NCBI GenBank assembly: GCA_910584385.1
Contig: CAJUAK010000005.1
Span: 58,870-122,869 of the forward strand
Direction of reading: 5' to 3'
Source: an uncultured Alphaproteobacteria bacterium
Lineage (GTDB): Bacteria > Pseudomonadota > Alphaproteobacteria > RF32 > CAG-239
DNA length: 64,000 bases
Part shown: in pieces, positions 1 to 64,000 of the stretch
Numbering within the stretch: the first letter of the stretch is position 1
Layout: each line of letters starts with the position of its first letter
Made by a program: the position numbers and the translations under genes
Notes under the pieces: model-generated
The model's input: the letters and a program-made list of their open reading frames with translations, nothing else
Database searches by the model: none
What the model was told of the DNA's origin: nothing

Positions 1-1
1 A

Positions 2-658
2 TTGGGCGGCGATACGCTTCTTTTGAAATGCGACGTTTCCGATTCTGCCAGTGTTGAGGCATGTTTTAAGGAATTGGGCGAAAAATGGGGCAAGATTGAT
101 TTTGTTGTCCATGCGATTGCGTTTTCTGATAAGAACGAACTCAAAGGGCGCACGATTGATACCAGCCTGGATAACTTCCTGAACACGATGCATATTTCCT
201 GTTATTCTTTCTTGGAGGCATGCCGCTGCGCTTCTCCGATTATGAATGAAAACGGCGCGATTGTTACCTTGACTTATTTAGGGGGCGAACGCGTTTTGCC
301 AAACTATAACATTATGGGCGTTGCCAAAGCCGCGTTGGAAGCTTCCGTGCGCTATGCCGCTGCGGATATGGGCAGACAAGGCGTCCGCGTGAATGCGATT
401 TCTGCCGGGCCGATTAAGACATTGGCAGCTTCGGGAATCGGCGATTTCCGCAAAATTTTGCATTGGAATGAATTAAACGCTCCTCTGCGCCGCAATGTTA
501 CCCAGGAAGAAGTCGGCATGGCCGCTCTTGGCTTGCTCTCTGCTTGCGGAACTGGCATTACCGGCGAAGTTTTGCATGTTGACTGCGGTTACCATATCCA
601 GGGCATGCTGAATTTGGACAATGCTGAAGAAACCGGCAAAATGCTGGCGGAGCAATAA
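2..658 (+). CDS. fabI: enoyl-[acyl-carrier-protein] reductase FabI (5' partial, C-terminal ~218 aa)
   Basis: Translation contains the SDR/FabI core (VAKAALEASVRYAAADMG...VRVNAISAGPIKTLAASGI). The ORF runs off the window start. Stop TAA at 656-658. Confidence 0.85.
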   Translation: MGGDTLLLKCDVSDSASVEACFKELGEKWGKIDFVVHAIAFSDKNELKGRTIDTSLDNFLNTMHISCYSFLEACRCASPIMNENGAIVTLTYLGGERVLPNYNIMGVAKAALEASVRYAAADMGRQGVRVNAISAGPIKTLAASGIGDFRKILHWNELNAPLRRNVTQEEVGMAALGLLSACGTGITGEVLHVDCGYHIQGMLNLDNAEETGKMLAEQ

Positions 659-700
659 TAACTCTTTCTTTTTGATTGAGACTTTCAAAAAAAAGATTAA

Positions 701-736
701 AATACGGGGCAACTTTATGTTGTTCCGTATTTTTTA
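701..736 (+). terminator. putative intrinsic terminator after fabI
   Basis: Inverted repeat aatacgg/ccgtatt (7 bp stem, long loop) followed by a T-run. It lies inside the 5' extension of the 676 ORF, which argues for the ATG at 748 as the sppA start. Confidence 0.35.
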
Positions 737-747
737 TGGTGGTTAAA

Positions 748-2499
748 ATGGAAACAAAATCCAGGGCTTCATCTTTTAGAATATTAATCAAATCTGCCGT
801 CTGGGCTTTTGCAATTGTCGGATTATTGGCGATATTGCTTTTGTTTTCCCTTGTCAGCCTGGTTAAAAGCGAGATGGGCTCCAAAGCCGCCAAGCTTCCG
901 GACAGGTTTGTTTTGGCGGTTAATTTGGATGCCGAATATTCAGAAGTCCGGGGCGACAGCCTGCTTCATGAATTGGCAGAGGTTAAAGGCTTTTCTTTTT
1001 ATGATTTGACAAAGAGTTTAAAAAATGCGGCTCAGGATACGCGCGTTGCCGCTATTTACCTTAAAGTGGGCGAAACGGGGCTCGGCCTGGCGCAGATTCA
1101 GGAAATCCGCAAATTGCTGGCATTGTTTAAGGCGTCTGGCAAAAATATTTATGCTTATTCTTCATCATTTGGGCATTTGGGTGCGGGAAATGATGAATAT
1201 TATCTTGTATCGCAGGCCGACAAGATTGTTTTAATGCCGGGAGGCGAACTCGGCTTGACGGGGTTATCTGTTGAAATTCCTTTTGCCAAAGGATTGTTGG
1301 ATAAAATAGGGGTAACGCCGGAATTTTATGCCCGTTATGAATATAAAAACGCATATGCGTCCTTTACGGAAGCGGAAATGCCTAAGGAAATGCGCCGCGA
1401 TTTTACAAAACTTGCTGATAATTTATGGCGCCAGATTATCCAAGATGTTGCCGAGGATAGAAACATTAAGGAAGCGGCTTTGCAAAAATTGGCAGACAAG
1501 GCACCGCTTGTTTGCCGGGAAGCCTTGGAAAACGGCTTGGTTGACGATTGCGGTTCGGAGGAAGATTTTGCCTTTTCTTTTTTGAAGGAGCTTGATGCCG
1601 AAATGGTGCCTCTTGAAGCTTATGCGGCGCAGCCTGTTTTGGCCAAGGATAAAATCGCCTTACTCAGTATGGAAGGCGTTATTGACAGCGGTTTAAGCTC
1701 AGCGAACCCTCTTGGCGGCGATGCGGTTATCGGGGCGGAATCAGTCAAAGCGCAGCTTGATGATTTGAAAAGCCTGGAAAACCTGAAGGCTGTTGTTATC
1801 CGCATTAACTCTCCCGGCGGCGATTATGCTGCGGCGAAAGAAATTTGGCAGGCCTTGATGGCTTTTAAGCAGCGCGAAGCTGTTCCTGTTTTGATTTCTA
1901 TGGGAAATTACGCGGCATCCGGCGGTTATTTTATCGCTTTGGCGGGAGACAGGATTTATGCAGATGAAGCAACGGTTACGGGATCTGTCGGCGTGGTTGG
2001 CGGCAAGCCTGTCTTGGAAAAGCTGTGGAAGAAACTCGGTGTGAACTGGTCTGCGGTCAATACCGGGAAAAATGCGGGTATCTCAAGCATCAATAGAGAT
2101 TTTTCATTAAACGAAAAACAATTGTTTAACAAAATATTAGATAATATATATTCAGATTTTACATTAATTGTTTCGCAGCAGCGGCACCTGACGCTTCAAG
2201 AAGTTGACAAGCTGGCGCGCGGGCGTGTATGGCTTGGCGATGAAGCTGTTAAAAACGGTCTGGCAGACGCTTTAGGCGGCTTAAACGATGTTTTGGAAGC
2301 GGCCGGTTCTGACAAAGCTGAAATTGTTTACTATCCGAAAGCAAAAACTTTTACCGAAAAATTACAGGATGTTTTGGGCGGCAGCCAGGATTTGGCAATT
2401 AATCAGCTGAAAAATAATTTTGCTGTTGAATTTGGCAGCGTAAATATGTTAAACAGACTTAATTATAATTTAATTTTATGGCCTTTTGTAATCAGATAA
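748..2499 (+). CDS. sppA: signal peptide peptidase SppA (67K type, two S49 domains)
   Basis: Motifs VIRINSPGGDYAAAKEIWQAL and SMGNYAASGGYFIALAGDRIYADEATVTGSVGVV, plus an N-terminal TM helix. Start chosen at ATG 748 after GGTGG; ORF track start 676 is possible. Confidence 0.85.
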   Translation: METKSRASSFRILIKSAVWAFAIVGLLAILLLFSLVSLVKSEMGSKAAKLPDRFVLAVNLDAEYSEVRGDSLLHELAEVKGFSFYDLTKSLKNAAQDTRVAAIYLKVGETGLGLAQIQEIRKLLALFKASGKNIYAYSSSFGHLGAGNDEYYLVSQADKIVLMPGGELGLTGLSVEIPFAKGLLDKIGVTPEFYARYEYKNAYASFTEAEMPKEMRRDFTKLADNLWRQIIQDVAEDRNIKEAALQKLADKAPLVCREALENGLVDDCGSEEDFAFSFLKELDAEMVPLEAYAAQPVLAKDKIALLSMEGVIDSGLSSANPLGGDAVIGAESVKAQLDDLKSLENLKAVVIRINSPGGDYAAAKEIWQALMAFKQREAVPVLISMGNYAASGGYFIALAGDRIYADEATVTGSVGVVGGKPVLEKLWKKLGVNWSAVNTGKNAGISSINRDFSLNEKQLFNKILDNIYSDFTLIVSQQRHLTLQEVDKLARGRVWLGDEAVKNGLADALGGLNDVLEAAGSDKAEIVYYPKAKTFTEKLQDVLGGSQDLAINQLKNNFAVEFGSVNMLNRLNYNLILWPFVIR

Positions 2500-2509
2500 G
2501 GAAATAAAC

Positions 2510-2797
2510 ATGGCAATTGATAATGAAACCGTGCGGCGGATTGCTTTTTTGTCGCGCTTGAAAATCGAGGATGACAAATTAGCGGCAACTGAAGAAGAAT
2601 TTAATAAAATTCTGCATTGGGTTGAGGATTTGAACGAAGTAAATACGGATAACGTGGAACCGCTTGTTTCCGTTAACGAGAATAATCTGACCCTGCGCCA
2701 GGATGCGGTTACGGATGGCAACCAAGTGGAGGCTGTGCTTAGAAATGCGCCTCAAAAAGAATATGACTATTTTGTTGTTCCTAAAGTGGTTGAATAG
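2510..2797 (+). CDS. gatC: Asp/Glu-tRNA amidotransferase subunit C
   Basis: 95-aa protein with [15 protein letters not shown]...[21 protein letters not shown], characteristic of GatC. Sits immediately upstream of gatA/gatB. RBS aaggaaat. Confidence 0.85.
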
Positions 2798-2811
2798 GCA
2801 AGGGGGATAAG

Positions 2812-4269
2812 ATGACAGATTTAACAAAATTGACGCTTGCTGAAGCCAGAAAAGGTCTGAAAAACAAAGAATTTAGCGCGGTTGAGCTTACAAAGGCCTA
2901 TATTGCCAAAATGGATGCCGATCGCGATTTGAATGCTTATGTCTGCGAAGTTCCGGAAAAAGCTTTGGCTCAGGCTGAAAAAAGCCAGGAAAAGATTAAT
3001 AACGGCACAGCAGGCGAGATGGAAGGCCTGCCGCTGGGCATTAAGGATTTGTTCTGCACGAAAGACATTCCGACCACGGCTTGTTCAAGCATTCTGAAAG
3101 GGTTTGTCCCTCCTTATGAGTCTACGGTTACCTCAAAGCTTAAAGAAGCCGGAGCGGTTTTCTTGGGCAAGCTGAACCTGGATGAATTTGCCATGGGCGG
3201 CAGCAATGAAACTTCTGCTTTCGGCCCGGTGGTTAATCCGTGGAAAAAAGAACGCAGATTGGTTGCCGGCGGTTCTTCCGGCGGTTCTGCGGCGGCTGTT
3301 GCGGCGGATATGTGCGCGGCAGCAACCGGAACAGATACCGGAGGGTCAATCCGCCAGCCGGCTGCATTTTGCGGCGTTACCGGCATTAAGCCGACTTATG
3401 GGCGTTGCTCCCGCTATGGCATTATTGCCTTTGCTTCTTCCCTTGACCAGGCAGGGCCGATTGCCAAAGATGTGCGCGACTGTGCGATTATGCTTAAAAC
3501 AATGTCAGGGTATGATGCCAAAGATTCAACTTCTGCGAATTGCCCTGTTCCGGATTTTGAAAAATTTCTTCATCAGGATATCCGCGGGTTAAAAATCGGT
3601 ATCCCGGCAGAATACCGTCCGGAAGGGTTAAACAGTGAAATTGCCGCCCTTTGGGATAAAGGTATTGATATGCTCAAAGCCAGAGGTGCGGAAATTGTTT
3701 CCATTTCTCTGCCGCATACCAAATATGCCCTGGCAACTTATTATATTATTGCGCCGGCGGAGGCTTCCTCAAACCTTGCGCGTTATGATGGTCTGCGTTA
3801 CGGCAACAGGATAAACGGAACGCATTTGGACGATATGTATATTAATTCCCGTACGGCAGGTTTTGGCAAAGAGGTCAAACGTCGGATTATGATTGGCACT
3901 TATGTGCTTTCCGCTGGGTACTATGACGCTTATTATCTGAAAGCGCAGAAAGTCCGCCGCCTGATAAGGGAAGATTTCTTGAAGGCCTTTGAAAAATGCG
4001 ATGTGATTTTGACGCCGACGGCGCCGACAGCCGCTTTTCCGATTGGCGACAAGTCAATGCAGGAAAACCCGATAACGATGTGGCTGAACGATATTTTCAC
4101 CGTGTCTGTCAATTTGGCGGGGCTGCCGGCAATGAGCCTTCCTGCGGGGTTGAATAAGGACGGCCTGCCTTTAGGGCTGCAGCTTATCGGCCGGTCTTTT
4201 GATGAGGAGACATTGTTTAAGGCGGCATCAGCTTTGGAAGAAGATATTAATTTTAAGGGGATGAAGTAA
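2812..4269 (+). CDS. gatA: Asp/Glu-tRNA amidotransferase subunit A (amidase signature)
   Basis: Amidase signature [13 protein letters not shown] and the Ser-cisSer-Lys context. 485 aa. Confidence 0.95.
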
Positions 4270-4270
4270 G

Positions 4271-5728
4271 ATGAGCGGCTTGATATTAGAAGGAAAAACC
4301 GGAAAGTGGGAAGTTATCTGCGGCGTGGAAATCCATTGCCAGATTATCTCGAAATCTAAGATATTTTCAGGCGCTTCTACGCATTATGGCTCTGATCCCA
4401 ATCAGAATGTGGCGTTTATTGATGCCGGCATGCCGGGAATGTTGCCGAGCCTGAATGAAGAATGTGTCCATCAGGCGGTTAAGACCGGTTTGGGATTAAA
4501 CGCGAAAATTAATAAATATTCCGAATTTTCAAGAAAAAATTATTTTTATGCCGATTTGCCGCAAGGGTATCAGATTACCCAATTCAGATATCCGATTGTC
4601 GGCGAGGGGACGGTTACGATTTCTTTGCCGGACGGCAGCACGAAAGATATCGGCATTGAGCGTATGCACATTGAGCAGGATGCCGGAAAATCCATTCATG
4701 ATATGGCGCCGGACAAGAGCTTTATTGATTTGAACCGTGCCGGCGTGGGCTTAATGGAAATTGTAACCAAGCCTGATTTTCGCGCGCCGGAAGAAGTTGG
4801 CGCTTTCTTGCGCAAGCTGCGTTCTATTTTGCGTTATCTGGAAACCTGCGACGGCAATATGGACGAAGGCTCTATGCGCTGCGACGTGAATGTTTCTGTC
4901 CGCAAATTGGGAGAAGAAGGCTTTCGTACCCGTTGCGAGATGAAAAACGTGAACTCTGTCAAATTTGTAATGCAGGCGATTGAAAATGAAGCCCGCCGCC
5001 ATGTGGAAGTTTATGAAAGCGGTGGCGAAATTGTTCAGGAAACACGGAAATTTGATGCTTTGAGCGGGCAAACCAAGCCCATGCGCAAGAAAGAATTTGC
5101 CCATGATTACCGTTATTTTCCGGAACCGGACCTTTTGCCTTTGGTTTTGGATGATGAGTATATCAACAGAATCAAGTCTGAAATGGTTGAGCTTCCCGAT
5201 GCGAAAATGGCGCGTTATGTCAAAGATTTAGGCTTAACGCCTTATGATGCTTCTGTTATTTGCGAAAATAAGGAAGTGGCTGCATTTTATGAAAAAGCGG
5301 CCAAAGGGCATGATGCGAAAAAAGTGGCAAACTGGCTGATGGGCGATTTCTTTGCAATGCTTAACGAGAAAAAGCTAGAGCTTAAAGATTCTCCGATTTC
5401 TGCCGAAAACCTGGGGCGTTTGGTTGAACTGGTAACAACCAATGTTATCAACGGCAAAACCGCCAAGGATGTTTTTGCCCTGATGGCGGAGACAGGGGAT
5501 AATCCTGAGAAAATCGTTGAGGAAAAAGGCTTGAAGCAGGTTACGGATACAGGGGCGATTGAAGCGGTTATTGATGAAGTAATTGCCGCGAACCCGGATA
5601 ATGTGGCCGCTTATCGTGCCGGCAAGACAGCCCTCATGGGTTGGTTTGTGGGGCAGGTGATGAAGGCCTCCAAAGGAAAAGCCAATCCGGGGATGGTTAA
5701 CCAGTTGTTGTCTAAAAAACTCGTTTAG
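4271..5728 (+). CDS. gatB: Asp/Glu-tRNA amidotransferase subunit B
   Basis: N-terminus [13 protein letters not shown]...MPGMLP and C-terminal GatB/YqeY tail. 485 aa. Start overlaps the gatA stop. Confidence 0.95.
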
Positions 5729-5958
5729 CGCTCCATTCAGGGCAATTTAATACGGGCGAAGAAAGCTTATATATAAAAGTTTTCTCCGCCTTTAAATTAG
5801 TAAGATTAAACAAATTTTTTATTGGTGTATGTGTTTTTGAATTCCCTTTTGTAAATTCCATTTTGGGGGTGGGGAGTTATTTAGAAGGGACAGCGTAAAA
5901 TATCCGGGCTTGATGCGCGGAGTTAAGCTGATTTAAAAAGGTATTAAAAAACGCCCGG

Positions 5959-6408
5959 CTATTGTATGTTATCCAGAATCTGATGTCTGACGATGTCGCC
6001 GACATGGATGTTATGTTTGTCGGCTTGTCCGGCGTTTAATTCTATTACGGCGCGGCTTTTAACATCTTCTCCCAGAATCTGTTCTGATTCCGGCGTGGTG
6101 TTTTTGATTACCTGATTGATCGTGCCGTCTGTGCCCACAAAAATCATATCCAGGGAAATGTATGTGTTTTTCATCCACATCACGATGGGGCGGGGCGGAT
6201 TGACATTAAAAATCATCCCGTGGTTTTCAGGCATGGATTTGCGGTACATCAGCCCTTTTTGCAGCTCTTCGGGCGTGGTTGCCGTTTCGACCTTGTAAGT
6301 AACCGAGCCGCTGTGCGTTTCTATAATCAAATCGCTGTATTTGGCATCGTTTTCGGATGAGCAGCCAAAAGCGAATAAAATAAAGGCAAAAGAAATAAGT
6401 TTTTTCAT
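5959..6408 (-). CDS. DUF192 (COG1430) family lipoprotein
   Basis: DUF192 hallmark MWMKNTYISLDMIF plus GLMYRKSMPENHGMIF. Lipoprotein signal MKKLISFAFILFAFGCS. Start moved to ATG 6408 (GGAGAA RBS); the track start at 6447 is an extension. Confidence 0.75.
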   Translation of the reverse strand: MKKLISFAFILFAFGCSSENDAKYSDLIIETHSGSVTYKVETATTPEELQKGLMYRKSMPENHGMIFNVNPPRPIVMWMKNTYISLDMIFVGTDGTINQVIKNTTPESEQILGEDVKSRAVIELNAGQADKHNIHVGDIVRHQILDNIQ

Positions 6409-6425
6409 TATTGTTTTCTCCTTGC

Positions 6426-6959
6426 TTATAATTTTCTGGGGGTCCATTTGGAAACAATGACCGGGCCGTTTTGCGAGATGAGGATTTTTTTGCCTTCTTT
6501 TGCCATAACCGGACGGTCTTCGCTTACATGTTTGGCAACCCTGAACCCTTTGGTCATTTGTTGAAGCGTAACGGCATTCTTTTTGCCGCTGACATAATAT
6601 TCTTCATGGGAGGTTTTTGTTTTAACAAGGTCTCCCAGGTCGCGAAGGCTCAAAGATGCGTATTTTTTCCAAATGGCTTCAAGAAATAAATTTATTTTTT
6701 TTTCAAATCTGGGTTCGGGGAAGTCCGGGCAGCCCATTGTTGCCATCTTGGCAATTGCCGGTTCAAAAAAGCCGTCCCTGCCGCAAATGAAAATGCTCGG
6801 CATCAGCATTGCTTCGCTGTTGCTGATTGCGTAATGGACCTGGGAGAGGAACAATAAGTGCTGCAGCCGTTCGTGTTCCAGATACAGGCCTTGCGATTTT
6901 GCCTTTTGGCAAAACCAGCCGGCCACATCAAGGGCGGAATCTGTTTGAGGCGTGTTCAT
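6426..6959 (-). CDS. Panacea-domain (DUF4065, SocA/GepA-like) protein with C-terminal extension
   Basis: N-terminus MNTPQTDSALDVAGWFCQKAKSQG...LQHLLFLSQ resembles the Panacea antitoxin-type domain. About 65 extra C-terminal residues of unknown function. Confidence 0.5.
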   Translation of the reverse strand: MNTPQTDSALDVAGWFCQKAKSQGLYLEHERLQHLLFLSQVHYAISNSEAMLMPSIFICGRDGFFEPAIAKMATMGCPDFPEPRFEKKINLFLEAIWKKYASLSLRDLGDLVKTKTSHEEYYVSGKKNAVTLQQMTKGFRVAKHVSEDRPVMAKEGKKILISQNGPVIVSKWTPRKL

Positions 6960-7118
6960 CCTGTTTCTCCAGAATATTGTTTTGATTTATTATAATTTAA
7001 TTATTTATAAAAACAAACACAAAATTATTTATGCAGATTTTATTTTTTGTCTTGTGTTATGAGTTTTATTATTATATCAATATAACAAATTGTATTGTTA
7101 TTTTTTAGGGTTTTGATT

Positions 7119-7880
7119 ATGTCTTTGCTTAAAAATGTTTGTGTCCCGGTTTTGTTTTCAGCAGCTCTGAGCGCTTGTACATCTGCGGTTTTTCCTGACG
7201 TTATCGAGGATGAGCAGGCCAGTGTCAGCGGCAGGATAACCGCGGAAGATTCACAGGCGGCTGCCGGAAAATCAAAAATTGTCCACCAGATGCCGAAGGA
7301 AGGCTCTGTTTTAACGGGCGATAAGCAAAATGTGTCTTATGAAGACGACGAAGAAGTAAAGCCGCTTGCAAACAAAACAGAAGAAGTTTTGGAAGACAAG
7401 CCCGTTGCCGCCAAAACTGTTCCTGTCGTTAAAGAAGAGGCGCCTAAAAAGGCTGAAGCCGAAAAGGTTGAGGAAAGGGCGCCGTCAATGGACGTTTTGA
7501 ACGAAGATGAGGTTCAGCCCAGCATTAGCTACCGTGCCGAAACGATTTATTTTGAAAACGGCAGCGCTGTTGTCGATGCTTCATATAACGCTTCGCTGCG
7601 CCGCATTGTAAAAGAAGCTAAAGCCAATAACGCAAAGGTAAGAGTTTTGGGCTATGCTTCCAGCCGGACACGCAATACGGATGCCGTTACCCATAAACTG
7701 GCTAATTTCAAAATTTCGTCCGAACGTGCCCAGAATGTTGCAAATGCATTGCGCAGAGCCGGATTAAAGGCGGATATGATTGAAGTGGAAGCCCTTTCCG
7801 ATTCCGCTCCGGTCTATCAGGAAGTTATGCCTGAAGGGGAGAGGCTGAACCGCAGGGCGGAAATTTATATCGCTTATTAA
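7119..7880 (+). CDS. OmpA-family lipoprotein (peptidoglycan-associating C-terminal domain)
   Basis: Lipobox LSAC after a signal peptide. C-terminus ETIYFENGSAVVDASYNASL...NRRAEIYIAY is OmpA_C-like. Acidic/Lys-rich linker in the middle. Confidence 0.7.
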   Translation: MSLLKNVCVPVLFSAALSACTSAVFPDVIEDEQASVSGRITAEDSQAAAGKSKIVHQMPKEGSVLTGDKQNVSYEDDEEVKPLANKTEEVLEDKPVAAKTVPVVKEEAPKKAEAEKVEERAPSMDVLNEDEVQPSISYRAETIYFENGSAVVDASYNASLRRIVKEAKANNAKVRVLGYASSRTRNTDAVTHKLANFKISSERAQNVANALRRAGLKADMIEVEALSDSAPVYQEVMPEGERLNRRAEIYIAY

Positions 7881-7897
7881 TGCAGCTTGGTTTAGTT

Positions 7898-7944
7898 GAG
7901 GATTCCGCTCTGCTGCAAAATGCTTAAAGCGGAATCCTTTTTTA
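7898..7944 (+). terminator. rho-independent terminator
   Basis: gaggattccgct...agcggaatcc hairpin followed by TTTTTT. Confidence 0.6.
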
Positions 7945-7960
7945 TTATGACGGATTTAAT

Positions 7961-9718
7961 ATGGAAGAAGTAAAGTCTATCGGCGGAAATGTCTGGAAAT
8001 TTACCTGTTCAAATGAACGGAATGTCGAGCATATTGCCCAAAAGTTCGGAATTCCGTATCTTCTGGCGGCGATATTGAATAACCGCGGGCAAACGCCGGA
8101 AACAACAGAAGACTTTATTCATCCGAAGCTGAACAGGCTGCTTCCCGACCCGTTGGTCCTTAAGGATATGGACAAGGCTTCAGAAGCTATCGCCAATGCG
8201 GTTATGCAAAATAAGAAAATTGCGATTATCGGCGATTATGACGTGGACGGGGCAACATCTTCCTCTGTGATGCGCCTGTTTTTGGAATATTGCGGCGCGG
8301 CGCCGATGGTACATATTCCTGAACGGGATGAGGGCTACGGGCCGAGTATTCCCGCCGTGGATGAATTTTTGGCGGCAGGATGTGAAGTGTTGATTACGAC
8401 CGATTGCGGCACAACGGCTTTTGATGTTTTGGAATATGCGGCGGATAAGGGGTTGCAGGTGATTGTTATTGACCATCATGAAGCGGAAATCCGCCTGCCG
8501 AAAGTTTATGCCGTGGTGAACCCTAAAAGGCTGGACGATGACAGCGGGGTGCCTTATTTGAAATATATGGCGGCGGTTGGCGTGGTTTTTATTACGGTTG
8601 TGGCTGTTAACCGGGTTTTGCGCGAGAAGGGTTTTTATAAGAATCTGGCAGAGCCTAATTTGCTCCAATGGCTGGATTTGGTTGCTTTGGGGACAGTCTG
8701 TGATGTGGTGCCCCTGCTTGGCGTTAACCGTGCTTTTGTGCGCCAGGGTTTGAAGATTATGGCGGCGCGGCAAAATAACGGCTTGAAGACGCTGATTGAT
8801 AAATCCGGCGTCAGCGAAACGCCGGGCGCTTTTCATCTGGGTTTTGTCCTGGGGCCGCGGATTAACGCTTGCGGAAGGGTAGGAGATTCTTCGCTCGGGC
8901 ATAAGCTGCTTTGCTGTAAGGATGATTTTCAGGCATCCTTGCTGGCCGATAAACTTAATGAATTTAACGCTCAGCGTAAAGATATCGAATCTTATGTGCT
9001 TTTGCAGGCTATTGAAATTTTGGAGGGGACGCCTCAGGCCTATCCGATTGCTTTTGCCGCCGGCAAAGACTGGCATCAGGGCGTGGTCGGGATTGTTGCC
9101 GGAAAATTAAAGGAACGCTATAACCTGCCGGCTTTTGTCATGTCTATTGAAGCTGACGAGGTTAAAGGTTCGGCACGTTCTATTCCCGGAGTTGACTTGG
9201 GCGCGCTGATTATTGCCGCAAAGGAAAAAGGCCTGCTGACAAAAGGCGGCGGGCACACGATGGCCGCGGGGTTTTCTTTGGAAGAAAGCAAACTTGAGGA
9301 ATTTAAAGCCTTTGCAGGGCAGTATGTGGCTGATAAAATCGGCGATGAAGCGATTACGCCCGTGATTGAACTCGATGGTGCGCTGGATGCTGCCGGTGCA
9401 ACATGGAATTTGGCGGAAAGCCTGGAACTGTTGGAGCCTTTTGGCGCCGGGAACGCGGAACCAAAGCTGATGCTTTCCCGCGTGAGAATCAGCCGTCCCG
9501 GCCTGATTGGAAGCGGGCATGTCCGCTGCGTGCTGGTTTCTTCCGGCGGAGAATCTGTGAAAGCGGTTGCTTTCCGTTGCGCAGATAATGATGTCGGGAA
9601 AGCCTTGTTATGTGCCAAAGGCGAATTATATGACGTGGCAGGCGTCTTGCGCAAAGACACTTGGCAGGGACGCTGCAATGTGCAATTTTTGATAGATGAT
9701 ATCAGAAAAGCGGAGTAG
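7961..9718 (+). CDS. recJ: single-stranded-DNA-specific exonuclease RecJ
   Basis: DHH motifs IGDYDVDGATSS and VIDHHE, plus the DHHA1 region GGGHTMAAG. 585 aa. Confidence 0.9.
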   Translation: MEEVKSIGGNVWKFTCSNERNVEHIAQKFGIPYLLAAILNNRGQTPETTEDFIHPKLNRLLPDPLVLKDMDKASEAIANAVMQNKKIAIIGDYDVDGATSSSVMRLFLEYCGAAPMVHIPERDEGYGPSIPAVDEFLAAGCEVLITTDCGTTAFDVLEYAADKGLQVIVIDHHEAEIRLPKVYAVVNPKRLDDDSGVPYLKYMAAVGVVFITVVAVNRVLREKGFYKNLAEPNLLQWLDLVALGTVCDVVPLLGVNRAFVRQGLKIMAARQNNGLKTLIDKSGVSETPGAFHLGFVLGPRINACGRVGDSSLGHKLLCCKDDFQASLLADKLNEFNAQRKDIESYVLLQAIEILEGTPQAYPIAFAAGKDWHQGVVGIVAGKLKERYNLPAFVMSIEADEVKGSARSIPGVDLGALIIAAKEKGLLTKGGGHTMAAGFSLEESKLEEFKAFAGQYVADKIGDEAITPVIELDGALDAAGATWNLAESLELLEPFGAGNAEPKLMLSRVRISRPGLIGSGHVRCVLVSSGGESVKAVAFRCADNDVGKALLCAKGELYDVAGVLRKDTWQGRCNVQFLIDDIRKAE

Positions 9719-9729
9719 AGGTGAGGATT

Positions 9730-10431
9730 ATGGCAAAAAGCAAAGTCAAAAAAAGGGCAAAAAATATTAAGAAAATCAGGTTGGAAAAAGAAAAGGCCGT
9801 GTTTATGAAGCTGGGTTCCAAACTGCGGGCTTATTTGTTTACGGGCATATTGGTAACCGCTCCTGTGGCGATAACCTTTTATATGGCCTATAAGTTTATT
9901 TTCTGGGTTGACCGTTTTGTAAATAAAATGCTGCCGCCGTCTTTGCAGCTGGATGAGTTTTTGCCGATTACCATTCCGGGGTTGGGATTGATTATTCTTG
10001 TCATCGCGCTGATGCTGGTCGGCATGTTTGCCGCCGGGTTTATGGGCAAGTTCTTTTTGAGCCTTGGCGAGTGGATTGTTTATAAGATGCCCTTTGTTTC
10101 AAGTGTTTATTCTGTTCTAAAACAAATATTTGAGACATTTCTTTCAAGTAAAGCTCAAGCTTTTAACAAGGTGGTTATGTTGGAATATCCGCGCAAGGGA
10201 ATCTGGATTTTGGGATTTGTCAGTTCGGAAACCAAAGGCGAACCGCACCAGTATTTGGGCGGGGAAATGCTGAATGTGTTTATTCCGACAACGCCGAACC
10301 CGACATCCGGCTTTTTGATTTTTGTGCCGAAAGAAGATACAATCGAATTAAAAATGAGCGTTGAGGAAGGCATTAAGTTTGTTATTTCAGGAGGTTTGGT
10401 CGAGCCTGATATGAATAAAAAGAAAAAATAA
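9730..10431 (+). CDS. DUF502 (COG2928) family membrane protein
   Basis: TM helices followed by VVMLEYPRKGIWILGFV...FIPTTPNPTSGFLIFVPK, typical of DUF502. Confidence 0.7.
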   Translation: MAKSKVKKRAKNIKKIRLEKEKAVFMKLGSKLRAYLFTGILVTAPVAITFYMAYKFIFWVDRFVNKMLPPSLQLDEFLPITIPGLGLIILVIALMLVGMFAAGFMGKFFLSLGEWIVYKMPFVSSVYSVLKQIFETFLSSKAQAFNKVVMLEYPRKGIWILGFVSSETKGEPHQYLGGEMLNVFIPTTPNPTSGFLIFVPKEDTIELKMSVEEGIKFVISGGLVEPDMNKKKK

Positions 10432-10460
10432 TTTTTTTCACAGGCAGACTAAAAAAAGAC

Positions 10461-10489
10461 TTGATTAATTTATTAAAGTAGATTAAATC
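10461..10489 (+). promoter_or_regulatory. candidate sigma70 promoter for tRNA-Leu
   Basis: TTGATT, 17 nt spacer, TAAATC; ends about 20 nt upstream of the tRNA. Confidence 0.3.
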
Positions 10490-10509
10490 TAGCCATCAGT
10501 TAAACTGAT

Positions 10510-10596
10510 GCGGCCATGGCGGAATTGGTAGACGCGCAACCTTGAGGTGGTTGTGGGAGGTTTCCCGTGAAGGTTCAAGTCCTTTTGGCCGCACCA
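10510..10596 (+). tRNA. tRNA-Leu (anticodon GAG)
   Basis: Hand-folded cloverleaf. Acceptor gcggcca/tggccgc, anticodon stem caacc/ggttg with loop ttGAGgt, long variable arm, T-loop ttcaagt, CCA encoded. Confidence 0.85.
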
Positions 10597-10623
10597 CTCA
10601 TTTATCAGAAAGCAGGAGGGGGC

Positions 10624-12039
10624 ATGAAGTTTAAGAGAAATAAGTTCACACCTGCTTCAAAATCCAAGAAAAGATCAAAGAAAAAAAATAAATATGTTTT
10701 AGGCCTCGGTCCTAAGATGGTTAATTCTATCAAGATTGCCCTTGATGAGAATGACAAAATCCATATCCGGAAAATTGCCGAGGGGCTGTCTGAATATGAC
10801 CTTGCCAAATTGCTTGAGGTTTTGGACAGCGGGCGGCGCCGCAAGCTGGTTGAAATCTTGGGCGAACATATCAATCCGGAGGTCTTTCCCGAATTAAATG
10901 AGGTTGTTCAGGAACAAATCATCGATTCAATGGATGATGCGCAGATTGCGCATATTGCCAATGAGCTGAATTCTGATGAAGTTGTTGAAATTCTGGAACA
11001 TATGGACAGCGTGGAGCAAGAGAACATCCTGAACCAGCTGTCTCCGGATTTGAAATATAAGGTATCATCTTCGCTGTCTTACCCCGAAGATTCCGCCGGG
11101 CGTATTATGTCCCGCGACTTTGTGAGCATGCCCGACTGGTGGAGCGTGAAAGAGGCCAAGGAATATCTCTTAAAAGAAAAAGAACTGCCGGATGATTTTT
11201 ATAATATCTTTTTGACAGATGAAAAATTTCATCCTTCCGGGGAAATCGCCCTGGATAAGCTGCTGCGTGCAAAACCCGGGCAGAAATTATGCGAAATTAT
11301 GGATTGCGAGGTTGTTCCTGTTGATGTTTATACGGACCAGGAAGAGGTTGCGCATATGTTTCGCGAATACGGCTGGCGTTCCGCGATGGTTGTCGATGCC
11401 AACAGCCGCCTTATCGGCGTGATTACGATTGACGACGTGGTTGAAGTTATCCATGAAGAGGCCGGCGAGGATATTATGTTGCTTTCCGGTGCCGAAGAAG
11501 GCGATGTTTATAAATCGGTGTTTGCTATTTTTAAATCGCGCGCGGTTTGGCTGGTTACCAATTTGTTTGCAACATTATTGGCGACGTCTGTGGTAGACGG
11601 CTTTCAGGAAATTATTGCCCAGCTTTCGGTTTTGGCTGTTTTGATGCCGATTGTGGCGTCTATGGGCGGCACAACGGGAAACCAGACACTGGCGGTTGTT
11701 GTCAGGGCTTTGGCGACGAAGGAACTAACCTCCCGCAACACGCTTGGCATGATTGGCAAGGAATTTTTGGTCGGCTTGTGCAACGGGCTTTTATTTGCCG
11801 CGCTTATCGGGGTTATTGTTTATTTTTGGTTTCCGCAGCAGATGATGATGAGCGTCATTATCGCGGTTGCCATGCTCTGTACGCTGACTATCGCAAGCCT
11901 TGCCGGAATCTTAATTCCCCTGACCTTGACGAAGTTTAAGGTTGACCCTGCGATTTCTTCCGGCGTTTTCCTTATTGCAATTACCGATTCCGGGGGCTTT
12001 TTCATCTTTTTGGGATTGGCGAGCCTTTTATTGATTTGA
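10624..12039 (+). CDS. mgtE: magnesium transporter MgtE
   Basis: MgtE N-domain, CBS pair region, then C-terminal TM domain (GNQTLAVVVRAL...). Start at ATG 10624 after AGGAGGG. The track ORF start 10567 lies inside the tRNA. Confidence 0.9.
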   Translation: MKFKRNKFTPASKSKKRSKKKNKYVLGLGPKMVNSIKIALDENDKIHIRKIAEGLSEYDLAKLLEVLDSGRRRKLVEILGEHINPEVFPELNEVVQEQIIDSMDDAQIAHIANELNSDEVVEILEHMDSVEQENILNQLSPDLKYKVSSSLSYPEDSAGRIMSRDFVSMPDWWSVKEAKEYLLKEKELPDDFYNIFLTDEKFHPSGEIALDKLLRAKPGQKLCEIMDCEVVPVDVYTDQEEVAHMFREYGWRSAMVVDANSRLIGVITIDDVVEVIHEEAGEDIMLLSGAEEGDVYKSVFAIFKSRAVWLVTNLFATLLATSVVDGFQEIIAQLSVLAVLMPIVASMGGTTGNQTLAVVVRALATKELTSRNTLGMIGKEFLVGLCNGLLFAALIGVIVYFWFPQQMMMSVIIAVAMLCTLTIASLAGILIPLTLTKFKVDPAISSGVFLIAITDSGGFFIFLGLASLLLI

Positions 12040-12122
12040 ATTTTATATGGAATATCTTAAATTATTGCTTTCTATCTTTTGAAATAAGCTTATAATTGCT
12101 TTAAATTTATAAGGAGAAAAAA

Positions 12123-12590
12123 ATGTTGCCCGGTTTATTAACAGCCTTGTTGGTTTTTGCCGCTGACCAGCTTTCCAAGATTTACGTCATGGATTTGATG
12201 AAAGACGGCGCAATTATCGTTTTAACGCCTTTTTTCAGCATTATCCAGGCTTGGAATACAGGCATCAGCTTTTCAATGTTTAAGGATGGCGGAATGGCCG
12301 GCACGGCAATTTTGTCTTTAATTGCCCTTGGCGTGGTTATTTTTCTGCTGCGCTGGATGTATGTTGAAAAATGCAAAATGGTGCAAATATCATTGGGTAT
12401 GATTATCGGCGGCGCTATTGGCAACCTTGCAGACAGAATCCGCTACGGCGCTGTTTATGATTTTTTGGATTTTCATATCGGAACGCACCACTGGCCGGCA
12501 TTTAACATTGCTGACAGCTTTATTTGCATCGGCGCTTTTTTAATTATTGTTTATGGTTTGTTTGTTGCAAAAAACAAGGAAGAAAAATAA
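12123..12590 (+). CDS. lspA: lipoprotein signal peptidase II
   Basis: LspA motifs FNIADSFICIGAFLII and GNLADRI. 155 aa. RBS AAGGAG. Confidence 0.9.
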   Translation: MLPGLLTALLVFAADQLSKIYVMDLMKDGAIIVLTPFFSIIQAWNTGISFSMFKDGGMAGTAILSLIALGVVIFLLRWMYVEKCKMVQISLGMIIGGAIGNLADRIRYGAVYDFLDFHIGTHHWPAFNIADSFICIGAFLIIVYGLFVAKNKEEK

Positions 12591-12600
12591 GGAGAATATT

Positions 12601-12861
12601 ATGAATAAGAGTGTGAAGTTTGCATTTGTATCTGTTTTAGCTTTGTTGGCTGCCGGTTGCAGCACTGCGACAAAAGAAAAAATCGGTTTGGCGAAAAAAG
12701 CCCCGAATGAATTTATGGTTGCGCCGCGTGCGCCTTTATCCGTTCCGCCGGAGTATAACCTGCGCCCTGTTGCTGAACCGCAAAACGGAGAATACGAGGC
12801 GGAAGTTTCTGGTTTGTCCGTGGCAGAAACGCGTTTGCTGAAACAGGTGGAGGCGCAGTAA
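12601..12861 (+). CDS. small lipoprotein (DUF3035-like)
   Basis: MNKSVKFAFVSVLALLAAGCS lipobox. 86 aa. RBS AAGGAG. Confidence 0.6.
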   Translation: MNKSVKFAFVSVLALLAAGCSTATKEKIGLAKKAPNEFMVAPRAPLSVPPEYNLRPVAEPQNGEYEAEVSGLSVAETRLLKQVEAQ

Positions 12862-12867
12862 CAGTTT

Positions 12868-14202
12868 ATGTTTCGGCGTTTATCCTTTTTGATTTGCCTC
12901 TTATTTATGTCGGGTGTTTCCATGGCGGATGCCCGGCTTTTCGCTATGGAAGAGTTTTATCTGGATAATGGCTTGCGGGTGATTGTCATTAATAATGCCA
13001 AGGCGCCGATTGTTAAGCAAATGCTTTGGTATAAGGCTGGCAGCATTGACGAACCGTTGGGGAAGGGCGGCACGGCCCATCTTTTGGAGCATCTTATGTT
13101 CCGGGGCACAGAAAAAATATCTGGCAGCGATTTTAACAAGATATTGGAAAAAAACGGTGCGGATGTTAATGCTTTTACGGCTCAGGATGTTACTTCCTAT
13201 CATGCTTTTATTGATGTCAGCCGGCTGGAATTGGCATTGCTTATGGAAGCAGACCGAATGAACGGGCTTCATTTAACGCCTGAAAATTTTGCTTTGGAAC
13301 GGGATATTGTTTATCAGGAAAGAATGCAGGTTGTTGAAAATAACCCTTCAGCCCCTTTTAAGGAAAACCTGCAGCGTGCTTTGTGGCAAAATCATCCTTA
13401 TGCCCGCCCGATTACCGGCGAAGCGGAAGAAATCCTTTCATTGACTCAAAAAGATGTTGAAGATTTTTACCGCCGGTTTTATTCGCCCGAGAACGCCGTT
13501 TTGGTTTTGTCCGGCGATGTAACGGCCGCAGAAGCCAAGCCTTTGGTGGAAAAATATTTTGCCGGCGCCGGGGCAAAAAAAGAAAAAGCGGAAACGCCTT
13601 TTCCTGAACTTCCAAAAGAAACAAAGGCTTATTTGCAAATGAAACTGCCGCATATCTCTTTGCCAAGCATTTCAAAGAATTATGCCGCGCCGTCTTGGGG
13701 CCGGGACAAAGAAAAGGTTTTTCTCTTGGCTGTTTTTTCAAGATATCTCGGCGAAACAGAAATTTCTTATCTGCATAAGAAATTAGTTGAAGAGAAAAAG
13801 CTGGCTTTGAGCGTTAACAGCAGCTACAACCCTTATGCCAGAAGCTATGGAAGCTTTAGCATCAACGCTATCCCGGCGCCGGGCGTTTCTCCGGAAGAAT
13901 TGAGCAAAGCACTTGACGAAGAAATAAACGAAGCTTTGAAAAAAATGAACATTGAAGCCTTGCAGCAAACGAAAAAAAGAATGCTTGCGGATTTGGTTTA
14001 TCTTAATGACAATCCTGCAGACGCTGCTTATATCGCCGGCATGATGGCTTCTCTTGGCTTGCCTTTGCAAGAGATAAGCGATTATGAAAATAATTTGCAA
14101 AAAACAAATCTTTCAGAGATTAAAGAGGCTGTCGGGGAGTTGTTGACGCAGGCGCCGTTTGCTGAAGGGATTTTATTGCCGGAGGAAGGCCATGGCGCAT
14201 AA
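12868..14202 (+). CDS. M16 family zinc peptidase (pitrilysin-like, active subunit)
   Basis: Inverted zinc motif HLLEHLMFRGT...E. 444 aa. Confidence 0.9.
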   Translation: MFRRLSFLICLLFMSGVSMADARLFAMEEFYLDNGLRVIVINNAKAPIVKQMLWYKAGSIDEPLGKGGTAHLLEHLMFRGTEKISGSDFNKILEKNGADVNAFTAQDVTSYHAFIDVSRLELALLMEADRMNGLHLTPENFALERDIVYQERMQVVENNPSAPFKENLQRALWQNHPYARPITGEAEEILSLTQKDVEDFYRRFYSPENAVLVLSGDVTAAEAKPLVEKYFAGAGAKKEKAETPFPELPKETKAYLQMKLPHISLPSISKNYAAPSWGRDKEKVFLLAVFSRYLGETEISYLHKKLVEEKKLALSVNSSYNPYARSYGSFSINAIPAPGVSPEELSKALDEEINEALKKMNIEALQQTKKRMLADLVYLNDNPADAAYIAGMMASLGLPLQEISDYENNLQKTNLSEIKEAVGELLTQAPFAEGILLPEEGHGA

Positions 14203-15601
14203 ACCAAGATGGAAAAATGGCGGAATACCTAAAGGATGGCTTTTGATTATCGCCTCGGTGATGATTGTTGCCGGTTATTTTTGGGATAAGCCGAAAGTTT
14301 CTTTTAATTATGGCTTTAATCCGAAAGAGGTCGTTGAAAATTCTCCGTTGAAAGGCAGAAACTTTAAAGCGGATGTTAAGGAAATTTCTTTGCCGGAAAG
14401 CGGGCTGAAAGCTTATTACCTGTATGAAGCCTCAAATCCTATTGTCAGTTTGAGCTTTTTGTTTTTGGGCGCAGGCAGCGCCGCGGATGATGAAAACATG
14501 TCCGGGGCTGCGAATTTTGCCGCCTCAATGCTCGGAGAAGGGACAGAAAGCATAAAAAGCCGCGAACTTAAAGAAAAAATGGCTGATTTGGGTATTCACA
14601 TCAATTTTTCGGCCGGGCAGGACGATATCAGCGGCACTTTAGTCGCCCCAAAAGCAAATTTTGAAAAAGCTGCGGAAATTTTGCGGGATATTTTAGCTGC
14701 GCCGCGTTTTGACAAAGAAGATGTTGAAAGAATCCGGAGCCAATTGTTGGCAGCGTTAAAAAAACAAAGCGAGAACCCTTCCGTTGTTTTGGCTTTGGCA
14801 AAGAGGGAAATGCTGTATCCCGGGCACCCTTATGCCAGGAACCCGTTGGGAACGGAAAAAACGCTGCAAAAAATGACAACGGATGAGTTAAATAACCTTA
14901 TAAAAAAACGCTTGGCCAAGAGCAACCTGATTATCGGCATTGCCGGGGATGTTTCGGAAACAGAGGCTGAAAATATTATCTCCGGCGTTTTTAACGGCCT
15001 TGCGCCCAAGGCGGAACTGCCGTTTGTCCGCGAGGCAAAGCCTGATTTTAACGGTGTGCGCCGGCACTTAAAACGCCCATTAAAACAGACGGTTGCGTCT
15101 TTTAGCGGCAAAGGCGCATCACGCCAGGATAAAGATTTTTATCCGTTGTATATTGCAAATTATATTTTTGGCGGCGCGGGGCTTAATTCCCGCCTGTCGC
15201 AAGCTGTGCGAGAAAAGGAAGGTTTGGTATACAGCATATATTCATACCTTTCTTTGGATGGAAAATCGCCAATGGTTAACATCGGCTTTTCTTCCACCGG
15301 AAAAAATTATTCTAAAGTTCTTGAGCTTTTAAGCCAGGAATCAGAAAAAATGCAAAAAGGCGTCAGCCCCGAAGAATTGGTAGATGCCAAAGATTATCTT
15401 ATAAGTTCTTATAATCTGCGATTTGCAGATATTGACGGCATTTCCCAGATGCTGGTTTATATGCAGAAAGATAATTTAGGGCTTGATTTTTTGCAAAAAC
15501 GCAATTCTTATGTGGCGGAAGTTAAGATTGATGATGTGAATGCTGCCGCTGTTAAATATTTTAATCTTAAAAGAATGTCCGGAATAGATATTGGAGAGTA
15601 G
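14192..15601 (+). CDS. M16 family peptidase (second, probably non-catalytic partner)
   Basis: M16 fold without an intact HxxEH motif. Start ATG 14192 overlaps the upstream stop by 11 nt. Confidence 0.8.
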   Translation: MAHKPRWKNGGIPKGWLLIIASVMIVAGYFWDKPKVSFNYGFNPKEVVENSPLKGRNFKADVKEISLPESGLKAYYLYEASNPIVSLSFLFLGAGSAADDENMSGAANFAASMLGEGTESIKSRELKEKMADLGIHINFSAGQDDISGTLVAPKANFEKAAEILRDILAAPRFDKEDVERIRSQLLAALKKQSENPSVVLALAKREMLYPGHPYARNPLGTEKTLQKMTTDELNNLIKKRLAKSNLIIGIAGDVSETEAENIISGVFNGLAPKAELPFVREAKPDFNGVRRHLKRPLKQTVASFSGKGASRQDKDFYPLYIANYIFGGAGLNSRLSQAVREKEGLVYSIYSYLSLDGKSPMVNIGFSSTGKNYSKVLELLSQESEKMQKGVSPEELVDAKDYLISSYNLRFADIDGISQMLVYMQKDNLGLDFLQKRNSYVAEVKIDDVNAAAVKYFNLKRMSGIDIGE

Positions 15602-15605
15602 GAAA

Positions 15606-17255
15606 ATGTTGCTTAAAAAAACGGTTGATAAATCAAGAATGTGGAAAAAGCTTGTTTCACACTGCAAAAGCATGAAGAAAGAAGAAATGCGCGATATGTT
15701 TGAAAAAGATGCCGCGCGTGCGGAAAAATACAGCATTAATTTTGAAAATTTGCATTTTGATTATTCGAAAAACAGAATTAACGACAAAACGCTAAAATAT
15801 TTGTTGAAGCTGGCCGAAGACGCCCATTTGCGTGATAAAATCGAGGATATGTTTACGGGGAAACGCATTAATATTACCGAAAACCGCCCGGTTTTGCATA
15901 CGGCTCTGCGTAACCGTGCCAATACGCCGGTTTATGTCGATGGCAAAAACGTTATGATTCAAATTAATGAAGTTTTGGCTAAAATGCGCCGTTTTTCGGA
16001 AGATGTCCGCCTTGGCAGACATAAAGGGGCGACGGGAAAGAAACTGACCAATATCGTTAATATCGGCATTGGCGGTTCGGATTTGGGACCGGTTATGGCG
16101 ACTGCCGCTTTGCGCAAATATTGGGCTAAGGGCATTAATTGCTATTTTATTTCCAACATTGACGGAACAGCCTGCGCGGAGGTTCTGAACCAGGTTGATC
16201 CGGAGACGACATTGTTTATTGTCGCTTCTAAAACGTTTACAACAATTGAAACGCTGACAAATGCAAGAACATGCCGCAAATGGCTGGTCGATGCTTTGGG
16301 CGAACCTGCGGTTGCCAAACATTTTGTGGCTTTGTCAACGAATGCCAAAGAAGTTGAAAAATTTGGCATTGATGTTAACAATATGTTTGAATTTTGGGAT
16401 TTTGTCGGCGGACGCTATTCCATGTGGTCAGCCATCGGGCTGTCTATTGCCCTGGCTGTCGGCATGGATAATTTTGAGCGCATGCTGGAAGGCGCTTTTG
16501 CAATGGACGAACATTTCCGCCATACGCCTTTTGACAAGAATATCCCGGTGATTATGGCTCTGCTCGGCATTTGGTATAATGATTTTATGGGCTTTAAAAC
16601 TCAGGCGGTTATCCCATATGACCAGTATTTGCGTTATGTTCCGGCTTATCTGCAGCAGTTGGATATGGAAAGCAACGGAAAATTTGTAAGCAATAACCAG
16701 GAGTTTATTAAATATTCAACTTCTCCGGTTTTGTTTGGTGGGGCAGGAACGGATGTCCAGCACTCTTTCTTCCAGATGATTCACCAGGGAACATCCATCG
16801 TTCCTTGCGATTTTATTATTCCTGCCATTTCTCATAATGAAATTGGCGACCATCATGCGATTTTGGCGGCGAATGTCTTGGCTCAGGGCGAAGCTTTAAT
16901 GCGCGGCAAAACCGTGAAGGAGGCTTATGAGGAATTGCGCAAGGCCGGCAAGACCAAAGAAGAAGCGAATTTCCTTAAAAAGTTTAAGTCTTTCCCCGGC
17001 AACCGTCCGTCCAACACCTTCTTGTTCAAAAAAATCGACCCCTATGCTTTGGGAATGTTGATTGCCGCTTATGAACACAAGATTTTTGTTCAGGGCGTTA
17101 TCTGGAATATTGATTCTTTTGACCAAATGGGCGTGGAACTTGGCAAACAGATGGCTTTGAGCATTTTGCCCGAGCTTTTGGGCAATGCGCATGGTTTGCA
17201 ACATGATTCTTCCACCGCGTCTTTAATCAAACTCATAAAAAAACTGCGGAAATAG
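15606..17255 (+). CDS. pgi: glucose-6-phosphate isomerase
   Basis: PGI signatures DYSKN, GIGGSDLGP, FIVASKTFTT, ELGKQ. Start at ATG 15606 after GGAGAG. Confidence 0.95.
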   Translation: MLLKKTVDKSRMWKKLVSHCKSMKKEEMRDMFEKDAARAEKYSINFENLHFDYSKNRINDKTLKYLLKLAEDAHLRDKIEDMFTGKRINITENRPVLHTALRNRANTPVYVDGKNVMIQINEVLAKMRRFSEDVRLGRHKGATGKKLTNIVNIGIGGSDLGPVMATAALRKYWAKGINCYFISNIDGTACAEVLNQVDPETTLFIVASKTFTTIETLTNARTCRKWLVDALGEPAVAKHFVALSTNAKEVEKFGIDVNNMFEFWDFVGGRYSMWSAIGLSIALAVGMDNFERMLEGAFAMDEHFRHTPFDKNIPVIMALLGIWYNDFMGFKTQAVIPYDQYLRYVPAYLQQLDMESNGKFVSNNQEFIKYSTSPVLFGGAGTDVQHSFFQMIHQGTSIVPCDFIIPAISHNEIGDHHAILAANVLAQGEALMRGKTVKEAYEELRKAGKTKEEANFLKKFKSFPGNRPSNTFLFKKIDPYALGMLIAAYEHKIFVQGVIWNIDSFDQMGVELGKQMALSILPELLGNAHGLQHDSSTASLIKLIKKLRK

Positions 17256-17258
17256 CCA

Positions 17259-19094
17259 ATGACAATCAGAGTTCTTCCTAATAACCTCATTAACCAGATT
17301 GCCGCGGGAGAAGTGGTGGAACGCCCGTCTTCCGTTGTGAAAGAATTGGTGGAAAACGCTATTGATGCCGGAGCAACTTCTATTGAGGTTACTTTGGTTG
17401 ATGGCGGAAAAAGCCTGATTATCGTAACCGATAACGGCAAGGGGATGAATGCGGAAGAACTGGCCTTGGCCGTCGAAAGGCATGCAACGTCAAAGCTTCC
17501 TGATGATAACCTGTTTAACATTAATTTTTTAGGCTTTCGCGGGGAGGCTCTGCCATCAATTGCTTCTGTCGCCCGAATGGAAATAACCAGCCGTGCGCAA
17601 GGCAGCGATGGCGCTTATTCCATTAAAGTGGAAGGTGGAAAGAAGTCTGAGGTTATGCCGGCGGCTTATTCCAAAGGGACGCGTATTGAAGTGCGCGATT
17701 TGTTTTACGCCACGCCGGCAAGGCTGAAATTTTTAAAAACTTCGGCGGCTGAAACTTTGCAAGCCGTTGACATTGTCAACCGGATTGCCATGGCAAACCC
17801 GCATATCTCTTTTGTGTTTAAGGATGACAACAAAGTTAAGATAAACCTGCAAGCCGAGCAGGGCGAACTTTTTGATGCGCGGCTTAAAAGGCTCAGCGAA
17901 GTTATGGGGCGGGATTTTGGGCAGAATTCGGTTTTGATTAATGCGCAGCGCGATAACCTTTCCATCAGCGGTTATGTCAGCCTGCCGACTTTGAATAAGG
18001 CCAACTCTCTCTCGCAATATTTATTTGTGAATAACCGCCCGGTAAGAGACAAGTTGCTTCTTGGCGCCGTAAAGGCGGCTTACCAGGATGTTTTGGCTGC
18101 CGGACGCTATCCTTATTTGGCTTTGTTTTTTGACATTGCTCCGGCAGATGTGGATGTTAATGTGCATCCGGCTAAGGCAGAGGTTCGGTTTTATGACAAT
18201 AACCTTGTTCGCGGCTTGTTAATCACAGCTGTTCGCAATGCGTTAAACCAATCTGCGAACAAAACAGCGCAGACGCTTGATTTGTCTGAATTAATATCCG
18301 AAAATATCCCAAGCTTCGATGAAAAGAAAAATGTTTGGGATAAAATTCCTGCCGAAACATTTTCTTTGCAGGAACATACCCCTTACAGGCCTTCCGTGGA
18401 AGAAAAAACTTTTTCAGCCCCAAAATCTGGTTATGGCTTTAATAATGTTTTGCCGGAATTAGAACGCAAATTTTCTGTTAAAACGGAAAATGTAGAAAAT
18501 ATGGATTACGGCGATATCGGGCCCTTAGGCGTCGCCAAGGCGCAATTTCATGATACCTATATTATTTCTCAAAATGAAGACAGCATTATCATTGTCGACC
18601 AGCATGCCGCGCATGAACGGATTGTTATGGAAAGGCTTAAAGAAGCCCTTGCCAAAGGCGGTGCGCAGACACAAATGCTGCTTATTCCGGAGATTGTTGA
18701 CCTTAATCCGGCTGATAAAATGCGCCTTATCGAGGCAGGAGAGGAGCTGAAAAAGCTTGGCCTGGTTGTTGAAGAATTTGGAACGACGGCGGTTATTGTC
18801 CGCGAAATTCCGGCCTTGTTGAAAAATTGCGATGTCCAAAAGCTGGTTACGGATTTGGCGGAAGAAATGTCTGAATGGGGCAAAGGGTTTGAGCTGGCTG
18901 AAAAACTGCATCTCATTTGTGCGACAATTGCCTGTCATGGTTCTGTGCGGGCAGGGCGCCGCTTAAATGTCGAAGAGATGAACCGTTTGCTGCGCGATAT
19001 GGAACGGACGCCGAATACGGGGCAGTGCAACCATGGGCGCCCGACATATGTTGAATTGAAAATTAAGGATATAGCAAAACTTTTTGACCGTTAA
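17259..19094 (+). CDS. mutL: DNA mismatch repair protein MutL
   Basis: GHKL ATPase N-terminus (AAGEVVERPSSVVKELVENAIDAGAT, DNGKGM) and the C-terminal dimerisation domain. Confidence 0.95.
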   Translation: MTIRVLPNNLINQIAAGEVVERPSSVVKELVENAIDAGATSIEVTLVDGGKSLIIVTDNGKGMNAEELALAVERHATSKLPDDNLFNINFLGFRGEALPSIASVARMEITSRAQGSDGAYSIKVEGGKKSEVMPAAYSKGTRIEVRDLFYATPARLKFLKTSAAETLQAVDIVNRIAMANPHISFVFKDDNKVKINLQAEQGELFDARLKRLSEVMGRDFGQNSVLINAQRDNLSISGYVSLPTLNKANSLSQYLFVNNRPVRDKLLLGAVKAAYQDVLAAGRYPYLALFFDIAPADVDVNVHPAKAEVRFYDNNLVRGLLITAVRNALNQSANKTAQTLDLSELISENIPSFDEKKNVWDKIPAETFSLQEHTPYRPSVEEKTFSAPKSGYGFNNVLPELERKFSVKTENVENMDYGDIGPLGVAKAQFHDTYIISQNEDSIIIVDQHAAHERIVMERLKEALAKGGAQTQMLLIPEIVDLNPADKMRLIEAGEELKKLGLVVEEFGTTAVIVREIPALLKNCDVQKLVTDLAEEMSEWGKGFELAEKLHLICATIACHGSVRAGRRLNVEEMNRLLRDMERTPNTGQCNHGRPTYVELKIKDIAKLFDR

Positions 19095-19122
19095 GTTAGT
19101 TTTGCCCAAAGGAGATGGTAAA

Positions 19123-19893
19123 ATGAGCGTTATTTTAGAGGGAACATTAGCGGCTGTTTTTACAAGTTTTTTTGCTGCAATCGGCGGCTTTTTGGTCTTT
19201 TTGAAAAAGAACTACAATACAGAAAATATTAATTTCCTCTTAAATGTTGCTGCCGGCGTTATGCTGTCTTCTTCTGTTTTCACATTATTAGCTCCGGCGG
19301 CGGCTTCGCTTTCTGTTGGAGACGAAAGCCGCTATATGGGCGCTTTTTCAATTTCTTTGGCGGTTATCGGCGGAATGCTTCTGGTGTGGCTGATGCATTT
19401 TATTGTTCCTCACGAACATGAGCCATCAGCAGATTTGTTAGGCGGCATAGATTCAAAATCTGCCTGGCTGTTTGTTTTTGCCATTGCCATCCATAAGTTT
19501 CCGGAGGGATTGGCCGTGGGTGTTGCCTATGCCGGAGAAAAATTGAATAACCCGAATTCTTTGGTTATTGGCATTGCATTGCAAAATATTCCGGAAGGGC
19601 TGATGGTGGCTTTGTCTCTTGTGGCGGTTGGCTGGAAGCGTTTTTCTGCTGCCGGCATTGCGGCTTTGACCGGATTGATGCAGCCCGTGGGGGCAATGGT
19701 TGGCGCTTTTAGTGCTGAAATTTCAGCAACTTTTGTGCCTTTTGCAATGGCAATGGCCGGCGGATGCATGCTCTTTGTCATAATTAATGAAATTATTCCG
19801 CAGACATACGGTTGTGGTGAAAACGGCAAGCAAACTCTGGCAATTATGCTTGGCTTTGTTTTGATGATGTATATTAATATGGCTTTAGGGTAA
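19123..19893 (+). CDS. ZIP family metal (Zn/Fe) transporter
   Basis: HKFPEGLAVGVAYAG and LQNIPEGLMVALSL motifs. RBS GGAGATGG. Confidence 0.8.
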   Translation: MSVILEGTLAAVFTSFFAAIGGFLVFLKKNYNTENINFLLNVAAGVMLSSSVFTLLAPAAASLSVGDESRYMGAFSISLAVIGGMLLVWLMHFIVPHEHEPSADLLGGIDSKSAWLFVFAIAIHKFPEGLAVGVAYAGEKLNNPNSLVIGIALQNIPEGLMVALSLVAVGWKRFSAAGIAALTGLMQPVGAMVGAFSAEISATFVPFAMAMAGGCMLFVIINEIIPQTYGCGENGKQTLAIMLGFVLMMYINMALG

Positions 19894-19897
19894 GCGG

Positions 19898-20782
19898 ATG
19901 TGGGGTTTTTATGCTGTTGCCAGCAGCTTTTTTGTTGCGACCTATTATATCCTGAACCAGAACGCTAAGCTGAAACCATTGGTGTTTATGATTTACAGAG
20001 GTTTTGTGCCGGCTGTGCTTCTATTCTTTTTGCTGCCGTTTGCCAAGGCAATTCCGTCCGGAACCTTTTATGGCATTTGTATTTTGCAAGGATTAATTAT
20101 CGCCTATATCGACTATGTATATTTCAAGGCTTTTCGGATGTGGGGCGCAGAGGTCGTCTCTTCTATTCAACCCTTTAATATCGGCATGATTTTTTTCCTT
20201 TGGTTTGTTATCCGTCCGGAAAGCATTCTTGTATATTTGTCCGATTTGCCGCGTTTGTTTTGTATTTTAGCTTGTTTGTGCGGCGTTGCCGTTGCGGTTA
20301 TGCTTTACAACAGGGCTGAATTCAGCCGCAAGGCTTTGCATTTTCTATTGCCGTGCCTGATTGTATCATCTTTGTGCGATATACTTAATAAATATGCGAT
20401 GAGCCTTGTTCCGCAAAGTCATTTGCTTTACGGAAGCTATTTTTATATCATGATTACCGGTGCGGTTTCAGGGTGTGCCGCTCTTATTGTTTATTTGCTA
20501 AAAGGCGGCAGGGGTAAAGAAGTGTTTGAAGCCCGAAATCTGCGTTACAGCTGGATAATATTGCCGCTTATCGGATCGATGCTTTTTAAAAATTTTGCAA
20601 TGTTTAGCGCTTTTAATCCATCTTATGTCGGTGCGGTAAGTTATGTTTATATTATCTGGATTATGCTTTATAACACATCCTTAAGCCGGTTTGGCAAAAA
20701 AGCCGGATATTTGCGGATAAACCGCCGGGCGGCAATGCTTTTGGCACTTTCTGCCACCGGGCTGATCTTGTTTGCCCGCTGA
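19898..20782 (+). CDS. polytopic membrane protein (about 10 TM, DMT/EamA-like)
   Basis: Hydrophobicity pattern only; no catalytic motifs. Confidence 0.5.
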   Translation: MWGFYAVASSFFVATYYILNQNAKLKPLVFMIYRGFVPAVLLFFLLPFAKAIPSGTFYGICILQGLIIAYIDYVYFKAFRMWGAEVVSSIQPFNIGMIFFLWFVIRPESILVYLSDLPRLFCILACLCGVAVAVMLYNRAEFSRKALHFLLPCLIVSSLCDILNKYAMSLVPQSHLLYGSYFYIMITGAVSGCAALIVYLLKGGRGKEVFEARNLRYSWIILPLIGSMLFKNFAMFSAFNPSYVGAVSYVYIIWIMLYNTSLSRFGKKAGYLRINRRAAMLLALSATGLILFAR

Positions 20783-20791
20783 ATAACAAAA

Positions 20792-20820
20792 CAGCCCAGA
20801 TAAAATATCCGGGCTGTTTT
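20792..20820 (+). terminator. rho-independent terminator
   Basis: cagccc...gggctg hairpin followed by TTTT, directly after the 20782 stop. Confidence 0.5.
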
Positions 20821-20823
20821 AGG

Positions 20824-20911
20824 TGGCGGAGAGTACAGGACTCGAACCTGTGCATCGGTATTCCCGATGACGGATTAGCAATCCGCTGCATTACCACTCT
20901 GCCAACTCTCC
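20824..20911 (-). tRNA. tRNA-Ser (anticodon GCU)
   Basis: Reverse complement folds as GGAGAGT...ACTCTCC-G-CCA. Anticodon loop ttGCTaa, long variable arm, T-loop TTCGAGT. Confidence 0.85.
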
Positions 20912-21022
20912 ATCGTGGTACGGATGTAATATTTATAGTATCTTTCAACCAACGTCAATAGGTTTTTTAATAATTTTTACAATTTATTTATTAACAATTT
21001 TCCAAAAAAAATACCTAAGATG

Positions 21023-21050
21023 TTTACATTTTGTTATCATTGGTTAATAT
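21023..21050 (+). promoter_or_regulatory. candidate promoter giving a leaderless transcript
   Basis: TTTACA, 16 nt spacer, TAATAT; ends 6 nt before ATG 21057 and there is no SD. Confidence 0.3.
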
Positions 21051-21056
21051 ACTTAT

Positions 21057-22355
21057 ATGAAACGAATTCTTCTTTATATGAACAGGGAATGTTTTTATCC
21101 TGTTGATTACTCAGAGCTGCCTTATAATTTTAATAAATATGGCGGCAATACGGGGAACAGGCTGTTTTGCCATGCTCTTGAAAAATATTTGTTGCAAGGG
21201 CAGGTCCCTTTTGATTATTTGAGTTCTGAAATGACGGTTGATCAGATTAATGCTGATTATGAATCTATTGTCTTTCCTTTGGCAAATATTTTTAGCATGA
21301 ATAAAGAAGCTCAGGCTCAAATGGCTTATTATGCGGAAGTTTTTTCAAAATATAAAATACCCGTTTACGCTATTGGGGCAGGAGCGCAGGCTCGTTCATA
21401 TGATGAATTAAAAGAATTAGCAACAAATTTAAAGCCAACAGCGTCTCCTTTTATCCGCGCTATATACAACACAGGCGGTCAGTTGGCTCTGCGCGGTTAT
21501 TTTACGGAAGAAGTTTTGAATAGGATGGGTTTTCGGGACGCTGTTGTTACGGGTTGCCCGTCTTTATATCAAAATGGCAGAGAATTTAAAGTTTTAAATA
21601 ACAAAGTTGAGGAAAAAGATTTTAAGCCTTTAGTCAATGGAACAATCCGTTATCTTGGAACAAGAAAGGTATCCGAGGCTTTTGACCAATATCCCTATAG
21701 CCTCTATTTGGATCAAGACCAATTTTTGCAAGTGTTATATGGAGCAGAATTAACAGATTATTCTTTAAAGGCTCTTTATGCCTTGGTTAAAAAATATTCA
21801 CACAGAGGTATTATGCTTCTGGCACAAGACCGGATAAAACTTTTTGCGGATATTCCTCAGTGGATGGATTATATACGCAGAAATGCTAATTTTTCTTTCG
21901 GACAGAGAATCCATGGGAATATTATTGCCCTCTTATCTGGAATTCCGGCTGCAGTCCATCAGCATGATAGCCGTACGAGAGAATTGGCAGAGTTTTTTGA
22001 TATTCCTGTTTTTAACGAATGGCGCAAAAACGACAGTTTATATGATATTTATCTAAAATGCGATTTTAACAAATTTAATGAATCCTTTAGCGATAAATTT
22101 GATAATTTTGAAAAATTTTTAAAAAACTGCAATATTGTTGATAATCTTAAAAAGCTTCAGCCTTTGCGCAATGATGAGTTTTATAGCTTTCCTCAGGTAG
22201 TTAATCAGGATTATTTTCAACGGCTAACCTCCATTTATCCCAGCTGCAGAATCAGGAAACATTTTCTGATACTGAAAAATGTTTATCGGCTGCTTGGCGC
22301 ATTAACCGCCAATAAAAAGTTTAAGGATAAATCTGAGGCTTTGGAAATTTCTTAG
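21057..22355 (+). CDS. polysaccharide pyruvyl transferase-like (GT-B-like) protein
   Basis: N-terminus YGGNTGNRLFCHALEKYL resembles the pyruvyl-transferase GxxGNxGD region. AT-rich gene. Start may instead be M8 at 21078. Confidence 0.4.
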   Translation: MKRILLYMNRECFYPVDYSELPYNFNKYGGNTGNRLFCHALEKYLLQGQVPFDYLSSEMTVDQINADYESIVFPLANIFSMNKEAQAQMAYYAEVFSKYKIPVYAIGAGAQARSYDELKELATNLKPTASPFIRAIYNTGGQLALRGYFTEEVLNRMGFRDAVVTGCPSLYQNGREFKVLNNKVEEKDFKPLVNGTIRYLGTRKVSEAFDQYPYSLYLDQDQFLQVLYGAELTDYSLKALYALVKKYSHRGIMLLAQDRIKLFADIPQWMDYIRRNANFSFGQRIHGNIIALLSGIPAAVHQHDSRTRELAEFFDIPVFNEWRKNDSLYDIYLKCDFNKFNESFSDKFDNFEKFLKNCNIVDNLKKLQPLRNDEFYSFPQVVNQDYFQRLTSIYPSCRIRKHFLILKNVYRLLGALTANKKFKDKSEALEIS

Positions 22356-23209
22356 CGTTTGATTTTGGTTTTGGCGTTTGCCACAGGGATGAATCCAAAC
22401 AAGAGCCATTTTGTTTCGTTTGCTTTTTCTTTGATGGTCAGAAAAGGGATGCCGCCGAACAAAGATATTTTTTTAATTTTGGTGAGGGAGGCCTTAACAG
22501 CTGCCCATAATTCCGGGTTTTCTTTTCTGGCAAATTCCTTTATGCGGATATCGGCATCCTGCATTTTGCTTTTTTGAGAATTTGAGGTGTTTCCGCCATA
22601 GTTGCGGTAGCTGAAGAGGATTTCCGGAATGTTGGCGAATTTTGTTTTGGAAATCAGGCGGCACCACAGGGCATAATCTTCAGCCGGGGTATATTCGTCT
22701 TCATAATGAATGCCATTGTCAACCAGAACAGATTTGCGCAGCATAGAGGACGAGTGCGGCATGCAGCAGTTTAAAAGGAGTTCTCTCCGGATTTCAGAAT
22801 CAGTTACCGGCAATTTTTTTATTTTGGTTTTCTTCTTTTCTAATGTCAGATGCCAGTTGCCGACCACGCCGGTATCTGGATGTTTGTCCAAATATTCGGC
22901 CTGCTTTTGCAGACGCTCGGGGAAAGATATGTCATCATGGTCAAAAATGGCAAGGTATTCGCCTTTTGCCATGCCTAACAATTTGTTTCTTGAGGCAGAA
23001 ATTCCCATGTTTTCAGGGTTGCGGTGATAGGAAATCCGCTTGTCTTTGTATGATTTTATAATTTTTTCGACATTTTTATCCGGCGAAGCATCGTCTAAAA
23101 TCAGGAATTCATAGTCTGTGAAGCTTTGCGCCAAAATGCTTTCAATTGCTTCTCTTAAGTAGCTTTCGCAGGTGTTGTAAACGGGCATTAAAACAGATAT
23201 TTTGGGCAC
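22352..23209 (-). CDS. family 2 glycosyltransferase
   Basis: ISVLMPVYNTCESYLREAIESILAQSFTDYEFLILDDAS with the DxD context. Confidence 0.9.
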   Translation of the reverse strand: MPKISVLMPVYNTCESYLREAIESILAQSFTDYEFLILDDASPDKNVEKIIKSYKDKRISYHRNPENMGISASRNKLLGMAKGEYLAIFDHDDISFPERLQKQAEYLDKHPDTGVVGNWHLTLEKKKTKIKKLPVTDSEIRRELLLNCCMPHSSSMLRKSVLVDNGIHYEDEYTPAEDYALWCRLISKTKFANIPEILFSYRNYGGNTSNSQKSKMQDADIRIKEFARKENPELWAAVKASLTKIKKISLFGGIPFLTIKEKANETKWLLFGFIPVANAKTKIKR

Positions 23210-23387
23210 AAATTTTCTCCTGTATCCTCATGTGTTATTTTTACATGATAAATGCCGCATGCATTTTTACAACAAGAATTTTTGTTTTTACCTCTGGAAA
23301 AAAATTTATAATAAGCTGCGATAGGCATTGTATGAAAATATATTCTGTTCTATGATGCTTTTGTCCTTAACAAAAACAGGAGTGAAA

Positions 23388-24293
23388 ATGAGCGATAAAC
23401 CAAAAGCTGTTATCAGGCTGCAAGGCGGATTAGGCAACCAGATGTTTCAATATGCGTTTGGCTTGGCGCTGGCGGCAAAAGGAAGCGCGGAAGTCCTTTT
23501 TGACGGGGCAAAATACAGCCAGTCGGAAGCGCAACGCAAAAAATCTGACAAAAGGGCTTATGAACTCAAATATTTCAAGGCTGATGTCCGATTTGCCCCT
23601 GAGAGCCAATTGAAAAATTGGGTTAAGAAAAAAGAAAAAAACTTTTTTAAAAAATTTTTTCACTTTGTGATGGGGAAAAGCAGGCCGGCATTGTTTGAAG
23701 AAAAAGACTGCAGCGTTTTTTATCCTGAATTTTTTAATATTTGCAAAGACAGCTATTATACAGGCTATTTTCAAACGGAAAAATATTTTAGGGATAAACG
23801 AAACGCCGTTTTGCAGGCTTTTTCCTTAAAAAACCCCGTTAATTCTGAAAATGCGGCGATGCTGGATAAAATTAAAGGTGTGAATGCCGTTTCCCTTCAT
23901 GTACGCAGAGGAGACTATCTTTTGGCAAAAAATCAGGCGCTTTTAGGTTTATGCAGCCTGGATTATTATAAAAAAGCCATTGATTATATTGCATCACGCG
24001 TTGAAAATCCGCATTTCTTTTTGTTTTCGGACGATATCCCGTGGGTGGAAGAAAATCTGAAATTGGATTATCCTTATACGGTTGTAGATATTAACAGCGG
24101 AGAAAATTCTTTTTATGATATGTGGCTGATGAAGCATTGCCGGCACAATATTATCGCCAACAGCTCTTTTTCCTGGTGGGGCGCGTGGTTGAACGAGAAT
24201 CCGGAAAAGATTGTGGCGGCTCCTGAAAAATGGACTGTTGCTGCGGAAATAAGCGGCAAGGATATTATTCCTGAAAGCTGGATTAAATTATAA
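23388..24293 (+). CDS. alpha-1,2-fucosyltransferase (GT11 family)
   Basis: GT11 hallmark LQGGLGNQMFQYAFGLAL at the N-terminus. Start at ATG 23388 after GGAG. Confidence 0.8.
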   Translation: MSDKPKAVIRLQGGLGNQMFQYAFGLALAAKGSAEVLFDGAKYSQSEAQRKKSDKRAYELKYFKADVRFAPESQLKNWVKKKEKNFFKKFFHFVMGKSRPALFEEKDCSVFYPEFFNICKDSYYTGYFQTEKYFRDKRNAVLQAFSLKNPVNSENAAMLDKIKGVNAVSLHVRRGDYLLAKNQALLGLCSLDYYKKAIDYIASRVENPHFFLFSDDIPWVEENLKLDYPYTVVDINSGENSFYDMWLMKHCRHNIIANSSFSWWGAWLNENPEKIVAAPEKWTVAAEISGKDIIPESWIKL

Positions 24294-24357
24294 AATCCCT
24301 TGCAAAAATCTTGTTTTGTTTTAACATCTTTTCAGTTTAATAAGTAGGAGATATCAA

Positions 24358-24996
24358 ATGAAAAAACTGATTTTGTCTTTGGTTGCGGTTTCTTTTTTGA
24401 GCGCTTGCGCCACAGATCCTTATACAGGTGAGTCTAAAGTGGCAAAAACCGCTTGGGGAACGGGAATCGGTGCTGCGGCAGGTGCCGGAATCGGCGCTTT
24501 GGTCGGCGGCAAAAAAGGCGCTTTGATTGGTGCAGGCGTTGGTGCGGCGAGTGGTGCCGGGGTTGGCGCTTATATGGATGTCCAGGCCAGAAAATTGCGC
24601 CAGGAATTGGTCGGAACCGGTGTTCAGGTTGCCCAGCAAGATGGCAGAATTTATTTGATTATGCCGGGAAACATCACATTTGATACGAATCAGGCAACGA
24701 TTAAAGAAGGTTTCAAACCGGTTCTAAATTCTGTGGCTAAAGTTATCAAAGAATATAATAAAACAATGGTTCAGGTTTATGGTTATACGGACAATACCGG
24801 TTCAGCCGCGACAAACAACGCTTTGTCCCTGCGCCGTGCAACGGCCGTGTCCAATTATCTGCGCCTGCAGGGCGTTAAGGCTGACCGTTTGGTTGCCGAT
24901 GGCTTAGGTTCAGAAAATCCGATTGCTTCCAATGCAACAGCCGCAGGGCGTGAACAAAACCGCCGCGTTGAAATTACATTGATTAATATGCAATAA
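24358..24996 (+). CDS. OmpA-family lipoprotein with glycine-zipper region (YiaD-like)
   Basis: Lipobox LSAC, a GxxxG-rich stretch, and an OmpA_C domain (NTGSAATNNALSLRRATAV...NRRVEI). Confidence 0.85.
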   Translation: MKKLILSLVAVSFLSACATDPYTGESKVAKTAWGTGIGAAAGAGIGALVGGKKGALIGAGVGAASGAGVGAYMDVQARKLRQELVGTGVQVAQQDGRIYLIMPGNITFDTNQATIKEGFKPVLNSVAKVIKEYNKTMVQVYGYTDNTGSAATNNALSLRRATAVSNYLRLQGVKADRLVADGLGSENPIASNATAAGREQNRRVEITLINMQ

Positions 24997-25010
24997 ACGA
25001 AAAAAATCAA

Positions 25011-25044
25011 AAAGGGCAATCTTTTTTAAGATTGCCCTTTTAGT
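25011..25044 (+). terminator. rho-independent terminator
   Basis: aagggcaatct...agattgccctt hairpin followed by a T-run. Confidence 0.6.
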
Positions 25045-25294
25045 TTTTAAAATATGTTCAAGAAGCCGGCGTTATTGGCTAAGTAAACTAATTAAACGCC
25101 ATAGGGTGCTTGCAAAGTTTAAGCCGGCCAGGATAGCGCTGATTGTTCTGGATGTTTTTATGAGTTTTTTATATGCTTGCGAATATAACATGTTTTGTCT
25201 ATTTTATATCTTCTTGTAAAACAGGACAGGGGTTTTAATATTCAGGGTAATGATTATATCTTTTGCAGTTCTTAATTAAGGCAAGGAGAAAAAC

Positions 25295-26224
25295 ATGAGA
25301 TATATCACATTAAATACTGACGCGCAAATGCCTGTTATCGGCCTTGGCACTTGGCAGGCTGCGCCGGGAGAAGTTTATCAGGCTATCCGTTGGGCTATTA
25401 AGCTTGGCTACCAGATGATTGACTGCGCGGCGATTTATGGTAATGAAAAAGAAGCGGGGCAGGCGATACATGATGCTATTGCCGAAGGAGATACGACAAG
25501 GGAACGTTTGTTTATTGTATCAAAATTATGGAATGATTCCCATAATCCGGAAAATGTTTTGCCAGCAATAAAGCAGACTTTGACGGATTTGCAATTGGAT
25601 TATTTGGATTTGTATCTGGTTCATTGGCCGATTGCCCAGAAAAAAGGTACGACTGTCCCTGAAAAAGATGAAGATATGATTTCCTTAAAAGATTTGCCTT
25701 TGGAACTGACCTGGGCTGAAATGGAAAAGATGCATCAGCAGGGGCTGGCTAAGGCTATCGGCGTTTCAAACTTCAGCAGTAAAAAGCTTCAGTCATTAAT
25801 TGAAAAAGCAGAAATTGTTCCTGCGGTTAACCAGATTGAATCCCATCCGTTTTTGGTTCAAAAAGATTTGTTAGACTATTGCCAGAAACAGATGATTGCG
25901 GTTATGGCTTATTCGCCGCTTGGCTCACAGCATAAAGACAGTTCGGAAAAACGCCCGATTGCCGATGAGAAAATTATTGAGATTGCCAAAAAGCTGAATG
26001 CTTCTCCGGCACAAATCCTGTTGGCCTGGCAAATGGCACGCGGCGTTGCGGTTATTCCCAAATCTGTCCATCTTGAGAGGCTGAAGGAAAATTTTGCCTC
26101 TTTAGCCATAGAACTGGATGAGGACGATATGAATGCGATTTCAGCGCTTAATAAAGATTTTCGCTATATCAGCGGTAAGAGCTTTGCTTATGGCGATTAT
26201 AGCGTGGAATCTATTTGGGATTAG
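25295..26224 (+). CDS. aldo/keto reductase
   Basis: AKR fold: GLGTWQA, IDCAAIYGNE, LVHWP, IGVSNF. Confidence 0.9.
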   Translation: MRYITLNTDAQMPVIGLGTWQAAPGEVYQAIRWAIKLGYQMIDCAAIYGNEKEAGQAIHDAIAEGDTTRERLFIVSKLWNDSHNPENVLPAIKQTLTDLQLDYLDLYLVHWPIAQKKGTTVPEKDEDMISLKDLPLELTWAEMEKMHQQGLAKAIGVSNFSSKKLQSLIEKAEIVPAVNQIESHPFLVQKDLLDYCQKQMIAVMAYSPLGSQHKDSSEKRPIADEKIIEIAKKLNASPAQILLAWQMARGVAVIPKSVHLERLKENFASLAIELDEDDMNAISALNKDFRYISGKSFAYGDYSVESIWD

Positions 26225-27176
26225 ACTGTTCCAGAATAAACCTTTTTAAAGCATCGGGATTTTCCCATTCAACGGCAATTTCCAAAACTTTAAAGTAAGG
26301 TTGCATTTCCTCTGGAATTTTAACAAAGTCTTTGGAGGTGGTGTATAAATCCGCCTCCATTTTTTCTGCTTCGGCAATTAAATTTTCTAATTCTTTGGGC
26401 GTGTAATAGTGGTGGTCGGCAAAGTCGCGGGTTTTGACAATGTTAAAACCGCAATCGGCAAGCGAATTGTAGAATTTCTGCGGATGGCCGATGCCGGCAA
26501 AGGCAATCACATTTTTTTTGCCGCCCTGCGGGCAAACCGGTTTGATTTTTCCTTTGAAAATGGTTTTCCCGATAAGCATGGCCGAAAGCTCGGAAGACGG
26601 TTCGCCTAAAAGGATAACAGCTTTGGTGCGCCAAAGTCCGATTTTTAGAAATTCGCGCAAAGGGCCGGCGGGAATACAGCGTTTGTTGCCAAAAGCCTGT
26701 ATGCTGTCAATGACAACGAAGGAAACATCTTTATGCAATCCCGGGTTTTGAAACCCATCATCCATGATTATGCAGTCTGCGCCGTTTTCTGAGGCTCTGA
26801 ATGCTCCAAGGTATCTGTCTTTATTGACAATTGTCGGCGCCGCCTGTGCCAAAAGCAGAGGTTCGTCGCCGGTTTCTTTGGCGCTGTGCTTTTGCGGATT
26901 GACTAAAACGTCTTGCAGCGTTCCGCCATAGCCTCTGGTTACAAAAAAAGGATTTTTTTTAGCTTCTTCTTTAAGCAATTTTGCAATAGATATGGCAACA
27001 GGGGTTTTGCCGACACCGCCGGCTGTCAGGTTGCCGATGCAGATAACCGGAATGCCGACTTTTTTTCCTTTTGTCAGCAAAAGCCGCAAGGCTGTTACGG
27101 TTCCGTATATCCAGCCTAAAGGTGCAAACAGGTTTGAAAAAAAGTTAATGTCTTTCCAAAATCCCGGTGTTTTCAT
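26211..27176 (-). CDS. lpxK: tetraacyldisaccharide 4'-kinase
   Basis: P-loop GNLTAGGVGKTP with the LpxK N-terminus. 321 aa. Its 3' end overlaps the AKR gene by 14 nt (convergent). Confidence 0.9.
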   Translation of the reverse strand: MKTPGFWKDINFFSNLFAPLGWIYGTVTALRLLLTKGKKVGIPVICIGNLTAGGVGKTPVAISIAKLLKEEAKKNPFFVTRGYGGTLQDVLVNPQKHSAKETGDEPLLLAQAAPTIVNKDRYLGAFRASENGADCIIMDDGFQNPGLHKDVSFVVIDSIQAFGNKRCIPAGPLREFLKIGLWRTKAVILLGEPSSELSAMLIGKTIFKGKIKPVCPQGGKKNVIAFAGIGHPQKFYNSLADCGFNIVKTRDFADHHYYTPKELENLIAEAEKMEADLYTTSKDFVKIPEEMQPYFKVLEIAVEWENPDALKRFILEQSNPK

Positions 27177-28436
27177 TTAGATATATCCTTTAACTTTTTC
27201 AACAATGCCATCAAGAACTTTTGCTTCGCTTACCGCCCAATTATAAGCTAGAGAACGCCTGGCTTCCAAAAGTTCTTTGTTTGAAAGGAGCTGGGACAGG
27301 TTTTCAGAGAGTTCTTCAGTATCTAAAACCTGAATGAGGGCATCAGCCTTTTTAGAGCGGTTAACGACATCAGAAAAATTGTGCATATGGGGGCCGACCA
27401 AGACGGCATTGCGCATGCGGGATGGTTCTATAAAATTTTGCCCGCCATGTGGAATGAGCGAACCGCCAATAAAGGTAATCGGGCTGATGTCATACCAAAT
27501 TCCCATTTCGCCGATGGTGTCGCCGATATAAATGTTTGTATCCGCAGAGATTGTTTCTCCGGCTGAACGCAAGGCGGATTTTATTCCGATGTCTTGCAGC
27601 TGTTTTTGTATTTCGGTGCCGCGTTGAGGATGTCTCGGGACAATGATTGTCAGCAGGTTTGGAAACTGTTTTTGCAGTTTTTTATGCATTTTGGCAATGC
27701 GGAGTTCTTCGTCATTATGCGTGGAACTGGCCAGCCAGAACGGCCTTTCTCCAATTTGCGCCAAAATTTCTTCTTTCTTTTCTTTATCAATAGGAAGGGG
27801 CAAGCCGGCGTATTTTAAGTTTCCGAGGCACGTGGCGTTTTTGGCGCCTAAAACCCGCAGCCGGTATGCGTCTTCTTCAGATTGCCCCAGGCAAAAGGTA
27901 AAACAGCTCAGAAGCTCTTTGCTGATAAAATCAAATTGCTGCCAGCGCTTGAAGGTTTTGTTTGAAATCCGCCCGTTAATCAGGATAAGCGGAATGTGGC
28001 GTTTCTTAATGCTGGAGAGCATGGCCGGCCAAAATTCCGATTCAAACCACAAGGCAACGTCAGGCTGCCAATGTTTGAGAAACCTTTTGGTAAATAAAGG
28101 GTTGTCTATAGGAATATATTGGTGAAAAGCCCTTTCGGGAAGCCGTTTTGCCATAACTTCCGCGGAAGTCATCGTACCTGTCGTAACCATAATATTTAAA
28201 TCAGGGTAATTTTCAAGCAGCCTGTTAATTAAGGGCAGCATTGAGACAGATTCGCCGACGGAGGCACCATGCAGCCAGACCAGTTTTCCTTCCGGCCTTT
28301 TTATTTTAGGGCGGCCGATGCGTTCATTTGCGCGTTTTATGTCTTCTTTTCCTTTTTCTTGGCGTTTTTTGATGTATCCCCTGATAACTAAAGGATACAT
28401 AATGCAAATGAGAATATTGTAAATGCGTATAAACAT
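27177..28436 (-). CDS. waaA: 3-deoxy-D-manno-octulosonic acid (Kdo) transferase
   Basis: LVWLHGASVGESVSMLPLINRL is the WaaA/KdtA signature. 419 aa. Confidence 0.9.
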   Translation of the reverse strand: MFIRIYNILICIMYPLVIRGYIKKRQEKGKEDIKRANERIGRPKIKRPEGKLVWLHGASVGESVSMLPLINRLLENYPDLNIMVTTGTMTSAEVMAKRLPERAFHQYIPIDNPLFTKRFLKHWQPDVALWFESEFWPAMLSSIKKRHIPLILINGRISNKTFKRWQQFDFISKELLSCFTFCLGQSEEDAYRLRVLGAKNATCLGNLKYAGLPLPIDKEKKEEILAQIGERPFWLASSTHNDEELRIAKMHKKLQKQFPNLLTIIVPRHPQRGTEIQKQLQDIGIKSALRSAGETISADTNIYIGDTIGEMGIWYDISPITFIGGSLIPHGGQNFIEPSRMRNAVLVGPHMHNFSDVVNRSKKADALIQVLDTEELSENLSQLLSNKELLEARRSLAYNWAVSEAKVLDGIVEKVKGYI

Positions 28437-29206
28437 TATTTTAAATCCATTGTGTTTTTAGAATCCAGCAGTGCCGGCTTAACGGGGGTTCTGCCAACTG
28501 CCGTGTCAGCTTCATAATTTATGTTGTTTAATTCTTTTTCCAGATTGATGCGGCTTATTTCCAAATCATCTTCAGATGCGTTTTCGGGAAGCTTCATTCC
28601 TTCCGTTACCAGGCATACGCCTTTGGAAAAGGGAAGGGGAATCATCATCTTGTCCCAGGCTTTTTCAATGATTTTTGCGTTTGAAATGCTGTAAGTCATG
28701 CCAAAAATCGTTTTGCCGGTTTTGGAAGCATAATAAAGGGGGCTTTTGCCCATGTGCATACGCGGACCTCTCGGACCGTCGGAAATAATTGTAATCGCGT
28801 GCCCTTCCTGCAATGCGTGCATCAGACCGACGGCAGCGCCTTTAGCCCCGCGGTTGGTGGAACCGCTGATTATGCCGATGCCGAATTTTTGCAGAAAAGC
28901 GGCAATTAAGCGTCCGTCCTGATGGAGGGAAACCAGGGCATCCATTTGAAAAGCCGGGCTGTGCGCGTAATATTTTAAAAAGTTAGGCAGCATGAGCGCC
29001 CGTCCGTGCCAGGCGGTGAGAATGATGTTTTTTTCCTTTTCCCAGGTTTTAACCATATTGTCTACGCCCCGGATTTCCCAACGGGTTGTTTTGTAAACCA
29101 AAAGCGCGTAACCGTATATAATGCTGCTGATCAGCCATACGCAAAAACGGGATTTCAGTATATGGCGGAGGAATACCTTTAATTTGTGTTTGATTTGATA
29201 AAGCAT
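28436..29206 (-). CDS. DUF374 family (lysophospholipid acyltransferase-like) protein
   Basis: Conserved position upstream of waaA-lpxK in alphaproteobacteria. LPLAT-like core. Confidence 0.65.
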   Translation of the reverse strand: MLYQIKHKLKVFLRHILKSRFCVWLISSIIYGYALLVYKTTRWEIRGVDNMVKTWEKEKNIILTAWHGRALMLPNFLKYYAHSPAFQMDALVSLHQDGRLIAAFLQKFGIGIISGSTNRGAKGAAVGLMHALQEGHAITIISDGPRGPRMHMGKSPLYYASKTGKTIFGMTYSISNAKIIEKAWDKMMIPLPFSKGVCLVTEGMKLPENASEDDLEISRINLEKELNNINYEADTAVGRTPVKPALLDSKNTMDLK

Positions 29207-29218
29207 CTTTTTCTTTTT

Positions 29219-29467
29219 TTACTTTGTTGTATTTGTTACGGCAATGCCAATGGTTTCGTTATCGGTGATAACAACTTCGCCGTGCCCGATTAATACATTA
29301 TTGGCGTAAATATCAACATAATCGTTGATATCGCGGTCAAGTTCGACAACGGCTCCCCGGCCGAGCTTTAACAGCTGGTTTACGCGTAAATCAGCCGTGC
29401 CCAGCGTTACGGAAACCTCAACCATAATCTCTTCATTTGACCCTTGAAGTTTTTTATTCGTTACCAT
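29219..29467 (-). CDS. SpoA-domain protein (FliN/HrcQb-like), 82 aa
   Basis: VEVSVTLGTADLRVNQLLKLGRGAVVELDRDINDYVDIYANNVLIGHGEVVITDNETIGIAV aligns residue-for-residue with the FliN C-terminal SpoA domain. Confidence 0.7.
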   Translation of the reverse strand: MVTNKKLQGSNEEIMVEVSVTLGTADLRVNQLLKLGRGAVVELDRDINDYVDIYANNVLIGHGEVVITDNETIGIAVTNTTK

Positions 29468-29643
29468 TAAAACAATTCTCCGTTTTCAGCCATATATTTT
29501 TCTGTATCATATATTATAAATTTTAAACTGCAAAATTAATTTATCAACTTATCATATAAAATAACAAGCCGGGAAATCTTTGTGGATTGTAAAATATTTG
29601 CGTTGCCCAAAATGCCTATTTGTGAAAAAACTAGTTCTGGCAG

Positions 29644-29672
29644 CTTGCAGTTTCAAAGATATTTTCTTATAT
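29644..29672 (+). promoter_or_regulatory. candidate RpoH (sigma32)-type heat-shock promoter of lon
   Basis: CTTG, N18, CTTATAT matches the alphaproteobacterial sigma32 consensus CTTG-N17/18-CYTATNT. Lies about 30 nt upstream of the lon ATG. Confidence 0.4.
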
Positions 29673-29704
29673 ATTAAGAGAACAAATTTTTAAGGTATGG
29701 GATT

Positions 29705-32035
29705 ATGGCAGTGAAAAAAGAAAAATATCCGGTTCTTCCCTTAAGGGATATTGTGGTTTATCCTAAAATGATTGTGCCTTTGTTTGTGGGGCGGGAAAGG
29801 TCTATCCGCGCTTTGCAAGAGGTTATTGACAGCGATAAAAGCATTATCCTGGCAACACAGAAGGATGCTTCTGTCGAAGATCCGACGGAAGATGATATCT
29901 ACCATATTGGAACATTGGGAACTATTTTGCAGCTTCTGCGCCTTCCTGACGGAACGGTCAAAGTTTTGGTGGAAGGGACAGAAAGGGTCAAAATAGAAAA
30001 CTTTTTGAACAATGACGCTTTCTTGGAAGCCAATGCTTCTATCCTGTTGGCGCCCAAAGATAAAGATGATGAGCTGGAAGCTTTGGTCCGGGCTGTTTTG
30101 AGCCAGTTTGAGGAATATGTGAAGCTTTCAAAGAAAACGCCGCCGGAGGCCCTTATGGCGGTTAATCAGATTGAAGATTACGGCAAGCTGGCTGACACGA
30201 TTGCTTCGCACCTGTCTTTAAAAATAGCCGATAAACAAGCTTTGCTCGAGGCTGCGGGGTTAAAAGAAAGGTTTGAAAAAATCTTAGGGCTGATGGATGG
30301 CGAAATTGCCCTGATGGAAGTTGAAAACCGGATTAAAAACCGCGTAAAAAAACAGATGGAAAAAAGCCAGAAGGAATATTACCTCAATGAGCAAATGAAG
30401 GCCATTCAAAAAGAACTCGGCGACGGCGATGAAGATTCTGAAATTGCGCATTATAATGAAAAGATTAAAAAGGCGCGCCTTTCTAAAGAAGCCAAAGAAA
30501 AAGCCCAGGATGAACTCCGCAAGCTGAAATCAATGAGCGGAATGTCTTCAGAGGCGACGGTTGTGCGCAATTATTTGGACACGCTGCTTGAATTGCCTTG
30601 GAAAAAACGTTCAAAGGTCAACAAAGATTTGAGCAAAGCGTTAGAAATCCTTGAGGCTGACCATTACGGGCTGGACAAGGTTAAAGAACGTATTGTGGAA
30701 TATCTTGCCGTGCAGGCGAGGGCAGATAAAATTAAAGGCCCGATTTTGTGCCTGGTCGGCCCTCCGGGCGTGGGCAAGACTTCCCTTGGAAAATCCATTG
30801 CCCGGGCAACGGGGCGCAGTTTTATCCGCGCTTCGCTCGGCGGCATGCGCGATGAAGCGGAAATCCGCGGGCACCGCCGCACTTATATCGGTTCTATGCC
30901 GGGCAAAATTATTAAAGGCATGAAAAAAGCAGGTACATCAAATCCTTTGTTCCTGTTGGATGAGATCGACAAGCTGGGCAATGATTACCGCGGCGATCCG
31001 AGTTCGGCACTGTTGGAAGTTTTAGACCCTGAGCAAAATTCGTCATTCAACGACCATTATTTGGAAGTGGATTATGATTTGTCGGATGTTATGTTTGTAA
31101 CCACGGCGAATTCTTTGGATATGCCCCAGCCGTTGCTGGACAGAATGGAAATTATCCGTTTATCCGGTTATACGGAAGATGAGAAGATAGAAATTTCCAA
31201 ACGGCACCTTATTCCCAAGATATTTAAGGAAAATGCCGTTAAGGCCAGCGAGCTTGAGATTAAGGATGATGCCATCCGCGATATTATCCGTTATTATACC
31301 AGAGAAGCCGGCGTGCGCAATCTGGAACGCGAAATTTCTAAAATCGCCCGCAAGTCGGTTAAAGAGATTTTGCTTAACGGCGATAAAAAGCTTGTGGTTG
31401 ATTCTAAAAACCTGGAAAAATATCTCGGCGTTATCAAGTACCGTTTTGGCGAAGCCGAAAGAGAAGACCATGTCGGCGTAACGACAGGTTTGGCTTGGAC
31501 AGAAGTCGGCGGCGATATCTTATTTATCGAAGCCGTTGACATGCCCGGAAAAGGCGTTGTCAAACAAACGGGAAAATTAGGCGAGGTTATGAAAGAATCT
31601 ATTGAGACGGCGTATTCTGTCGTTCGTTCTCATGCCAAAGATTTGGAAATTGATCCGGAAGTGTTTGAAAAAACGGATATCCATGTCCATGTTCCCGAAG
31701 GCGCAACGCCTAAAGACGGCCCTTCTGCCGGTATTGCAATGTATACGACGCTGGTTTCGGTTCTGACTAAAACCCCCGTACGCAAGGATGTTGCCATGAC
31801 CGGGGAAATTACGCTGCAGGGCAGGGTTCTTCCCATTGGCGGATTGAAAGAAAAGCTGTTGTCGGCTTTGCGCGGCGGAATTAAAACCGTCCTTATTCCT
31901 AAAGATAATGAAAAGGATTTGGCTGAGATTCCGGATAATGTCAAAGAAGGCATGAAGATTATTCCGGTTTCGGAAGTTTCGGAAGTTTTGAAACATGCTT
32001 TGAATTATGACAAGAAGCCGAAGAAAAAGAAATAA
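29705..32035 (+). CDS. lon: ATP-dependent protease Lon
   Basis: LON N-domain, AAA+ Walker A GPPGVGKTS, and the protease domain Ser-Lys dyad (PKDGPSAG). 776 aa. Confidence 0.95.
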   Translation: MAVKKEKYPVLPLRDIVVYPKMIVPLFVGRERSIRALQEVIDSDKSIILATQKDASVEDPTEDDIYHIGTLGTILQLLRLPDGTVKVLVEGTERVKIENFLNNDAFLEANASILLAPKDKDDELEALVRAVLSQFEEYVKLSKKTPPEALMAVNQIEDYGKLADTIASHLSLKIADKQALLEAAGLKERFEKILGLMDGEIALMEVENRIKNRVKKQMEKSQKEYYLNEQMKAIQKELGDGDEDSEIAHYNEKIKKARLSKEAKEKAQDELRKLKSMSGMSSEATVVRNYLDTLLELPWKKRSKVNKDLSKALEILEADHYGLDKVKERIVEYLAVQARADKIKGPILCLVGPPGVGKTSLGKSIARATGRSFIRASLGGMRDEAEIRGHRRTYIGSMPGKIIKGMKKAGTSNPLFLLDEIDKLGNDYRGDPSSALLEVLDPEQNSSFNDHYLEVDYDLSDVMFVTTANSLDMPQPLLDRMEIIRLSGYTEDEKIEISKRHLIPKIFKENAVKASELEIKDDAIRDIIRYYTREAGVRNLEREISKIARKSVKEILLNGDKKLVVDSKNLEKYLGVIKYRFGEAEREDHVGVTTGLAWTEVGGDILFIEAVDMPGKGVVKQTGKLGEVMKESIETAYSVVRSHAKDLEIDPEVFEKTDIHVHVPEGATPKDGPSAGIAMYTTLVSVLTKTPVRKDVAMTGEITLQGRVLPIGGLKEKLLSALRGGIKTVLIPKDNEKDLAEIPDNVKEGMKIIPVSEVSEVLKHALNYDKKPKKKK

Positions 32036-32334
32036 GCCTTAAGCTTTGCATGGCGGAGACTTTGCGTAGCGGAGAATCGGAAACGGTTTTCCGCTTTTTC
32101 TTTTAAAAGAATCGCAGGGATTTTCTTGATTTCCCGATGATTCGCTGTGCATAAGCCTGTTTTTGCGGCTTTGCGTTGCAAAAAAGGCGGCTTTTTATGT
32201 GGAAAAGTCAAGTTTTCAGCGGAAAAGCAACGTTTTTATTTGACAGCGGAAGAAATAACCGCTTAAATTTTCTCATGACAGTAATTATTACAGTCATGTT
32301 GGTTTATAACTTTTATTTAGAGGGAGTCCTCACA

Positions 32335-32607
32335 GTGAATAAAAACGAATTGATTACTAGCATTGCTAGCGAAACCGGCCTTACAAAAACTGATTCTGCT
32401 AAGGCTTTGGATGCTTTTATTTCTTCTATCACCGGCGCTTTGAAGAAAGGTGATGAAGTTCGTTTGGTCGGTTTTGGTACTTTTGCAGTATCTAAGCGCG
32501 CAGCTACTACCGGCCGCAATCCTCGCACTGGCGCAGCTATCAAAATTCCGGCTCGCAAACAAGCTAAATTTAAAGCTGGTAAAGCTCTGCAGGATTCTGT
32601 AAACTAA
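32335..32607 (+). CDS. hupB: DNA-binding protein HU
   Basis: MNKNELI...GFGTFAVSKRAATTGRNPRTGAAIKIPA. GTG start at 32335 after AGGGAG. Conserved lon-hupB linkage. Confidence 0.85.
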   Translation: MNKNELITSIASETGLTKTDSAKALDAFISSITGALKKGDEVRLVGFGTFAVSKRAATTGRNPRTGAAIKIPARKQAKFKAGKALQDSVN

Positions 32608-32616
32608 TTTAAGTTA

Positions 32617-32648
32617 AGAACCGGTTATCTGCCGGTTCTTTTTTTTAG
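32617..32648 (+). terminator. rho-independent terminator
   Basis: agaaccgg-ttatct-ccggttct followed by T9. Confidence 0.65.
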
Positions 32649-32699
32649 TTTAAGACAATAAAAGCGAAATTCTTTTTTGGAATTTCGCTTTTTTGTTGG

Positions 32700-33365
32700 T
32701 TAAGCGGCTTGCGCCAGCATATCTTCGGGAATAATCAAGTCTGCTTCAACCGTGGAAGTAATGTCTTCTAATGAAAACAGCGGGTTGATTTCCTTTAGCA
32801 AAAGCCCATCCGGCGTTACTTCCAAAACGCAGCGTTCAGTAATGATTAAGTCAACTTCATGAGCCGCTGTCAGAGGCAAGGTGCACTTTTTCATGATTTT
32901 AATTTTATTCTTTGCAAGGTGCTCCATTGCGACGATAACCTTTTTTGCCCCGACAAGCAAATCCATTGCGCCGCCCATGCCCGGCACAAAGGCGCCGGGG
33001 ACCATCCAGTTTGCGATATTTCCTTCCTCATCGACCTGCAAAGCGCCTAAAACAGTTGTATTGACATGCCCGCCGCGAATCATGGTAAATGACATAGCCG
33101 TATCAAAGAACACTGCGCCGGGGACTGTTGTTACAGGAAGGCCTCCGGCGTTTGTAATCCTTTCATTCTCTTCTCCGGGGCGCGGGGTGGGGCCAACGCC
33201 AATCATGCCGTTTTCAGATTGTATCATAACGTGGACGGAAGAGGGAATATAATTGGCGGCTTCCGTGGGTAGCCCGATGCCTAATGTAACATAATCGCCC
33301 TCATGCAGTTCTTTAGCCACTCTTTTCGCGATGATTTCCCTGATTTGTTCTTTGCTTAATTCCAT
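32700..33365 (-). CDS. 3-oxoacid / acetate CoA-transferase subunit B
   Basis: Catalytic SENGMIGVGP motif. Start at ATG 33365 (AGGA RBS); ATG 33374 is an alternative. Confidence 0.85.
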   Translation of the reverse strand: MELSKEQIREIIAKRVAKELHEGDYVTLGIGLPTEAANYIPSSVHVMIQSENGMIGVGPTPRPGEENERITNAGGLPVTTVPGAVFFDTAMSFTMIRGGHVNTTVLGALQVDEEGNIANWMVPGAFVPGMGGAMDLLVGAKKVIVAMEHLAKNKIKIMKKCTLPLTAAHEVDLIITERCVLEVTPDGLLLKEINPLFSLEDITSTVEADLIIPEDMLAQAA

Positions 33366-33381
33366 TTTATTCATCCTGATG

Positions 33382-34056
33382 TCAGATAACGATATAATCA
33401 ATAAAAATTCCCGGAATGGTTATCGTGTTGGGATTAAGGCTGTCTTCTAAAAATTCTTCAGCCTCTACGATAACCGTTTTTGCGGCGGTTGCCATAACCG
33501 TGTTAAAATTGCGGGTGGAACCTTCCAGATATACATTGCCAAACTTGTCAACTTTTGTGCCGTAAATAATTGCAAAATCCGCAGTAAGCGGTTTTTCCAG
33601 CAAATAGTCTTTTCCGTCTATGCTGATTATTTGTTTGTCTTTCGCAACAACAGTCCCTATGCCGGTTGGGGTAAGAATGCCGCCCAGGCCGGCGCCGCCA
33701 GCGCGAATCCTCTCCACCAGTGTCCCCATGGGGACGAGTTCGACTTCCAGTTCGCCGTCATGCAGTTGTTTCCCGGTTTCAGGGTTTGTTCCGATATGGG
33801 TAACAATCGCTTTTCTAATTTGTTTGTTGCTGATTAATTTTCCTCGGTCGTGCTCCGGATAAGATGTGTCATTGGCGATTAGCGTTAATCCGCCGGTTTT
33901 ATATTCGGTAAGCGCATCAATTGTTTTTACGGGGCTTCCGCATTTAAGAAACCCGCCAATCATTATGGAGGAGCCGCTTTTAACTAATTTAGCCGCCTCT
34001 GTAGCTGTAATCTTTTTTTTCAAGTTTGACCCTTCTTTTACTGATTTGGCGGGCAT
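33382..34056 (-). CDS. 3-oxoacid / acetate CoA-transferase subunit A
   Basis: AKLVKSGSSIMIGGF...NVYLEG... Start trimmed to ATG 34056 (MPAKSV). The longer track ORF is an artefactual extension that runs antisense through tRNA-Val. Confidence 0.85.
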   Translation of the reverse strand: MPAKSVKEGSNLKKKITATEAAKLVKSGSSIMIGGFLKCGSPVKTIDALTEYKTGGLTLIANDTSYPEHDRGKLISNKQIRKAIVTHIGTNPETGKQLHDGELEVELVPMGTLVERIRAGGAGLGGILTPTGIGTVVAKDKQIISIDGKDYLLEKPLTADFAIIYGTKVDKFGNVYLEGSTRNFNTVMATAAKTVIVEAEEFLEDSLNPNTITIPGIFIDYIVI

Positions 34057-34216
34057 TATAACAAAAAAATATGAAAAGTACAATATTAATAATAGCCCCG
34101 GACAAACGCTCTTCAGTTTATTGATATTAAATGATTTTCTAAAAAAAATGATTTTTATGGAATTTTTTGCTTGATTATTTATTTTTGTGAGTGTATAAAC
34201 TCTCTTGTTAAACGGA

Positions 34217-34293
34217 TGGGAGTTTAGCTCAGCTGGAAGAGCATCTCGTTTACACCGAGAGGGTCGGGAGTTCGAACCTCTCAACTCCCACCA
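34217..34293 (+). tRNA. tRNA-Val (anticodon UAC)
   Basis: GGGAGTT...AACTCCC-A-CCA. Anticodon stem tctcg/cgaga with loop ttTACac. T-loop TTCGAAC. Confidence 0.85.
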
Positions 34294-34295
34294 AT

Positions 34296-34366
34296 CAAAG
34301 CCTCCTTCGGGAGGCTTTTTTTTGTGTATAGATACCCCCCGGCTAGGCCGGGGGGTATCTTTTTTT
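34296..34366 (+). terminator. two tandem rho-independent terminators
   Basis: aaagcctcc-ttcg-ggaggcttt followed by T8, then gataccccccggc-tag-gccggggggtatc (13 bp GC stem) followed by T7. Confidence 0.7.
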
Positions 34367-34487
34367 AAATAAAAACGGTTTGTGAAAATCACCGGGGAGT
34401 TATGTAGATTTAAAATTTCCTTAACCTTCTATAAAGCAAAGGCGGATATTATTTCTATAATAGAAAATTGTTATTTATGGAGAAGGC

Positions 34488-35690
34488 ATGCAAAAGATAG
34501 AGGAAGTTTTAAGCCATTACGGCGTGTCGGGGAAGGTCGTTGCAATTCATGAAGGCCCTTTGGTCAAGCAAATTGAATTTTTACCGGACCCCGGAACAAA
34601 AATGAAAAATATTACATCATCTCTTGATGATATTGCCCGGGAACTTGCTGCGCCGTCTTTGCGTTTGGAGGCGATTGAAGAAAACGGTACCATCGGTTTC
34701 GAATTGCCTGCCGAAACAATGAAAAGCGTAGATTTTCTTTCTTTGCTGCCATCTTCGGAATTTCTGGCGGCGAAAGGGGCACTGCCAATTATTTTGGGTG
34801 TGGATATTAGCGGGCGCCCTGTTATTGCCGATTTGGCAAAAATGCCGCACCTTTTGGTGGCCGGGACAACCGGTTCGGGAAAATCCGTCGGGCTTAACAG
34901 TTTTATCCTTTCTTTAATTGCAAAAAAGCAGCCAGAAGACTTGAAGTTTGTGTTAATCGACCCGAAAAGGATAGAATTTGGCATTTATAATAATCAAAAA
35001 TATCTTTTAACGCCGGTTGTTACTGAAATGGGCGAAGCTTCTGCGGCTTTGTCATTATTGGCGGAAGAAATGGAACGCCGCTACGCTTTATTTGAAGAAA
35101 ACCTGGTTAAAAATATTGGCGAATATAACGAATCTGCGGGGCATCTTCCTTATATCGTTTGCGTAATTGATGAGTTTGCCGATTTGATGTCTTATGATAA
35201 GAAAACATCCGCCATTGTCCAAAGGCTGGCGCAAAAAGCCAGGGCTGCGGGAATTCATCTCATTTTAGCGACCCAACGTCCCTCGGTTGATGTAGTAACC
35301 GGCGTTATAAAAGCTAATTTTCCGACCCGCTTGTCCTATAAAGTGGCAAGTGCTGCAGATTCCCGTACGATTTTGGATGCTGCCGGCGCGGAAAAGCTTA
35401 TCGGGCGCGGTGATGCCTTATATTTGGCCGCTGATGGAAATTTGCAGAGAATACACGGCGCATATGTCGACAATGCCGGAATTGATAAGATCTTGGCTCC
35501 TTATCGGGCAGAAATCAAACCATTGAAGCTCAAAATGGAAAGTAAACCTGCCAATCAGAAAAGTGAAAAAAGCTTTTTTAGAAAAATGTGGGATTTTTGG
35601 AGTTCCCTACGCCAAAGAGACCGGAAAATGATTATAAACGGCATAATGTTTTTGGCAGGCTTTGTCAGCGGTAAAAAGAAAAGGAGATAG
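34488..35690 (+). CDS. FtsK/SpoIIIE-family ATPase, motor (alpha+beta) domains only; no N-terminal TM segment and no gamma domain
   Basis: Collinear with the FtsK C-terminal motor: VIADLAKMPHLLVAGTTGSGKSVGLNSFILSLI, VLIDPKRIEF, VIDEFADLM, ILATQRPSVDVVTGVIKANFPTRLSYKVAS. The C-terminal 55 aa are not a winged-helix gamma domain and end in a hydrophobic stretch. Confidence 0.75.
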   Translation: MQKIEEVLSHYGVSGKVVAIHEGPLVKQIEFLPDPGTKMKNITSSLDDIARELAAPSLRLEAIEENGTIGFELPAETMKSVDFLSLLPSSEFLAAKGALPIILGVDISGRPVIADLAKMPHLLVAGTTGSGKSVGLNSFILSLIAKKQPEDLKFVLIDPKRIEFGIYNNQKYLLTPVVTEMGEASAALSLLAEEMERRYALFEENLVKNIGEYNESAGHLPYIVCVIDEFADLMSYDKKTSAIVQRLAQKARAAGIHLILATQRPSVDVVTGVIKANFPTRLSYKVASAADSRTILDAAGAEKLIGRGDALYLAADGNLQRIHGAYVDNAGIDKILAPYRAEIKPLKLKMESKPANQKSEKSFFRKMWDFWSSLRQRDRKMIINGIMFLAGFVSGKKKRR

Positions 35691-35692
35691 AA

Positions 35693-35986
35693 ATGCATTT
35701 AATCATATTAGGGCTTTTGCTTTATGTCATATTTGCGGAATGGCGGAACATGAAACAAGCCGCCGCTTTGAAAGATTTGGAAAAGAAGCTTGAAAAATAT
35801 AAAAAAGATAAAACATTATGGTACTCGGGCGTTTTGCCTGCGGCTGACAAAATGTGCCTGTTTGAAGAAGCCAAAGGCGGCTATGCCTTGTCCTCTTTGG
35901 ATGATAAGCGCTGGCTTAAAAACGGAGAAGCCGATTTTTTGAAAATCAGCCGTTGGATTTATATTGACGACTTGAAAAATTTATAA
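35693..35986 (+). CDS. small membrane-anchored hypothetical protein
   Basis: N-terminal TM helix LIILGLLLYVIFAEW. 3-nt gap after the FtsK-like gene. Confidence 0.45.
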   Translation: MHLIILGLLLYVIFAEWRNMKQAAALKDLEKKLEKYKKDKTLWYSGVLPAADKMCLFEEAKGGYALSSLDDKRWLKNGEADFLKISRWIYIDDLKNL

Positions 35987-36038
35987 GCTTGCAAAAATAT
36001 TTTTAAAGGGATATCTTTTGGAGAAAGGAGAATATAAA

Positions 36039-36296
36039 ATGGAAAATAAAGTTGCGGTTTTGGCGATTATTGTTGAAGACATGAATTCTGTTGAAGAATT
36101 AAATGCCGTTTTGCATGATTATTCTTCTTATATTATCGGCCGGATGGGAATTCCATACAGATGCAGGGGAATTAACGTGATCAGCGTGGCTTTTGATGCG
36201 CCGCACGATATTATCAGCGCTGTGGCCGGAAAAATCGGAAGGCTTAAGGGCGTCTGCGCAAAAACGGCTTATGCCGGCATGCCGGAAGCCGAATAG
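36039..36296 (+). CDS. TM1266-like putative iron-only hydrogenase system regulator (ACT/NikR-C-like small protein)
   Basis: VAVLAIIVEDMNSVEELNAVLHDYSSYIIGRMGIPYR...GKIGRLKGVCAK matches the TM1266 family pattern. ATG 36039 after AAGGAG. Confidence 0.6.
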   Translation: MENKVAVLAIIVEDMNSVEELNAVLHDYSSYIIGRMGIPYRCRGINVISVAFDAPHDIISAVAGKIGRLKGVCAKTAYAGMPEAE

Positions 36297-36350
36297 TATT
36301 TGTTAACTGACGGGGAAGTTTATTCTGACCCATAAGAGAAAGGTGTGGAG

Positions 36351-37769
36351 ATGTATGATCCGAAATCTTCCAAAGCGGAAGAATTTATTTGCCATGAAGA
36401 AATTTTGGCCTCTATGGAATATGCCGAAAAAAACAAAAATAATTTACAGCTTATTGATGAAATTTTAGAAAAAGCACGTTTGCGCAAAGGGCTTTCCCAT
36501 CGGGAAGCGGCTGTTTTGCTTGATTGTAACATACCTGAAAAAAATGCTGAAATTTATGCTTTGGCAGAACAGATAAAAAAAGACTTTTACGGCAACAGAA
36601 TTGTCCTTTTTGCGCCGCTTTACCTTTCAAACTACTGCGTTAATGGCTGTGTTTATTGCCCATATCATGCTAAAAACAAGCATATTCCCCGCAAGAAAAT
36701 GACGCAGGAAGAAATCAGGAAAGAAGTTATCGCCCTCCAGGATATGGGACATAAGAGACTGGCTTTGGAAGCCGGGGAAGATCCGGTTAATAACCCGATT
36801 GAATATATATTGGAATCCATCAAAACCATTTACGGAATTAAGCATAAAAACGGCGCCATCCGCCGCGTAAATGTTAATATTGCAGCAACGACGGTCGAAA
36901 ATTATCGCAAATTGCATGAAGCAGGTATCGGAACCTATATTCTTTTTCAGGAAACATATAATAAAGAATCTTATGAAAAACTTCACCCAACCGGGCCAAA
37001 GCATAATTATACCTGGCATACGGAAGCTATGGACCGGGCGATGGCCGGCGGCATTGACGATGTGGGCTTGGGCGTTTTGTTTGGCCTGGAATCATACCGT
37101 TACGAGTTTTCAGGAATTTTGATGCATGCCGAACATCTTGAAGCAGCCTTCGGCGTTGGCCCGCATACGATTTCAGTGCCGAGAATCCGCCGGGCGGATG
37201 ACATTGATCCTGATGCGTTTGATAATGGCATTGACGATGATACTTTTGCAAAGATTGTTGCCTGTATCCGTATTGCGGTTCCTTATACCGGAATGATTGT
37301 TTCCACAAGAGAAAGCCAAAAGACAAGGGAGCGGGTTTTGCATTTGGGAATATCCCAAATCAGCGGCGGTTCAAAAACAAGCGTCGGCGGTTATAGCGAA
37401 CCAGAACCGGAAGATGAGAGCTCTGCCCAGTTTGACATCAGCGATAAACGTACATTGGACGAGGTTATTAAATGGCTGATGGAGATGGGATATATCCCGA
37501 GTTTCTGTACGGCTTGTTACAGGGAAGGGCGCACAGGCGACAGATTTATGGAATTATGCAAAAGCAAACAGATTCAAAACTGCTGCCATCCCAATGCTTT
37601 GATGACACTGAAAGAATATCTGGTTGATTATGCCAGCCCTGAAACCAGAGCAATCGGCGAAAAACTTATTCAGTCGGAACTTGGCAGCATTCCCAAGGAG
37701 AAAGTTAAAGAAGTCGTTATTGACCGCCTGGGCAAGATTGAGGATGGCAAACGGGATTTCTATTTTTAG
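36351..37769 (+). CDS. hydG: radical SAM tyrosine lyase, [FeFe]-hydrogenase maturase HydG-like
   Basis: N-terminal radical SAM motif CVNGCVYCPY (ThiH/HydG-like context LFAPLYLSNYC). C-terminal auxiliary-cluster motif CTAC-X22-C (CX2CX22C) diagnostic of HydG. About 472 aa. Confidence 0.7.
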   Translation: MYDPKSSKAEEFICHEEILASMEYAEKNKNNLQLIDEILEKARLRKGLSHREAAVLLDCNIPEKNAEIYALAEQIKKDFYGNRIVLFAPLYLSNYCVNGCVYCPYHAKNKHIPRKKMTQEEIRKEVIALQDMGHKRLALEAGEDPVNNPIEYILESIKTIYGIKHKNGAIRRVNVNIAATTVENYRKLHEAGIGTYILFQETYNKESYEKLHPTGPKHNYTWHTEAMDRAMAGGIDDVGLGVLFGLESYRYEFSGILMHAEHLEAAFGVGPHTISVPRIRRADDIDPDAFDNGIDDDTFAKIVACIRIAVPYTGMIVSTRESQKTRERVLHLGISQISGGSKTSVGGYSEPEPEDESSAQFDISDKRTLDEVIKWLMEMGYIPSFCTACYREGRTGDRFMELCKSKQIQNCCHPNALMTLKEYLVDYASPETRAIGEKLIQSELGSIPKEKVKEVVIDRLGKIEDGKRDFYF

Positions 37770-37778
37770 AGAGGAAAC

Positions 37779-38180
37779 ATGATTAAGCGTTTTTTTACAA
37801 TGTTTTGCCTTTTAAACCTGGCCGGCTGCGCATGGTTTCAAAACCGGACAAACGGTTTGGCACTCAGTGCGGCCGCTAAAGAGGATATTAAAAATATTGT
37901 ATTAAGCTTAAACATGCTCAAAACGGAAATCAGATACGATTATGAAAAGGGCCGGAATGTGTCAAAAGGCATCATCTCCGGCCAGCCTTTCGGCTTTTTA
38001 CCTTGGAATGTTGGCAAGGTTAATGAGCGGAAATTTTTTATAGAAGTCGGAGAGCTTAGCTATTTGCAATGCGAGGGGCTGCTGGAATCCAAGACAGAAG
38101 CGGTTTCTGTCAGCGTTAACGGCATTCCTGATGGCTGGTGCGATAATGAAAATGTTATCCGCTGGATATTTAAACGTTAA
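37779..38180 (+). CDS. hypothetical lipoprotein
   Basis: Signal peptide plus lipobox LAGC. No recognisable domain. Confidence 0.55.
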   Translation: MIKRFFTMFCLLNLAGCAWFQNRTNGLALSAAAKEDIKNIVLSLNMLKTEIRYDYEKGRNVSKGIISGQPFGFLPWNVGKVNERKFFIEVGELSYLQCEGLLESKTEAVSVSVNGIPDGWCDNENVIRWIFKR

Positions 38181-38214
38181 AAAAAAGGCCTCTGAAAACA
38201 GAGGCTTTTTTTTT
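38181..38214. terminator. bidirectional intrinsic terminator
   Basis: A-run, ggcctctg-aaaa-cagaggc, T-run, between two convergent genes. Confidence 0.65.
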
Positions 38215-38227
38215 TCAATCTTCAAAT

Positions 38228-38479
38228 TTATTTGGATTTTTTAGAAGATGTTTTTTTGCTTGTCGTTGTAGACTTAGAGCATTTTTTCAAAGAAGTGCTG
38301 CTGCAAGAAGATGACTTCAGGCTGCCCTTTGTATTGATATTGTTATAGCTGTTGGAGAGCTGTTGAATAGCCAGGTTCCAGTCGCTGAGGCTGCTGTTGG
38401 ACTGGCAGCCGTTGTTTTTCCAAATGTAGTAAGCCGCTTCACGAATTGCGTTTTCATCAAAATTAGAAAATTTGTTCAT
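38228..38479 (-). CDS. DUF2934-like small protein with Ser/Thr/Lys-rich tail
   Basis: AIREAAYYIWKNNG...DWNLAIQQL resembles the DUF2934 core (IRxRAYxIWexxGrp...DWxxAe). C-terminus SSCSSTSLKKCSKSTTTSKKTSSKKSK. ATG 38479 after GGAGA. Confidence 0.5.
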   Translation of the reverse strand: MNKFSNFDENAIREAAYYIWKNNGCQSNSSLSDWNLAIQQLSNSYNNINTKGSLKSSSCSSTSLKKCSKSTTTSKKTSSKKSK

Positions 38480-38545
38480 AGGAATCTCCATTTAGTAAGT
38501 TAATTAATTCGTTCTGAAAATTATAATCAATAGTTTAAAAAAATA

Positions 38546-39727
38546 TTAAATACTTAAAATAAATCCAATAAAAATCATGATGAGCAAAAGGGCACCGCAC
38601 AAAATTATCCAAGGGGAGGATTTTGTTGTTTGGCGGAGTTTCCAGTCCGCGGCAAAAATGCCTAAATAGCTTACCAGGAACGCGGCGCTTGAAAGGTTTA
38701 CGATAGAACTGAAATCAAATAAAAAAGTGGCGGCTAAAATTATGCTTATTGTCAGCAAGTTTCCGTAAGTGCCGTGCTGCCAAAATTTAACCAGATATAT
38801 TTTAGGCATTGCACCGTGTTCCGCTAAAAATTTATTTATGCGGAAAATGCTGAAATATGTGGCATTTGTGCCGGTAATAAAAGCAATGAAAGCCGCCATT
38901 GAAACAAGAACATAGCCCGTTTTTCCGAGAATCTGCCGAGCAACCAGCGCAATTGCCGTGTCCGGGCTTTTATCAAAAATATTTTGGGGAATATAATGCA
39001 ATACCACATGTGTCAAAGCAAGATACAGAGCCATAACGGCGGCAAGTGTCAGAAAAATTCCCCAGGCAATGGTTTTCGCCGGATTTTTAACATCCGCTGA
39101 AGCATTGGTTATAACGCCGTAACCGGCGTAGGCAAAAAAGGTTATGCCAATGCTGCGCCAGAAATCCAATTTATGCGGAGAATCCTTTGCAAAATGATAA
39201 GCTTCATCCGAAGAAAAATATGCCGCAGCGATTAAAACAACCAGAATGCCGATTTTAAGGGCGACAAGAAGCGTTTCGATTTTTCCGACATCTCCGGCGC
39301 CCAGCATATTGACAACTCCCAAAGAAACAATTAAAACGCCGCCAAAAACATTTACCCAAAGCGGGGAAGGCGGAAGCCCGTCAAAAAACTCCGAAGCGTA
39401 TATTCCAAACGATTTTGCCATCATTGATATGGAAATGGCTGAGGTTAAAACATAAATAAAAGTCAAGCCGTTGGCAATCCAGGGAGACTTGAACGCTAAA
39501 TGGAAGTAGTCGGTCAATCCGCCGGAATTCGGGTATGCGCCGGCTAATTTTGCATATGAATATCCGGAAAATAACGCTGCCACCCCGGATATGACAAAAG
39601 CCAGGTAAGCGAGGTTTCCGCTTAGCAAAACAACTTGCCCCAAAAGTGCAAAAATCCCCGCCCCGACAATGGAACCAATGCCAAGGGAAACAATATCTGT
39701 TAAATTCATATCATATTTGCGCTGCAT
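38546..39727 (-). CDS. APC-family amino acid permease
   Basis: 12-TM APC pattern with GIGSIVGAGIFALLGQ in TM1. Start uncertain: M31 at 39727 has a GGAG RBS, and the ORF is open to 39817. Confidence 0.75.
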   Translation of the reverse strand: MQRKYDMNLTDIVSLGIGSIVGAGIFALLGQVVLLSGNLAYLAFVISGVAALFSGYSYAKLAGAYPNSGGLTDYFHLAFKSPWIANGLTFIYVLTSAISISMMAKSFGIYASEFFDGLPPSPLWVNVFGGVLIVSLGVVNMLGAGDVGKIETLLVALKIGILVVLIAAAYFSSDEAYHFAKDSPHKLDFWRSIGITFFAYAGYGVITNASADVKNPAKTIAWGIFLTLAAVMALYLALTHVVLHYIPQNIFDKSPDTAIALVARQILGKTGYVLVSMAAFIAFITGTNATYFSIFRINKFLAEHGAMPKIYLVKFWQHGTYGNLLTISIILAATFLFDFSSIVNLSSAAFLVSYLGIFAADWKLRQTTKSSPWIILCGALLLIMIFIGFILSI

Positions 39728-39837
39728 TTCTTTCTCCATTTTCCATATAGCTCCCATTTTCTGCCTTTCAAGTTTCCTGATTGACTTTTGCCGGCTTTCG
39801 GAATAATTATGAGGCAATTAGGGATAAGGATAAAAAA

Positions 39838-42036
39838 ATGCAGAAAAAAGAACTTTTGGCTCCGGCCGGAGATATTGAAGCAGGCTATGCCGCTTTGCAT
39901 TATGGGGCAGATGCGGTTTATCTCGGGTTGCAGCAGTTTTCGGCAAGGGCGACGGCCGTCAATTTTGATGAAACGGCACTTGACCATTTTACGGCTTATG
40001 CGCACAGCCTTGGCCGTAAGGTTTATGTTACGATTAACACGCTTATTCAGGAATGCGAGCTGGCTGATTTGCTTAAAAGCCTGGATATGTGTTCAAATTA
40101 CCATGTGGATGGCATCATTGTTCAGGATTTGGGTGTTGCCGGAATTATTAAAGAAAAATATCCGGAACTGGAACTCCATGCCAGCACGCAAATGGCTGTC
40201 CATAATAAAGAAGGCGCCTTGGCTTTGCAAAAATTCGGATTTAAACGCGTTGTTTTGGCCAGAGAGCTCTCTTTGCGCGAAATCCAAGAAATTTCTGCGC
40301 TGCCGGGTTTGGAAACCGAAGCGTTTATTCACGGAGCCTTGTGTTATTCATATAGCGGATTATGTTTGTTTTCGGCATTGGAATATGGAAAAAGCGCAAA
40401 TCGCGGGCAATGCCTTTATCCCTGCCGTTCAGAATTTGCGGGAGATGACGGCAAAGGGCATTATTTTTCTATGAAAGATATGGCGCTGCAAGGAGATATT
40501 TTGAAGATGCCGGTTACGTCCCTGAAAATAGAGGGGCGCAAGAAAAATGCGCTTTACGTGGCGGCCGTTACGGATTATTACCGGCATATTTTAGACGGAC
40601 GCGGCTGGGATGAGAAAAAAGAAGAAAACATCCGCCAGATTTTTTCCCGCCCTTGGTGCAAATTCCATTTTAACGGCAAAGATAAAAATATTACCGACCG
40701 TGATTTTGTGGGACATCGCGGATTGCCTATCGGGCAAGTTCAGCAATACACGGGAAAAAGCATCATTTTGAAAACGGCGCATGAAATTGCCCGCCATGAC
40801 GGTATACAAATTGATGTTCCGGGGAAGGAAAAGCCTTTTGGTTTTTCTTTGCTTAAGCTAAAAGTCAAAGGGAAAGACGCGTTTGAAGCCGCAGCCGGAG
40901 AAAATGTGGAAATTACCCTTCCACCCAAACACCCGGCTTTGGATTTTGGAGCCGCCGTTTATTTGTCATCTTCCAGCAAAGTTAAAGGCAGTTATGATTA
41001 TGCCAAACCACGCCTTCAAGAATTTAAGGCCCGGGAAGGGCTGGATGTTGTGGTCGATATCCGCCCAAAAGAAGTTCTGGCGCGTGCAAAGGGTGTTTCT
41101 TATTCTGTTTCAGGCGATTTTGCCCCAGCTCAAGATGTGTCTAAAACGTGTGAAGCTGTTGAAAAATCTTTTTCTAAAACCGGAGAAACGCCTTTTGAAC
41201 TTGGGCGCCTGGAAGTAAATAACCCGGGCGGGCTTTTTGTTCCGGCTTCCTTGCTGAATAATTTGCGCAGAGGCTTATATGCTGCGGTCAGCCGCGATAA
41301 AAAGCAGGCAGAGCTTCCCGTAAGCCTGCCGGTTGCCCATAAGCCGCGAAAGCCGCTAATAAAGGTTGACAAGGCAGAATATCTCTCTTTGCTGAATTTG
41401 GATGATTTTGAAGAAATTCTCTTTTTAATGGATTTGGAAACGTCTTTGGCAGATTTATCCGCAATTCCTTTTGAAAAATTAAGAATTGCGCTTCCTGCCG
41501 TATGCCGTGATACGGAGAAATGGCGCCGGCGCATAAATGAATTTGCCGCGGCTGGCATAACAAAATGGGAAATTGCCAATTATTGGGGGCTTGAGGCTTT
41601 GCCTGAAGGATGCGATATTTCTTTTGACGCGCCTTTATACATGTTTAATTCGCAAGCCGTTTTACAAGCCAAAAACATGGGCGCCAAAAGGGTATGCCTT
41701 CCGATAGAGGCTTCCAGGCAAAATTTGAGCGCCGTGGCTGAAAAATCCTGCTTGCCGGTTGTTTTCTGCATTTATCAGGATGTGCCTTTATTCACCAGTG
41801 CCGTTTGTATCCGCAATAATCCCTGTGCCTCTTGCGACAGGAAGGAAAAATGGATAAACCTCAGAAAAGACGGAAAATTTTATCAGGCTCTTTCAAAAAA
41901 TTGCCAGACGATGCTGTTTGAAAAAGAGGCGCTTGTTCGTGAACCTGATATTAATGCCGATTTTTACCGGTTAGATTTTTGCTATAAAAAATATAAGCCG
42001 GAAGAAGTCCTAGAAATTGTCAGAAGGTTCTTTTAA
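39838..42036 (+). CDS. U32 family peptidase (long form with C-terminal extension)
   Basis: U32 N-terminus ELLAPAGDIEAGYAALHYGADAVYLG...GIIVQD...HASTQM and the conserved E/C region. 732 aa. Confidence 0.8.
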   Translation: MQKKELLAPAGDIEAGYAALHYGADAVYLGLQQFSARATAVNFDETALDHFTAYAHSLGRKVYVTINTLIQECELADLLKSLDMCSNYHVDGIIVQDLGVAGIIKEKYPELELHASTQMAVHNKEGALALQKFGFKRVVLARELSLREIQEISALPGLETEAFIHGALCYSYSGLCLFSALEYGKSANRGQCLYPCRSEFAGDDGKGHYFSMKDMALQGDILKMPVTSLKIEGRKKNALYVAAVTDYYRHILDGRGWDEKKEENIRQIFSRPWCKFHFNGKDKNITDRDFVGHRGLPIGQVQQYTGKSIILKTAHEIARHDGIQIDVPGKEKPFGFSLLKLKVKGKDAFEAAAGENVEITLPPKHPALDFGAAVYLSSSSKVKGSYDYAKPRLQEFKAREGLDVVVDIRPKEVLARAKGVSYSVSGDFAPAQDVSKTCEAVEKSFSKTGETPFELGRLEVNNPGGLFVPASLLNNLRRGLYAAVSRDKKQAELPVSLPVAHKPRKPLIKVDKAEYLSLLNLDDFEEILFLMDLETSLADLSAIPFEKLRIALPAVCRDTEKWRRRINEFAAAGITKWEIANYWGLEALPEGCDISFDAPLYMFNSQAVLQAKNMGAKRVCLPIEASRQNLSAVAEKSCLPVVFCIYQDVPLFTSAVCIRNNPCASCDRKEKWINLRKDGKFYQALSKNCQTMLFEKEALVREPDINADFYRLDFCYKKYKPEEVLEIVRRFF

Positions 42037-42726
42037 CAATTCATCTACAAAAGCGGGAACGGTTGTTCCTGCTTTTCCATATATATGCTTGTCAAAATAC
42101 CAGTTGTTAGAGGTTTCTTCCAAATTAAACTCATATGTTTTAGCACCGCAAATCTTGGCAATGCGTACAAAGTCGGCTGCAGGGAAAACCACGCCGGAAG
42201 TGCCGATAGACAGGAACAAGCCGCAGTTTTTAAGCAATTCATCAACCTTGTCCATACAGAGTAAATTTTCTCCAAAGAATACAATATTCGGTTTCATCAT
42301 TCCCTGGATTTGGCAATGGGGACAGACGGTTTCCGTGTTTACGTCGCCAAAAGTTTCTAAAACCTGCCCACAGTTTAAACAAACGGCCTGGTTGATTTGC
42401 CCGTGGATATGACAGATGTTTTGGCTTCCGGCCTTTTCATGAAGCGTATCGACATTTTGGGTTATGATGTGAACTTCGCCCGGATATTCATTTTGCAAAC
42501 GGGTTATGGCCAGATGCGCCGCGTTCGGCTTTGCCCGGTTCAGTTCAGGCTTGAGTTCGTTATAAAAATCATGCACATATTCAGGGTTGCGCTCAAAGGC
42601 TTCTATTGTTGCAACATCTTCCACAGGATGGTTATTCCATAATCCGTTTGAGCTCCGAAAGGTGGATAATCCTGATTCTGCAGAAATTCCTGCACCGGTT
42701 AGAATGACAATTGCTGGTTTTGGCAT
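42010..42726 (-). CDS. cobB: NAD-dependent protein deacylase (sirtuin)
   Basis: GAGISAESGLSTFR, QNVDTLHEKAG, and a zinc ribbon (CLNCGQ...CPHCQ). 238 aa. Its 3' end overlaps the U32 gene by 27 nt. Confidence 0.9.
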   Translation of the reverse strand: MPKPAIVILTGAGISAESGLSTFRSSNGLWNNHPVEDVATIEAFERNPEYVHDFYNELKPELNRAKPNAAHLAITRLQNEYPGEVHIITQNVDTLHEKAGSQNICHIHGQINQAVCLNCGQVLETFGDVNTETVCPHCQIQGMMKPNIVFFGENLLCMDKVDELLKNCGLFLSIGTSGVVFPAADFVRIAKICGAKTYEFNLEETSNNWYFDKHIYGKAGTTVPAFVDELLKEPSDNF

Positions 42727-42805
42727 GCTGTTCCGCTCCTATTTAGCCTTTTTTAATCTCTTTAGGCTATTAACATATAAAATAGTAAATTTTGAGTAAA
42801 ACAAC

Positions 42806-43423
42806 ATGACTTACAAAGTGATATTTATTGATTGGTTTAACACGCTTAGCTCCTCGCTTTTTTATGATAACTGCGGGGAAGATGATTTGTGCGGCTATTT
42901 CAGAAAGCATACGTTCCAAGACAATGAAGAAATGCTTGAAGCATGGCTGGTCGGGAAAAAAAGCCGCGTAGATGTCGTTTCTGCTTTTGCCAGGAATAAA
43001 TCCGAACAAAAAAAGGCACTGTCTCTTTTGAAAAAAAGCTGTGAAAACATGACGTTTGACCGGGAAACCTATTTGCCGCTCATTCAAAAAATCAGAAAAA
43101 AAGGCGTTAAGGTTGTTATAGCGACAGATAATATGGATGTTTTTACAGATTATGTTGTTCCGGCATTAAAGCTCCGCAACTATTTTGATGAAATCATCTC
43201 TTCCAATATTCTCGGCTGCCAGAAAATGGATATTGAAAACGGGAAATTAATATTTTTTGACAGCTTTTTGAAAAACAATAAAATTTCCTATAGCGAAGCT
43301 TTGGTCATTGACGATAGTTTTCAAACATCTATCAGCTGTCAAAAATGCGGGTTGCCGGTTTGGCCGGTAAAAAAAGCGGAAGATGTGGAATATATTTTAA
43401 GAAAGCTTGCGGAAGAGATTTAA
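42806..43423 (+). CDS. HAD-like hydrolase family protein (motif I degenerate)
   Basis: IFIDWFNTL in place of hhhDxDGTL. Later KVVIATDN and LVIDDS resemble HAD motifs III/IV. Confidence 0.5.
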   Translation: MTYKVIFIDWFNTLSSSLFYDNCGEDDLCGYFRKHTFQDNEEMLEAWLVGKKSRVDVVSAFARNKSEQKKALSLLKKSCENMTFDRETYLPLIQKIRKKGVKVVIATDNMDVFTDYVVPALKLRNYFDEIISSNILGCQKMDIENGKLIFFDSFLKNNKISYSEALVIDDSFQTSISCQKCGLPVWPVKKAEDVEYILRKLAEEI

Positions 43424-43463
43424 TTCAACTAACATTTTCCTTATTAGATGTAAGGAGAATGAT

Positions 43464-44390
43464 ATGTTTTGGAATAAGTGGTTTGAGCCTAAGGCTTTTA
43501 ATCAGGGATATCTGCCGGAAAAAGACGGGCATAAAGTTTATTTTGCAGAATACGGAAATCCGAGAGGCTTTCCGGTTTTGGTTCTGCATGGCGGTCCGGG
43601 CGGCTGTTTCAAAGCAAAACATGTTAAAGTATTTGATTTAAAAAAATACCGGGTTATCGGGTTTGACCAAAGGGGATGCGGAAAATCGCACCCGTTGGGG
43701 CAGTGGCAAAAAAATACGGTTCAAGATACGTTGGATGATATTGACCGTTTGCTCGAACATCTTGAAATCTATGAAAAAATCATTATCCGCGGCGGTTCTT
43801 GGGGTTCTACTTTAGCACTGCTTTTTGCTGAGAGGCATCCTGAAAAGGTCAAAAAACTTTTGCTTTCTCAGATTTTTCTGGCCGATGAAGCAAGCAAAAA
43901 ATGGGAAGAGGAGGGCACGACCTGGTTTTATCCGGATATCTGGGAACAAATAAAAAGCAAAGTGCGCGGCGGTTACAGCGTTGGCGAATATTATGCGCGG
44001 CTGATTAATACGGGTGAAGCGCAAAAACAGATTAAAGCGATTTCATATTTGGGCAGCTATGAAAGAATTTTAGGAAGTTTGGATCCTAAAATAGAAAATA
44101 AAGCAATAGATGAATATATTGTTGCAAGTAACAGAATATACATAAATTATCTCGCAAACTCTTTTTATCTAAAAGAAAATCAAATTATGAAAAATATCAA
44201 AAAAATCTCTTCTGTGCCAACGCTTATTGTCCATAACCGGCTTGATTTTGTTTGCCCGCCGGAGGGGGCTTTCCGGCTGCATAAAGCGTTAGCCCAATCA
44301 CGTTTGGTTATCGTTCCGGACAAGGGGCATGTCAGCAAGAAATTATATCAGGCGATTGCTAAGGAAATAAAAAAAGAGTTGGAGAATTAG
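43464..44390 (+). CDS. pip: proline iminopeptidase (alpha/beta hydrolase)
   Basis: VLVLHGGPGG signature, GGSWGSTLAL nucleophile elbow. ATG 43464 after AAGGAG. Confidence 0.85.
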   Translation: MFWNKWFEPKAFNQGYLPEKDGHKVYFAEYGNPRGFPVLVLHGGPGGCFKAKHVKVFDLKKYRVIGFDQRGCGKSHPLGQWQKNTVQDTLDDIDRLLEHLEIYEKIIIRGGSWGSTLALLFAERHPEKVKKLLLSQIFLADEASKKWEEEGTTWFYPDIWEQIKSKVRGGYSVGEYYARLINTGEAQKQIKAISYLGSYERILGSLDPKIENKAIDEYIVASNRIYINYLANSFYLKENQIMKNIKKISSVPTLIVHNRLDFVCPPEGAFRLHKALAQSRLVIVPDKGHVSKKLYQAIAKEIKKELEN

Positions 44391-44392
44391 CA

Positions 44393-44971
44393 ATGGATTT
44401 TTATATCTTTCGCCATGGGCAAAGCACGTATAACCTGGCAGGGCGCACGCAGGGGCAGACAAATGCTTCCGTTTTGACGGATCAGGGAAAAGAGCAGGCA
44501 CGGAAAGTTGGGCAAAAGCTTGTTGGAAAAGGAATTGGGCTTTTAATTACATCTCCCTTAACAAGGGCTGTGCAAACAGTTAATTTGGCTAATGAATATC
44601 TAAAGCTTCCCATTGTGGAAGACAAGCGTTTTATTGAAGTCAATGTTGGGGAGATCGAGGGGCTTCATTATACGGAAATACAGGAAAAATTCGGAGAAAA
44701 GTACCAACAATGGCGAAGTTCGTCTCCGCTTTATGAAGATATTAAGTTTGAGGGCGGCGAAACCAAAAGACAGGTAAGAGAGCGCGTTTTTTCAGGGTTG
44801 AATGAATATGCGGAAAATAAAAGCTATGCCGCTATTGGAATATCTTCCCATGGCATTATGTTAGAGCAGGTGCTCTTATCGCTTAATCATAATAATGTTA
44901 AAGTTGAAAATGGCGCTGTTTTGCATATTGAAAATAAAAACGGGCAATGGCTGTTTAGGGAGTTGTTTTGA
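44393..44971 (+). CDS. histidine phosphatase (phosphoglycerate mutase) family protein
   Basis: IFRHGQSTYN (RHG motif) at the N-terminus and GISSHG near the C-terminus. Confidence 0.85.
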   Translation: MDFYIFRHGQSTYNLAGRTQGQTNASVLTDQGKEQARKVGQKLVGKGIGLLITSPLTRAVQTVNLANEYLKLPIVEDKRFIEVNVGEIEGLHYTEIQEKFGEKYQQWRSSSPLYEDIKFEGGETKRQVRERVFSGLNEYAENKSYAAIGISSHGIMLEQVLLSLNHNNVKVENGAVLHIENKNGQWLFRELF

Positions 44972-45207
44972 TGATAAATAATAATGATGTTTCCCAACAA
45001 GTTGAAAATGCTTATTTTATAATGCTTTCTCTTTGTCGTGAACTGTATCTGTGCGTTGGCCGTAATCCTGAAAAATCTGAGGAATATTTGGCAAAAACGG
45101 CTGCACTGAAAAAAGATATGCGCTATTTGGATAAGCCGCAGCTTATCGCAAAAGCACAACAGGTTTACGCACCACAGTTGAAAAAATTGTTAGGAAAAAA
45201 AATATGA
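44968..45207 (+). CDS. small helical protein, candidate epsilon/PezA-type antitoxin
   Basis: 79 aa. ATGA overlaps both the upstream stop and the downstream zeta-like start. Confidence 0.45.
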   Translation: MMINNNDVSQQVENAYFIMLSLCRELYLCVGRNPEKSEEYLAKTAALKKDMRYLDKPQLIAKAQQVYAPQLKKLLGKKI

Positions 45208-46106
45208 CTGATTTAAAACGTTTTGAATTAGATGAAGCACAACATCAGAAATGGTTTGAAGATGTTATTCTTCCTCAATTTGCAGAAGGGAAAGAAACTG
45301 CAAAAGTTCCAACTTTTGTTTTACTTACAGGACAGCCTGGCGCTGGAAAAACTTATTCTTCCTTCAGATATGCGCAAAGTATGGAAAGTGAGCCCATCCG
45401 TTTTGGCGCTGATGATTTAAGGCTGCTTTTGCCTTATGCAATGGATGCTATGAGAGAGGATGAGCAGAATTACCCATTTTTAACTAAAAAAGATGCCGGA
45501 TTGGCAAGGGAAAAGCTTGTTGATTATGCACTTGCTCATAAAAAGAATATTTTGGTGGAAAGCATCCTTGCTAATCCTGAAGATTGGAAAATGGGAACAT
45601 TGTTAAAAGCTAAAAAAGCAGGCTACAAGGTTGAATGCGCCGTTTTAGGCGTCCATAGGCATTTAAGCGAAGTCTCTATATTTTCCAGATATGAAGAACA
45701 AAAAGCAATTACAGGCTATGGGTTCGCCCCTACTTTGGATGTTCATGACAAAGCTTATACGCTTCTGCCGGATATAACGGGAAAAATGTTGCAAAACGGC
45801 ATTGCTGATGCTCTAAGCATTTATAACAGAGAATTTAAATGCTTTTATGACAGCAGAGTCGAAAAAGGGCAATCTCCCCAATTGGAAGTGATGAAAGCTA
45901 TTGGACGGTCAAGAAACAGCTCTCTTAATTATGATGAAATGTGCAATGTGGCAGTAAAATGGGATATGGTGCTTGAAAGTATGGCAAAACGTGGCGCAAG
46001 CAGAGATGAAATAGAAAAAGTCCAAATGTTAAAGGCGAATTTTAAGAAAGATACGGCTATTTGTTTTACTCCGGCTTATCGTTATAATTTTAAAGGAAAA
46101 GAGTAG
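45204..46106 (+). CDS. zeta-toxin family P-loop kinase
   Basis: Walker A LTGQPGAGKTY followed by FGADDLR (cf. zeta DGDxFR), ILVESIL, KKAGYKVECAVLGV and SRYEEQ, collinear with PezT/zeta. 300 aa. Confidence 0.6.
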   Translation: MTDLKRFELDEAQHQKWFEDVILPQFAEGKETAKVPTFVLLTGQPGAGKTYSSFRYAQSMESEPIRFGADDLRLLLPYAMDAMREDEQNYPFLTKKDAGLAREKLVDYALAHKKNILVESILANPEDWKMGTLLKAKKAGYKVECAVLGVHRHLSEVSIFSRYEEQKAITGYGFAPTLDVHDKAYTLLPDITGKMLQNGIADALSIYNREFKCFYDSRVEKGQSPQLEVMKAIGRSRNSSLNYDEMCNVAVKWDMVLESMAKRGASRDEIEKVQMLKANFKKDTAICFTPAYRYNFKGKE

Positions 46107-46110
46107 AATA

Positions 46111-47496
46111 ATGCTGGATAAAAATTTTACGGCAGTTTTGCTGGAAGAGGCTTTATCACAAGGCGGAGATTTTGCGGAAGTCTTTATGGAAAACAGTTTT
46201 TCCGGCAGCCTTGTTATTGGCGAAAGGCAAATCAAAGAGGCCGCATCTTCTATTGATAAAGGCGTCGGTGTAAGGGTTTGCAAAGGCGGTGAACTGCAAA
46301 GCTATGCATTTACAAACCGCTTGGATAAGGACAGTTTAATCAAAACAGCCCGCCAAGCAGCTGCCGGTATTAATGAAAAGAAACAAAATATACATTTTAA
46401 CCTGCAAGAAAATGAATTGGCCTCTCCACATATCATTTTGAAAACGCAAAAAGATATTTCAAAAATGCAAAAAGCGGACTTGCTTCGGGATGTTTCGGAA
46501 CGCATTTACGCGGCTCATCCTTCCATTATTCGGACGGATGGAAGTTATCTTGAGGAAATTCAAGAAGTTACGATTGCAAATTCAAACGGATTATGGATTA
46601 GCGACAAGAGGGAACGTACAAGATTTTCTATAAGTGCCCAAGCTCAAAAAGGCGACAGAAATGAGTCTGCCGGGGAAAATATTGGCGCTTTAAAAGGGTT
46701 TGAATTATATGACGGCTGGGACAAGGATGAATTTGCAGCACAGATTGCCGAAGCAGCCATCAGGAAGCTTGAAGCACGCAATTGTCCGAGCGGAAAAATG
46801 CCGGTGATTATCAACAACAAGTTTGGCGGGGTTATATTCCACGAAGCCTGCGGGCATGCCCTTGAAGCAACGGCTTTGGCAAAGAGGGCTTCTGTTTTTC
46901 AGGATAAGCTCGGACAGCAGATTGCTTCTCCGCTTGTGTCTGCCGTTGATGACGGAACAATTCCGAATGCCTGGGGAAGCCAGACAATCGATGACGAAGG
47001 ATTGAAAACACAGCGCAACCTGTTGATAAAAGACGGGATTCTGACGGGCTACCTGATTGATTCTTTTAACGGGAAACGGCTCGGATTGGCGCCAACCGGC
47101 AGTTGCCGCCGGGAAAGCTACCGTTATGCGCCGACATCGAGAATGAATAACACTTTTATCTTAAACGGAACTTCTACATTGGAAGAAATGATTGCCGCAA
47201 CAGATTATGGCCTGTTTGCTTCTAAAATGTCCGGCGGTTCGGTTAACCCGGCAAGCGGCGATTTTAACTTTTCTGTCGATGAGGCTTATATTATCGAAAA
47301 AGGCAAAATAAAACAACAGGTTAAAGGAGCTAAGCTTATTGGCAAAGGAAGCGAGATCCTGAAAAATATTGATATGGTTGGCAACAATTTAGGGCTTGCC
47401 TGCGGTATGTGCGGTTCTGTTTCGGGATCTGTTCCTACAACTGTCGGCCAGCCGGCAATCAGAGTTAGCGAAATTTTAGTCGGAGGTCAAGAATAA
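46111..47496 (+). CDS. tldD: metalloprotease TldD
   Basis: HEACGHALEA (HExxxGH), GGSVNPASGDF. 461 aa. Confidence 0.9.
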   Translation: MLDKNFTAVLLEEALSQGGDFAEVFMENSFSGSLVIGERQIKEAASSIDKGVGVRVCKGGELQSYAFTNRLDKDSLIKTARQAAAGINEKKQNIHFNLQENELASPHIILKTQKDISKMQKADLLRDVSERIYAAHPSIIRTDGSYLEEIQEVTIANSNGLWISDKRERTRFSISAQAQKGDRNESAGENIGALKGFELYDGWDKDEFAAQIAEAAIRKLEARNCPSGKMPVIINNKFGGVIFHEACGHALEATALAKRASVFQDKLGQQIASPLVSAVDDGTIPNAWGSQTIDDEGLKTQRNLLIKDGILTGYLIDSFNGKRLGLAPTGSCRRESYRYAPTSRMNNTFILNGTSTLEEMIAATDYGLFASKMSGGSVNPASGDFNFSVDEAYIIEKGKIKQQVKGAKLIGKGSEILKNIDMVGNNLGLACGMCGSVSGSVPTTVGQPAIRVSEILVGGQE

Positions 47497-48818
47497 TGCT
47501 TGCTGACGAGTTTATTGAAAAATTGTATGCGGCTTGTAAAAGTGAAAATATTGGCAAGTTTCAAATCAAATATTCATTTTCTGCCGAAGAATTTTTAAAT
47601 GTGTTTGACGGGCAGATTTCTTCGCGTGAAAATTCTCAAGAGCAGCTTTACCTTCTTGAAATATCTAAAAACGGGAAAGTCGGGCGTTTTGGCATTAGCT
47701 CTCCCGATGAAGGCGATATTCCTTTTATAATCTCTCAGGCAATGGAAAATGCATCGCTTATTGATGATGCCGATGAAAACTTTTTCTATGACGGGAAGGG
47801 GGAATATCCTAGGGTTTTGCCTTATGCGCCCTTGGCAGATAAGCTTAACAGCCTGAATAAAGAAGATTTTTTGCTTGCCGCAGAAAAACGCGCTTATCAG
47901 AATCCTTTAATTGACAAGGTTATCCGCTGCTCTTACAGCAGAAATTATGGGCGGTCGTCCATTTGTAATTCTTTAGGGCTAAAACAAAGCAAAGATTTTG
48001 ATTCTGCAAGTGCAGGCATATATTTATCGGCTAAAAAAGGCGATGTCGTCAAGACAGCCGGTGAATATGTTTTCTTTGACAAAGCAGAAGACTTTTCTGT
48101 TGAAAACTTTGTGGATAAAGCTGTTGAAAAAGCTGTGAAAAGATTAGAGACAATTAATAAAACTATTGAAAATCAATATGTTGTTTTGTCTCCTCGCGCA
48201 TTTTCCAGCTTGCTTCCCAAAATTGCATCTTTATTTTCTGCTAAAGCTGTTCAGGATAAAAAAAGCCGTTTATGCGGCAAATTAGGGCAAAAAATAGCGG
48301 CAGATAATGTTACTATTATCGACAATCCCTTGTTGGAAAAAGGCTTTGGAACAGCTGCCTATGACAGCGAAGGCATTCCGACCATATATAAAGAAGTTAT
48401 AAAAAACGGCATATTGCAAACGTATCTTTATAATCTGAAAACAGCTCATAAAGACGGTGTCAAATCTACAGGAAATGCTTCAGGAACAGGGATTGGCGTT
48501 GGAAATTTTTATCTTAAGCCTGGAGAAGCCAGCCAGCAAGCATTGTTAGACAAGGCGGGAAATTCTATTTGGATTGAAAGCTTAAACGGATTGCATGCCG
48601 GGTTTGATATTGTTTCAGGCGATTTTTCTTTTGGTGCAGAAGGTTTTGAGATAAGCCGGGGAAAAATCGGCGCAGCATTGGAACAATTTACAATTGCCGG
48701 CAATATTTATCAATTGCTGACGGATATTGTTATGGCTGGGGATGATTTAGAATTTTATGGTTCAAAATTTGGTTCACCATCTGTTTTAGTCAAAGGGTTA
48801 AAGGTTTCGGGAGAGTAA
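47496..48818 (+). CDS. pmbA: metalloprotease TldE/PmbA
   Basis: PmbA_TldD fold (GFDIVSGDFSFGAEGFEI). TAATG overlap with tldD. Confidence 0.85.
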   Translation: MLADEFIEKLYAACKSENIGKFQIKYSFSAEEFLNVFDGQISSRENSQEQLYLLEISKNGKVGRFGISSPDEGDIPFIISQAMENASLIDDADENFFYDGKGEYPRVLPYAPLADKLNSLNKEDFLLAAEKRAYQNPLIDKVIRCSYSRNYGRSSICNSLGLKQSKDFDSASAGIYLSAKKGDVVKTAGEYVFFDKAEDFSVENFVDKAVEKAVKRLETINKTIENQYVVLSPRAFSSLLPKIASLFSAKAVQDKKSRLCGKLGQKIAADNVTIIDNPLLEKGFGTAAYDSEGIPTIYKEVIKNGILQTYLYNLKTAHKDGVKSTGNASGTGIGVGNFYLKPGEASQQALLDKAGNSIWIESLNGLHAGFDIVSGDFSFGAEGFEISRGKIGAALEQFTIAGNIYQLLTDIVMAGDDLEFYGSKFGSPSVLVKGLKVSGE

Positions 48819-49108
48819 ATGGGCTCTCAGAACGCGCTCAGTGTTGTTTGCCATATAAATTCAGGCTGAGCGCTTTCTAAATGGCCGAAATCAGCTTATT
48901 AATTTTATTCGTTTTGCGAATATTATCTATAATATATATTATGCGACAAAAGTATATTATCACACAGGGCACTTCTTCTCTATGCTATTCAAGGGCTAAT
49001 GCGCTGTCCGCCTTTGTTTTCTTCTTAAAATCATGGTGCGCTTATAATTTTACGCCATTATAAAATATGACTTGCGACAGGATTGAATTTAATCTGTCAA
49101 TTTTGTTT

Positions 49109-49639
49109 CTAATCTTCTCTCGCAATATATTTAGGCGGTATAATTCCGCCCTTGATGACAAGCAAATAATATGGAACAACCGTAAATCTCAAGCCTAATT
49201 TTTCATCGCATGCTGACCAATCGACCGGAAATGTGCCTATTTCATCAACAGAATTTAACTTTACCAAGATTTCATCGCAATTTTGCAGTAAGTCCTTATC
49301 TAAATCTGGTTTGAGTGCCGGTGAAATATAAACGGCTTCAATCAGCCCGTCCCTTTGCAAGGCGTCTACATCTATTGAAAATAAATCGGCATTTTCAATA
49401 AAAGGCTTGAACATATTTATACTTTTTTCAGTCCATTTTATCGGCTCTGAAAATCCCCGAATGGCCCGACTGCGCCCTTCGAAGCAGTTTTCCATCCATT
49501 CAACTATTTTTTCATGTGTCGTTTCGCTGCCGGTTCTTTTATAATAATAACGTAAATCAGCTTGGGGATTGCATGCAAATGACAAGATGCCTTCCTGTAA
49601 AGCGGTATTTCCCTTTGATATGTAATGGTAAAGCTTCAT
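49109..49639 (-). CDS. hypothetical protein (176 aa, no recognisable domain)
   Basis: Long ORF with AGGAAG RBS. Flanked by AT-rich noncoding DNA on both sides. Confidence 0.5.
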   Translation of the reverse strand: MKLYHYISKGNTALQEGILSFACNPQADLRYYYKRTGSETTHEKIVEWMENCFEGRSRAIRGFSEPIKWTEKSINMFKPFIENADLFSIDVDALQRDGLIEAVYISPALKPDLDKDLLQNCDEILVKLNSVDEIGTFPVDWSACDEKLGLRFTVVPYYLLVIKGGIIPPKYIARED

Positions 49640-49659
49640 TTTTTCTTCCTGATTATAAA

Positions 49660-49690
49660 AAAATGGCTCGCTCCGGAGCCATTTTTCTGA
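49660..49690. terminator. bidirectional intrinsic terminator
   Basis: aaaaa-atggctc-gctccg-gagccat-ttttt. Confidence 0.55.
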
Positions 49691-49698
49691 TTATAAGC

Positions 49699-50037
49699 TT
49701 ATCCTCTGAAAATAACACGGACTAAATTTATAAAGTAAGCAATTGTTAAGAAAGCAAAAGCCATCATCAGCGTGCTTTCTATGCCAATGCTGCTGTTGTG
49801 CCAAACAAGCCACTGAACCAAAACTGCGTCAATCAATCCGCAGATTACCAAGCTGAGCCAATAGCGCTTGCCGGTTGCAACAAAGGTAAAAATCAAAGCC
49901 GGAACGGCAATCCATACATTGCGCATCAAGCGGATTGTCTTATCCACGAAGTTAATGATTTGAGGAATGTTTAGGATATAACCGGCCAAAATAACACAAA
50001 TGGCTACGGCCAAGATTAAAAAATAAGTTTTTTTCAT
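49699..50037 (-). CDS. small 4-TM membrane protein
   Basis: Hydrophobicity pattern only. 4-nt overlap with the upstream HD gene. Confidence 0.5.
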   Translation of the reverse strand: MKKTYFLILAVAICVILAGYILNIPQIINFVDKTIRLMRNVWIAVPALIFTFVATGKRYWLSLVICGLIDAVLVQWLVWHNSSIGIESTLMMAFAFLTIAYFINLVRVIFRG

Positions 50038-50570
50038 TTTATTTTCCTTTCTGTTAAATTATCTAAAACTTCAAGAATCAAAGGATGCTGCTTGGCATGA
50101 TATAACCAGTTTCGGCAATTTCCAAGAAATTCGGGAATTAATTGCACAGGAGAACGCTGATTTTTATCATAATAGGCTGCCTGCATAACACATTCAATTT
50201 TATCAAGGCCTTTAACAAAGCGCGCTTCAGGCGTGATTTGCGCTTCAAATTCATTAAAGAGCTCTAAAAATTCTGAATTACCCAGCTCCCTGCTCAACCT
50301 TTGCGCAGCTTCCCTTTCCAACCGGGGCTTGTCAGCCAGGTTTGCATCGCAAGGCGTTATGTCTCCGGCATAAATTTCTTGCAAATCATGAACAATGGCT
50401 AATTTTAAACATTTTTCCTTATCCAAATTATCCGGCGTAAGCAAAAATGCCAGCAGTGCAACGCCAAAGCTGTGATCTGCAACAGATTCCGGAGAAGAAA
50501 CATTCCTTTTACACCATCCGGAGCGTTTTAAATCTTTAAATTTTCCGATAATATCAATAAGTTGTTCCAT
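50034..50570 (-). CDS. HD-domain phosphohydrolase (YfbR-like)
   Basis: ADHSFGVALLAFLL (H..D) and AIVHDLQEIYAGDI motifs. Confidence 0.8.
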   Translation of the reverse strand: MEQLIDIIGKFKDLKRSGWCKRNVSSPESVADHSFGVALLAFLLTPDNLDKEKCLKLAIVHDLQEIYAGDITPCDANLADKPRLEREAAQRLSRELGNSEFLELFNEFEAQITPEARFVKGLDKIECVMQAAYYDKNQRSPVQLIPEFLGNCRNWLYHAKQHPLILEVLDNLTERKIK

Positions 50571-52144
50571 TATAATGACGCCTTTATTAATTCCCGGGTA
50601 TATTTTTCCTTGGGATGCTCAAAAACTTCATCTGCCGGCGCTTTTTCAATAAAATGCCCGTCTTTCATAACAGCAATAGTATCGGAAAGTGATTTTATGG
50701 CCTGCATATTATGGGATATGAAAACATAAGCAATATTTCTTTCCTTTTGAATTTGCTGCAATAATTTTAAAATCTGTATTTGAATGGTTACATCCAGCGC
50801 TGATGTTGGTTCGTCCAGTATTAAAATTTCAGGTTCAACAATCAAGGCTCTTGCAATGGCAATCCGCTGCCTTTGTCCGCCGGAAAATTCATGGGGATAT
50901 TTATTGACCGTTTCATTAGACAGCCCGACTTCTTTCAACACTTTCATTATCTTTTCCAGGCGTTCCTTTTCCGTTAAATCCGGAAAATGCACCAGCAGCC
51001 CCTCGCCTATGATTTCAGCAGCGCTCATCCTCGGATTTAAAGAGTTAAACGGATCCTGGAATACAATTTGAACTTTTCTTCTTAGCTCTTTGTTTTTGTT
51101 GTTATATTTTATTTCCTTCCCTTTTAGGAATATCTTCCCCTCATAGGGTATCAGGCGGCTTACGGCCAAAGCCAATGTGCTTTTTCCGGAACCGGATTCA
51201 CCGACTATTCCCAGAGTTTGCCCTCTGTTAAGCGAAAAAGACACCTTATTAACGGCGGTGAAAAAAGTCTTGGGTTTTCCCCAAAAATTAAATGAAGTTG
51301 GAAATTTTACGCTTAAATTTTTAACTTCCAAAACAATCTCATTATTTTCTTTCTTTACATTTTTCAAAGGATTAAATGACGATATTAATTCTTTAGTGTA
51401 ATTATTTTCAGGAGAGGAGAAAATATTACCGGTGGTGCCGCTTTCTATTAATTTCCCATTCTTCATAACTATTATTTTATCAGCAATCTTTTTGACTAAT
51501 TGCAAATCATGGCTGATAAAAATAATTGCCATTCCCATTTTCTTTTGTAAATTTATAAGCAAATCAACAACTTGCGCTTGTATTGTAACATCGAGCGCCG
51601 TGGTGGGTTCATCAGCAATCAAAATCTCCGGTTTGTTGGCAATGGCCATTGCAATCATTACCCTTTGCCTTTGTCCGCCGGAAAGCTGGTGCGGATAAGC
51701 ATCCATCTTTTGCCTGGCATTTGGAATTCCGGTTAATTTTAATAAATTAAGCGTTTCTTTTTGCGCCGCTTCTTTGCTTAGATTTTGGTGCTGCATAATC
51801 ATTTCTGCAATTTGCCGCCCTATTTTATGCAAAGGGTTAAGCGAAGATAACGGCTCTTGAAAAATAAACGATATTTTACTGCCTCGGAGTTTGGGAAGCC
51901 GGCTGTTGTTAATCAGTTCTTCGCCATGAAATTTAATGGAGCTTTGGGGCGAATGAAAAGCTTTCGGATAAGGAAGCAACCCTAAAATTGAAAGGGCCGT
52001 AACGGATTTTCCGGAGCCGGATTCACCGACTATTCCTAAAATTTCCCCTTTTTTTAAGGTGAAAGATATATTCTCAGCTGCCAGAAATTTTTCACCATTC
52101 TGGTTAAAGCCAACCGTTAAATCTTTTACTTCCAACAAATCCAT
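50570..52144 (-). CDS. yejF: ABC transporter ATP-binding protein with two fused ATPase domains (YejF-like)
   Basis: Two Walker A sites (GESGSGKS twice), two LSGGQRQR signatures and two Walker B sites. 524 aa. Confidence 0.9.
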   Translation of the reverse strand: MDLLEVKDLTVGFNQNGEKFLAAENISFTLKKGEILGIVGESGSGKSVTALSILGLLPYPKAFHSPQSSIKFHGEELINNSRLPKLRGSKISFIFQEPLSSLNPLHKIGRQIAEMIMQHQNLSKEAAQKETLNLLKLTGIPNARQKMDAYPHQLSGGQRQRVMIAMAIANKPEILIADEPTTALDVTIQAQVVDLLINLQKKMGMAIIFISHDLQLVKKIADKIIVMKNGKLIESGTTGNIFSSPENNYTKELISSFNPLKNVKKENNEIVLEVKNLSVKFPTSFNFWGKPKTFFTAVNKVSFSLNRGQTLGIVGESGSGKSTLALAVSRLIPYEGKIFLKGKEIKYNNKNKELRRKVQIVFQDPFNSLNPRMSAAEIIGEGLLVHFPDLTEKERLEKIMKVLKEVGLSNETVNKYPHEFSGGQRQRIAIARALIVEPEILILDEPTSALDVTIQIQILKLLQQIQKERNIAYVFISHNMQAIKSLSDTIAVMKDGHFIEKAPADEVFEHPKEKYTRELIKASL

Positions 52145-53190
52145 TATGCGTTCTTTCTACTGTCAAAAGCGTCGCGCACGCCTTCTCCGATAAAAATTAA
52201 TAAGGAAAGCAGGCTGGAAAGCACAATAAATATTGTTATTCCAATCCATGGCGCTTGCAAATTATCCTTGCCCTGCCGGACTAAATCTCCAAGCGACGGA
52301 TAATCATGCGGCAGTCCTAAGCCCAAAAAATCTAACGCGGTCAATGCAACAATCGCCTCTGAAAGGATAAAAGGGAGAAAGCTCAGCGCTGCGGTAACGG
52401 CATTGGGGAGAATATGCTTATATATAATTCTGAAATCGCTTACGCCAAGGGCTTTGGCGGCCATGACAAATTCAAAATTGCGTGTTCTCAAAAATTCTGC
52501 GCGAACCACGCCGGTCAGGTTCATCCATGAGAAAAAAAGCAGGATTATAAGCAGGCTCCAAAATCCGGGAACAAATATGCTGGCAACAATAATTAAGATA
52601 AACAGCTGCGGCAAAGATTCCCAAATTTCCATAAAACGCTGAAAGAAAATATCTATTTTTCCGCCGAAATAGCCCTGCACTGCCCCAGCGAAAATACCAA
52701 TAACCGAAGAGAAAAATGTAAGCGTAAAAGCAAAAAATATTGATAGGCGCAGGCCGTATAAAATCCGGGCAAGGATATCCCTTCCCTCATCATCCGTCCC
52801 AAGCCAGTGTTTTGCATCAGGTGCCGCCGGGGCCGGTTCTTCAAGCTCGTAATCTACCGTATTAAAGGAAAAAGGGATAAGCGGCATAACCATCCAGCCG
52901 TTTTCATTTATATTTTGTTGCAAAAAGGCATCTTTATAATCGGCGGCGGTTGGAAAATCCCCTCCGAAATCCTTATCCGTATAGGTTTGAAAAAGCGGAT
53001 AATAAAAGCTTCCCTTATATCTGACCAGCAACGGCTTATCATTTGCCAGAAATTCGGCCAAAAGCGTTAAAAGAAAAACAATTAAAAAAATAATCAAAGA
53101 ATAAGCCGCGCGCTTATTCTGCCAAAAGGCAAACAAGCGCCTTTGGTTAAGAGGAGACAGCCGCTTAAACACCTTATTGAGGCATTTCAT
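52144..53190 (-). CDS. yejE: ABC transporter permease, YejE-like (OppC family)
   Basis: N-terminus LSPLNQRRLFAFWQNKRAAYSLIIFLIVFLLTLLAEFLANDKPLLVRYKGSFYYP is near-collinear with E. coli YejE. Confidence 0.85.
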   Translation of the reverse strand: MKCLNKVFKRLSPLNQRRLFAFWQNKRAAYSLIIFLIVFLLTLLAEFLANDKPLLVRYKGSFYYPLFQTYTDKDFGGDFPTAADYKDAFLQQNINENGWMVMPLIPFSFNTVDYELEEPAPAAPDAKHWLGTDDEGRDILARILYGLRLSIFFAFTLTFFSSVIGIFAGAVQGYFGGKIDIFFQRFMEIWESLPQLFILIIVASIFVPGFWSLLIILLFFSWMNLTGVVRAEFLRTRNFEFVMAAKALGVSDFRIIYKHILPNAVTAALSFLPFILSEAIVALTALDFLGLGLPHDYPSLGDLVRQGKDNLQAPWIGITIFIVLSSLLSLLIFIGEGVRDAFDSRKNA

Positions 53191-55447
53191 CTGGTTTCAC
53201 CTCAATCGGGGTTGGAGAAGCTATTGTTATTTCCTGCGGCGTTTCAATGACTTCTGTTTCGGGCTCGGCCTCCTCTTCTGCGCTGACAGGCACAGGCTTG
53301 ATTTCCTTTACTTCTTCAGTCGGGCTGGCTGTTATTTCCTCTATTTTATTGCCCTCTATTACTTTTACGGAAACTTCAGGTTCAATTTCTTCTGCTTCTT
53401 CCGTGTTAACGGCTTCAGAAAAGGCTTTTATTTCTTTTTCCATATCTTTCTGCCCTTCTTCCGTTAAGGTTGGTTTTCCATTGAAGAAATTATCAATAGT
53501 TTCTTTCTTAATTTTTTCAAAGCTGTTTTGTTGAAGCTCTTTTAATTTTATATCTGATGCCGGATTTTTTTGAACCCATTCTTCATACCATTTTTGAAAA
53601 GGTGCCACAGATAAAGCCAGATTTTCTTTTTTTATCGTTTCCGCTTTAATTTGGCTCAATAACTGCCCTTTGGCCAAATCGTGCAGATTAAGCTCTTTTA
53701 GTTCGGCACATTGCGGGGCTTTGAACAGATATTCTTTTATTATATTTGAAGCCAGGCAAAGCTTGTCATTGATTTCGCTTTCTTTTTTGAACGGATCGCG
53801 AATTGCTAAAAGCGCCTGGTTGTTGTTTTTAAAGTTTTCAATAAAATCATCATCGTTTCTTATGCCCAGCCTGTTGTTTCGGCTATTTAAACTCTGCAAA
53901 ACAATAACGCTTTTATCCAAAATTCCTTCTTGTTGCAGCTTTTGCAAAAACTCTTGCAATTTTCCATACAGGCAGCTGACCTGCTGGTTGTATGCCTTCA
54001 CCAAGTGGTTCATATCCTGCTGTTTCACCCAATCCTGGTCTTGCTGGTATACCCACTCTCTGGCGGGTTTGACGTGGCAGAATTCATCATAAATATATGC
54101 GTTAGAAGGCATATCCACAAAAGCAAAAAAGGCGTGGCTGCTTTTGTCTTTTTCAATATCTTCGGCGATAATATCCAGTGTTTTTAAGGAATTGACCACA
54201 TAAAAGTTATTTGTTGAATACCCGAGAAGCGGCGTTTCTTTTACTTTAACAAAAGGCTTTAACCCTTCGTAAACAAACCCTAAATTAGTAAACAGCCCGC
54301 TGCTTTCCAGCCATTCTGCCACTAAAAATTCCGTTTTTGCAAATGGCGAAAGATTTAAAGCATCCAGATTAATCGGCAAATTTTGTTTTTTTACGCATTT
54401 GTTTATGCTGTCCAACTGGTTCGAGCATAGTTCCAAACCTCTGGACTGATAAACGCTTATATTATATTTCGCCTTTTTGAAACTGTTAAATAACTGATTG
54501 TTTTTTAGGTATAAATATTGGTTTGATAGATCATCAAAATTCCAGAGGCTGTTTAATGAAACCAAATTGAGCAGATTATTTCCAATATCTTCGGGCAATG
54601 TTCCGGGATTTAACGTTTGAACAATATTTAAAAACGGGTTTTCTTCACGCACATAAGCATTCGGATATAACACAAACCTGTTCAGGCTGTAAAATCCTAA
54701 CTGGTTCTTATGGCTCTGCTCTATTTGCGCCAAGGTTTCGCCCGTTAAAAATTTATTATTAGCCCATGCATCGGATTGGTTTAAGGTTCCTAATTCAGGC
54801 AAGCCGATGTAAATGAAATATTTTGCGTTGCTGTTGGCAATGGCTTGCGGCTTTGTCTGATGGGTAACCCGGAAGTCTTTTCCATTTTTTTGAGCCGAAA
54901 AATAAGTGTCTGTTCCCACGCCAATGCCTATCAACAGCAAAATTCCCGTAAAATAAGCCTGCGTGGCGCGCGATGAAAAGCTCAACAGGCCGAATAAAAC
55001 AATGGCAAGGGCACCAATAACAATATAATGCGAGCCATGCATAAACAAATTTCCGGTATCTGCGCCAAAATAATTGCTTATCAGCCCATAAAGCATTGCA
55101 TCTTTATTAAACAAGGCAAATTGATTTAAAAATGCCAAAGCAATGCATGAAAACAACAGCGTTACGATTAAATTCTGCAAAGAATATGAAAATGAGAACA
55201 GAAAAATTATGGATACAGAAAAGATGGAAATGCCTGCCAAGACATATAAGAATTCCGGAGAAATCTGGTGATTTTCCTGAAAAATGCCATAGCTTCCCGC
55301 ATTTGCAAATAAAATGAAGTCTATTGACAGCAGGGAAATGATTATCAAGCTTTTGCATACTAAATTAAACAGAAATCCGCTCCATGGGCGGGGTGCGGAT
55401 TTTTTCTTGCTCTTTCCGCGTTTTTCACTCAGATATATATCCTGCAT
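53174..55447 (-). CDS. large polytopic membrane protein of unknown function with C-terminal Pro/Glu-rich low-complexity tail
   Basis: 757 aa. About 5 N-terminal TM helices, an approximately 450-aa extracytoplasmic domain with no motif I recognise, and a tail EEAEEIEPEVS...PTPIEVKPDEMPQ. 17-nt overlap with yejE. Confidence 0.6.
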   Translation of the reverse strand: MQDIYLSEKRGKSKKKSAPRPWSGFLFNLVCKSLIIISLLSIDFILFANAGSYGIFQENHQISPEFLYVLAGISIFSVSIIFLFSFSYSLQNLIVTLLFSCIALAFLNQFALFNKDAMLYGLISNYFGADTGNLFMHGSHYIVIGALAIVLFGLLSFSSRATQAYFTGILLLIGIGVGTDTYFSAQKNGKDFRVTHQTKPQAIANSNAKYFIYIGLPELGTLNQSDAWANNKFLTGETLAQIEQSHKNQLGFYSLNRFVLYPNAYVREENPFLNIVQTLNPGTLPEDIGNNLLNLVSLNSLWNFDDLSNQYLYLKNNQLFNSFKKAKYNISVYQSRGLELCSNQLDSINKCVKKQNLPINLDALNLSPFAKTEFLVAEWLESSGLFTNLGFVYEGLKPFVKVKETPLLGYSTNNFYVVNSLKTLDIIAEDIEKDKSSHAFFAFVDMPSNAYIYDEFCHVKPAREWVYQQDQDWVKQQDMNHLVKAYNQQVSCLYGKLQEFLQKLQQEGILDKSVIVLQSLNSRNNRLGIRNDDDFIENFKNNNQALLAIRDPFKKESEINDKLCLASNIIKEYLFKAPQCAELKELNLHDLAKGQLLSQIKAETIKKENLALSVAPFQKWYEEWVQKNPASDIKLKELQQNSFEKIKKETIDNFFNGKPTLTEEGQKDMEKEIKAFSEAVNTEEAEEIEPEVSVKVIEGNKIEEITASPTEEVKEIKPVPVSAEEEAEPETEVIETPQEITIASPTPIEVKPDEMPQ

Positions 55448-55512
55448 GAGCTATCTTTCAATTATAAATTAGGCCTGTTCATATATAAGCATAGTTTATT
55501 TTACATTTAAAG

Positions 55513-55550
55513 CAAAAATCCCCGGCTGTTGCATAACTGCCGGGGATTTT
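55513..55550. terminator. bidirectional intrinsic terminator downstream of rpsD
   Basis: aaaaa-tccccggc-tgttgcataact-gccgggga-tttt. Confidence 0.65.
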
Positions 55551-55565
55551 CTGAATTTTTCCAGA

Positions 55566-56177
55566 TTATCTGGAGTAGAATTCGATAACCAGATTCGGTT
55601 CCATAACAGAAGCGTAAGGAACATCATCGAATTTCGGAACAAATGTGTATTTAGAAGTTAATTTTTTGGTATCTACTTCCAAATAGCCCGGAATGTCATG
55701 AACGCTGGATTCAACAGCGGCAACAACCATCGGCATTTGTTTTGATTTTTCGCGAACTTCAATAACATCGCCAACTTTAACCATGTAAGAAGGAATATTT
55801 ACCTTCTTGCCGTTAACCAAGACATGTCCGTGGTTAACAAATTGGCGGGATGCAAAAATAGTCGGTACAAATTTTGATTTGTATACCAAATTATCCAAAC
55901 GAGATTCCAAAATGCCGATTAAGTTTTCAGCAGCATCGCCTGAACGGCGGATTGCTTCGGCATAATATTTGCGGAATTGTTTTTCAGAAACATTGCCATA
56001 GTAAGTTTTCAACTTTTGTTTGGCATGCAATTGCTCACCGTAGTCTGTCGGTTTTTTTCTTCTTTGTCCGTGCTGTCCGGGAGCATATTCCCTTCTGGCA
56101 ACAGAACTGTTCGGGTTGCCCCAAATCACGCCATATTGGCGTTCTTTTTTCTTCTTTGCAGAAACAATACTCTTCAT
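55566..56177 (-). CDS. rpsD: 30S ribosomal protein S4
   Basis: [42 protein letters not shown] plus the S4 RNA-binding domain. Confidence 0.95.
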
Positions 56178-56366
56178 TATTTTATCCTTTAATCAGGTTT
56201 AACATTATTGTCCCGGTAGTTTCGTTAATGCGAACGGGGCTTTTTTGCCCTCTTTCCCGGAAGTAAATCGTAATCTATAATAAATAAAAAACAAATGCAA
56301 GCAAAAAATTACTGGATTTTTCAATTGTTTCCCGTTAAAATCTGCTGTGATAAACGGAGCTTATGG

Positions 56367-58100
56367 ATGTCTTACGATTATATGCTGCAGCAGGCGGTTG
56401 CCCTGCATGACAAAGGAGAGCTCGACGAAGCTGAAAAATTATATCGGCAGATATTGGAAGCTGTTCCCGATCAGCCTGACGTTTTAAATCTTTTGGGGCT
56501 GGTTGCACAAGAAAAAGGCATTCATAATGAAGCTGTGCAGCTTTTTTACAGGGCAATAAAACAAAAACCGGATCAAGCCCCCTACTATTTTAACCTGGCC
56601 TTATCGCTCCGGATGTTAAAAAAACATCTTGAAGCATTGGAATATTTTGACAAGGTTTTATCCCTGCAAGCCGGAATTAAAGAAGTTTATATCCAAAAAG
56701 CCCTTATATACCAGGAAACCGGACAAATTGAGCTTGCCCGCCAAAACTATCAGAACGCCATTGATTTGGACAGCTCCTGCAACGAAGCAAAAATCAGGCT
56801 GGCAGCCACTTATAATGATGACAAAGCTTTGCCTTTGCTGTCTGATTTATCTGAAAACCCTTTAGGGGCTTATTACCTGTCATTAATTTACATGCGAAAA
56901 AATGATTTTGACAAGGCGTTGCTATATGCCCTGAAAGCAAATAATGCCGCCCCGCATGCCGATGAGATAAAAGTTGTCCTGGGGCAGATTATGGCGACAA
57001 AGCAGGATGATTCCTCATCTGAAACATGGTTTAAAAAAGCCCTTGTTTTGAATCCCCGCAACCAAGCCGCCTTAATCGGCTTGGCCAATTTATATGCAAA
57101 GCAAAATTCTGAAGATGCCGAAGCCTTATATTTGCGCCTGCTTGATGTTGAACCCGGAAATTTGGACGCCCATATTAACTATGCGGCTTTTTTACACCGG
57201 CAAAAGCGCCTTGCCGAAGCTTTGGAAGAATACCGAAAAGCCGTGATTATTAATCCGGACCTGCCGGAAACAAATTATAACCTGGCATTGGTTTTAAAAG
57301 ATGCTGATGAAAAAGAAGAAGCTTTGGCCCTGCTGTTTAAGACCTTGGAAAAACTTCCCGAAAAGCTTGAGATATCACAAGCCATCAGCGAAACGCTCCT
57401 GCTTTTGCACCGCGGCGGGCAAAAGGAATATGCTGAAAAAATTGCCGCAAACTGGGTAAAAAGCTATCCGGAAAACCATTTTGCACGGCATGTCTTAGCC
57501 GCACTGACTGGAGAAAAAATTGAGACTGATAAAATTTATACTGAGAATCTCTTTGAACTTTTTGCTGATAATTACGAATTGGTTATGTCGCTTTTGGATT
57601 ATTCAGTTCCGATGGCTATGGGACGAATTCTTGGAAATGCTCAAGGTACCATTGTGGATTTGGGGTGTGGTTCGGGGCTGGCTGGAAAAGCTCTTAAAAC
57701 TCCTCAAAATCAAATCATAGGCGTTGACATTTCTCAAAAAATGTTGGAAAAGGCCAAAGAAAAAAATATCTACAGCGACCTGATATGCATGGATATTGCG
57801 GATTATCTTAAAACCCGTCCCTGCGCCGATTATTTTATTGCCGCCGATGTTTTCAACTATCTGGGCGATCTATCCGAAATTATTGCGCTGCTGAAAAATA
57901 AAAAAATATGTTTTTCAGTTGAAACATCTGCCGAATGCCCTGACTATCAACTGAGCAGCAGCGGAAGATACCTCCACAACCCCGAATATATCCAAAAACT
58001 TTTACAAGAAAACGGTTTCTCCAATATTTATGAGGAAGACATTGCCTTGCGCAAAGAAGACGGCCTCCCCGTCCAGGGGAAAATTTATTTTGCACAATAA
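56367..58100 (+). CDS. TPR-repeat protein fused to a class I SAM-dependent methyltransferase domain
   Basis: Multiple TPR units followed by motif I VDLGCGSGLAG and post-I ...IGVDIS. Start ATG 56367 after ACGGAG. Confidence 0.75.
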   Translation: MSYDYMLQQAVALHDKGELDEAEKLYRQILEAVPDQPDVLNLLGLVAQEKGIHNEAVQLFYRAIKQKPDQAPYYFNLALSLRMLKKHLEALEYFDKVLSLQAGIKEVYIQKALIYQETGQIELARQNYQNAIDLDSSCNEAKIRLAATYNDDKALPLLSDLSENPLGAYYLSLIYMRKNDFDKALLYALKANNAAPHADEIKVVLGQIMATKQDDSSSETWFKKALVLNPRNQAALIGLANLYAKQNSEDAEALYLRLLDVEPGNLDAHINYAAFLHRQKRLAEALEEYRKAVIINPDLPETNYNLALVLKDADEKEEALALLFKTLEKLPEKLEISQAISETLLLLHRGGQKEYAEKIAANWVKSYPENHFARHVLAALTGEKIETDKIYTENLFELFADNYELVMSLLDYSVPMAMGRILGNAQGTIVDLGCGSGLAGKALKTPQNQIIGVDISQKMLEKAKEKNIYSDLICMDIADYLKTRPCADYFIAADVFNYLGDLSEIIALLKNKKICFSVETSAECPDYQLSSSGRYLHNPEYIQKLLQENGFSNIYEEDIALRKEDGLPVQGKIYFAQ

Positions 58101-58153
58101 AAACAGGCCGCACACAAGATGCAGCCTGCCTTTAAGAATTTACACCAGCATAA

Positions 58154-58711
58154 TTAGAATGTGTATCTTACACCAGCTGTCAATTCTTCAACATATTTGA
58201 TGCTGTCGGCACCGATGTAGCCGTAACGTCCCATTACACGGGCGGCAAAGTGATCGGTGAAGTTATACTGGGCACCGATACCGGCACGGTAACCGACACG
58301 GGTTGTGGTAACTTTATTGTCAACATTCTTCATGTCAAAGTCATAAATACCAAGACCCAAAGAACCTAACAAGTTGAATTTGCCTTCGCAACCCATCGGC
58401 AGGTAGCCGTACATATCCAAACCATAAGCATTGTACTGTGATTTGTATGTGTTGTCGTCACGATGTTTCTTTCTTTCGCCTGTCTGTTGGAAAAAGGCTT
58501 CCAAACCTACGTTTTCGCCCATTTCAACACCGGCGTTAATGATTCCTGAATTGAACTTGTTGTCATAGCTGTTCAATCCTTTTTTCAAGCCAGCTTTTGA
58601 ATAGGCATAATCAATACCAACATAAGGTTTAAATTCCATAAATTCTTTTGCGTTTGCCTGGAAAGCAAAAAGGCATGCGGCGCCAGCTAAAAGTAATGTT
58701 GTTTTCTTCAT
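58154..58711 (-). CDS. outer-membrane beta-barrel protein (OmpW/Opacity-like)
   Basis: Signal peptide, alternating amphipathic strands, C-terminal aromatic (…GVRYTF). Confidence 0.7.
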   Translation of the reverse strand: MKKTTLLLAGAACLFAFQANAKEFMEFKPYVGIDYAYSKAGLKKGLNSYDNKFNSGIINAGVEMGENVGLEAFFQQTGERKKHRDDNTYKSQYNAYGLDMYGYLPMGCEGKFNLLGSLGLGIYDFDMKNVDNKVTTTRVGYRAGIGAQYNFTDHFAARVMGRYGYIGADSIKYVEELTAGVRYTF

Positions 58712-58891
58712 ATTCATAAACTCCATTTATAAATTAAGTTTTTCCAATTAAACCACTTTGCTGCGGTTCTTTTTGACAGGCGTTTAAGCGCTGTTATCCA
58801 TGTAAATAACATTGGATAAAACAATTTAAAGGGTGGGATGCAAAAAAAATGGTGTTAATTTATAAAAAAAGTTAAACAAGAGGATTTTTTT

Positions 58892-59536
58892 ATGGTTTTT
58901 AATGCCCCTGAACGCTTATGCAGCTTATGTCCGCGGTTGGTCGAATTTCGCAATGGGAATATTAAAAAGTTTCCGCATTACTATAACGGTGCTGTTGAAC
59001 CTTTCGGAAATATTGATGCGGAAATCCTTATTGTCGGTCTGGCACCCGGATTAAACGGCGCCAATCAGACCGCCCGCCCCTTTACCAATGATTATGCCGG
59101 CGATGTTTTATATCCCATGCTGAAAAAATATAATCTGGCCCGGGGCGTTTACCAAAAGAGAAAAAATGACGGTTTCGAACTTGTTAACGCGCGTGTAACA
59201 AACGCTGTCCGCTGCGTGCCGCCTCAAAACAAAGTTACGGGAGAAGAAACCAAGACTTGCGGCGTTTTTCTTAAGCAGGAAATAGAAGCCATGCCCCGGC
59301 TGAAAGCCATCTTATGCCTGGGCAGCGTGTCGCATGGCGCGGTTTTAGGCGTTTTGGGTTATAAAAAAAGCCAATATAAATTTGCACACGGCGCCGAGCA
59401 TTTTCTTGATAAGCATAACATCCGCCTGGTTGATTCTTACCACACCTCAAGATACAACATTAATACCGGCGTTTTAACGGAAGAAATGTTTGAAGATGTT
59501 ATCAAAAAAATATGCGGTTTAATTTCCAATTCCTGA
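58892..59536 (+). CDS. uracil-DNA glycosylase, family 4/5 (Fe-S containing)
   Basis: Four Cys (CSLCP, VRCVPP, KTCG) and GLAPG in place of GEAPG. 214 aa. Confidence 0.8.
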   Translation: MVFNAPERLCSLCPRLVEFRNGNIKKFPHYYNGAVEPFGNIDAEILIVGLAPGLNGANQTARPFTNDYAGDVLYPMLKKYNLARGVYQKRKNDGFELVNARVTNAVRCVPPQNKVTGEETKTCGVFLKQEIEAMPRLKAILCLGSVSHGAVLGVLGYKKSQYKFAHGAEHFLDKHNIRLVDSYHTSRYNINTGVLTEEMFEDVIKKICGLISNS

Positions 59537-60094
59537 AAAGCCCATAAAAGCCATGGAGAGCAAACTTGCTGTAATCAACGCAATGGGCGCACCGCGCATG
59601 CTTTGGGGAATATCGGTCAGATTCAGGCGTTCACGCAGGCCGGCAAACAGGACTATAGCTAATGTAAAGCCGACGCTGCTTGAAAAAGCAAAACAAACAG
59701 ACTGCAATAATGTGTAGTTTCTTTGCACACACAGAAGCGCAACGCCCAAAACGGCACAATTGGTTGTAATGAGCGGCAGAAAAATTCCCAAAGCCTGATA
59801 CAAACCCGGAGATGTCTTTTTCAAAACGATTTCCACCATTTGAACCAATGAGGCAATAACCAGAATAAATACAATCGTATTCATAAAAGCTAAGCCGTTT
59901 GGCAACAGCAGGGCTTTATATATTATGGAAGTTACCAATGTTGATATGGTTATGACAAAGATAACCGCCCCGCCCATGCCTGCAGCCGTGGACACTTTTT
60001 TTGAAACGCCAAGGAAGGGGCAAATTCCAAGAAATTGGGAAAGGACAATATTGTTAACCAAAACGGCTGTGATGAAAATAAGCGCATATTCCAT
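59519..60094 (-). CDS. rnfA: Rnf complex subunit A
   Basis: NNIVLSQFLGICPFLGVSKK signature. 191 aa. Confidence 0.9.
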   Translation of the reverse strand: MEYALIFITAVLVNNIVLSQFLGICPFLGVSKKVSTAAGMGGAVIFVITISTLVTSIIYKALLLPNGLAFMNTIVFILVIASLVQMVEIVLKKTSPGLYQALGIFLPLITTNCAVLGVALLCVQRNYTLLQSVCFAFSSSVGFTLAIVLFAGLRERLNLTDIPQSMRGAPIALITASLLSMAFMGFSGIGN

Positions 60095-60699
60095 TATTTT
60101 ATTCCCTGTTTGGCTTTATAAGCATTTAAAATCAGAATCAATCCCGCCAGGGCCAAAAAAGCTCCGGGCGGCATAATAAACAGCAAAACCGTGTCGGAGC
60201 CTTCGGCTAAAAAGCTCCACCCAAAAATTGAGCCTGCGCCCAAAACTTCGCGGACCGTGCCTAAAATAGTCAGGGCCAAAGCAAAACCCAAGCCCATACC
60301 CACAGCATCTAAAAAAGACTGCTTTACATTATTTTTAGAAGCAAAAGCTTCCGCACGCCCCAAGATAAGGCAGTTAACCACAATCAAGGGGATGAATATT
60401 CCCAGCCGGGCATGAAGCGCCGGCAGATAAGCCGCCATAAGCATATCCACAACGGTAACAAAAGTCGCAATAATAACAATATAAGAAGGAATTCGGATTG
60501 TTCCCGGAATGAGATTCTTCACAAGGGAAATCGCGCAATTAGACAAGATTAAAACAAAAAGCGTCGCAAGCCCCATGCCTAAGCCGTTTGCCGCAGAAGT
60601 CGTTACGCCGAGCGTCGGGCACATGCCCAACATCATAACAAAAATGGGGTTTTCCTTAATGATTCCTCTTGTTAAGTTTTCAAAACTGACTTTATTCAT
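60094..60699 (-). CDS. rnfE: Rnf complex subunit E
   Basis: GMCPTLGVTTSAANGLGMGLAT. Confidence 0.9.
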   Translation of the reverse strand: MNKVSFENLTRGIIKENPIFVMMLGMCPTLGVTTSAANGLGMGLATLFVLILSNCAISLVKNLIPGTIRIPSYIVIIATFVTVVDMLMAAYLPALHARLGIFIPLIVVNCLILGRAEAFASKNNVKQSFLDAVGMGLGFALALTILGTVREVLGAGSIFGWSFLAEGSDTVLLFIMPPGAFLALAGLILILNAYKAKQGIK

Positions 60700-61279
60700 T
60701 TTTGTTTCCTAAATTGAACCGATTATATCCCTTATAAGCCTTTGAAAGCGCGTCAACAGCGGCGCGGGAGCTGATTGTCGCGGCTGTAACGGCATCAATA
60801 TCGCCGCCGTCTTTCTTTAATTTAAAATCATTAGAGGCTGGGCGATAGCCTTTAAATTGGCTTTTAAAGCGCGTTTCGCTTATTTTTGTTCCCAAGCCCG
60901 GCGTTTCATGCTGTTCCAGTATTTCATAATTATTAATCGTTCCATCAATGAAAATCCCGACCATCATTTCTATTTTTCCGCCAAAACCTTTATCTGATGA
61001 TGATTTGACGGCTATTGACGTTATCTGTCCGTCTTTTCTTGCCGGAAACAACTCCATTTGGGTTCCGTCTTTTAATTTAACGCTGATACGTTCGGCATAA
61101 GGGTCGTTGTCAAAATCTCCCCCAACAACAGATGCTATTGCCTCAAGCTGTTTTTTTTCTTTGGCTTTGCTGATTGCAGGTTCTGTCAGTTTATACACGC
61201 TTCCGATTAAAAAAGCCGAACAGGCGGAAATAATAACAAGCGTTACGCATAAATTAAACAGGGATATTTTTTTTGACAT
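60692..61279 (-). CDS. rnfG: Rnf complex subunit G (FMN-binding)
   Basis: IDAVTAATISSRAV flavin attachment motif. Start at ATG 61279 (TAATG overlap with rnfD). Confidence 0.85.
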   Translation of the reverse strand: MSKKISLFNLCVTLVIISACSAFLIGSVYKLTEPAISKAKEKKQLEAIASVVGGDFDNDPYAERISVKLKDGTQMELFPARKDGQITSIAVKSSSDKGFGGKIEMMVGIFIDGTINNYEILEQHETPGLGTKISETRFKSQFKGYRPASNDFKLKKDGGDIDAVTAATISSRAAVDALSKAYKGYNRFNLGNKNE

Positions 61280-62277
61280 TATTTTACCCCTCCTTTTCCA
61301 AACGGCCTCGGCCGGCAATAGGCGTCTATCAACGGAACAAAAGCGTTCATAATCAGAATGGCAAAAGAAACTCCTTCCGGATATGAGCTGTAAAGGCGGA
61401 TGGCCACCGTCAGTATGCCGCAGCCGACAGCAAAAACAATCTGTCCGTTTTTAAACATTGGCGAAGTAACATAATCTGTTGCCATAAATATGGCACCCAG
61501 CATTAAACCGCCGGAAAGCAAATGGGTTATGGGGTCATATTTCGGATTATCCGTTAAAAGCCACATCATGCCGGTTATTAAAAAGACAGTCGCCATATAA
61601 TAAAAGGGAATGTGCCAGGTTATTACCCGCCGATAGAGCATATATGCCAGCCCCAGGAGCAGAGCCGCTGCCGAAACTTCTCCCAATGATCCGCCGGTAA
61701 GCCCGAAAAACATATGGGCATAATCCGGCAATTCTGCCGTTTTGGACATCAGAGACGTTGCAGAACTGGAAGCATCTATATGTTTAAGCACATTCAACGT
61801 GGTTGCGCCGGTTTGCATGTCTATATTTAAAAAGTCCCGCCAATTTGGAATCGGCCAGGTTGTCATTTGGACCGGAAAAGAAATAAAAAGAAAAACTCTT
61901 CCCGCCAAAGCCGGATTAAACAGGTTTTTTCCCAAGCCGCCGAATGCCATTTTTGCAATGCCGATTGCCACAAAACACCCAACAAGAGTCATCCATGCCG
62001 GCATTGAGCTGGGCAAATTAAATGCCAACAACAAGCCTGTTATAATTGCAGAATAATTATGCAGCGTGTTAACAGGATTTTTAAACAAATAACGGTTAAT
62101 CAGATATTCGCACAGCACACATCCGGCAACGGATGTCAAAATAACCGCGAGCGCGGAAATGCCAAAAATAAAAATCGAGGCCGCCGCTGCCGGAAGCAAG
62201 GCGATTACCACATCTTTCATTAGCATGGCGGTTGTTTTAGATGAACTTACATGAGGTGCCGTTGAAACTTTAAGCAT
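61279..62277 (-). CDS. rnfD: Rnf complex subunit D
   Basis: FNPALAGRVFLFISFP plus the NQR2/RnfD fold. Confidence 0.9.
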   Translation of the reverse strand: MLKVSTAPHVSSSKTTAMLMKDVVIALLPAAAASIFIFGISALAVILTSVAGCVLCEYLINRYLFKNPVNTLHNYSAIITGLLLAFNLPSSMPAWMTLVGCFVAIGIAKMAFGGLGKNLFNPALAGRVFLFISFPVQMTTWPIPNWRDFLNIDMQTGATTLNVLKHIDASSSATSLMSKTAELPDYAHMFFGLTGGSLGEVSAAALLLGLAYMLYRRVITWHIPFYYMATVFLITGMMWLLTDNPKYDPITHLLSGGLMLGAIFMATDYVTSPMFKNGQIVFAVGCGILTVAIRLYSSYPEGVSFAILIMNAFVPLIDAYCRPRPFGKGGVK

Positions 62278-62302
62278 TGTTTAGTCGTCTTTCTCTTATT
62301 TG

Positions 62303-63628
62303 CTATTTTCTCTTTTTTAATTCATTTTTTGCCAATTTGCAATAATCCAACAACGGGATTCTTGCCGGGCATATGTAAGCGCAGCAGCCGCATTCTATAC
62401 AATCCAAAACATGAAGGGGCTTTACTTCATTAAACATATTCTGCCGCGCATAGCGGGCAATTGCAAAAGGTTCCAGCCCCATCGGGCAGGCTGCGACACA
62501 TTTTCCGCAGCGAATGCATTGCTCTTCTTCGCCTTTGCGGGAAATGCTTTCGGATAGCAACAAAAGCCCTGAAGTCAATTTGGTTACCGGTGCCTGAATA
62601 TTCACCGCAGAAGTCCCCATCATCGGCCCGCCGAACACAACCTGAGCCGTATCTTCAGGAATCCCGCCACATTTTTCTAAAAGAAATGCCGCCGGCGTCC
62701 CTATCCTGGTTCTAAAATTTCCGGGCATGGAACATTTATCCCCGCTCACGGTTACAATCCGTTCAAAAAGCGGCTTATTTTTTTGGACTGCCTCATAAAC
62801 GGCAAAAACCGTACCGACATTTTGCACAATGCATCCGACATCCGCCGGCAGCTTTCCGTTCGGCACTTCCCTGCCCGCGATGGCTTTGATTAATTGTTTT
62901 TCAGCCCCTTGGGGATATTTTGTTTTCAAGACCTGAACATTAACGCCGACATAAGATTTTGTCAGCTTTTGCATGATTTTAATGGCTTCGGGCTTATTTT
63001 CATCAATGGCAATGACAGCGTTTTGAATTCCCAAAGCTTTATTTATAATCTTGGCGCCGATGATAATTTCTTCGGCATGTTCGACCATCAAACGGTCATC
63101 CGCCGTCAAATATGGCTCGCATTCTATGCCGTTTAAAATAAGAATATCTATTTTTTTGCCTTCGGGCACTGTCGTTTTAATCGGCGTGGGGTAACCGGCG
63201 CCGCCCATTCCGACAATTCCGCCTTCCCTTATCTTTTGGATGATTTCATCCTGTGTATAAGGGATTTCCTTGATGATATCGGCGCTTCTGTCGATTGAAG
63301 GTTCAAACTCGTCGCCTTCAACCCGGATTGTTATCATATTTTCCAAATAGCCGAATTCGCCTTCAATCGCTTCAACCTTTAAAACTTCTCCCGACACGGA
63401 AGAATGTACGTCAGAAGAAACAATTCCGTCAGAATCCGCAAGAAGCGTGCCGACTTTGACCTTATCCCCTTTATTGACCAATATTTTTGCAGGGGCGCCA
63501 ATGTGCTGTTTGACCGGAATATAAACTGTTTCCGGCAGGCCGGCGTCTTTAATCGGCGTCTGGGAGGTTATTTTATGTTTATCGGGATGAATGCCGCCTA
63601 AAGGAAAAGTTTTCATTTTACTGCTCAT
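62303..63628 (-). CDS. rnfC: Rnf complex subunit C
   Basis: NADH-binding/SLBB region and two 4Fe-4S motifs (CIRCGKCVAACP, CIECGCCAYICP). Confidence 0.9.
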   Translation of the reverse strand: MSSKMKTFPLGGIHPDKHKITSQTPIKDAGLPETVYIPVKQHIGAPAKILVNKGDKVKVGTLLADSDGIVSSDVHSSVSGEVLKVEAIEGEFGYLENMITIRVEGDEFEPSIDRSADIIKEIPYTQDEIIQKIREGGIVGMGGAGYPTPIKTTVPEGKKIDILILNGIECEPYLTADDRLMVEHAEEIIIGAKIINKALGIQNAVIAIDENKPEAIKIMQKLTKSYVGVNVQVLKTKYPQGAEKQLIKAIAGREVPNGKLPADVGCIVQNVGTVFAVYEAVQKNKPLFERIVTVSGDKCSMPGNFRTRIGTPAAFLLEKCGGIPEDTAQVVFGGPMMGTSAVNIQAPVTKLTSGLLLLSESISRKGEEEQCIRCGKCVAACPMGLEPFAIARYARQNMFNEVKPLHVLDCIECGCCAYICPARIPLLDYCKLAKNELKKRK

Positions 63629-64000
63629 CGGAACCCTCTGGTTTTTTATAAATTATTGCGCCTGTGGGGCAAGCTTCGGATAATTCTTTTCCAAATTTTT
63701 CCGCTGATACGCTTGCCGGAATATAAGAAAGGTTGTTTTCTATTGTGATTTCTGGAACAATTTTTGCGCATTTGCCGCAAGCGATGCAAGCCACTTTGCA
63801 GTTCTTTCTGGCTAAGGCGCCTTTTTGCTTATTGCTGCAAGCAACATAAACCCTTTGCCCGTTTTTTCCTTTCGGGCGGATTTCAAACAATTTTCTCGGG
63901 CATATGTTGACACAGGCACCGCAGGATGTACATTTATCTTCATCCACAACCGGAAGCCCCGTTTCCTCATCTATGTGCAATGCGCCGAATTTGCACACCT
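63618..64000 (-). CDS. rnfB: Rnf complex subunit B (5' partial, runs off window)
   Basis: Ferredoxin-type CTSCGACVNICP and CIACGKCAKIVP. The N-terminus lies beyond position 64000. Confidence 0.8.
   Translation of the reverse strand, partial: VCKFGALHIDEETGLPVVDEDKCTSCGACVNICPRKLFEIRPKGKNGQRVYVACSNKQKGALARKNCKVACIACGKCAKIVPEITIENNLSYIPASVSAEKFGKELSEACPTGAIIYKKPEGSDEQ

Follow-up and report, generated by a model that had tools for sequence, protein, structure and literature searches.

In textbook accounts FtsK ties cell division to chromosome segregation and to dimer resolution, and both E. coli and Caulobacter require its N-terminal domain in order to divide. To our knowledge, its three-part design, in which an anchor to membrane and divisome is combined with a motor and with a gamma domain which reads sequence and activates XerD, is treated as near-universal in bacteria, and nearly all Proteobacteria retain a canonical FtsK. 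SftA, from the Firmicutes, is about 950 aa long. In B. subtilis this FtsK-like translocase has no membrane domain, is recruited to the septum and works beside the membrane-bound SpoIIIE; it keeps its gamma domain and its septal recruitment occurs through the FtsZ ring (PMC5357621). SpoIIIE which has been engineered to lack gamma still translocates, and point mutations partly compensate for the loss (PMC4744071). We found no description in the literature of an FtsK from Alphaproteobacteria which lacks both the gamma domain and transmembrane segments.

In the window, by which we mean the whole stretch of 64,000 nucleotides which was analysed, positions 34488–35690 hold an intact gene retaining the alpha-core and the complete beta motor of FtsK, with all of the nucleotide-binding motifs. 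The first-pass annotation had reported a motor-only FtsK here, following a tRNA-Val gene and a double terminator, and we found all of these where it had placed them. The best explanation as a whole, to which we give a probability of roughly 0.55, is that this is a conserved motor-only FtsK serving as a second, SftA-like accessory translocase beside a canonical FtsK which carries gamma. The gene and its parts are as follows:

34479–34486, forward strand: Shine-Dalgarno-like GGAGAAGG, read from the sequence, just 5' of the short ftsK ATG
34488–35690, forward strand: short FtsK-family translocase gene, 400 aa, with alpha-core, beta RecA motor, linker and conserved C-terminal tail, without 4TM and without gamma
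34488–34712, forward strand: FtsK alpha-domain core, residues 1–75 (PF17854), without the first ~26 Pfam model positions
34752–35507, forward strand: beta RecA-like ATPase domain, residues ~89–340 (PF01580), aligning to P. aeruginosa FtsK 2IUU until residue 340
34863–34886, forward strand: Walker A GTTGSGKS, G126–S133, with G126 and T128–S133 invariant in 38/38 aligned members
35166–35177, forward strand: Walker B IDEF, with D228 and E229 invariant
35508–35558, forward strand: variable charged linker, residues 341–357, sitting where canonical FtsK has its beta-gamma linker
35559–35687, forward strand: conserved C-terminal tail, residues 358–400, with an amphipathic F/W helix, a basic turn, a hydrophobic helix and a KKKRR end

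The gene begins with an ATG which has GGAG 5 nt upstream. An N-terminal extension is impossible because the frame is closed by a TAG 9 codons before this ATG, and no ATG, GTG or TTG stands between them. Using Pfam, residues 2–74 matched positions 27–100 of the 101 in FtsK_alpha (PF17854; 58 bits, cut-off 22.9) and residues 89–267 matched FtsK_SpoIIIE (PF01580; 188.5 bits, cut-off 24). Both motor domains are thus collinear with FtsK as originally proposed, but the first ~26 positions of the alpha model are missing; the start of this model was likewise unmatched in the relatives P0125 and P0131. The protein also contains the motif FPTRLSYKVAS. That it would have no membrane domain, linker or gamma was confirmed: the 400-aa protein had no Pfam match to FtsK_4TM (PF13491), which the canonical controls P0136 and P0137 do match, and none to FtsK_gamma (PF09397), and no sufficiently hydrophobic residue window was found in it outside the tail. 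No gamma- or 4TM-like coding sequence was present in any frame of the window, and four gamma-domain tblastn queries gave nothing credible.

The motor resembles canonical FtsK (E. coli and P. aeruginosa; 2IUS, 2IUU and 6T8B) in its collinear alpha-core and beta domains, at ~45–50% identity, in its Walker A and B and ATQRPSVDV motifs and in its fold. By phmmer it matched the P. aeruginosa and E. coli FtsK motors at E = 8e−93, and its score against the canonical FtsK equivalog (NF007615 / PRK10263 equivalog) was 322 bits, which is below the cut-off of 1566. The AlphaFold2 model (mean pLDDT 76.6) matched 2IUS and 6T8B in Foldseek with TM 0.70–0.76 and E = 5e−37 (TM 0.75 for 6T8B), superposing on solved FtsK motors across ~360 of ~395 ordered residues. 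The short form is presumably a hexameric pump of double-stranded DNA, as canonical FtsK is. It differs from the canonical protein in lacking the 4TM domain, the long linker, the first ~26 alpha positions and a ~25-residue beta insertion (chain 312–340 of 2IUU), and in having no gamma, and hence no KOPS reading or XerD activation, with a new C-terminal tail. The linker before this tail is gappy and non-conserved in the family alignment, with pLDDT <50 at residues 350–360.

The tail occupies the position of gamma, on a flexible linker. It had been described as an unrelated segment of ~55 aa with a hydrophobic stretch, which agrees with our results: the last ~55 residues of the protein matched nothing, and the hydrophobic helix, followed by a K/R-rich end, spans 13–15 residues here and 13–17 across the family. 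Two tail helices were predicted in the AlphaFold2 model, at residues 363–373 and 376–393. Within the amphipathic helix W371 (W-x-S/T-L) is invariant in 38 aligned members, the pattern W-x-[S/T]-L was found in 116 of 120 members, and the last 8 residues have a median net charge of +4 (120 members). A hydrophobic window of 15 residues with a Kyte-Doolittle score ≥ 1.6 was found in 83/120 members, while a 19-residue window at the same score was found in 9/120. From these sequence features we infer that the tail is a membrane-binding module. Membrane binding is plausible rather than firm because the hydrophobic helix falls short of the length of a usual transmembrane span and has basic residues flanking it at both ends; protein or DNA could be the ligand of the tail instead. 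A classic single-span tail anchor was considered and rejected for most members, given the stretch of 13–15 residues with basic flanks. Such an anchor may exist in the sister family of short forms, P0131/P0272 (381 aa), whose end segment is of transmembrane grade (19-residue Kyte-Doolittle score 2.36).

The short form is not limited to this genome. We found at least 120 protein clusters (the 120 are the best-matching clusters and so a lower bound) from uncultured Alphaproteobacteria MAGs, with 58–100% identity, lengths of 395–436 aa and the same two Pfam domains; gamma was absent in all of these 120 best relatives. An alignment of 38 members showed a common start and ~100 invariant columns, including Walker A, Walker B, ATQRPSVDVVTG and the W371 of the tail. 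K132, D228 and E229 are invariant across the family, and T127 of Walker A is invariant in a 35-sequence alignment but is replaced by A in L007 and L009, which are the most divergent pair of members. Assemblies and contigs with the short form include GCA_948783065.1 (the species of the window), GCA_965646365.1, the MAGs CAZZNV01, CAMOYJ01, CAYPIZ01 and CACXFX01, and JGI contig Ga0466714_074198 (829 kb). This is therefore a conserved family of uncultured, mostly gut or rumen Alphaproteobacteria, and the possibility raised in the first-pass annotation that orthologous genomes have the same short form, with the same architecture, has been borne out. Its proteins are currently annotated as “DNA translocase FtsK” or “hypothetical protein”, and they lack a curated family model of their own.

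Judged by sequence comparison, the family descends from bona fide FtsK. Among 1.84 billion cluster representatives, all top matches which were not short forms were proteins of 600–1200 aa with 47–53% identity, and every one of these whose domains were checked was a canonical FtsK. A search of genome contigs with the 400-aa protein gave 7 loci, 4 of them short forms and the other 3 unrelated canonical FtsKs, and a metagenome search with the family alignment returned, among the matches listed (the best 600), only unrelated canonical FtsKs at 41–51% identity. The nearest canonical representative, P0137, is gammaproteobacterial-like (Microbulbifer, Oleispira). In a neighbour-joining tree of 158 motor domains the short forms made up one clade, and this tree did not show an alphaproteobacterial origin for them. 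The apparent sisters of the clade in the tree were the tandem-motor or fused proteins P0122, P0129 and P0124, which we regard as long-branch or gene-fusion artefacts and not as true sisters.

As a sequence-blind, membrane-peripheral double-stranded DNA translocase of the FtsK family, the protein would be functionally closest to SftA of B. subtilis, which is likewise an FtsK-family motor without an integral membrane domain and offers the best functional parallel. This parallel does not extend beyond function, because SftA keeps gamma; it also has an N-terminal region of its own, both of these being absent from the short FtsK, in which the putative targeting element is C-terminal. Gamma-less SpoIIIE is similarly a motor without a sequence-reading domain, but it is a laboratory construct which keeps its N-terminal membrane domain, whereas the short FtsK is natural and conserved and has lost its N-terminus as well.

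We propose that the 400-aa protein would form a hexameric ring which, like FtsK, pumps double-stranded DNA with ATP. Because gamma is absent this pump would be sequence-blind, neither reading KOPS-type polarity signals nor activating XerD. The C-terminal (beta) face would carry six projecting tails which, through the aromatic amphipathic helix, the short hydrophobic helix and the poly-basic end, could tether the ring to the inner membrane on its cytoplasmic side or to a divisome partner. The tethered ring may then clear chromosomal DNA out of the closing septum, with a canonical, gamma-bearing FtsK encoded elsewhere working alongside it.

The distribution of KOPS bears on this proposed canonical FtsK. 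The window probably spans the replication terminus, and within it GGGNAGGG (KOPS) was found in 9 copies pointing toward the GC-skew switch and 0 in the opposite sense, an enrichment of 2–3.5-fold over the expected 2.6–4.2 copies (Markov orders 0–5, P = 0.0015–0.03). In the same species, two further copies in this sense occur shortly beyond the window. However, it should be noted that this signal is a modest one: polarity of ≥ 8:0 is reached in the window by 150 other gapped octamers, owing to the co-orientation of genes with replication, and GGGNAGGG was overall unenriched in the loci of other species. As it is both polar and enriched, GGGNAGGG hints that a gamma-domain reader is encoded elsewhere in the genome. 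Using tblastn with four queries, no second ftsK, 4TM or gamma coding sequence was found in ~300 kb of lineage DNA, partly redundant, which covers a small part of the genomes. The only dif-like site at the probable terminus has a poor XerD arm (7/11).

We also examined the surroundings of the gene, which include the following:

34218–34293, forward strand: tRNA-Val, anticodon TAC (ARAGORN), a neighbour only, with no functional link to the ftsK-like gene
34297–34323, forward strand: first intrinsic terminator, with a 9-bp stem, a GNRA-like loop and a T run, ending the tRNA transcript
34330–34367, forward strand: second intrinsic terminator, with a 14-bp stem containing 10 G-C pairs, then a T7 run
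35693–35986, forward strand: 97-aa ORF with an N-terminal hydrophobic helix, 3 nt after the ftsK stop

As hairpins with T runs, the two terminators were located at 34297–34318 and 34330–34360. The 82-nt stretch which holds them folds at −44.9 kcal/mol (z = −7.65), which was equalled by 0/200 shuffles, and a consensus scan found no sigma-70 promoter between the terminators and the ftsK ATG. Across 11 loci of the lineage the gene has differing housekeeping neighbours, e.g. the Mla operon, argS, DUF308 and, at a distance of 6–10 kb, mraZ/ftsI, showing that the short ftsK is an ordinary chromosomal gene whose neighbours vary by species.

Its position ~200 nt downstream of a tRNA gene and its apparently truncated domain set had suggested a remnant of an element integrated at the tRNA-Val 3' end, or a decayed or frameshifted ftsK pseudogene. 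We consider either to be scarcely credible. Decay is contradicted by the recurrence of the same intact short ORF across 120 or more clusters, in which the catalytic residues are invariant and the start and tail are conserved, and by the fact that none of the window's reading frames contains gamma- or 4TM-like coding sequence. Regarding an integrated element, the three marks of a tRNA-integrated island were all absent: no integrase lies within 10 kb, searches with 21- and 32-nt queries for the tRNA 3' end (≤ 3 mismatches) returned self-matches only in 64 kb, in agreement with what had been seen by eye, and the GC content of 0.39–0.46 is the same as in the rest of the window. No att-like repeat was found in the 11 lineage loci, tRNA-Val was beside the gene in 0/6 related loci scanned for tRNAs, and downstream lie a permease gene and genes for hydrogenase maturation (HydG, 941 bits, together with a TM1266-like regulator). 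Very unlikely, too, is an ATPase from a mobile or defence module, be it one for conjugative coupling (TraB/TcpA type), for type VII-like secretion or for anti-phage defence of the SspH or mad8 kind. All of these proteins share the FtsK/SpoIIIE P-loop fold with the short form, and in favour of such an origin there are matches to the PADLOC profiles SspH (191 bits) and mad8 (127 bits), both weak to moderate, to TcpA (E = 5e−24 by sequence, TM ~0.52 by structure) and to the PHROG “FtsK/SpoIIIE-like” profile (317 bits). FtsK proper far outscores the alternatives in both sequence and structure, with NCBIfam giving FtsK 322 bits, EssC 114 and TraB 57. The type VII ATPase profiles (EssC/EccC) were below threshold at 114 bits (cut-off 778) and 111 bits (cut-off 509), as were the conjugative profiles TraB (57 against 800) and TraD (38 against 366); these groups have a TM of about 0.5 and 18–26% identity, and EssC/EccC carries two or three ATPase domains in tandem where the short FtsK has one. 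The SspH profiles are 1561–1766 positions long and their match is confined to the FtsK-like end. No relaxase, T4SS, WXG100/Esx, Ssp/Dnd or integrase gene was found beside the short ftsK in any of the 11 loci, nor were other defence genes near it; PADLOC matched none of the five other window proteins scanned and PHROG none of three small neighbouring ORFs. The suggestion of a stand-alone translocase consequently stands in its general sense but not in a conjugative or type VII setting.

It is possible, though we hold it only tentatively, that the short protein is the only FtsK of its lineage, in which an ancestral ftsK would have lost its N-terminal membrane domain and gamma and regained a membrane tether through the new C-terminal tail. 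It would then serve division and segregation, and possibly dimer resolution at a divergent dif, without an N-terminal divisome domain, KOPS reading or activation of XerD by gamma. Consistent with this, every related genome sampled has the short form with the same architecture, a tail at the exact position of gamma would restore the tether lost with the N-terminus, and no canonical FtsK is especially close to the family, with identity of 51–53% at best and the nearest one, P0137, being gammaproteobacterial-like. The poor XerD arm of the lone dif-like site would fit a non-canonical relationship between Xer and FtsK, and point mutations can rescue gamma-less SpoIIIE for some functions (PMC4744071). 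Polar and enriched GGGNAGGG around the terminus, however, suggests a gamma reader, and the branch leading to the family is long relative to canonical FtsKs, which is common among paralogues. The general retention of canonical FtsK among Proteobacteria, as far as we know it, also argues against a sole short form.

In either case, a whole lineage of gut Alphaproteobacteria conserves an FtsK which has been reduced to its motor and a new 40-residue tail. If the protein is an extra translocase, as we favour, it would provide a Gram-negative counterpart to the division of labour between SftA and SpoIIIE, and a compact natural model of a gamma-less pump tethered at its C-terminus. If it is instead the only FtsK, divisome anchoring and polarity reading would be dispensable or replaceable in a Gram-negative bacterium, and the protein would be a natural “minimal FtsK”, i.e. 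an alpha-beta motor which is blind to sequence and whose C-terminal face is tied to the membrane.

The 97-aa ORF had been put forward as a small transmembrane protein accompanying the motor. Its position 3 nt after ftsK and its N-terminal hydrophobic helix were as described, but a role as a partner did not hold up. Its AAGGAG Shine-Dalgarno falls within the final codons of ftsK and it would be translationally coupled here, yet it is an orphan restricted to the lineage. Only three clusters were found in 5.8 billion proteins and a 54% homologue is located away from any ftsK, and so the ORF is a species-local neighbour and not a partner. An FtsB/FtsL-like divisome partner was also considered and rejected, as Pfam gave only a sub-threshold LapA_dom match and the ORF is not conserved with the short ftsK. 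The tRNA-Val, the terminators and the 97-aa ORF would all appear to be local accidents of gene order in this species. We also observed rnf, apbE and dsbD genes beyond one end of the window.

The first-pass annotation had described a tRNA-Val, a double terminator, a motor-only ftsK gene and a small ORF starting 3 nt further on, and all of these were found in place:

34218-34293, + strand, tRNA-Val(TAC), found by ARAGORN
34297-34318 and 34330-34360, stems of two hairpin-plus-T-run terminators 3' of the tRNA-Val
34488-35690, + strand, short ftsK ORF of 400 aa, ATG preceded by GGAG
35693-35986, + strand, 97-aa ORF, start 3 nt past the short ftsK stop
Further downstream: TM1266-like hydrogenase regulator, HydG (941 bits), small lipoprotein-like ORF, DUF2934, amino-acid permease, U32 peptidase

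The 82 nt terminator region had a folding energy of -44.9 kcal/mol (z = -7.65 vs shuffles). A longer N-terminus for short FtsK is impossible, because an in-frame TAG lies nine codons 5' of the ATG with no ATG, GTG or TTG in between. A mechanical ORF listing also produced a 336-aa ORF (33382-34392, - strand) running antisense over the tRNA-Val and both terminators; this was rejected as an artefact, since the CoA-transferase gene is called as a product of ~213 aa in other assemblies (locus L004, 8895-9536).

Short FtsK matched the Pfam families FtsK_alpha (residues 2-74, profile positions 27-100 of 101) and FtsK_SpoIIIE (residues 89-267), with no match to FtsK_4TM or FtsK_gamma. It is collinear with the crystallised FtsK motors of P. 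aeruginosa and E. coli (E about 1e-92), but lacks a beta-domain insertion of ~25 residues and is wholly divergent past residue ~340. Among 5.8 billion protein clusters, the best 120 matches were all 395-436 aa long and 58-100% identical, with the same two Pfam domains. The few named matches and four genome loci came from MAGs of uncultured gut or rumen Alphaproteobacteria, labelled "Alphaproteobacteria bacterium", "uncultured Azospirillaceae", "uncultured Acetobacter sp." and RUG11221, a naming pattern which we take to reflect the GTDB order RF32. Aligned members shared a common start and about 100 invariant columns, including Walker A (G-T-T-G-S-G-K-S), Walker B (D228-E229) and A-T-Q-R-P-S-V-D-V-V-T-G. 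An AlphaFold2 model made from 35 members (mean pLDDT 76.6) superposed on two solved FtsK motors, 6T8B (DNA-bound) and 2IUS, with TM of 0.70-0.76 over ~360 of ~395 ordered residues. This conservation, the invariant motifs and the superposition mean that purifying selection acts on a motor that is essentially complete. The earlier suggestion of a decayed ftsK was therefore refuted: the best 120 relatives are intact and of the same short architecture, with invariant ATPase motifs and a common start.

The motor is followed by a variable, charged linker of low pLDDT (residues ~341-357) and then by a related tail in every short-form member. The position of the tail is exactly that of the gamma attachment in canonical FtsK. 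First comes an aromatic amphipathic helix with an invariant tryptophan (F-F-R-K-M-W-D-F-W371-S-S-L in the window protein), and the motif W-x-[S/T]-L was found in 116 of the best 120 members. After this helix come a basic turn (R-Q-R-D-R-K), a hydrophobic helix of 13-17 residues and a K/R-rich end, the last eight residues having a median net charge of +4; the model predicts two helices, at 363-373 and 376-393. A classic membrane span was ruled out for most members, as a Kyte-Doolittle (KD) value of 1.6 over 19 residues was reached in just 9 of the 120 and both flanks of the hydrophobic helix are basic. By analogy, the tail seems closer to the interfacial or monotopic modules through which proteins such as MinD and FtsA bind membranes. 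A distant short family (P0131/P0272, 381 aa, 53% identical) has a TM-grade C-terminal segment (19-residue KD 2.36), which supports membrane association as a theme common to short forms. At locus L002, a 220-aa protein encoded 3' of short ftsK (11272-11934) has a start (...KALWNFWTSPTGAFILA...) resembling the FtsK tail motif K-M-W-D-F-W-S-S-L with its ensuing hydrophobic helix, and itself ends in a hydrophobic helix and KRRKKR; from the sequences, this likeness may reflect a common membrane-targeting motif or mere coincidence.

Short FtsK is an intact and conserved motor of the FtsK type, which lacks the 4TM and gamma domains and carries a conserved tail. Among 1.84 billion representatives at 50% identity, its family was a handful (P0125, P0127 and P0131), and all other top matches were 600-1200 aa long and 47-53% identical. 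Both long matches checked (P0136 and P0137) had the canonical 4TM, alpha, beta and gamma domains. Neighbour joining placed the short forms in one clade on a long branch, and no canonical FtsK was a credible close sister to them; their nearest canonical representative was gammaproteobacterial-like. The short family clearly derives from FtsK proper, either as an orthologue which has lost domains or as an old paralogue. The top-scoring representatives also include proteins of 866-1227 aa that carry a tandem pair of FtsK motor domains (P0121-P0124, P0126 and P0129), one of them fused to DJ-1/PfpI and some without the 4TM domain; these may be real proteins or fusions arising from assembly or gene calling.

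We compared 11 short-ftsK loci: the window (also present as L004 and L005), L001, L002, L006, L007, L008, L009, L097, L098, L099 and L100. Immediate neighbours varied from locus to locus and included DUF308 with MIP, unknown proteins, a lipoprotein, argS, the Mla operon, CNNM and DsbA. The mraZ end of the division and cell-wall cluster (mraZ, rsmH, small ORF, ftsI) lay 6-10 kb from short ftsK in two species (L098 1-371, L100 650-4201), a weak and possibly ancestral linkage to division genes.

The position after tRNA-Val had raised the possibility of an integrated-element remnant, a reading which did not survive. No integrase, relaxase, secretion or defence gene adjoined short ftsK in the 11 loci, GC content around it was unremarkable, and no tRNA-Val adjoined it in six related loci scanned for tRNAs. 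The tRNA-Val 3' end (21 and 32 nt, up to 3 mismatches) occurred only once in the window, and repeat finding downstream gave only chance-level matches. A conjugation or type VII setting found no support, with NCBIfam scores of 322 bits for FtsK against 114 for EssC, 111 for EccC and 57 for TraB. PADLOC matches to SspH and mad8, and those to PHROG, covered the shared ATPase module only, and the neighbouring small ORFs had no match in either. Taken together, mobile-element, defence and pseudogene readings are very improbable. We consider short FtsK a functional, conserved, chromosomal FtsK-derived translocase of new architecture (probability about 0.9), and so a new architectural variant within a very well known family; an NCBIfam search gave no curated model covering the short form, and we found no description of this architecture in the literature.

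KOPS is the motif read by the gamma domain of proteobacterial FtsK. Cumulative GC skew peaked near 49 kb and gene orientation switched from + to - in the gap 48819-49108, a probable replication terminus which contains the window's best dif-like site:

48922-48949, - strand, dif-like 28-mer, TTGTCGCATAA-TATATA-TTATAGATAAT
13060, 18949, 28631, 31819, 37522, 41033 and 47793, + strand, GGGNAGGG
52779 and 62869, - strand, GGGNAGGG

The dif-like site matched E. coli dif at 19/28 positions, with a poor XerD arm (7/11). All 9 copies of GGGNAGGG, the E. coli KOPS, were on the leading strand and pointed toward the skew switch, with 0 in the opposite sense, against 2.6-4.2 expected under Markov orders 0-5 (P = 0.0015-0.03); 150 other gapped octamers were likewise at least 8:0 polar, because genes are co-oriented with replication. 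L093, from the same species, added two same-sense copies just outside the window. Loci of other species had scattered copies only, yet those of any one locus always faced the same way, with 4 on one strand in 13 kb of L007 (0.19 expected).

Skew, dif-like site and KOPS polarity lean weakly, as sequence patterns, towards a second, gamma-bearing FtsK in these genomes. That short FtsK is instead the sole, minimal FtsK of the lineage seems less likely to us. No 4TM or gamma sequence of either FtsK domain occurred in ~300 kb of partly redundant lineage DNA, a small part of these genomes. We slightly favour an accessory, SftA-like translocase. SftA of B. subtilis, an FtsK-like translocase which has no membrane domain, is recruited to the septum and works beside membrane-bound SpoIIIE (PMC5357621). 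It is the closest functional analogue, neither protein having a membrane domain, although SftA keeps gamma and short FtsK does not. Gamma-less SpoIIIE still pumps DNA, with partial adaptation through point mutations (PMC4744071). Short FtsK would act as a hexameric, ATP-driven and sequence-blind dsDNA pump, whose six C-terminal tails may hold the ring at the inner membrane face or on a divisome protein, and could help in clearing DNA from the division site.

The 97-aa ORF was rejected as a partner of short FtsK, as it is not kept with the gene in other species (absent within 6-10 kb of short ftsK in every other species examined) and has a homologue away from ftsK. It formed three clusters in all among 5.8 billion proteins (100, 66 and 54% identity), and the 54% homologue was flanked by an NlpE-like gene and unknown genes, with U32 and SIR2 close by and no ftsK near. 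Its only Pfam signal was a sub-threshold LapA_dom match to its hydrophobic N-terminus. Its AAGGAG is located within the final short ftsK codons. The ORF is probably a genuine small gene, whose co-translation with ftsK is confined to this species.

A zeta toxin family gene (45204-46106, + strand, 106 bits) with a 78-aa ORF directly ahead is probably an epsilon/zeta-type toxin-antitoxin pair; at L097, the locus of a 72%-identical relative, a 95-aa ORF and a zeta toxin lie directly 3' of short ftsK. A 757-aa ORF (53174-55447, - strand) adjoins an oligopeptide-type ABC transporter; it had no Pfam match at E <= 1e-5, and gene calls in other assemblies of the species include it. Directly 3' of the 97-aa ORF, 36018-37769 encodes the TM1266-like regulator of an [FeFe]-hydrogenase system and the radical-SAM maturase HydG, and an Rnf complex is found at 60-63.6 kb, which together suggests an anaerobic, hydrogen-producing life for this alphaproteobacterium.

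Follow-up and report, generated by a model that had tools for sequence, protein, structure and literature searches.

A hydG gene and its TM1266-family companion, set apart from hydE, hydF and hydA: probable part of an [FeFe]-hydrogenase maturation system dispersed over the genome of a gut alphaproteobacterium

Does a hydG gene that stands without hydE, hydF and hydA still serve the maturation of an [FeFe] hydrogenase, or has its product been put to another use? The question is raised by a 64-kb stretch of alphaproteobacterial DNA (the window, here always meaning the stretch at its full length), in which a gene for a HydG-type radical SAM enzyme follows one for a small TM1266-family protein. 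A preliminary description, made from the letters alone, had called the pair an orphan. We consider it very probable that the DNA comes from an anaerobic gut alphaproteobacterium whose genes for [FeFe]-hydrogenase maturation are dispersed, and that the larger gene is the hydG of this system, accompanied by a common small companion; hydE, hydF and hydA would lie elsewhere in the same genome. The locus comprises:

34488-35690: FtsK-like gene (FtsK/SpoIIIE domain), two genes upstream of the pair, with a 97-aa ORF in between
35972..36001, + strand: weak sigma-70-like promoter candidate upstream of the pair (TTGAAA-18-AATATT, 9/12 positions), such matches being no more numerous in the region than in shuffles
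36039..36296, + strand: TM1266-family protein, 85 aa (ATG at 36039, stop at 36294-36296), with a NikR-C-terminal-like/ACT-like fold
36351..37769, + strand: hydG, 472 aa, radical SAM tyrosine lyase and H-cluster maturase (ATG at 36351; stop at 37767-37769 included)
37779..38180, + strand: predicted lipoprotein gene, 133 aa, with the lipobox LLNLAGC, beginning 9 nt past hydG
38188-38205: hairpin after the lipoprotein gene

Both ORFs of the pair are indeed found in the interval 36018-37769 to which they had been assigned, but the small gene starts at the ATG at 36039, with an AAGGAG 8 nt ahead of it; position 36018 marks an in-frame TTG further upstream. The gap between the two genes measures 57 nt. 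Regarding the flanks, previously given as a lipoprotein gene and an FtsK fragment, the former does lie directly downstream, but the FtsK-like gene is not an immediate neighbour, being separated from the pair by the 97-aa ORF; a tRNA-Val gene also lies just upstream of the pair. The lipoprotein gene, which is probably co-transcribed with hydG, had no match in Pfam or NCBIfam and no counterpart in the relatives L003, L004 and L011.

HydG and its cluster ligands

The 472-aa protein scored 940.7 bits against TIGR03955, the NCBIfam equivalog model for HydG (cut-off 312.15), with residues 2-472 covering the model end to end, and its Pfam domains are Radical_SAM and BATS. Residues 3-472 aligned with residues 13-480 of Thermoanaerobacter italicus HydG (4WCX; 574 bits), i.e., through the last residue, and HydG of Carboxydothermus hydrogenoformans (4RTB) matched with 365 bits. 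The window protein has the CX3CX2C motif, the TIM barrel, the CX2CX22C domain and the conserved histidines in common with these two enzymes; it differs from them by ordinary sequence divergence and in its host, a gut MAG labelled as an alphaproteobacterium rather than a thermophilic Firmicute.

HydG is one of three accessory enzymes that assemble the metal centre of hydrogen-producing [FeFe] hydrogenases. Its tyrosine substrate is cleaved to 2-iminoacetate at the N-terminal [4Fe-4S]/SAM site, and the auxiliary site consists of a [4Fe-4S] cluster joined via a free cysteine to a histidine-held 'dangler' Fe(II); after two turnovers, an Fe(II)(CO)2(CN)(cysteinate) synthon is released (PMC8162317, PMC10114646). 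The cysteine motifs proposed earlier for both sites were borne out: the radical SAM motif reads C96-x3-C100-x2-C103 and the C-terminal auxiliary-cluster motif C386-x2-C389-x22-C412, with all six cysteines invariant across 81 aligned HydG sequences (81/81); of the 472 positions, 190 are invariant columns in this alignment. The ligand of the dangler iron is a conserved histidine, His265 in the T. italicus enzyme (PMC8162317). In the window protein, H259, H262 and H272 (positions 266, 269 and 279 of the 4WCX chain) are the three candidates; any of them could equal His265 by chain numbering, and all three are invariant in 81/81 sequences. The residue classes needed for HydG chemistry are therefore all represented, and, judged from its sequence, the gene is a normal, well-conserved hydG, with enzymatic activity predicted from these intact residues.

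Comparison with syntenic relatives yielded a dN/dS of 0.04-0.05 for HydG (dN 0.11-0.13, synonymous sites being saturated). The neighbouring Lon gave indistinguishable values (dN/dS 0.04-0.05, dN 0.11-0.13), and this equal divergence argues that the pair has been inherited vertically since the syntenic species split. For the TM1266-family protein, dN/dS was 0.13-0.23. HydG is thus under strong purifying selection, and we take the pair to be functional.

The TM1266-family partner

Assignment of the 85-aa upstream protein to the TM1266-type family, as initially proposed, held in both model searches (TIGR03959, 104.7 bits with a cut-off of 60.8; TM1266-like PF21699 of Pfam, 102.4 bits with a cut-off of 27). 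The protein consists of a single beta-alpha-beta-beta-alpha-beta domain and shares the fold of the Thermotoga maritima TM1266 crystal structure (2NZC). Among 45 TM1266 homologues, the conserved positions were YIIGRMG.PY, DAP and GK.G.L.G...K, and no His or Cys column was more than 90% conserved that could provide metal ligands.

The fold invites comparison with NikR. However, the ribbon-helix-helix DNA-binding domain of NikR is absent from the 85-aa protein, and the NikR nickel site is not retained. With neither a DNA-binding domain nor conserved His/Cys ligands, TM1266 is not a NikR-like metalloregulator, a candidate role that we rejected, and on its own it cannot act as a DNA-binding regulator. 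Most likely, it modulates the HydG step by binding either a small ligand or HydG. It may be a dedicated, ligand-sensing and HydG-specific partner, which we rank as likelier than the possibility that the pair serves a purpose outside H-cluster assembly. If true, this would be the first functional assignment for an uncharacterised family, on which the literature holds nearly nothing beyond incidental mention; TM1266 is thus a reasonable target for work on HydG regulation.

The association of the two genes is shared well beyond the window. In 44 of the 80 HydG loci surveyed (see below), TM1266 preceded the maturase genes, and here it is directly 5′ of hydG. Whenever hydE was outside the locus, TM1266 was found directly upstream of hydG, although this apparent preference for HydG over HydE could be an ascertainment effect, as all surveyed loci were chosen through HydG.

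The nearest HydG loci bear the labels uncultured Alphaproteobacteria or Azospirillum. Among named proteins, the closest HydG (OLA82450.1; 86% identity) comes from 'Azospirillum sp. 51_20', a MAG filed by NCBI under Rhodospirillales. The place of these gut MAGs in GTDB is presumably the order RF32. The gene order LpxK-WaaA-DUF374-FliN-like-Lon-HU...tRNA-Val...TM1266-HydG-U32 peptidase is common to the window and the relatives L003, L004 and L011, with SIR2 beyond the U32 peptidase gene also in L003 and L011. The highly prevalent '51_20'-type species also has the pair on its own, but among other genes, with TerC and SIMPL genes upstream, and two hypothetical genes followed by a methyltransferase gene downstream. 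That the pair is intact in such wholly different surroundings argues that TM1266 and HydG travel as a unit.

Separation from hydA, hydE and hydF

The absence of hydA, hydE and hydF from the 64 kb, noted at the outset, was borne out by three approaches. A six-frame scan of the window found neither the H-cluster motifs L1, L2 and L3 nor HydF motifs. A phmmer search of every six-frame ORF of 60 aa or longer (360 in total), with HydE, HydF and HydA references that had been verified against NCBIfam, recovered none of these proteins; the references matched only HydG itself and, trivially, a ferredoxin domain in RnfC. Finally, Pfam labels, which covered the window from 26.3 to 47.8 kb plus stretches beyond both ends, gave the same picture. 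The preliminary description had allowed for hydAEF lying just outside the window. We read the flanks from public-assembly contigs that carry identical proteins and reach past the window, and found on the left (~7 kb) Ppx, FtsJ, RsmB, flagellar rod genes, RecA, a FabI-like gene, SppA and GatC, and on the right (~6.8 kb) RnfB, RseC, ApbE, a CDP-alcohol transferase, DsbD, AsmA and an HD-domain gene. HydA, HydE and HydF are thus absent from the 64 kb and from ~7 kb past either end.

How unusual is such a separation? We compiled one genome per species into a survey of 80 HydG loci (79-87% identity), which were classified with NCBIfam-verified references into the following arrangements:

TM1266-HydE-HydG-HydF: 21/80 loci
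HydG entirely alone: 19/80 loci
TM1266-HydG only: 12/80 loci
other partial arrangements: 28/80 loci

No more than 3 of the 80 loci had a hydrogenase gene (HydA) within 10 kb of HydG, and 16 loci with 5 kb or more of sequence to either side were without HydE and HydF. The arrangement seen in the window, TM1266-HydG only, also occurs in Ilyobacter polytropus and some Clostridia, and HydG stands alone in the surveyed loci of Melainabacteria, for which confurcating FeFe hydrogenases have been reported (PMC3787301). In about ten alphaproteobacterial relatives of the window organism, none of hydE, hydF and hydA was found within 10 kb. Location of hydG apart from hydE, hydF and hydA is therefore common across phyla and a conserved state in this lineage, and the view of the pair as an unusual 'orphan' is not supported. 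Among the loci with HydF adjacent, L014 and L019 are the nearest HydG neighbours in a neighbour-joining tree; we rejected them as Alphaproteobacteria, since their ~50% GC and DegV-type flanks mark them as ordinary Firmicutes.

Against this background, the window can be compared with the canonical TM1266-hydE-hydG-hydF operon of Clostridia (e.g., L008, L010, L077 Sporobacter termitidis). The window has TM1266 and hydG of the same families in the same order and orientation, and its HydG is 80-85% identical to HydG of these operons; it differs in lacking hydE and hydF, so that TM1266 abuts hydG across the 57-nt gap. TM1266 of S. termitidis is as close to the alphaproteobacterial TM1266 proteins (68.2%) as the latter are among themselves (68.3%), for which reason we chose HydF of this species as a further query. 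It retrieved proteins of 76-100% identity, and every organism-named match among the 120 listed was from Firmicutes.

A dispersed hyd system under the gut 'Azospirillum' label has already been described. Table 1 of Degli Esposti et al. (2016) lists HydE, HydF and HydG in the human-gut genomes 'Azospirillum CAG:239', 'CAG:260' and 'Acetobacter CAG:977', which also encode type A and/or M3 [FeFe] hydrogenases; the maturase accession numbers are far apart and non-adjacent in CAG:239 and CAG:977, whereas HydF and HydG are adjacent in CAG:260 (PMC4967309). These are gut MAGs that share the 'Azospirillum' label of the window's closest relatives, and in CAG:239 and CAG:977 HydG is, by accession number, away from HydE and HydF just as hydG is in the window; the window species is not itself among the tabulated genomes, and the link to them is drawn from NCBI label and habitat.

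Proposed role of the pair and competing explanations

In the reading that we favour, HydG would cleave tyrosine at its SAM cluster to 2-iminoacetate, which would travel through the barrel to the auxiliary cluster near the C-terminus and be converted there to CO and CN− ligands. After two turnovers, an Fe(CO)2(CN)(cysteinate) synthon would leave HydG, to be processed by HydE and HydF, encoded elsewhere, and handed to HydA. TM1266 may modulate the HydG step as a ligand- or HydG-binding domain. Such a system is compatible with the gene content of the window: the Rnf complex at its end, recognised earlier, is real (RnfC, D, G, E and A, with RnfB just outside) and fits a ferredoxin-based anaerobe. 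Together with LPS and flagellar genes in the region and relatives labelled Alphaproteobacteria or Azospirillum, this makes the anaerobic, ferredoxin-based life in an alphaproteobacterium-like genome that had been suggested a reasonable assumption.

Three other explanations deserve consideration. The chance that the name HydG is wrong, and that the protein is ThiH or a different radical SAM lyase of tyrosine or tryptophan, is close to nil. ThiH does share a homologous radical SAM tyrosine-lyase core; its model TIGR02351 was the second-best family (292.6 bits), and the structure 7PD1 matches residues 67-385. However, this score falls under the cut-off of 380 and the match is confined to residues 35-384, whereas the HydG model reached three times its own cut-off. 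ThiH has no counterpart of the C-terminal domain of ~90 residues that carries CX2CX22C in the window protein and whose cysteines are invariant among the aligned HydG sequences, and no thiamine genes flank hydG. The model scores and the C-terminal domain thus refute identity with ThiH, in agreement with the preliminary assignment to HydG. It is likewise very unlikely that the pair represents a recent horizontal fragment, i.e., the remnant of a hyd operon from Firmicutes that entered via a tRNA-Val/FtsK-like insertion and is perhaps non-functional cargo. An identity of ~80-85% to Clostridia HydG, a star-like tree, the proximity of the Sporobacter TM1266 to its alphaproteobacterial counterparts, and the tRNA-Val and FtsK/SpoIIIE-domain genes just upstream would all be in line with such an event. 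Yet relatives without the FtsK-like gene have the pair at the same spot beside tRNA-Val, the divergence of HydG equals that of Lon, and the GC content of the 36-38 kb stretch with the pair (0.43) matches that of the whole window. Decay, moreover, is ruled out by the dN/dS of HydG, and we rejected the idea of a decaying acquired fragment. Lon-like divergence, matching GC content and low dN/dS together imply that any transfer was ancient; as such, it would be compatible with the function proposed above and no rival to it.

This leaves the pair as a true orphan, in a lineage that lost, or never had, HydE, HydF and HydA and employs TM1266 and HydG for another purpose. Its products may be free CO and CN−, 2-iminoacetate or p-cresol, or else an Fe-carbonyl-cyanide unit that goes into another cofactor. 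In favour of this are the absence of hydE, hydF and hydA from the 64 kb and the ~14 kb of flanks, their absence near hydG in the alphaproteobacterial relatives, and the release of free CO and CN− by HydG, as reported in work cited in PMC10114646. The same local absence, however, is seen in organisms that make FeFe hydrogenases, namely the Melainabacteria (PMC3787301), and in many Firmicutes loci, and the similarly labelled gut 'Azospirillum/Acetobacter' MAGs have all three maturases plus hydrogenases (PMC4967309). The close identity (80-87%) to HydG of canonical TM1266-HydE-HydG-HydF operons, with every ligand kept, gives no sign of a changed function, and the TM1266 family is itself defined by its association with hyd systems. 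We therefore hold it to be most improbable that a lineage without HydE and HydF uses the TM1266-HydG pair alone to provide CO/CN− or an iron-carbonyl-cyanide unit outside the H-cluster, and the earlier suggestion of a use other than H-cluster synthesis finds no backing in an arrangement that is common and conserved in the lineage.

Enzyme, companion and arrangement are all known, and there is a prior report for the lineage; in this sense the locus is ordinary: the distance from hydA, hydE and hydF is no sign of a new function. As a carrier of the dispersed maturation system that we favour, the window organism would be a hydrogen-metabolising anaerobe of the kind noted in the debate on the alphaproteobacterial ancestry of eukaryotic [FeFe] hydrogenases. 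Beyond annotation, the locus matters little; a mildly useful by-product is the observation that TM1266 remains next to hydG where the operon has been broken up.

The exact HydG sequence of the window is present on 55 public-assembly contigs, including one of the NCBI MAG GCA_948783065.1, and the RnfC gene of the window is also carried by GCA_948633655.1. A 662-aa HydG match that scored above the self-match (P0131) proved to be an internal tandem duplication on a single contig, probably an assembly artefact.

HydG and TM1266 compared across lineages

HydG proteins from Alphaproteobacteria, Clostridia, Melainabacteria and Fusobacteria share 79-87% identity (loci L003-L082), and the tree built from these loci is star-like. 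MAGs labelled as Alphaproteobacteria divide into two distinct HydG groups, one comprising the window's protein together with L003-L007, L011 and L041, the other L027, L042 and L056. The TM1266 protein of Sporobacter termitidis is as distant from its alphaproteobacterial counterparts as these are from one another. On the sequence comparisons, this hints at a hyd module that was exchanged laterally long ago among gut anaerobes.

In the 'Azospirillum sp. 51_20'-type species, which is highly prevalent (2593 blocks of the collection list it), TM1266 and HydG likewise form an isolated pair (L087-L090, 9695-11419). Its surroundings are unrelated to those in the window: upstream of the pair lie TerC and SIMPL, and on the downstream side a methyltransferase gene comes after two hypothetical ones.

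P0131, a 662-aa HydG encoded on a single 54,816-base ENA contig, scored above the self-match in the HydG protein search; its residues 249-438 are tandemly duplicated internally, most likely an assembly artefact. A query with the first 50 residues of a Firmicutes HydF returned N-terminal fragments of 54-60 aa (P0104, P0108 and others), each on 35 to 178 contigs, some of them longer than 20 kb. HydF gene calls may be consistently split or truncated in some abundant species.

The tRNA-Val stretch upstream of the pair

34218-35986: an FtsK/SpoIIIE-domain gene and a 97-aa ORF, preceded by tRNA-Val and a pair of strong terminator hairpins
34297-34360: the two hairpins

The FtsK/SpoIIIE-domain protein has 400 aa, is devoid of the membrane part and scores 322 bits against an FtsK cut-off of 1566. 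In the relatives sharing the window's gene order around the pair (L003, L004 and L011), tRNA-Val is present and both the FtsK/SpoIIIE-domain gene and the 97-aa ORF are absent. These two genes beside tRNA-Val may be the remnant of an integrative element.

Putative replication terminus and other genes in the window

44968-48818: 78-aa ORF, zeta-toxin-domain gene and PmbA/TldD pair, in that order
45204-46106: zeta-toxin-domain gene
48927-48944, minus strand: core of a dif-like site, TTGTCGCATAATATATATTATAGATAAT, within the intergenic gap of 48800-49110
59519-63998 and ~1 kb past the right end: complete Rnf cluster (RnfB, then RnfC, D, G, E and A)

Cumulative GC skew of the window reaches its maximum at 48800-49110, where gene orientation switches from plus to minus. 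The search for dif-like sites, allowing up to three mismatches, gave one match against 0.04 expected. Judged by skew peak, orientation flip and dif-like site, this region is probably the replication terminus.

The 78-aa ORF preceding the zeta-toxin-domain gene possibly encodes its antitoxin. Further downstream, the Rnf cluster, with RnfB immediately outside the window and ApbE and RseC adjoining, fits an anaerobic, ferredoxin-based energy metabolism.

Follow-up and report, generated by a model that had tools for sequence, protein, structure and literature searches.

Seven consecutive genes in the window (the whole 64,000-nucleotide stretch of DNA that was analysed) place a zeta-toxin-like kinase and a small partner between a histidine phosphatase and the metalloproteases TldD and TldE, raising the question of which of these genes work together, and as what. 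The preliminary description put seven open reading frames here, all on the plus strand, and all are present in the sequence at the coordinates it gave, except for the start of the small one. This gene is coupled as described, but its likeliest start is the ATG at 44971, where gene calling of the source contig also places it; translation from there yields 78 residues instead of 79 from position 44968. The phosphatase/small gene junction thus becomes TGATG, a 1-nt overlap, and not ATGA; the ATGA between small gene and kinase and the TAATG between tldD and tldE stand as first read. Other spacers measure 4 nt (kinase stop to tldD start), 2 nt (hydrolase to phosphatase) and 40 nt (HAD gene to hydrolase), the last with a hairpin covering the ribosome-binding site. 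Features are listed in Table 1.

Table 1. Features of the locus, with positions in the window and the matches on which each assignment is based.
Feature	Position	Strand	Evidence or remark
HAD-like hydrolase	42806..43423	+	HAD_2 4e-6; neighbour unique to the window genome
Prolyl-aminopeptidase-like alpha/beta-hydrolase	43464..44390	+	Abhydrolase_1 9e-25; upstream operon neighbour, arrangement A only
Histidine phosphatase (His_Phos_1, PhoE/PspA-like), 192 aa	44393..44971	+	His_Phos_1 3e-39
Small protein, 78 aa, three predicted helices	44971..45207	+	no family match
Zeta/PezT-fold P-loop kinase, 300 aa	45204..46106	+	PF06414 2e-30
TldD metalloprotease	46111..47496	+	PmbA_TldD domains; NF008006 TldD 327 bits
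TldE/PmbA metalloprotease	47496..48818	+	PmbA_TldD_3rd 3e-65
Putative chromosome dimer-resolution site dif	48922..48949	-	likeness to E. coli dif

Membership of the kinase in the zeta family, first proposed from the motifs LTGQPGAGKT, FGADDLR, VESIL and SRYEEQ (all found in the sequence), is borne out by the PF06414 search (score 106 bits; cutoff 22.3). The sequence matches those of PezT (2e-16) and zeta (5e-7), and an AF2 model (pLDDT 92.9) retrieves zeta (1GVN/3Q8X) and PezT (2P5T) in Foldseek with E values of 1e-16 to 1e-13 and TM scores of 0.75-0.87, the predicted fold matching over its full length. The kinase retains its Walker A motif and catalytic Asp together with counterparts of E116 and R158; residues D70, E119 and R162 are conserved, and the enzyme is predicted to be catalytically competent.

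The substrate pocket is another matter. In zeta, T118 and R120 touch the UDP phosphates, and binding of UDP-GlcNAc (UNAG) needs the GTXR motif (PMC3062530; PMC6362051); R171 is essential for toxicity (PMC6356619). This motif is lost from the window kinase through a Thr to Ile change, and the equivalent of R171 is Phe. When eight core representatives were compared with 142 other zeta-family representatives, Ile was found at position 121 in all eight (Thr in 127/142 of the others) and Phe at position 174 in seven of eight (Arg in 126/142). Position 123, which is Arg or Lys in 112/142 of the others, is not basic in the core set, and K95 and R102 were gained in all eight. Judged from these residues, the acceptor and phosphate-binding pocket is rebuilt in a family-specific pattern, so that the kinase probably acts on a substrate other than UDP-GlcNAc, or binds UDP-GlcNAc in a different pose. 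Loss of R171 could also mean that the enzyme is weakened, not that its specificity is new.

A single-sequence AF2 model of the small protein (pLDDT 92) has helices at residues 4-31, 33-52 and 55-75. Alignment of 26 orthologues reveals the conserved motif ExANF[VI]xLSLYREY...D[ML]xYLDK...YxPxL, and sizes range from 75 to 90 aa across related loci. Nothing matching it was found in Pfam, PDB or Foldseek, similarity to epsilon went undetected by sequence, profile or fold, and it contains no DNA-binding or HTH domain. Hence the claim of an epsilon/zeta (PezAT-like) pair holds in part: a zeta/PezT-family kinase does follow a coupled small helical protein, but homology of the latter to the epsilon/PezA families was not detected. 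By its place in the operon it may be regarded as a positional analogue of the epsilon antitoxin.

We compared the neighbourhoods of about 45 related loci. The conserved unit proved to consist of three genes (phosphatase, small gene and kinase), not seven. The phosphatase gene directly adjoins the kinase gene in all 35 informative loci (out of 37 alphaproteobacterial species loci), as it does in three further ones (L056, L057 and L059), and no informative related locus has the kinase without it. The juxtaposition of kinase and phosphatase singled out in the preliminary description is therefore a real signal. Two gene orders occur, phosphatase-small-kinase and small-kinase-phosphatase, with translational coupling in both, and the linkage is found in at least six unrelated chromosomal contexts (hydrolase/SIR2; yidC-engB; polysaccharide genes/dsbD; serine dehydratase; lexA; Na/H exchanger). 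Phosphatase and kinase trees are broadly congruent, and dN/dS values between 0.02 and 0.15 across the three genes (phosphatase, 0.02-0.09; small gene, 0.04-0.15) denote strong purifying selection. These sequence comparisons indicate that the trio is inherited vertically within a clade of uncultured gut and rumen Alphaproteobacteria.

The phosphatase, whose closest solved relatives are the PspA phosphoserine phosphatase (4IJ5, 1e-15) and PhoE (1EBB/1H2E), carries the RHG (R7-H8-G9) and SSHG (H153) motifs and is the hub of the three-gene module. We tentatively favour, at somewhat less than an even chance, a non-canonical epsilon/zeta-like pair that is vertically inherited and functionally coupled to a phosphatase offsetting the kinase. 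The functional unit would comprise the PhoE/PspA-like phosphatase, the three-helix protein of about 78 aa and the zeta/PezT-fold kinase. Made just before the kinase, the small protein would act, epsilon-like, as its stoichiometric inhibitor; the phosphatase would strip the phosphate added by the kinase, or offset its effect otherwise. The trio would then form a buffered, reversible switch on a metabolite pool rather than a plasmid-addiction module. What the analysis shows is the gene anatomy, the conservation, the linkage, the selection and the pattern of residues; that the kinase is toxic, that the small protein inhibits it and that kinase and phosphatase share a substrate is what we infer here.

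A doubtful but serious competitor sees the small protein as antitoxin and the kinase as toxin of an ordinary epsilon/zeta-like type II pair, acquired by an ancestor beside a functionally unrelated housekeeping phosphatase gene and since then a passenger in its operon. Small gene and kinase are indeed present or absent together within syntenic flanks (L051 versus L006, L024 versus L048), and in L061 the small gene is intact though the kinase is lost, as expected if the toxin goes first. Outside the clade, the nearest relatives are zeta-domain proteins of conjugative plasmids, and a distant Nocardia relative has a plain two-gene arrangement. Lone phosphatase orthologues, without small gene or kinase, occur in four lineages, two of them clean empty sites with otherwise syntenic flanks; L051 keeps the alpha/beta-hydrolase next to such a phosphatase. 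The phosphatase thus has, or had, a housekeeping role of its own, and its adjacency to the kinase could partly reflect operon hitch-hiking. However, the phosphatase has changed sides, preceding the pair in one gene order and following it in the other, with strand and translational coupling kept, and repeated turnover of both flanks has left the trio whole, a pattern hard to reconcile with passive hitch-hiking. Also at odds with an ordinary pair are the small protein's lack of a DNA-binding domain, the absence of an omega-like repressor, the vertical inheritance under selection as strong as that on neighbouring genes, and the replacement of the classical zeta-toxicity residues. Finally, the small gene is missing from L043, where the phosphatase and a seemingly undamaged kinase remain; for the favoured trio too, this weakens either the toxicity claimed for the kinase or the role of the small protein as its antidote.

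The last observation fits as well with descent of the kinase from a zeta toxin into a metabolic or salvage enzyme that is no longer toxic. The phosphatase would serve the same pathway but handle other intermediates, with the small protein as a regulatory or stabilising subunit. Clade-wide vertical inheritance under strong selection, the remodelled pocket with its new invariant basic residues and a location amid housekeeping genes, with no PADLOC defence hits, speak for this reading. Yet we consider it unlikely: no third pathway enzyme conserved with the trio was found, kinase and phosphatase by themselves make a cycle rather than a pathway, the kinase is missing altogether from several related lineages, and the overlapping small gene upstream fits the epsilon/zeta layout.

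Synteny in housekeeping genomes of related taxa was largely found for the three-gene core, though not with a known function. It favours recruitment of the zeta-like enzyme to a resident role, the alternative already raised in the preliminary description, to be refined in two respects: the UDP-GlcNAc-binding residues are not conserved, and the small protein is not detectably homologous to epsilon/PezA.

Among the known systems that come near the favoured coupled trio are streptococcal epsilon/zeta (pSM19035) and PezAT, which have in common with it the full-length kinase fold, the retained catalytic residues and a small helical protein encoded directly upstream with a stop/start overlap. In contrast to these, the window kinase has the GTXR motif and R171 replaced, its partner is unrelated as far as detectable, omega is missing, the genes sit on the chromosome and are inherited vertically under strong selection, and linkage to a histidine phosphatase is obligate; literature searches found no such phosphatase linked to a described epsilon/zeta system. 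The non-canonical PezAT pair Rv0366c-Rv0367c of M. tuberculosis offers a parallel for the pocket: Rv0366c lacks the UNAG-binding residues and is still bacteriostatic, and its authors proposed another substrate (PMC6362051). Like the window kinase it keeps nucleotide-binding and catalytic residues. It differs in being a shorter toxin from another phylum, with an RHH DNA-binding antitoxin and no phosphatase partner, and no close sequence relationship between the two kinases was found. Altered substrates are also known for AvrRxo1-Arc1, an NAD 3'-kinase, and gonococcal epsilon1/zeta1, which phosphorylates a different hydroxyl on several UDP-sugars (PMC5087710, PMC5923241). In the gonococcal work, phosphorylated product was lost in vitro without explanation, and no phosphatase was identified. 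Both are zeta-superfamily kinases paired with a small inhibitor, but they are structurally far from the window kinase (TM 0.4-0.53), one being a secreted effector and the other plasmid-borne, and neither has a linked phosphatase.

Two further resemblances are functional analogies only. In 6-phosphofructo-2-kinase/fructose-2,6-bisphosphatase, a P-loop kinase and a reversing His_Phos_1 phosphatase together control how much of a regulatory metabolite is present. The distant Foldseek matches of the window kinase include PFKFB kinase domains; these, however, belong to a different family (the PF01591 profile was not matched) and the activities are fused in one polypeptide, whereas here the genes are separate and ten longer relatives yielded no kinase-phosphatase fusion. 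In DarTG-type systems, the antitoxin encoded beside the toxin enzymatically undoes its modification (ADP-ribosylation of DNA), by unrelated chemistry and protein families; the window has a separate small protein in addition.

Pairing of kinase and phosphatase is likewise typical of enzymes that heal RNA or DNA ends, the kinase acting on 5'-OH and the phosphatase on 3' or 2',3'-cyclic phosphates. That the trio does so is very unlikely: Pnkp, mammalian PNKP and PSTK are among the distant fold matches, but at TM 0.3-0.4 against 0.75-0.87 for zeta/PezT, no ligase or RtcB conserved near the trio was found, and small molecules are the substrates of branch-1 histidine phosphatases like PhoE and PspA.

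TldD/E mature microcin B17 and degrade CcdA, and the preliminary description suggested that the seven genes could be a phospho-dependent toxin or peptide-processing module. In such a module TldD/E would mature a peptide or break down the small antitoxin, with the HAD protein and the hydrolase participating. The tight junctions around tldD and tldE, shared by the sister species L011 and L016, are what recommends this scheme, which we judge scarcely credible. These two loci and the window (L001) form a single subclade in the tree. Everywhere else, even in species whose kinases are 57-59% identical, TldD/E do not lie within 7 kb of the kinase. The linkage is consistent with a single insertion between kinase and dif, adjacency in these few species being a matter of chance, and so restricted a distribution gives no comparative support to a TldD/E-dependent module. 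The HAD gene has no counterpart in any related locus, and its product has D-W-F in motif I instead of D-x-D; the hydrolase (228 bits against prolyl aminopeptidase TIGR01249, below the 259.75 cutoff) is missing from arrangements B and C. Neither a precursor peptide nor modification enzymes are present at the locus. TldD/E, the HAD protein and the hydrolase are thus neighbours, not components of the module.

The candidate dif lies beyond tldE and is present in one copy in the window. Read on the minus strand it is TTGTCGCATAA-TATATA-TTATAGATAAT, identical at 19 of 28 positions to E. coli dif, GGTGCGCATAA-TGTATA-TTATGTTAAAT (PMC3025954). GC skew flips at about 49 kb, from +0.14 to -0.11, and a 16-mer core of the site is conserved in 24 arrangement-A loci, directly after the last operon gene. 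The site putatively marks the replication terminus immediately past the operon. The indels of arrangement A adjoin dif, where plasticity is expected.

Seven co-oriented ORFs occupy positions 42806-48818 of the window, each with the boundaries assigned to it in the preliminary description (see table). Their junctions had also been read correctly, with the exception of that between the histidine phosphatase gene (HisP) and the small ORF, described as ATGA: this is TGATG, provided that the small ORF begins at the ATG at 44971 (78 aa, as gene-called on the source contig). The 40-nt spacer ahead of the alpha/beta-hydrolase gene holds a hairpin with a 12-bp stem that takes in the AAGGAG ribosome-binding site of this gene and could be a terminator or a translation-masking structure. 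Where HAD phosphatases should have a second Asp in motif I (D-x-D), the HAD-like protein reads D-W-F. Upstream of the run, a U32 peptidase ORF and a SIR2 deacetylase gene converge and share 27 nt at their 3' ends. Scanning nine proteins against the PADLOC defence-system models returned 0 matches.

Features of the window and of related loci (L-numbers)
Feature	Locus	Coordinates	Strand	Family match or content	Junction with next gene
U32 peptidase/SIR2 3' overlap	window	42010-42036	+/-		
HAD-like hydrolase	window	42806-43423	+	HAD_2, 4e-6	40-nt spacer, hairpin over ribosome-binding site
Hairpin	window	43433-43461			
Alpha/beta-hydrolase	window	43464-44390	+	Abhydrolase_1 / prolyl aminopeptidase TIGR01249, 228 bits (slightly below cutoff)	2-nt spacer
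HisP	window	44393-44971	+	His_Phos_1 PF00300, 3e-39	TGATG
Small ORF	window	44971-45207	+	no family in Pfam and NCBIfam scans	ATGA
Kinase	window	45204-46106	+	Zeta_toxin PF06414, 2e-30, 106.1 bits	4-nt spacer
tldD	window	46111-47496	+	TldD	TAATG
tldE	window	47496-48818	+	PmbA/TldE	
Putative dif	window	48922-48949	-	single copy in window	
orf176	window	49109-49639	-	no Pfam or PADLOC match	
285-aa ORF	L021	5865-6722		no family match	
Orphan kinase	L043	2094-3682		kinase of 337 aa	ATGA with HisP
Broken kinase frame	L045	6998-7781		ORF stops at 7390	
349-aa zeta-family protein	L047	6672-8011			
Orphan small gene	L061	4076-4342		all family motifs	

The proteins of the window were compared with those of about 45 related loci, including 37 alphaproteobacterial species loci. 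The one-genome-per-species reference contigs that yielded kinase relatives belong to MAGs bearing the label uncultured Alphaproteobacteria or Rhodospirillales, and the gut samples behind them were human, ruminant and rabbit; a stretch identical to the window is also present on an ENA metagenome contig. In 24 of the 37 loci, a divergent SIR2 gene is followed by the hydrolase, HisP, small and kinase genes (arrangement A), in a syntenic setting with the U32 peptidase gene upstream and HD_3, ABC transporter and rpsD genes downstream. Nine others carry the order small-kinase-HisP (arrangement B), with hydrolase and SIR2 genes not nearby. Here the start of HisP is overlapped by the kinase stop codon; thus, coupling is retained in both gene orders. 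The order HisP-small-kinase recurs in other contexts in L022 and L024, while the remaining two loci (L019 and L032) end at contig edges and are uninformative.

The DNA around the three genes varies by species, with flanks comprising yidC-engB, polysaccharide pyruvyl transferase and dsbD, accA-lexA, an Na/H exchanger, or serine dehydratase and a PMT_2 glycosyltransferase. The flanks of the loci inspected showed neither integrases nor transposases, and no fourth gene recurred among the unannotated flanking genes of arrangements B and C. In L021 alone, an ORF separates engB from the small gene; it is missing from the close relative L023, indicating that the immediate flanks are variable.

TldD/E, presented in the preliminary description as a possible component of the system, lie downstream of the kinase in only three of the roughly 45 loci, namely the window and its two sister species (L011 and L016), which make up a single subclade in the kinase tree. 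No other related locus has a counterpart of the HAD gene, and neither a precursor peptide nor McbBCD-like modification enzymes were detected among the operon ORFs or their Pfam/NCBIfam matches. Since the tldDE, HAD and hydrolase genes vary and HisP-small-kinase is constant, the conserved unit is HisP + small + kinase. This is what the comparison leaves of the seven-gene framing, and a model built on TldD/E now has a negligible chance of being right. The kinase-tldDE operon may serve as a caution: tight in one genome, it may be a recent accident, dissolved by comparison. The zeta-like pair and its association with a phosphatase are, on the other hand, real and conserved, with HisP adjacent to the kinase in every informative alphaproteobacterial locus.

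Linkage within the trio is asymmetric. Searches from the HisP side yielded orthologues at 51-57% identity without a kinase. Two of these loci (L051/L052) represent the exact arrangement-A slot, with about 325 nt of non-coding DNA after HisP and no remnants of small or kinase genes. Two more (L048/L049) are syntenic with L024 and encode a HisP 70% identical to its own, and only L024 has the small and kinase genes between HisP and a flavin reductase gene. In L050 and L060, HisP stands alone in other contexts. No kinase without an adjacent HisP was found among the related loci compared. HisP occurring alone and the kinase never without it, the phosphatase is the hub: the kinase depends on HisP, or is merely retained beside it, and not the reverse.

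The small and kinase genes are gained or lost together, apart from one orphan of each kind. L061, syntenic with a locus carrying the full trio (L059), has an intact small gene after HisP and a clean deletion of the kinase, of which no remnant was found. The converse occurs in L043, whose kinase has slightly extended ends and every catalytic and family-specific position intact; the small gene is absent upstream, where a terminator-like hairpin is found instead. Type II toxin-antitoxin modules tolerate orphan antitoxins but not a toxin gene lacking its antitoxin gene; L061 agrees with this pattern and L043 does not. In L045 the kinase match resumes in another frame after the ORF stops, reflecting either pseudogenization by frameshift or an error in MAG assembly; a close relative (L034) is intact. 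The sole non-alphaproteobacterial match (L047, Nocardia sp.; 26% identity) is preceded by an overlapping 97-aa ORF in a plain two-gene layout, with no phosphatase detected nearby.

HisP and kinase trees have three clades in common. Values of dN/dS, computed between moderately diverged pairs, range between 0.02 and 0.09 for HisP, 0.03 and 0.13 for the kinase, and 0.04 and 0.15 for the small gene, the latter values marking the small ORF as a real, constrained gene. They are similar to those of the SIR2 and hydrolase genes, with the kinase often better conserved than the hydrolase. These data bear on the view that an ordinary toxin-antitoxin pair hitch-hikes beside an unrelated housekeeping phosphatase. 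Two clean presence/absence indels would fit the accessory, patchy or mobile distribution expected of such pairs; otherwise the trees are congruent and selection is strong, and no mobility genes were seen near the trio in the loci inspected. We consider this view rather improbable.

The kinase had been proposed to belong to the zeta family. Its PF06414 match spans profile positions 12-198 of 199 and exceeds the gathering score of 22.3 bits; by sequence, it matches PezT at 2e-16 and zeta at 5e-7. An AF2 model built on an alignment of 22 sequences (pLDDT 92.9) retrieved 1GVN, 3Q8X and 2P5T in Foldseek over its full length (252-283 columns, E 1e-16 to 1e-13, TM 0.75-0.87), AvrRxo1 and gonococcal zeta1 giving far poorer superpositions (TM 0.4-0.53). 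An exhaustive profile search collected 3073 kinase relatives. Clustered at 50%, the core family amounts to eight representatives scoring at least 282 bits; below it come tandem-zeta proteins and proteins in which a zeta domain is joined to the LPD7 or DUF3991-Toprim modules typical of conjugative elements. Identity to the best plasmid matches is 28-31%; two of these matches, H1 and H3, were inspected and adjoin relaxase, topoisomerase and helicase genes. Ten longer kinase relatives contained tandem zeta domains or were conjugative-element polyvalent proteins; none was a kinase-His_Phos_1 fusion.

For residue comparison, the top 150 representatives (8 core and 142 other) were aligned with zeta and PezT; numbers refer to the kinase of the window unless zeta is stated. 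Common to all 150 are G46, G48, K49, D70, R73, D97, E119, R162, E164, H181, R209, R237 and R263, position 119 (equivalent to zeta E116) being always Glu or Asp. Thus, the Walker A motif GxxGxGK[TS], the catalytic Asp (D70, zeta D67) and the equivalent of zeta R158 (R162) are all kept. Other positions set the core family apart. Position 121 (zeta T118) is Ile in 8 of 8 core members and Thr in 127 of the 142 others; position 123 (zeta R120) is never basic in the core and Arg or Lys in 112 others; position 174 (zeta R171) is Phe in seven of the eight and Arg in 126 others. Conversely, all eight have Lys at position 95, where the others mostly have D or H, and Arg at position 102, where V, T or A predominate. 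The GTXR motif (zeta G117-T121) is missing, with S120-I121-L122-A123 in its place.

In the zeta/PezT toxins, D67 acts as catalytic base. The UDP phosphates are touched by T118 and R120, and the T118V change renders PezT non-toxic (PMC3062530). GTXR is needed for binding of UDP-GlcNAc (UNAG), and R158 functions in catalysis as well as in binding the antitoxin (PMC6362051). Toxicity and ATPase activity of zeta require D67, E116, R158 and R171, the latter being a nucleotide-site arginine (PMC6356619). Judged from the alignment, the core family keeps three of these four essential residues along with the fold, and its acceptor pocket appears rebuilt on the phosphate-binding side, a different wall having gained two basic residues. 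Given the strong selection, we infer that kinase specificity has been altered rather than lost through decay. A precedent for such a protein is Rv0366c of Mycobacterium tuberculosis, a zeta homologue that lacks the UNAG residues and is nevertheless growth-arresting (PMC6362051).

The small protein had been likened to epsilon/PezA antitoxins, and here the expected family relationship failed to emerge: no Pfam or NCBIfam match and no profile similarity were obtained. Twenty-six aligned orthologues, drawn from the related loci, share the pattern ExANF[VI]xLSLYREY...D[ML]xYLDK...YxPxL, and in nearly all orthologous loci the gene overlaps the kinase gene or is separated from it by a gap of 11 nt or less. 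A single-sequence AF2 model has three helices (pLDDT 92). This model gave no significant Foldseek match, and epsilon, a three-helix bundle that covers the ATP site of its toxin, is absent among the top 50 listed; a PDB profile search found no antitoxin, and hhalign against epsilon (query sequence identical to 1GVN_A) gave a probability of 0.05%. The protein and epsilon are alike in their size and helicity and in being encoded upstream of the kinase and coupled to it, but no homology between them was detected in sequence, profile or fold. Such antitoxin systems regulate their own expression by means of an HTH domain, as in PezA, or of a separate omega repressor; here Pfam matched no DNA-binding domain in the small protein, and the loci contain neither omega nor any conserved small repressor gene.

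HisP has the catalytic residues of branch 1 of the histidine phosphatase superfamily as read from sequence: RHG (R7-H8-G9), R58 and a second His, H153. Its nearest solved relatives are a PspA-type phosphoserine phosphatase and the broad-specificity PhoE. No NCBIfam equivalog was reached: the best models were PspA, which scored 95 bits where 350 are required, and CobC, which scored 89 where 163 are required. HisP is best described as a small-molecule phosphatase of a generic kind, and its sequence points to no specific substrate. An alternative in which kinase and phosphatase form an end-healing pair seems very remote.

When no enzyme acts between a kinase and a phosphatase, the two make a cycle, and a cycle is sensible only if regulated. 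We envisage, tentatively, that the trio is a buffered, reversible kinase/phosphatase switch with a small-protein inhibitor, a reading to which we give the greatest weight while holding it open to doubt. The kinase would phosphorylate a small, probably anionic metabolite, one other than UDP-GlcNAc in its canonical pose; the small protein would act as a stoichiometric inhibitor of the kinase, and the phosphatase would reverse or offset the phosphorylation. PFK-2/FBPase-2, in which a P-loop kinase is paired with a His_Phos_1 phosphatase acting on a single metabolite, offers a parallel. DarTG, where the antitoxin enzymatically undoes the product of the toxin, offers another. The kinase might instead be a non-toxic metabolic enzyme and the small protein its regulatory subunit, which we regard as unlikely. 

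The trio could also be a tripartite form of epsilon/zeta, in which a zeta-fold kinase of new specificity is checked by a non-homologous small inhibitor and by a dedicated histidine phosphatase hydrolysing its product; this is possible, if somewhat unlikely. If this proposal is correct, the phosphatase would be the first enzyme to serve as an antidote to, or a reset for, a zeta-type toxin, and the toxin would have been turned into a reversible metabolic device, kept clade-wide by gut Alphaproteobacteria for their own physiology. The zeta product, UDP-GlcNAc-3-phosphate (UNAG-P), is regarded as a dead end with no removal route known (PMC6356619). In the library searched, no paper connects zeta toxins with histidine phosphatase or phosphoglycerate mutase, and phosphatases go unmentioned in a PezAT review from 2023.

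Most of what is understood about zeta toxins comes from plasmids and pathogenicity islands, and opinions differ on what chromosomal copies do. What is new here is a chromosomal, clade-wide family of zeta/PezT-fold kinases lacking GTXR and R171, with a non-homologous small partner and an obligate phosphatase neighbour. A zeta-fold kinase under strong selection in a gut/rumen clade, with an apparently rebuilt pocket and always accompanied by a phosphatase, allows one to ask whether such kinases are reversible regulators rather than killers, and whether the fold has other substrates.

A 25-nt block is conserved after the last gene of the operon. In the window it corresponds to the minus-strand sequence TTGTCGCATAA-TATATA-TTATAGATAAT, a putative dif site (XerC/D) lying about 100 nt after tldE. 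Of its 28 positions, 19 agree with E. coli dif, and the hexamer at its centre is that of B. subtilis dif (both sequences from PMC3025954). Readings of the element as a promoter or a small ORF were given up in favour of dif; an Rfam search returned no meaningful match. GC skew changes sign exactly at the site. The putative dif and the skew switch together suggest that the window spans the replication terminus. The site is present in L001 (the locus of the window) to L005, L008, L010-L014, L016-L018, L025-L027, L029, L031, L036, L041, L051, L057 and L059, directly following the last operon gene in arrangement-A relatives; its position would make the arrangement-A operon the last unit before the terminus. 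No dif-like site occurs within 7 kb of arrangement B and C loci, indicating that the trio persists away from the terminus too.

The variable genes, namely small and kinase, tldDE and orf176, are without exception dif-proximal, and in L061 the site is inverted and adjoins the kinase deletion. The 176-aa ORF orf176, present in the window only, is situated between dif and a conserved 112-aa membrane ORF, in the variable dif-proximal zone that also harbours tldDE.

What the first reader, a model, noticed from the sequence alone, without database searches (positions are those of the whole stretch)
49699..55447. Coupled operon: 757-aa polytopic membrane protein, then yejE, yejF, HD hydrolase and small 4-TM protein, with no yejA or yejB
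Five genes on the minus strand are coupled by 17-, 1-, 1- and 4-nt overlaps. The permease is unmistakably YejE-like, with an N-terminus collinear with E. coli YejE. The ATPase is the fused double-domain YejF type. The canonical yejABEF importer (peptides, microcin C) needs the YejA solute-binding protein and the second permease YejB, and neither is present here. A 757-aa protein takes their upstream position. It has about 5 TM helices, a large extracytoplasmic domain I cannot assign, and a Pro/Glu-rich repetitive tail (…EEVKEIKPVPVSAEEEAEPETEVIETPQEITIASPTPIEVKPDEMPQ). An HD-domain phosphohydrolase and a tiny 4-TM protein are coupled downstream. This could be a non-canonical ABC system, possibly an exporter, or an importer with an unconventional receptor component, whose cargo is handled by the HD enzyme.
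Basis: partly seen in the sequence, partly recalled or inferred. Interest (0 to 1): 0.6.

Follow-up and report, generated by a model that had tools for sequence, protein, structure and literature searches.

The report
PbgA-like membrane protein with half Yej transporter
Gut and rumen Alphaproteobacteria keep a three-gene operon that joins a catalytically dead, phosphatase-fold membrane protein to only half of the YejABEF peptide importer (one permease plus the double ATPase), which suggests, but does not prove, an ABC importer built in an unusual way.

Summary
Five minus-strand genes (49699-55447) overlap by 17, 1, 1 and 4 nt and lie between two terminator hairpins. The permease is a true YejE (55% identical to E. 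coli YejE). The ATPase is a fused double-domain YejF (46% identical). No YejA or YejB is encoded in the 64-kb window.

In 74 species-level gut or rumen alphaproteobacterial genomes, all 71 loci with enough downstream DNA show big protein, then YejE, then YejF (median gaps 7 and -1 nt). None has YejA or YejB within 10 kb. The HD hydrolase and the small TM protein vary in position and are often absent, so they are not core. Distant homologues of the big protein lack adjacent yejEF.

My best reading (confidence 0.4) is a YejE homodimer plus YejF, with the big protein as periplasmic partner. I could not test whether YejA and YejB are absent genome-wide.

The parts
55505..55550 (-). Terminator-like hairpin plus U-tract after rpsD. 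It marks the upstream boundary of the unit.
   Evidence: dG -21.7 kcal/mol, z -5.3, 0 of 200 shuffles fold as well. Sequence read.
53174..55447 (-). 757-aa inner-membrane protein ('BIG'). It has a basic cytoplasmic N-terminus, 5 TM helices (residues 22-188), a periplasmic alkaline-phosphatase-superfamily domain (about 190-630) with six invariant Cys and no conserved catalytic residues, and a disordered acidic tail (634-757).
   Evidence: no family hit; homologues; model, pLDDT 73, pTM 0.74; fold matches; conservation; tail.
52144..53190 (-). YejE-type (OppC-like) ABC permease of 348 aa. The EAA coupling motif is intact, and the start codon overlaps the BIG stop by 17 nt.
   Evidence: PRK15021, 451.8 bits, above cut-off; 55% identity to E. 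coli YejE; alignment.
50570..52144 (-). YejF-type fused double ABC ATPase of 524 aa. Both Walker A, signature and Walker B motifs are canonical. It overlaps yejE by 1 nt.
   Evidence: sequence; NF011713, 625 bits; 46% identity to E. coli YejF.
50034..50570 (-). HD_3 phosphohydrolase of 178 aa (YfbR/HDDC2-like). It is co-transcribed here but is not a conserved member of the module.
   Evidence: PF13023, 130.8 bits; variable position or absence in related loci.
49699..50037 (-). 112-aa predicted 4-TM protein with no known family. It is a syntenic neighbour in one subclade, on either strand, and is not core.
49650..49690 (-). Terminator-like hairpin plus U-tract. It marks the downstream boundary of the unit.
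   Evidence: dG -15.9 kcal/mol, z -4.3, 0 of 200 shuffles fold as well. Sequence read.

Best explanation
Shown. The region is one transcription unit. Its conserved core is three genes: a PbgA/YejM-like inner-membrane protein (5 TM helices plus a disulfide-stabilised periplasmic alkaline-phosphatase-fold domain that lacks the canonical metal ligands and nucleophile), a YejE permease, and a YejF double ATPase.

Inferred. YejE, probably as a homodimer, and YejF form a type I ABC importer core. This parallels RbsC2 with the fused ATPase RbsA. The big protein cannot be the second transmembrane subunit, because its cytoplasmic loops are only 2-4 residues long and carry no coupling helix. I propose instead that it is the transporter's dedicated membrane-anchored periplasmic partner. 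It would bind a ligand at the membrane-periplasm interface, where its conserved TM-domain residues cluster, and present that ligand to YejE or gate access to it. In this role it would replace the soluble YejA receptor. The likely cargo class is that of other Yej systems: peptides, cationic antimicrobial peptides or cell-wall peptides.

The HD hydrolase and the small TM protein are lineage-specific passengers in the operon.
Against: Four distant BIG homologues in other Alphaproteobacteria have no adjacent yejEF (L080-L083), so BIG works without the transporter there. Tight spacing is weak evidence in this lineage. The non-conserved HD and small-TM genes also overlap their neighbours in this window, and rpsD-BIG adjacency is also conserved (L082) without any obvious functional link. 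I know of no Opp/Yej-family system with a single permease, and no type I importer with a receptor that is not an SBP. I did not test genome-wide absence of yejB or of an orphan SBP. No interaction or complex prediction could be run. All 74 genomes belong to one clade, so some of the conservation may be inherited gene order.
Confidence: 0.4

Rival explanations
1. Shared promoter only. BIG is an autonomous PbgA-like envelope sensor or scaffold. yejEF was relocated behind its promoter in the ancestor of this gut clade, and it works with a YejB permease and an SBP encoded elsewhere in the genome.
For: BIG homologues stand alone in other Alphaproteobacteria, and one of them keeps the TPR-rpsD-BIG neighbourhood (L082). 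Unrelated genes (HD, small TM) are also translationally overlapped in this window. An orphan SBP is known for a Yej system: A. tumefaciens YejBEF-YepA (bioRxiv 10.1101/2022.07.15.499691, also held as PMC9790009; seen in the listing). The periplasmic loop of YejE is as conserved as the rest of the protein relative to E. coli, which would fit retained docking of an SBP.
Against: Splitting an importer operon between its two permease genes is unusual. The BIG-yejE junction is kept in all 71 assessable loci, while both flanks change. No YejB was seen in about 1.5 Mb of related sequence around the locus.
Confidence: 0.33
2. Sensor or mechanotransmission module. [quoted passage not shown] Alternatively, ATP hydrolysis by YejEF drives a conformational change in BIG.
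For: The architecture is PbgA-like and the catalytic site is degenerate. Conserved residues concentrate at the periplasmic membrane interface. PbgA/YejM acts as a ligand-controlled anti-adaptor rather than as an enzyme (PMC12444477).
Against: No sequence-level membership in the PbgA family was found: hhalign gives 46% probability over 76 columns. The Arg pair of PbgA that binds lipid A has no conserved counterpart; K209 is only 60% K/R. Known mechanotransmitting ABC systems use the MacB/FtsX fold, not the type I importer fold.
Confidence: 0.14
3. BIG is an active LtaS/EptA/OpgB-type transferase or a phosphatase that modifies an envelope polymer, with YejEF moving its substrate or product.
For: The fold is shared with LtaS/LtaP, EptA/EptC, MCR-1, BcsG and GacH. 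Distant family members give sub-threshold Pfam Sulfatase hits. A Mg-dependent phosphatase activity has been reported for the YejM periplasmic domain despite its loss of the canonical ligands (PMC12444477).
Against: No acidic, His, Ser or Thr residue is invariant in 125 homologues. The position after strand beta-1, the metal ligand in LtaS and EptA, is variable (E/D/G/N/H). The SDHG-equivalent after the 'NTVV' strand reads G-x-S-G.
Confidence: 0.08
4. One reading: BIG, YejE, YejF, the HD hydrolase and the 4-TM protein work together, and the HD enzyme processes the imported cargo.
For: All five genes are co-transcribed between two terminators in this genome. HD directly follows yejF in four other species (L026-L028, L072).
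Against: HD and the small TM gene are absent within 10 kb in most loci. Where present, they sit at variable positions and on either strand.
Confidence: 0.05

Closest known systems
YejABEF peptide / microcin C / antimicrobial-peptide ABC importer (E. coli, Salmonella, Brucella, Sinorhizobium), and YejBEF-YepA muropeptide importer of Agrobacterium tumefaciens
   Same: The YejE permease is orthologous (55% identity, NCBIfam PRK15021 above cut-off). The fused YejF ATPase is orthologous (46% identity). The gene order yejE-yejF with a 1-nt overlap is the same.
   Different: There is no yejA and no yejB at the locus in the window or in 74 related genomes. A 5-TM alkaline-phosphatase-fold protein sits in their place. 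The system may therefore have a single permease species and no classical SBP. Neither point has been tested genome-wide.
PbgA / YejM / LapC (enterobacterial LPS sensor and anti-adaptor of LapB-FtsH)
   Same: Both have five N-terminal TM helices followed by a periplasmic alkaline-phosphatase-superfamily domain. Both lack the canonical LtaS/EptA metal ligands. Full-length structural matches are found to 6v8q and 6xlp.
   Different: There is no significant sequence similarity and no Pfam or NCBIfam membership. BIG has three conserved disulfides and a long acidic tail. It is restricted to uncultured Alphaproteobacteria and is linked to an ABC transporter. The neighbouring TPR protein has no TM segment and no rubredoxin domain, so it is not a LapB.
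EptA / MCR-1 / EptC, LtaS / LtaP, OpgB, BcsG (membrane-anchored phosphotransferases of the alkaline-phosphatase superfamily)
   Different: The catalytic Thr/Ser nucleophile and the Glu/Asp/His metal ligands are not conserved in the BIG family.
RbsAC2B ribose importer
   Same: It pairs a fused double-NBD ATPase with a homodimeric permease, which is the stoichiometry proposed here for YejF with YejE2.
   Different: It belongs to a different ABC importer family, it uses a classical soluble SBP (RbsB), and one of its ATP sites is degenerate. Both sites look canonical in this YejF.

Membership tests
YejABEF ABC importer (Opp/PepT family, TC 3.A.1.5) | YejE-type (OppC-like) permease with EAA coupling motif | tested here: met
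   NCBIfam PRK15021, 451.8 bits (cut-off 439). 55% identity to E. coli YejE over residues 1-339. EAA region conserved.
YejABEF ABC importer (Opp/PepT family, TC 3.A.1.5) | Fused two-domain ATPase YejF | tested here: met
   Two ABC_tran domains plus oligo_HPY. Best NCBIfam match is NF011713 over the full length (625 bits, below the equivalog cut-off of 834). 46% identity to E. coli YejF.
YejABEF ABC importer (Opp/PepT family, TC 3.A.1.5) | Second, OppB-like permease YejB encoded with the system | tested here: not met
   tblastn with E. coli YejB gives only weak cross-hits on yejE, both in the window and in 78 related loci with 10-kb flanks. BIG has no coupling helix. Presence elsewhere in the genome was not testable.
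YejABEF ABC importer (Opp/PepT family, TC 3.A.1.5) | Cluster C solute-binding protein YejA (SBP_bac_5) | tested here: not met
   There is no tblastn hit to E. coli YejA in the window (best E 0.92) or in the related loci. The neighbouring ORFs carry other Pfam domains. Presence elsewhere in the genome was not testable.
PbgA / YejM / LapC | Five TM helices followed by a periplasmic alkaline-phosphatase-fold domain | tested here: met
PbgA / YejM / LapC | Sequence-level family membership | tested here: not met
   No Pfam or NCBIfam hit. No hit of the family profile to PDB sequences. hhalign against E. coli LapC gives 10-46% probability over 76-121 columns.
PbgA / YejM / LapC | LPS binding at the interfacial domain and partnership with LapB-FtsH | not testable with these tools
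   There is no conserved Arg pair. The adjacent TPR protein lacks a TM segment and a rubredoxin domain. Binding itself needs experiment.
LtaS / EptA / OpgB-type phosphotransferases and sulfatases (alkaline-phosphatase superfamily enzymes) | Invariant metal ligands (Asp/Glu, Asp-His) and a Ser/Thr/Cys nucleophile | tested here: not met
   In 125 full-length homologues no D, E, H, S or T column reaches invariance. The invariant residues are C341, C351, C457, C492, C564, C580, W465 and Q489.
LtaS / EptA / OpgB-type phosphotransferases and sulfatases (alkaline-phosphatase superfamily enzymes) | Alkaline-phosphatase core fold | tested here: met

The most novel reading that the evidence does not exclude
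This would be the first type I ABC importer of the Opp/Yej family that runs on a single permease species (YejE2-YejF). Instead of a soluble substrate-binding protein, it would use a membrane-anchored alkaline-phosphatase-fold pseudoenzyme as its obligatory periplasmic receptor or gate. That would be a new way of building an ABC importer, fixed in a whole order-level clade of gut Alphaproteobacteria.
Probability: 0.2. Interest if true: 0.75.

Novelty: new variant of a known kind. Interest (0 to 1): 0.5.

Why it matters
ABC importers of the Opp/Dpp/Yej family are textbook five-part machines: one SBP, two different permeases and two ATPase domains. A clade-wide, tightly coupled operon keeps only one permease and the ATPase, and adds a PbgA-like pseudoenzyme. 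If these parts really form one machine, it would show that the receptor and the second permease can be replaced, and it would give a second biological role for catalytically dead alkaline-phosphatase-fold membrane proteins, beyond LPS sensing by PbgA. The system belongs to abundant but uncultured gut and rumen Alphaproteobacteria. Yej systems in other bacteria handle antimicrobial peptides and cell-wall peptides, so it may bear on how these organisms cope with host peptides. Independently of the transporter question, the 757-aa protein defines a sizeable uncharacterised family: 990 representatives at 50% clustering, none of the named members carrying a functional annotation beyond 'hypothetical' or a dubious 'acyltransferase'.

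Tried and rejected
- **Family scans of the 757-aa protein.** Pfam and NCBIfam gave no hit.
- **Profile search against PDB sequences.** It returned only a spurious low-complexity hit on ribosomal protein eS8.
- **hhalign against known architectures.** EptA/EptC was not significant. E. coli LapC gave only a marginal match around the 'NTVV' strand.
- **Foldseek against AFDB50.** The library was not available.
- **Consensus promoter and terminator scan.** Counts were close to the shuffle expectation, and it missed both real-looking terminators. I found those by reading the sequence and confirmed them by folding.
- **Tandem Repeats Finder on the tail.** Nothing was found. The tail is compositionally biased, not repetitive.
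- **Homologue search with YejE.** The top 120 hits were all 71-82% identical relatives, so it gave no view of the nearest relatives outside that range.
- **BIG as a replacement for YejB as the second TM subunit.** Rejected. The model has five closely packed helices, cytoplasmic loops of 2-4 residues and no EAA-type coupling helix.
- **The neighbouring TPR protein as a LapB analogue.** Rejected. It has no TM segment and carries a methyltransferase domain instead of a rubredoxin domain.
- **The acidic tail as the feature that links BIG to YejEF.** Rejected. Twelve homologues have no tail, including the yejEF-linked P0021 and P0022.
- **Genome-wide search for yejA and yejB in these MAGs.** Not possible.
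- **Complex prediction.** Not possible. The structure tool takes one chain and returns no interface measures.
Full report
**1. Observation**

The five minus-strand ORFs exist exactly as described: 757, 348, 524, 178 and 112 aa. Their overlaps of 17, 1, 1 and 4 nt follow from the coordinates.

Reading the flanks shows a GC-rich hairpin with a U-tract right after rpsD (55505-55550; dG -21.7 kcal/mol, z -5.3). A second one follows the last gene (49650-49690; dG -15.9 kcal/mol, z -4.3). The five genes are therefore one bounded transcription unit. The consensus scan missed both hairpins.

**2. The transporter genes**

- The 348-aa protein passes the NCBIfam cut-off for the microcin C permease (PRK15021, 451.8 bits against 439). 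It is 55% identical to E. coli YejE from residue 1 to 339. Its EAA region and its long TM1-TM2 periplasmic loop are conserved.
- The 524-aa protein has two ABC_tran domains and an oligo_HPY segment. Its best match is YejF over the full length (625 bits, below the strict equivalog cut-off of 834). It is 46% identical to E. coli YejF. Both Walker A, signature and Walker B motifs are canonical in the sequence itself.
- tblastn with E. coli YejA, YejB and LapC finds nothing else in the 64-kb window.
- The neighbouring ORFs carry unrelated domains. To the left are radical SAM, an amino-acid permease, a U32 peptidase, SIR2, HAD, an alpha/beta hydrolase, His_Phos_1, a zeta-toxin-like kinase and TldD/PmbA. 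To the right are rpsD, a TPR-methyltransferase, an OMP beta-barrel, UDG and Rnf.

**3. The 757-aa protein ('BIG')**

BIG has no Pfam or NCBIfam hit, and its family profile has no hit to PDB sequences.

A word-indexed search found only 22 relatives, all unnamed or labelled as hypothetical proteins of uncultured Alphaproteobacteria. An exhaustive profile search found 990 cluster representatives at E <= 1e-3, of which 155 were at E <= 1e-30.

An AlphaFold model built from the 22-sequence alignment has mean pLDDT 73 and pTM 0.74. It shows these features:

- five TM helices at 22-50, 64-83, 88-110, 139-157 and 160-188;
- cytoplasmic turns of only 2-4 residues;
- an alpha/beta ectodomain at 190-630;
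- a disordered tail at 634-757.

The basic N-terminus (7 K/R in 25 residues) and six invariant ectodomain cysteines fit an N-in topology with a periplasmic domain.

**4. Is BIG an enzyme?**

In a MAFFT alignment of 125 full-length homologues, these residues are invariant or nearly so: C341, C351, C457, C492, C564, C580, W465, Q489, N280, P447, F258 and F252. No Asp, Glu, His, Ser or Thr column is invariant.

- The position after strand beta-1, a metal ligand in LtaS and EptA, varies (E/D/G/N/H).
- The segment that hhalign places on LapC 'DNTVVIITAGRG' reads 'NTVVxxQGxSG' in the BIG consensus. From my own knowledge, this is where active members carry 'SDHG'.

I infer a catalytically dead binding or scaffold domain, like PbgA/YejM, whose LtaS/EptA metal ligands are also not conserved (PMC12444477). 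This inference rests on conservation patterns, not on a structural superposition, because the tools did not return one.

Conserved residues of the TM domain (F44, G51, F56, E65, Q109, F110, S139) all lie at the periplasmic ends of helices. This points to a ligand or partner at the outer face of the inner membrane.

The tail is acidic: 24% Glu and net charge -19 here. It is net-negative in 103 of 113 homologues that have a tail, with a median of -19. It has no DNA-level repeat, varies from 0 to 842 residues, and is absent in 12 members, including the yejEF-linked P0021 and P0022.

**5. Comparative genomics**

A scan of one genome per GTDB species returned 74 loci. Almost all are titled as gut, rumen or faecal Alphaproteobacteria MAGs, for example Ca. 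Scatocola faecipullorum. A few carry other bin labels.

tblastn and ORF-gap analysis show BIG followed by YejE and then YejF on the same strand in all 71 of these loci with enough downstream DNA. Adding three related loci fetched earlier gives 74 measured gap pairs. The median gap is 7 nt between BIG and yejE (60 of 74 are at most 20 nt) and -1 nt between yejE and yejF (70 of 74 are at most 20 nt).

Across these loci BIG falls to 23% identity, while YejE stays at 65-76% and YejF at 53-64%. The flanks change: one subclade has TPR-methyltransferase and rpsD upstream, and another has gatCAB. No YejA is found in any of these loci, and YejB gives only weak cross-hits on yejE.

HD is within 10 kb in about 17 loci and directly after yejF in 4. 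The small TM gene is present in about 24 loci and is often convergent. Both are missing from the more distant subclade. They are neighbours, not components.

**6. A caveat**

Four distant BIG homologues from other uncultured Alphaproteobacteria have no yejEF beside them: P0127, P0145, P0141 and P0139, on loci L080-L083. One of them keeps the TPR-rpsD-BIG arrangement (L082). The BIG family therefore has an autonomous function, and the link to yejEF is specific to the gut clade. Conserved adjacency can also be inherited order, as rpsD-BIG shows.

**7. Mechanism**

BIG cannot be the missing second permease, because it has no cytoplasmic coupling helix. If the operon encodes a complete machine, the membrane core must be YejE2 with the fused ATPase YejF. 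RbsAC2B has this stoichiometry (PMC11466899).

I rank the explanations as follows:

| Explanation | Confidence |
|---|---|
| BIG is the transporter's dedicated periplasmic partner, acting as receptor or gate in place of YejA | 0.40 |
| Shared promoter only, with yejB and an SBP elsewhere. An orphan SBP is known for A. tumefaciens YejBEF-YepA (title and abstract listed) | 0.33 |
| PbgA-style sensor, or a mechanotransmission module | 0.14 |
| Active transferase | 0.08 |

The decisive test is a whole-genome search for yejB and SBP genes in these MAGs.

**8. Verdict**

The locus is a new variant of a known kind: half of a Yej importer, fixed together with a new PbgA-like pseudoenzyme family across an entire gut alphaproteobacterial clade. 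Interest is moderate (0.5). The genomic pattern is robust and unusual, but the functional link is still only an inference.

Noticed in passing
window 48922-48949 (minus strand), within the intergenic gap 48819-49108: A dif-like XerC/XerD site, TTGTCGCATAATATATATTATAGATAAT. It is the only match in the window to the proteobacterial dif consensus (recalled from memory), with 3 mismatches against 0.01 expected by chance. It lies between convergent gene blocks and at the maximum of cumulative GC skew. The window probably spans the replication terminus.
   Followed up: partly
window 56295-58100 (+); L080 6080-7903; L082 2979-4781: A roughly 600-aa TPR plus SAM-methyltransferase protein with no TM segment lies next to BIG-family genes, with or without rpsD in between. 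This holds even in distant Alphaproteobacteria that lack yejEF. It may be a functional partner of the BIG family, or it may simply be old synteny.
   Followed up: partly
window 46111-48818 (+) and 45204-46106 (+): A TldD/PmbA metallopeptidase pair converges on the operon. Just upstream of it lie a zeta-toxin-like kinase and a His_Phos_1 phosphatase. A PmbA/TldD gene also lies near a distant BIG homologue in L081.
   Followed up: no
window 49109-49639 (minus strand): A 176-aa ORF lies directly after the operon terminator. It has no Pfam or NCBIfam hit and no homologue in any of the 78 related loci. It could be an orphan gene or not a gene at all.
   Followed up: partly
window 58154-63628: An Rnf complex operon (RnfC, D, G, E, A; 59519-63628, minus strand), a UDG-family glycosylase (58892-59536) and a small OMP beta-barrel protein (58154-58726). 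Related genomes show the same synteny. This fits an anaerobic, Gram-negative gut alphaproteobacterium.
   Followed up: partly
L019 (JAISVX010000003.1), L045, L053, L059, L061: Several public bins that carry this alphaproteobacterial locus are titled Lactobacillaceae, Eubacteriales, Bacteroidaceae or [Ruminococcus] gnavus. These are probably mislabelled or chimeric MAGs.
   Followed up: no
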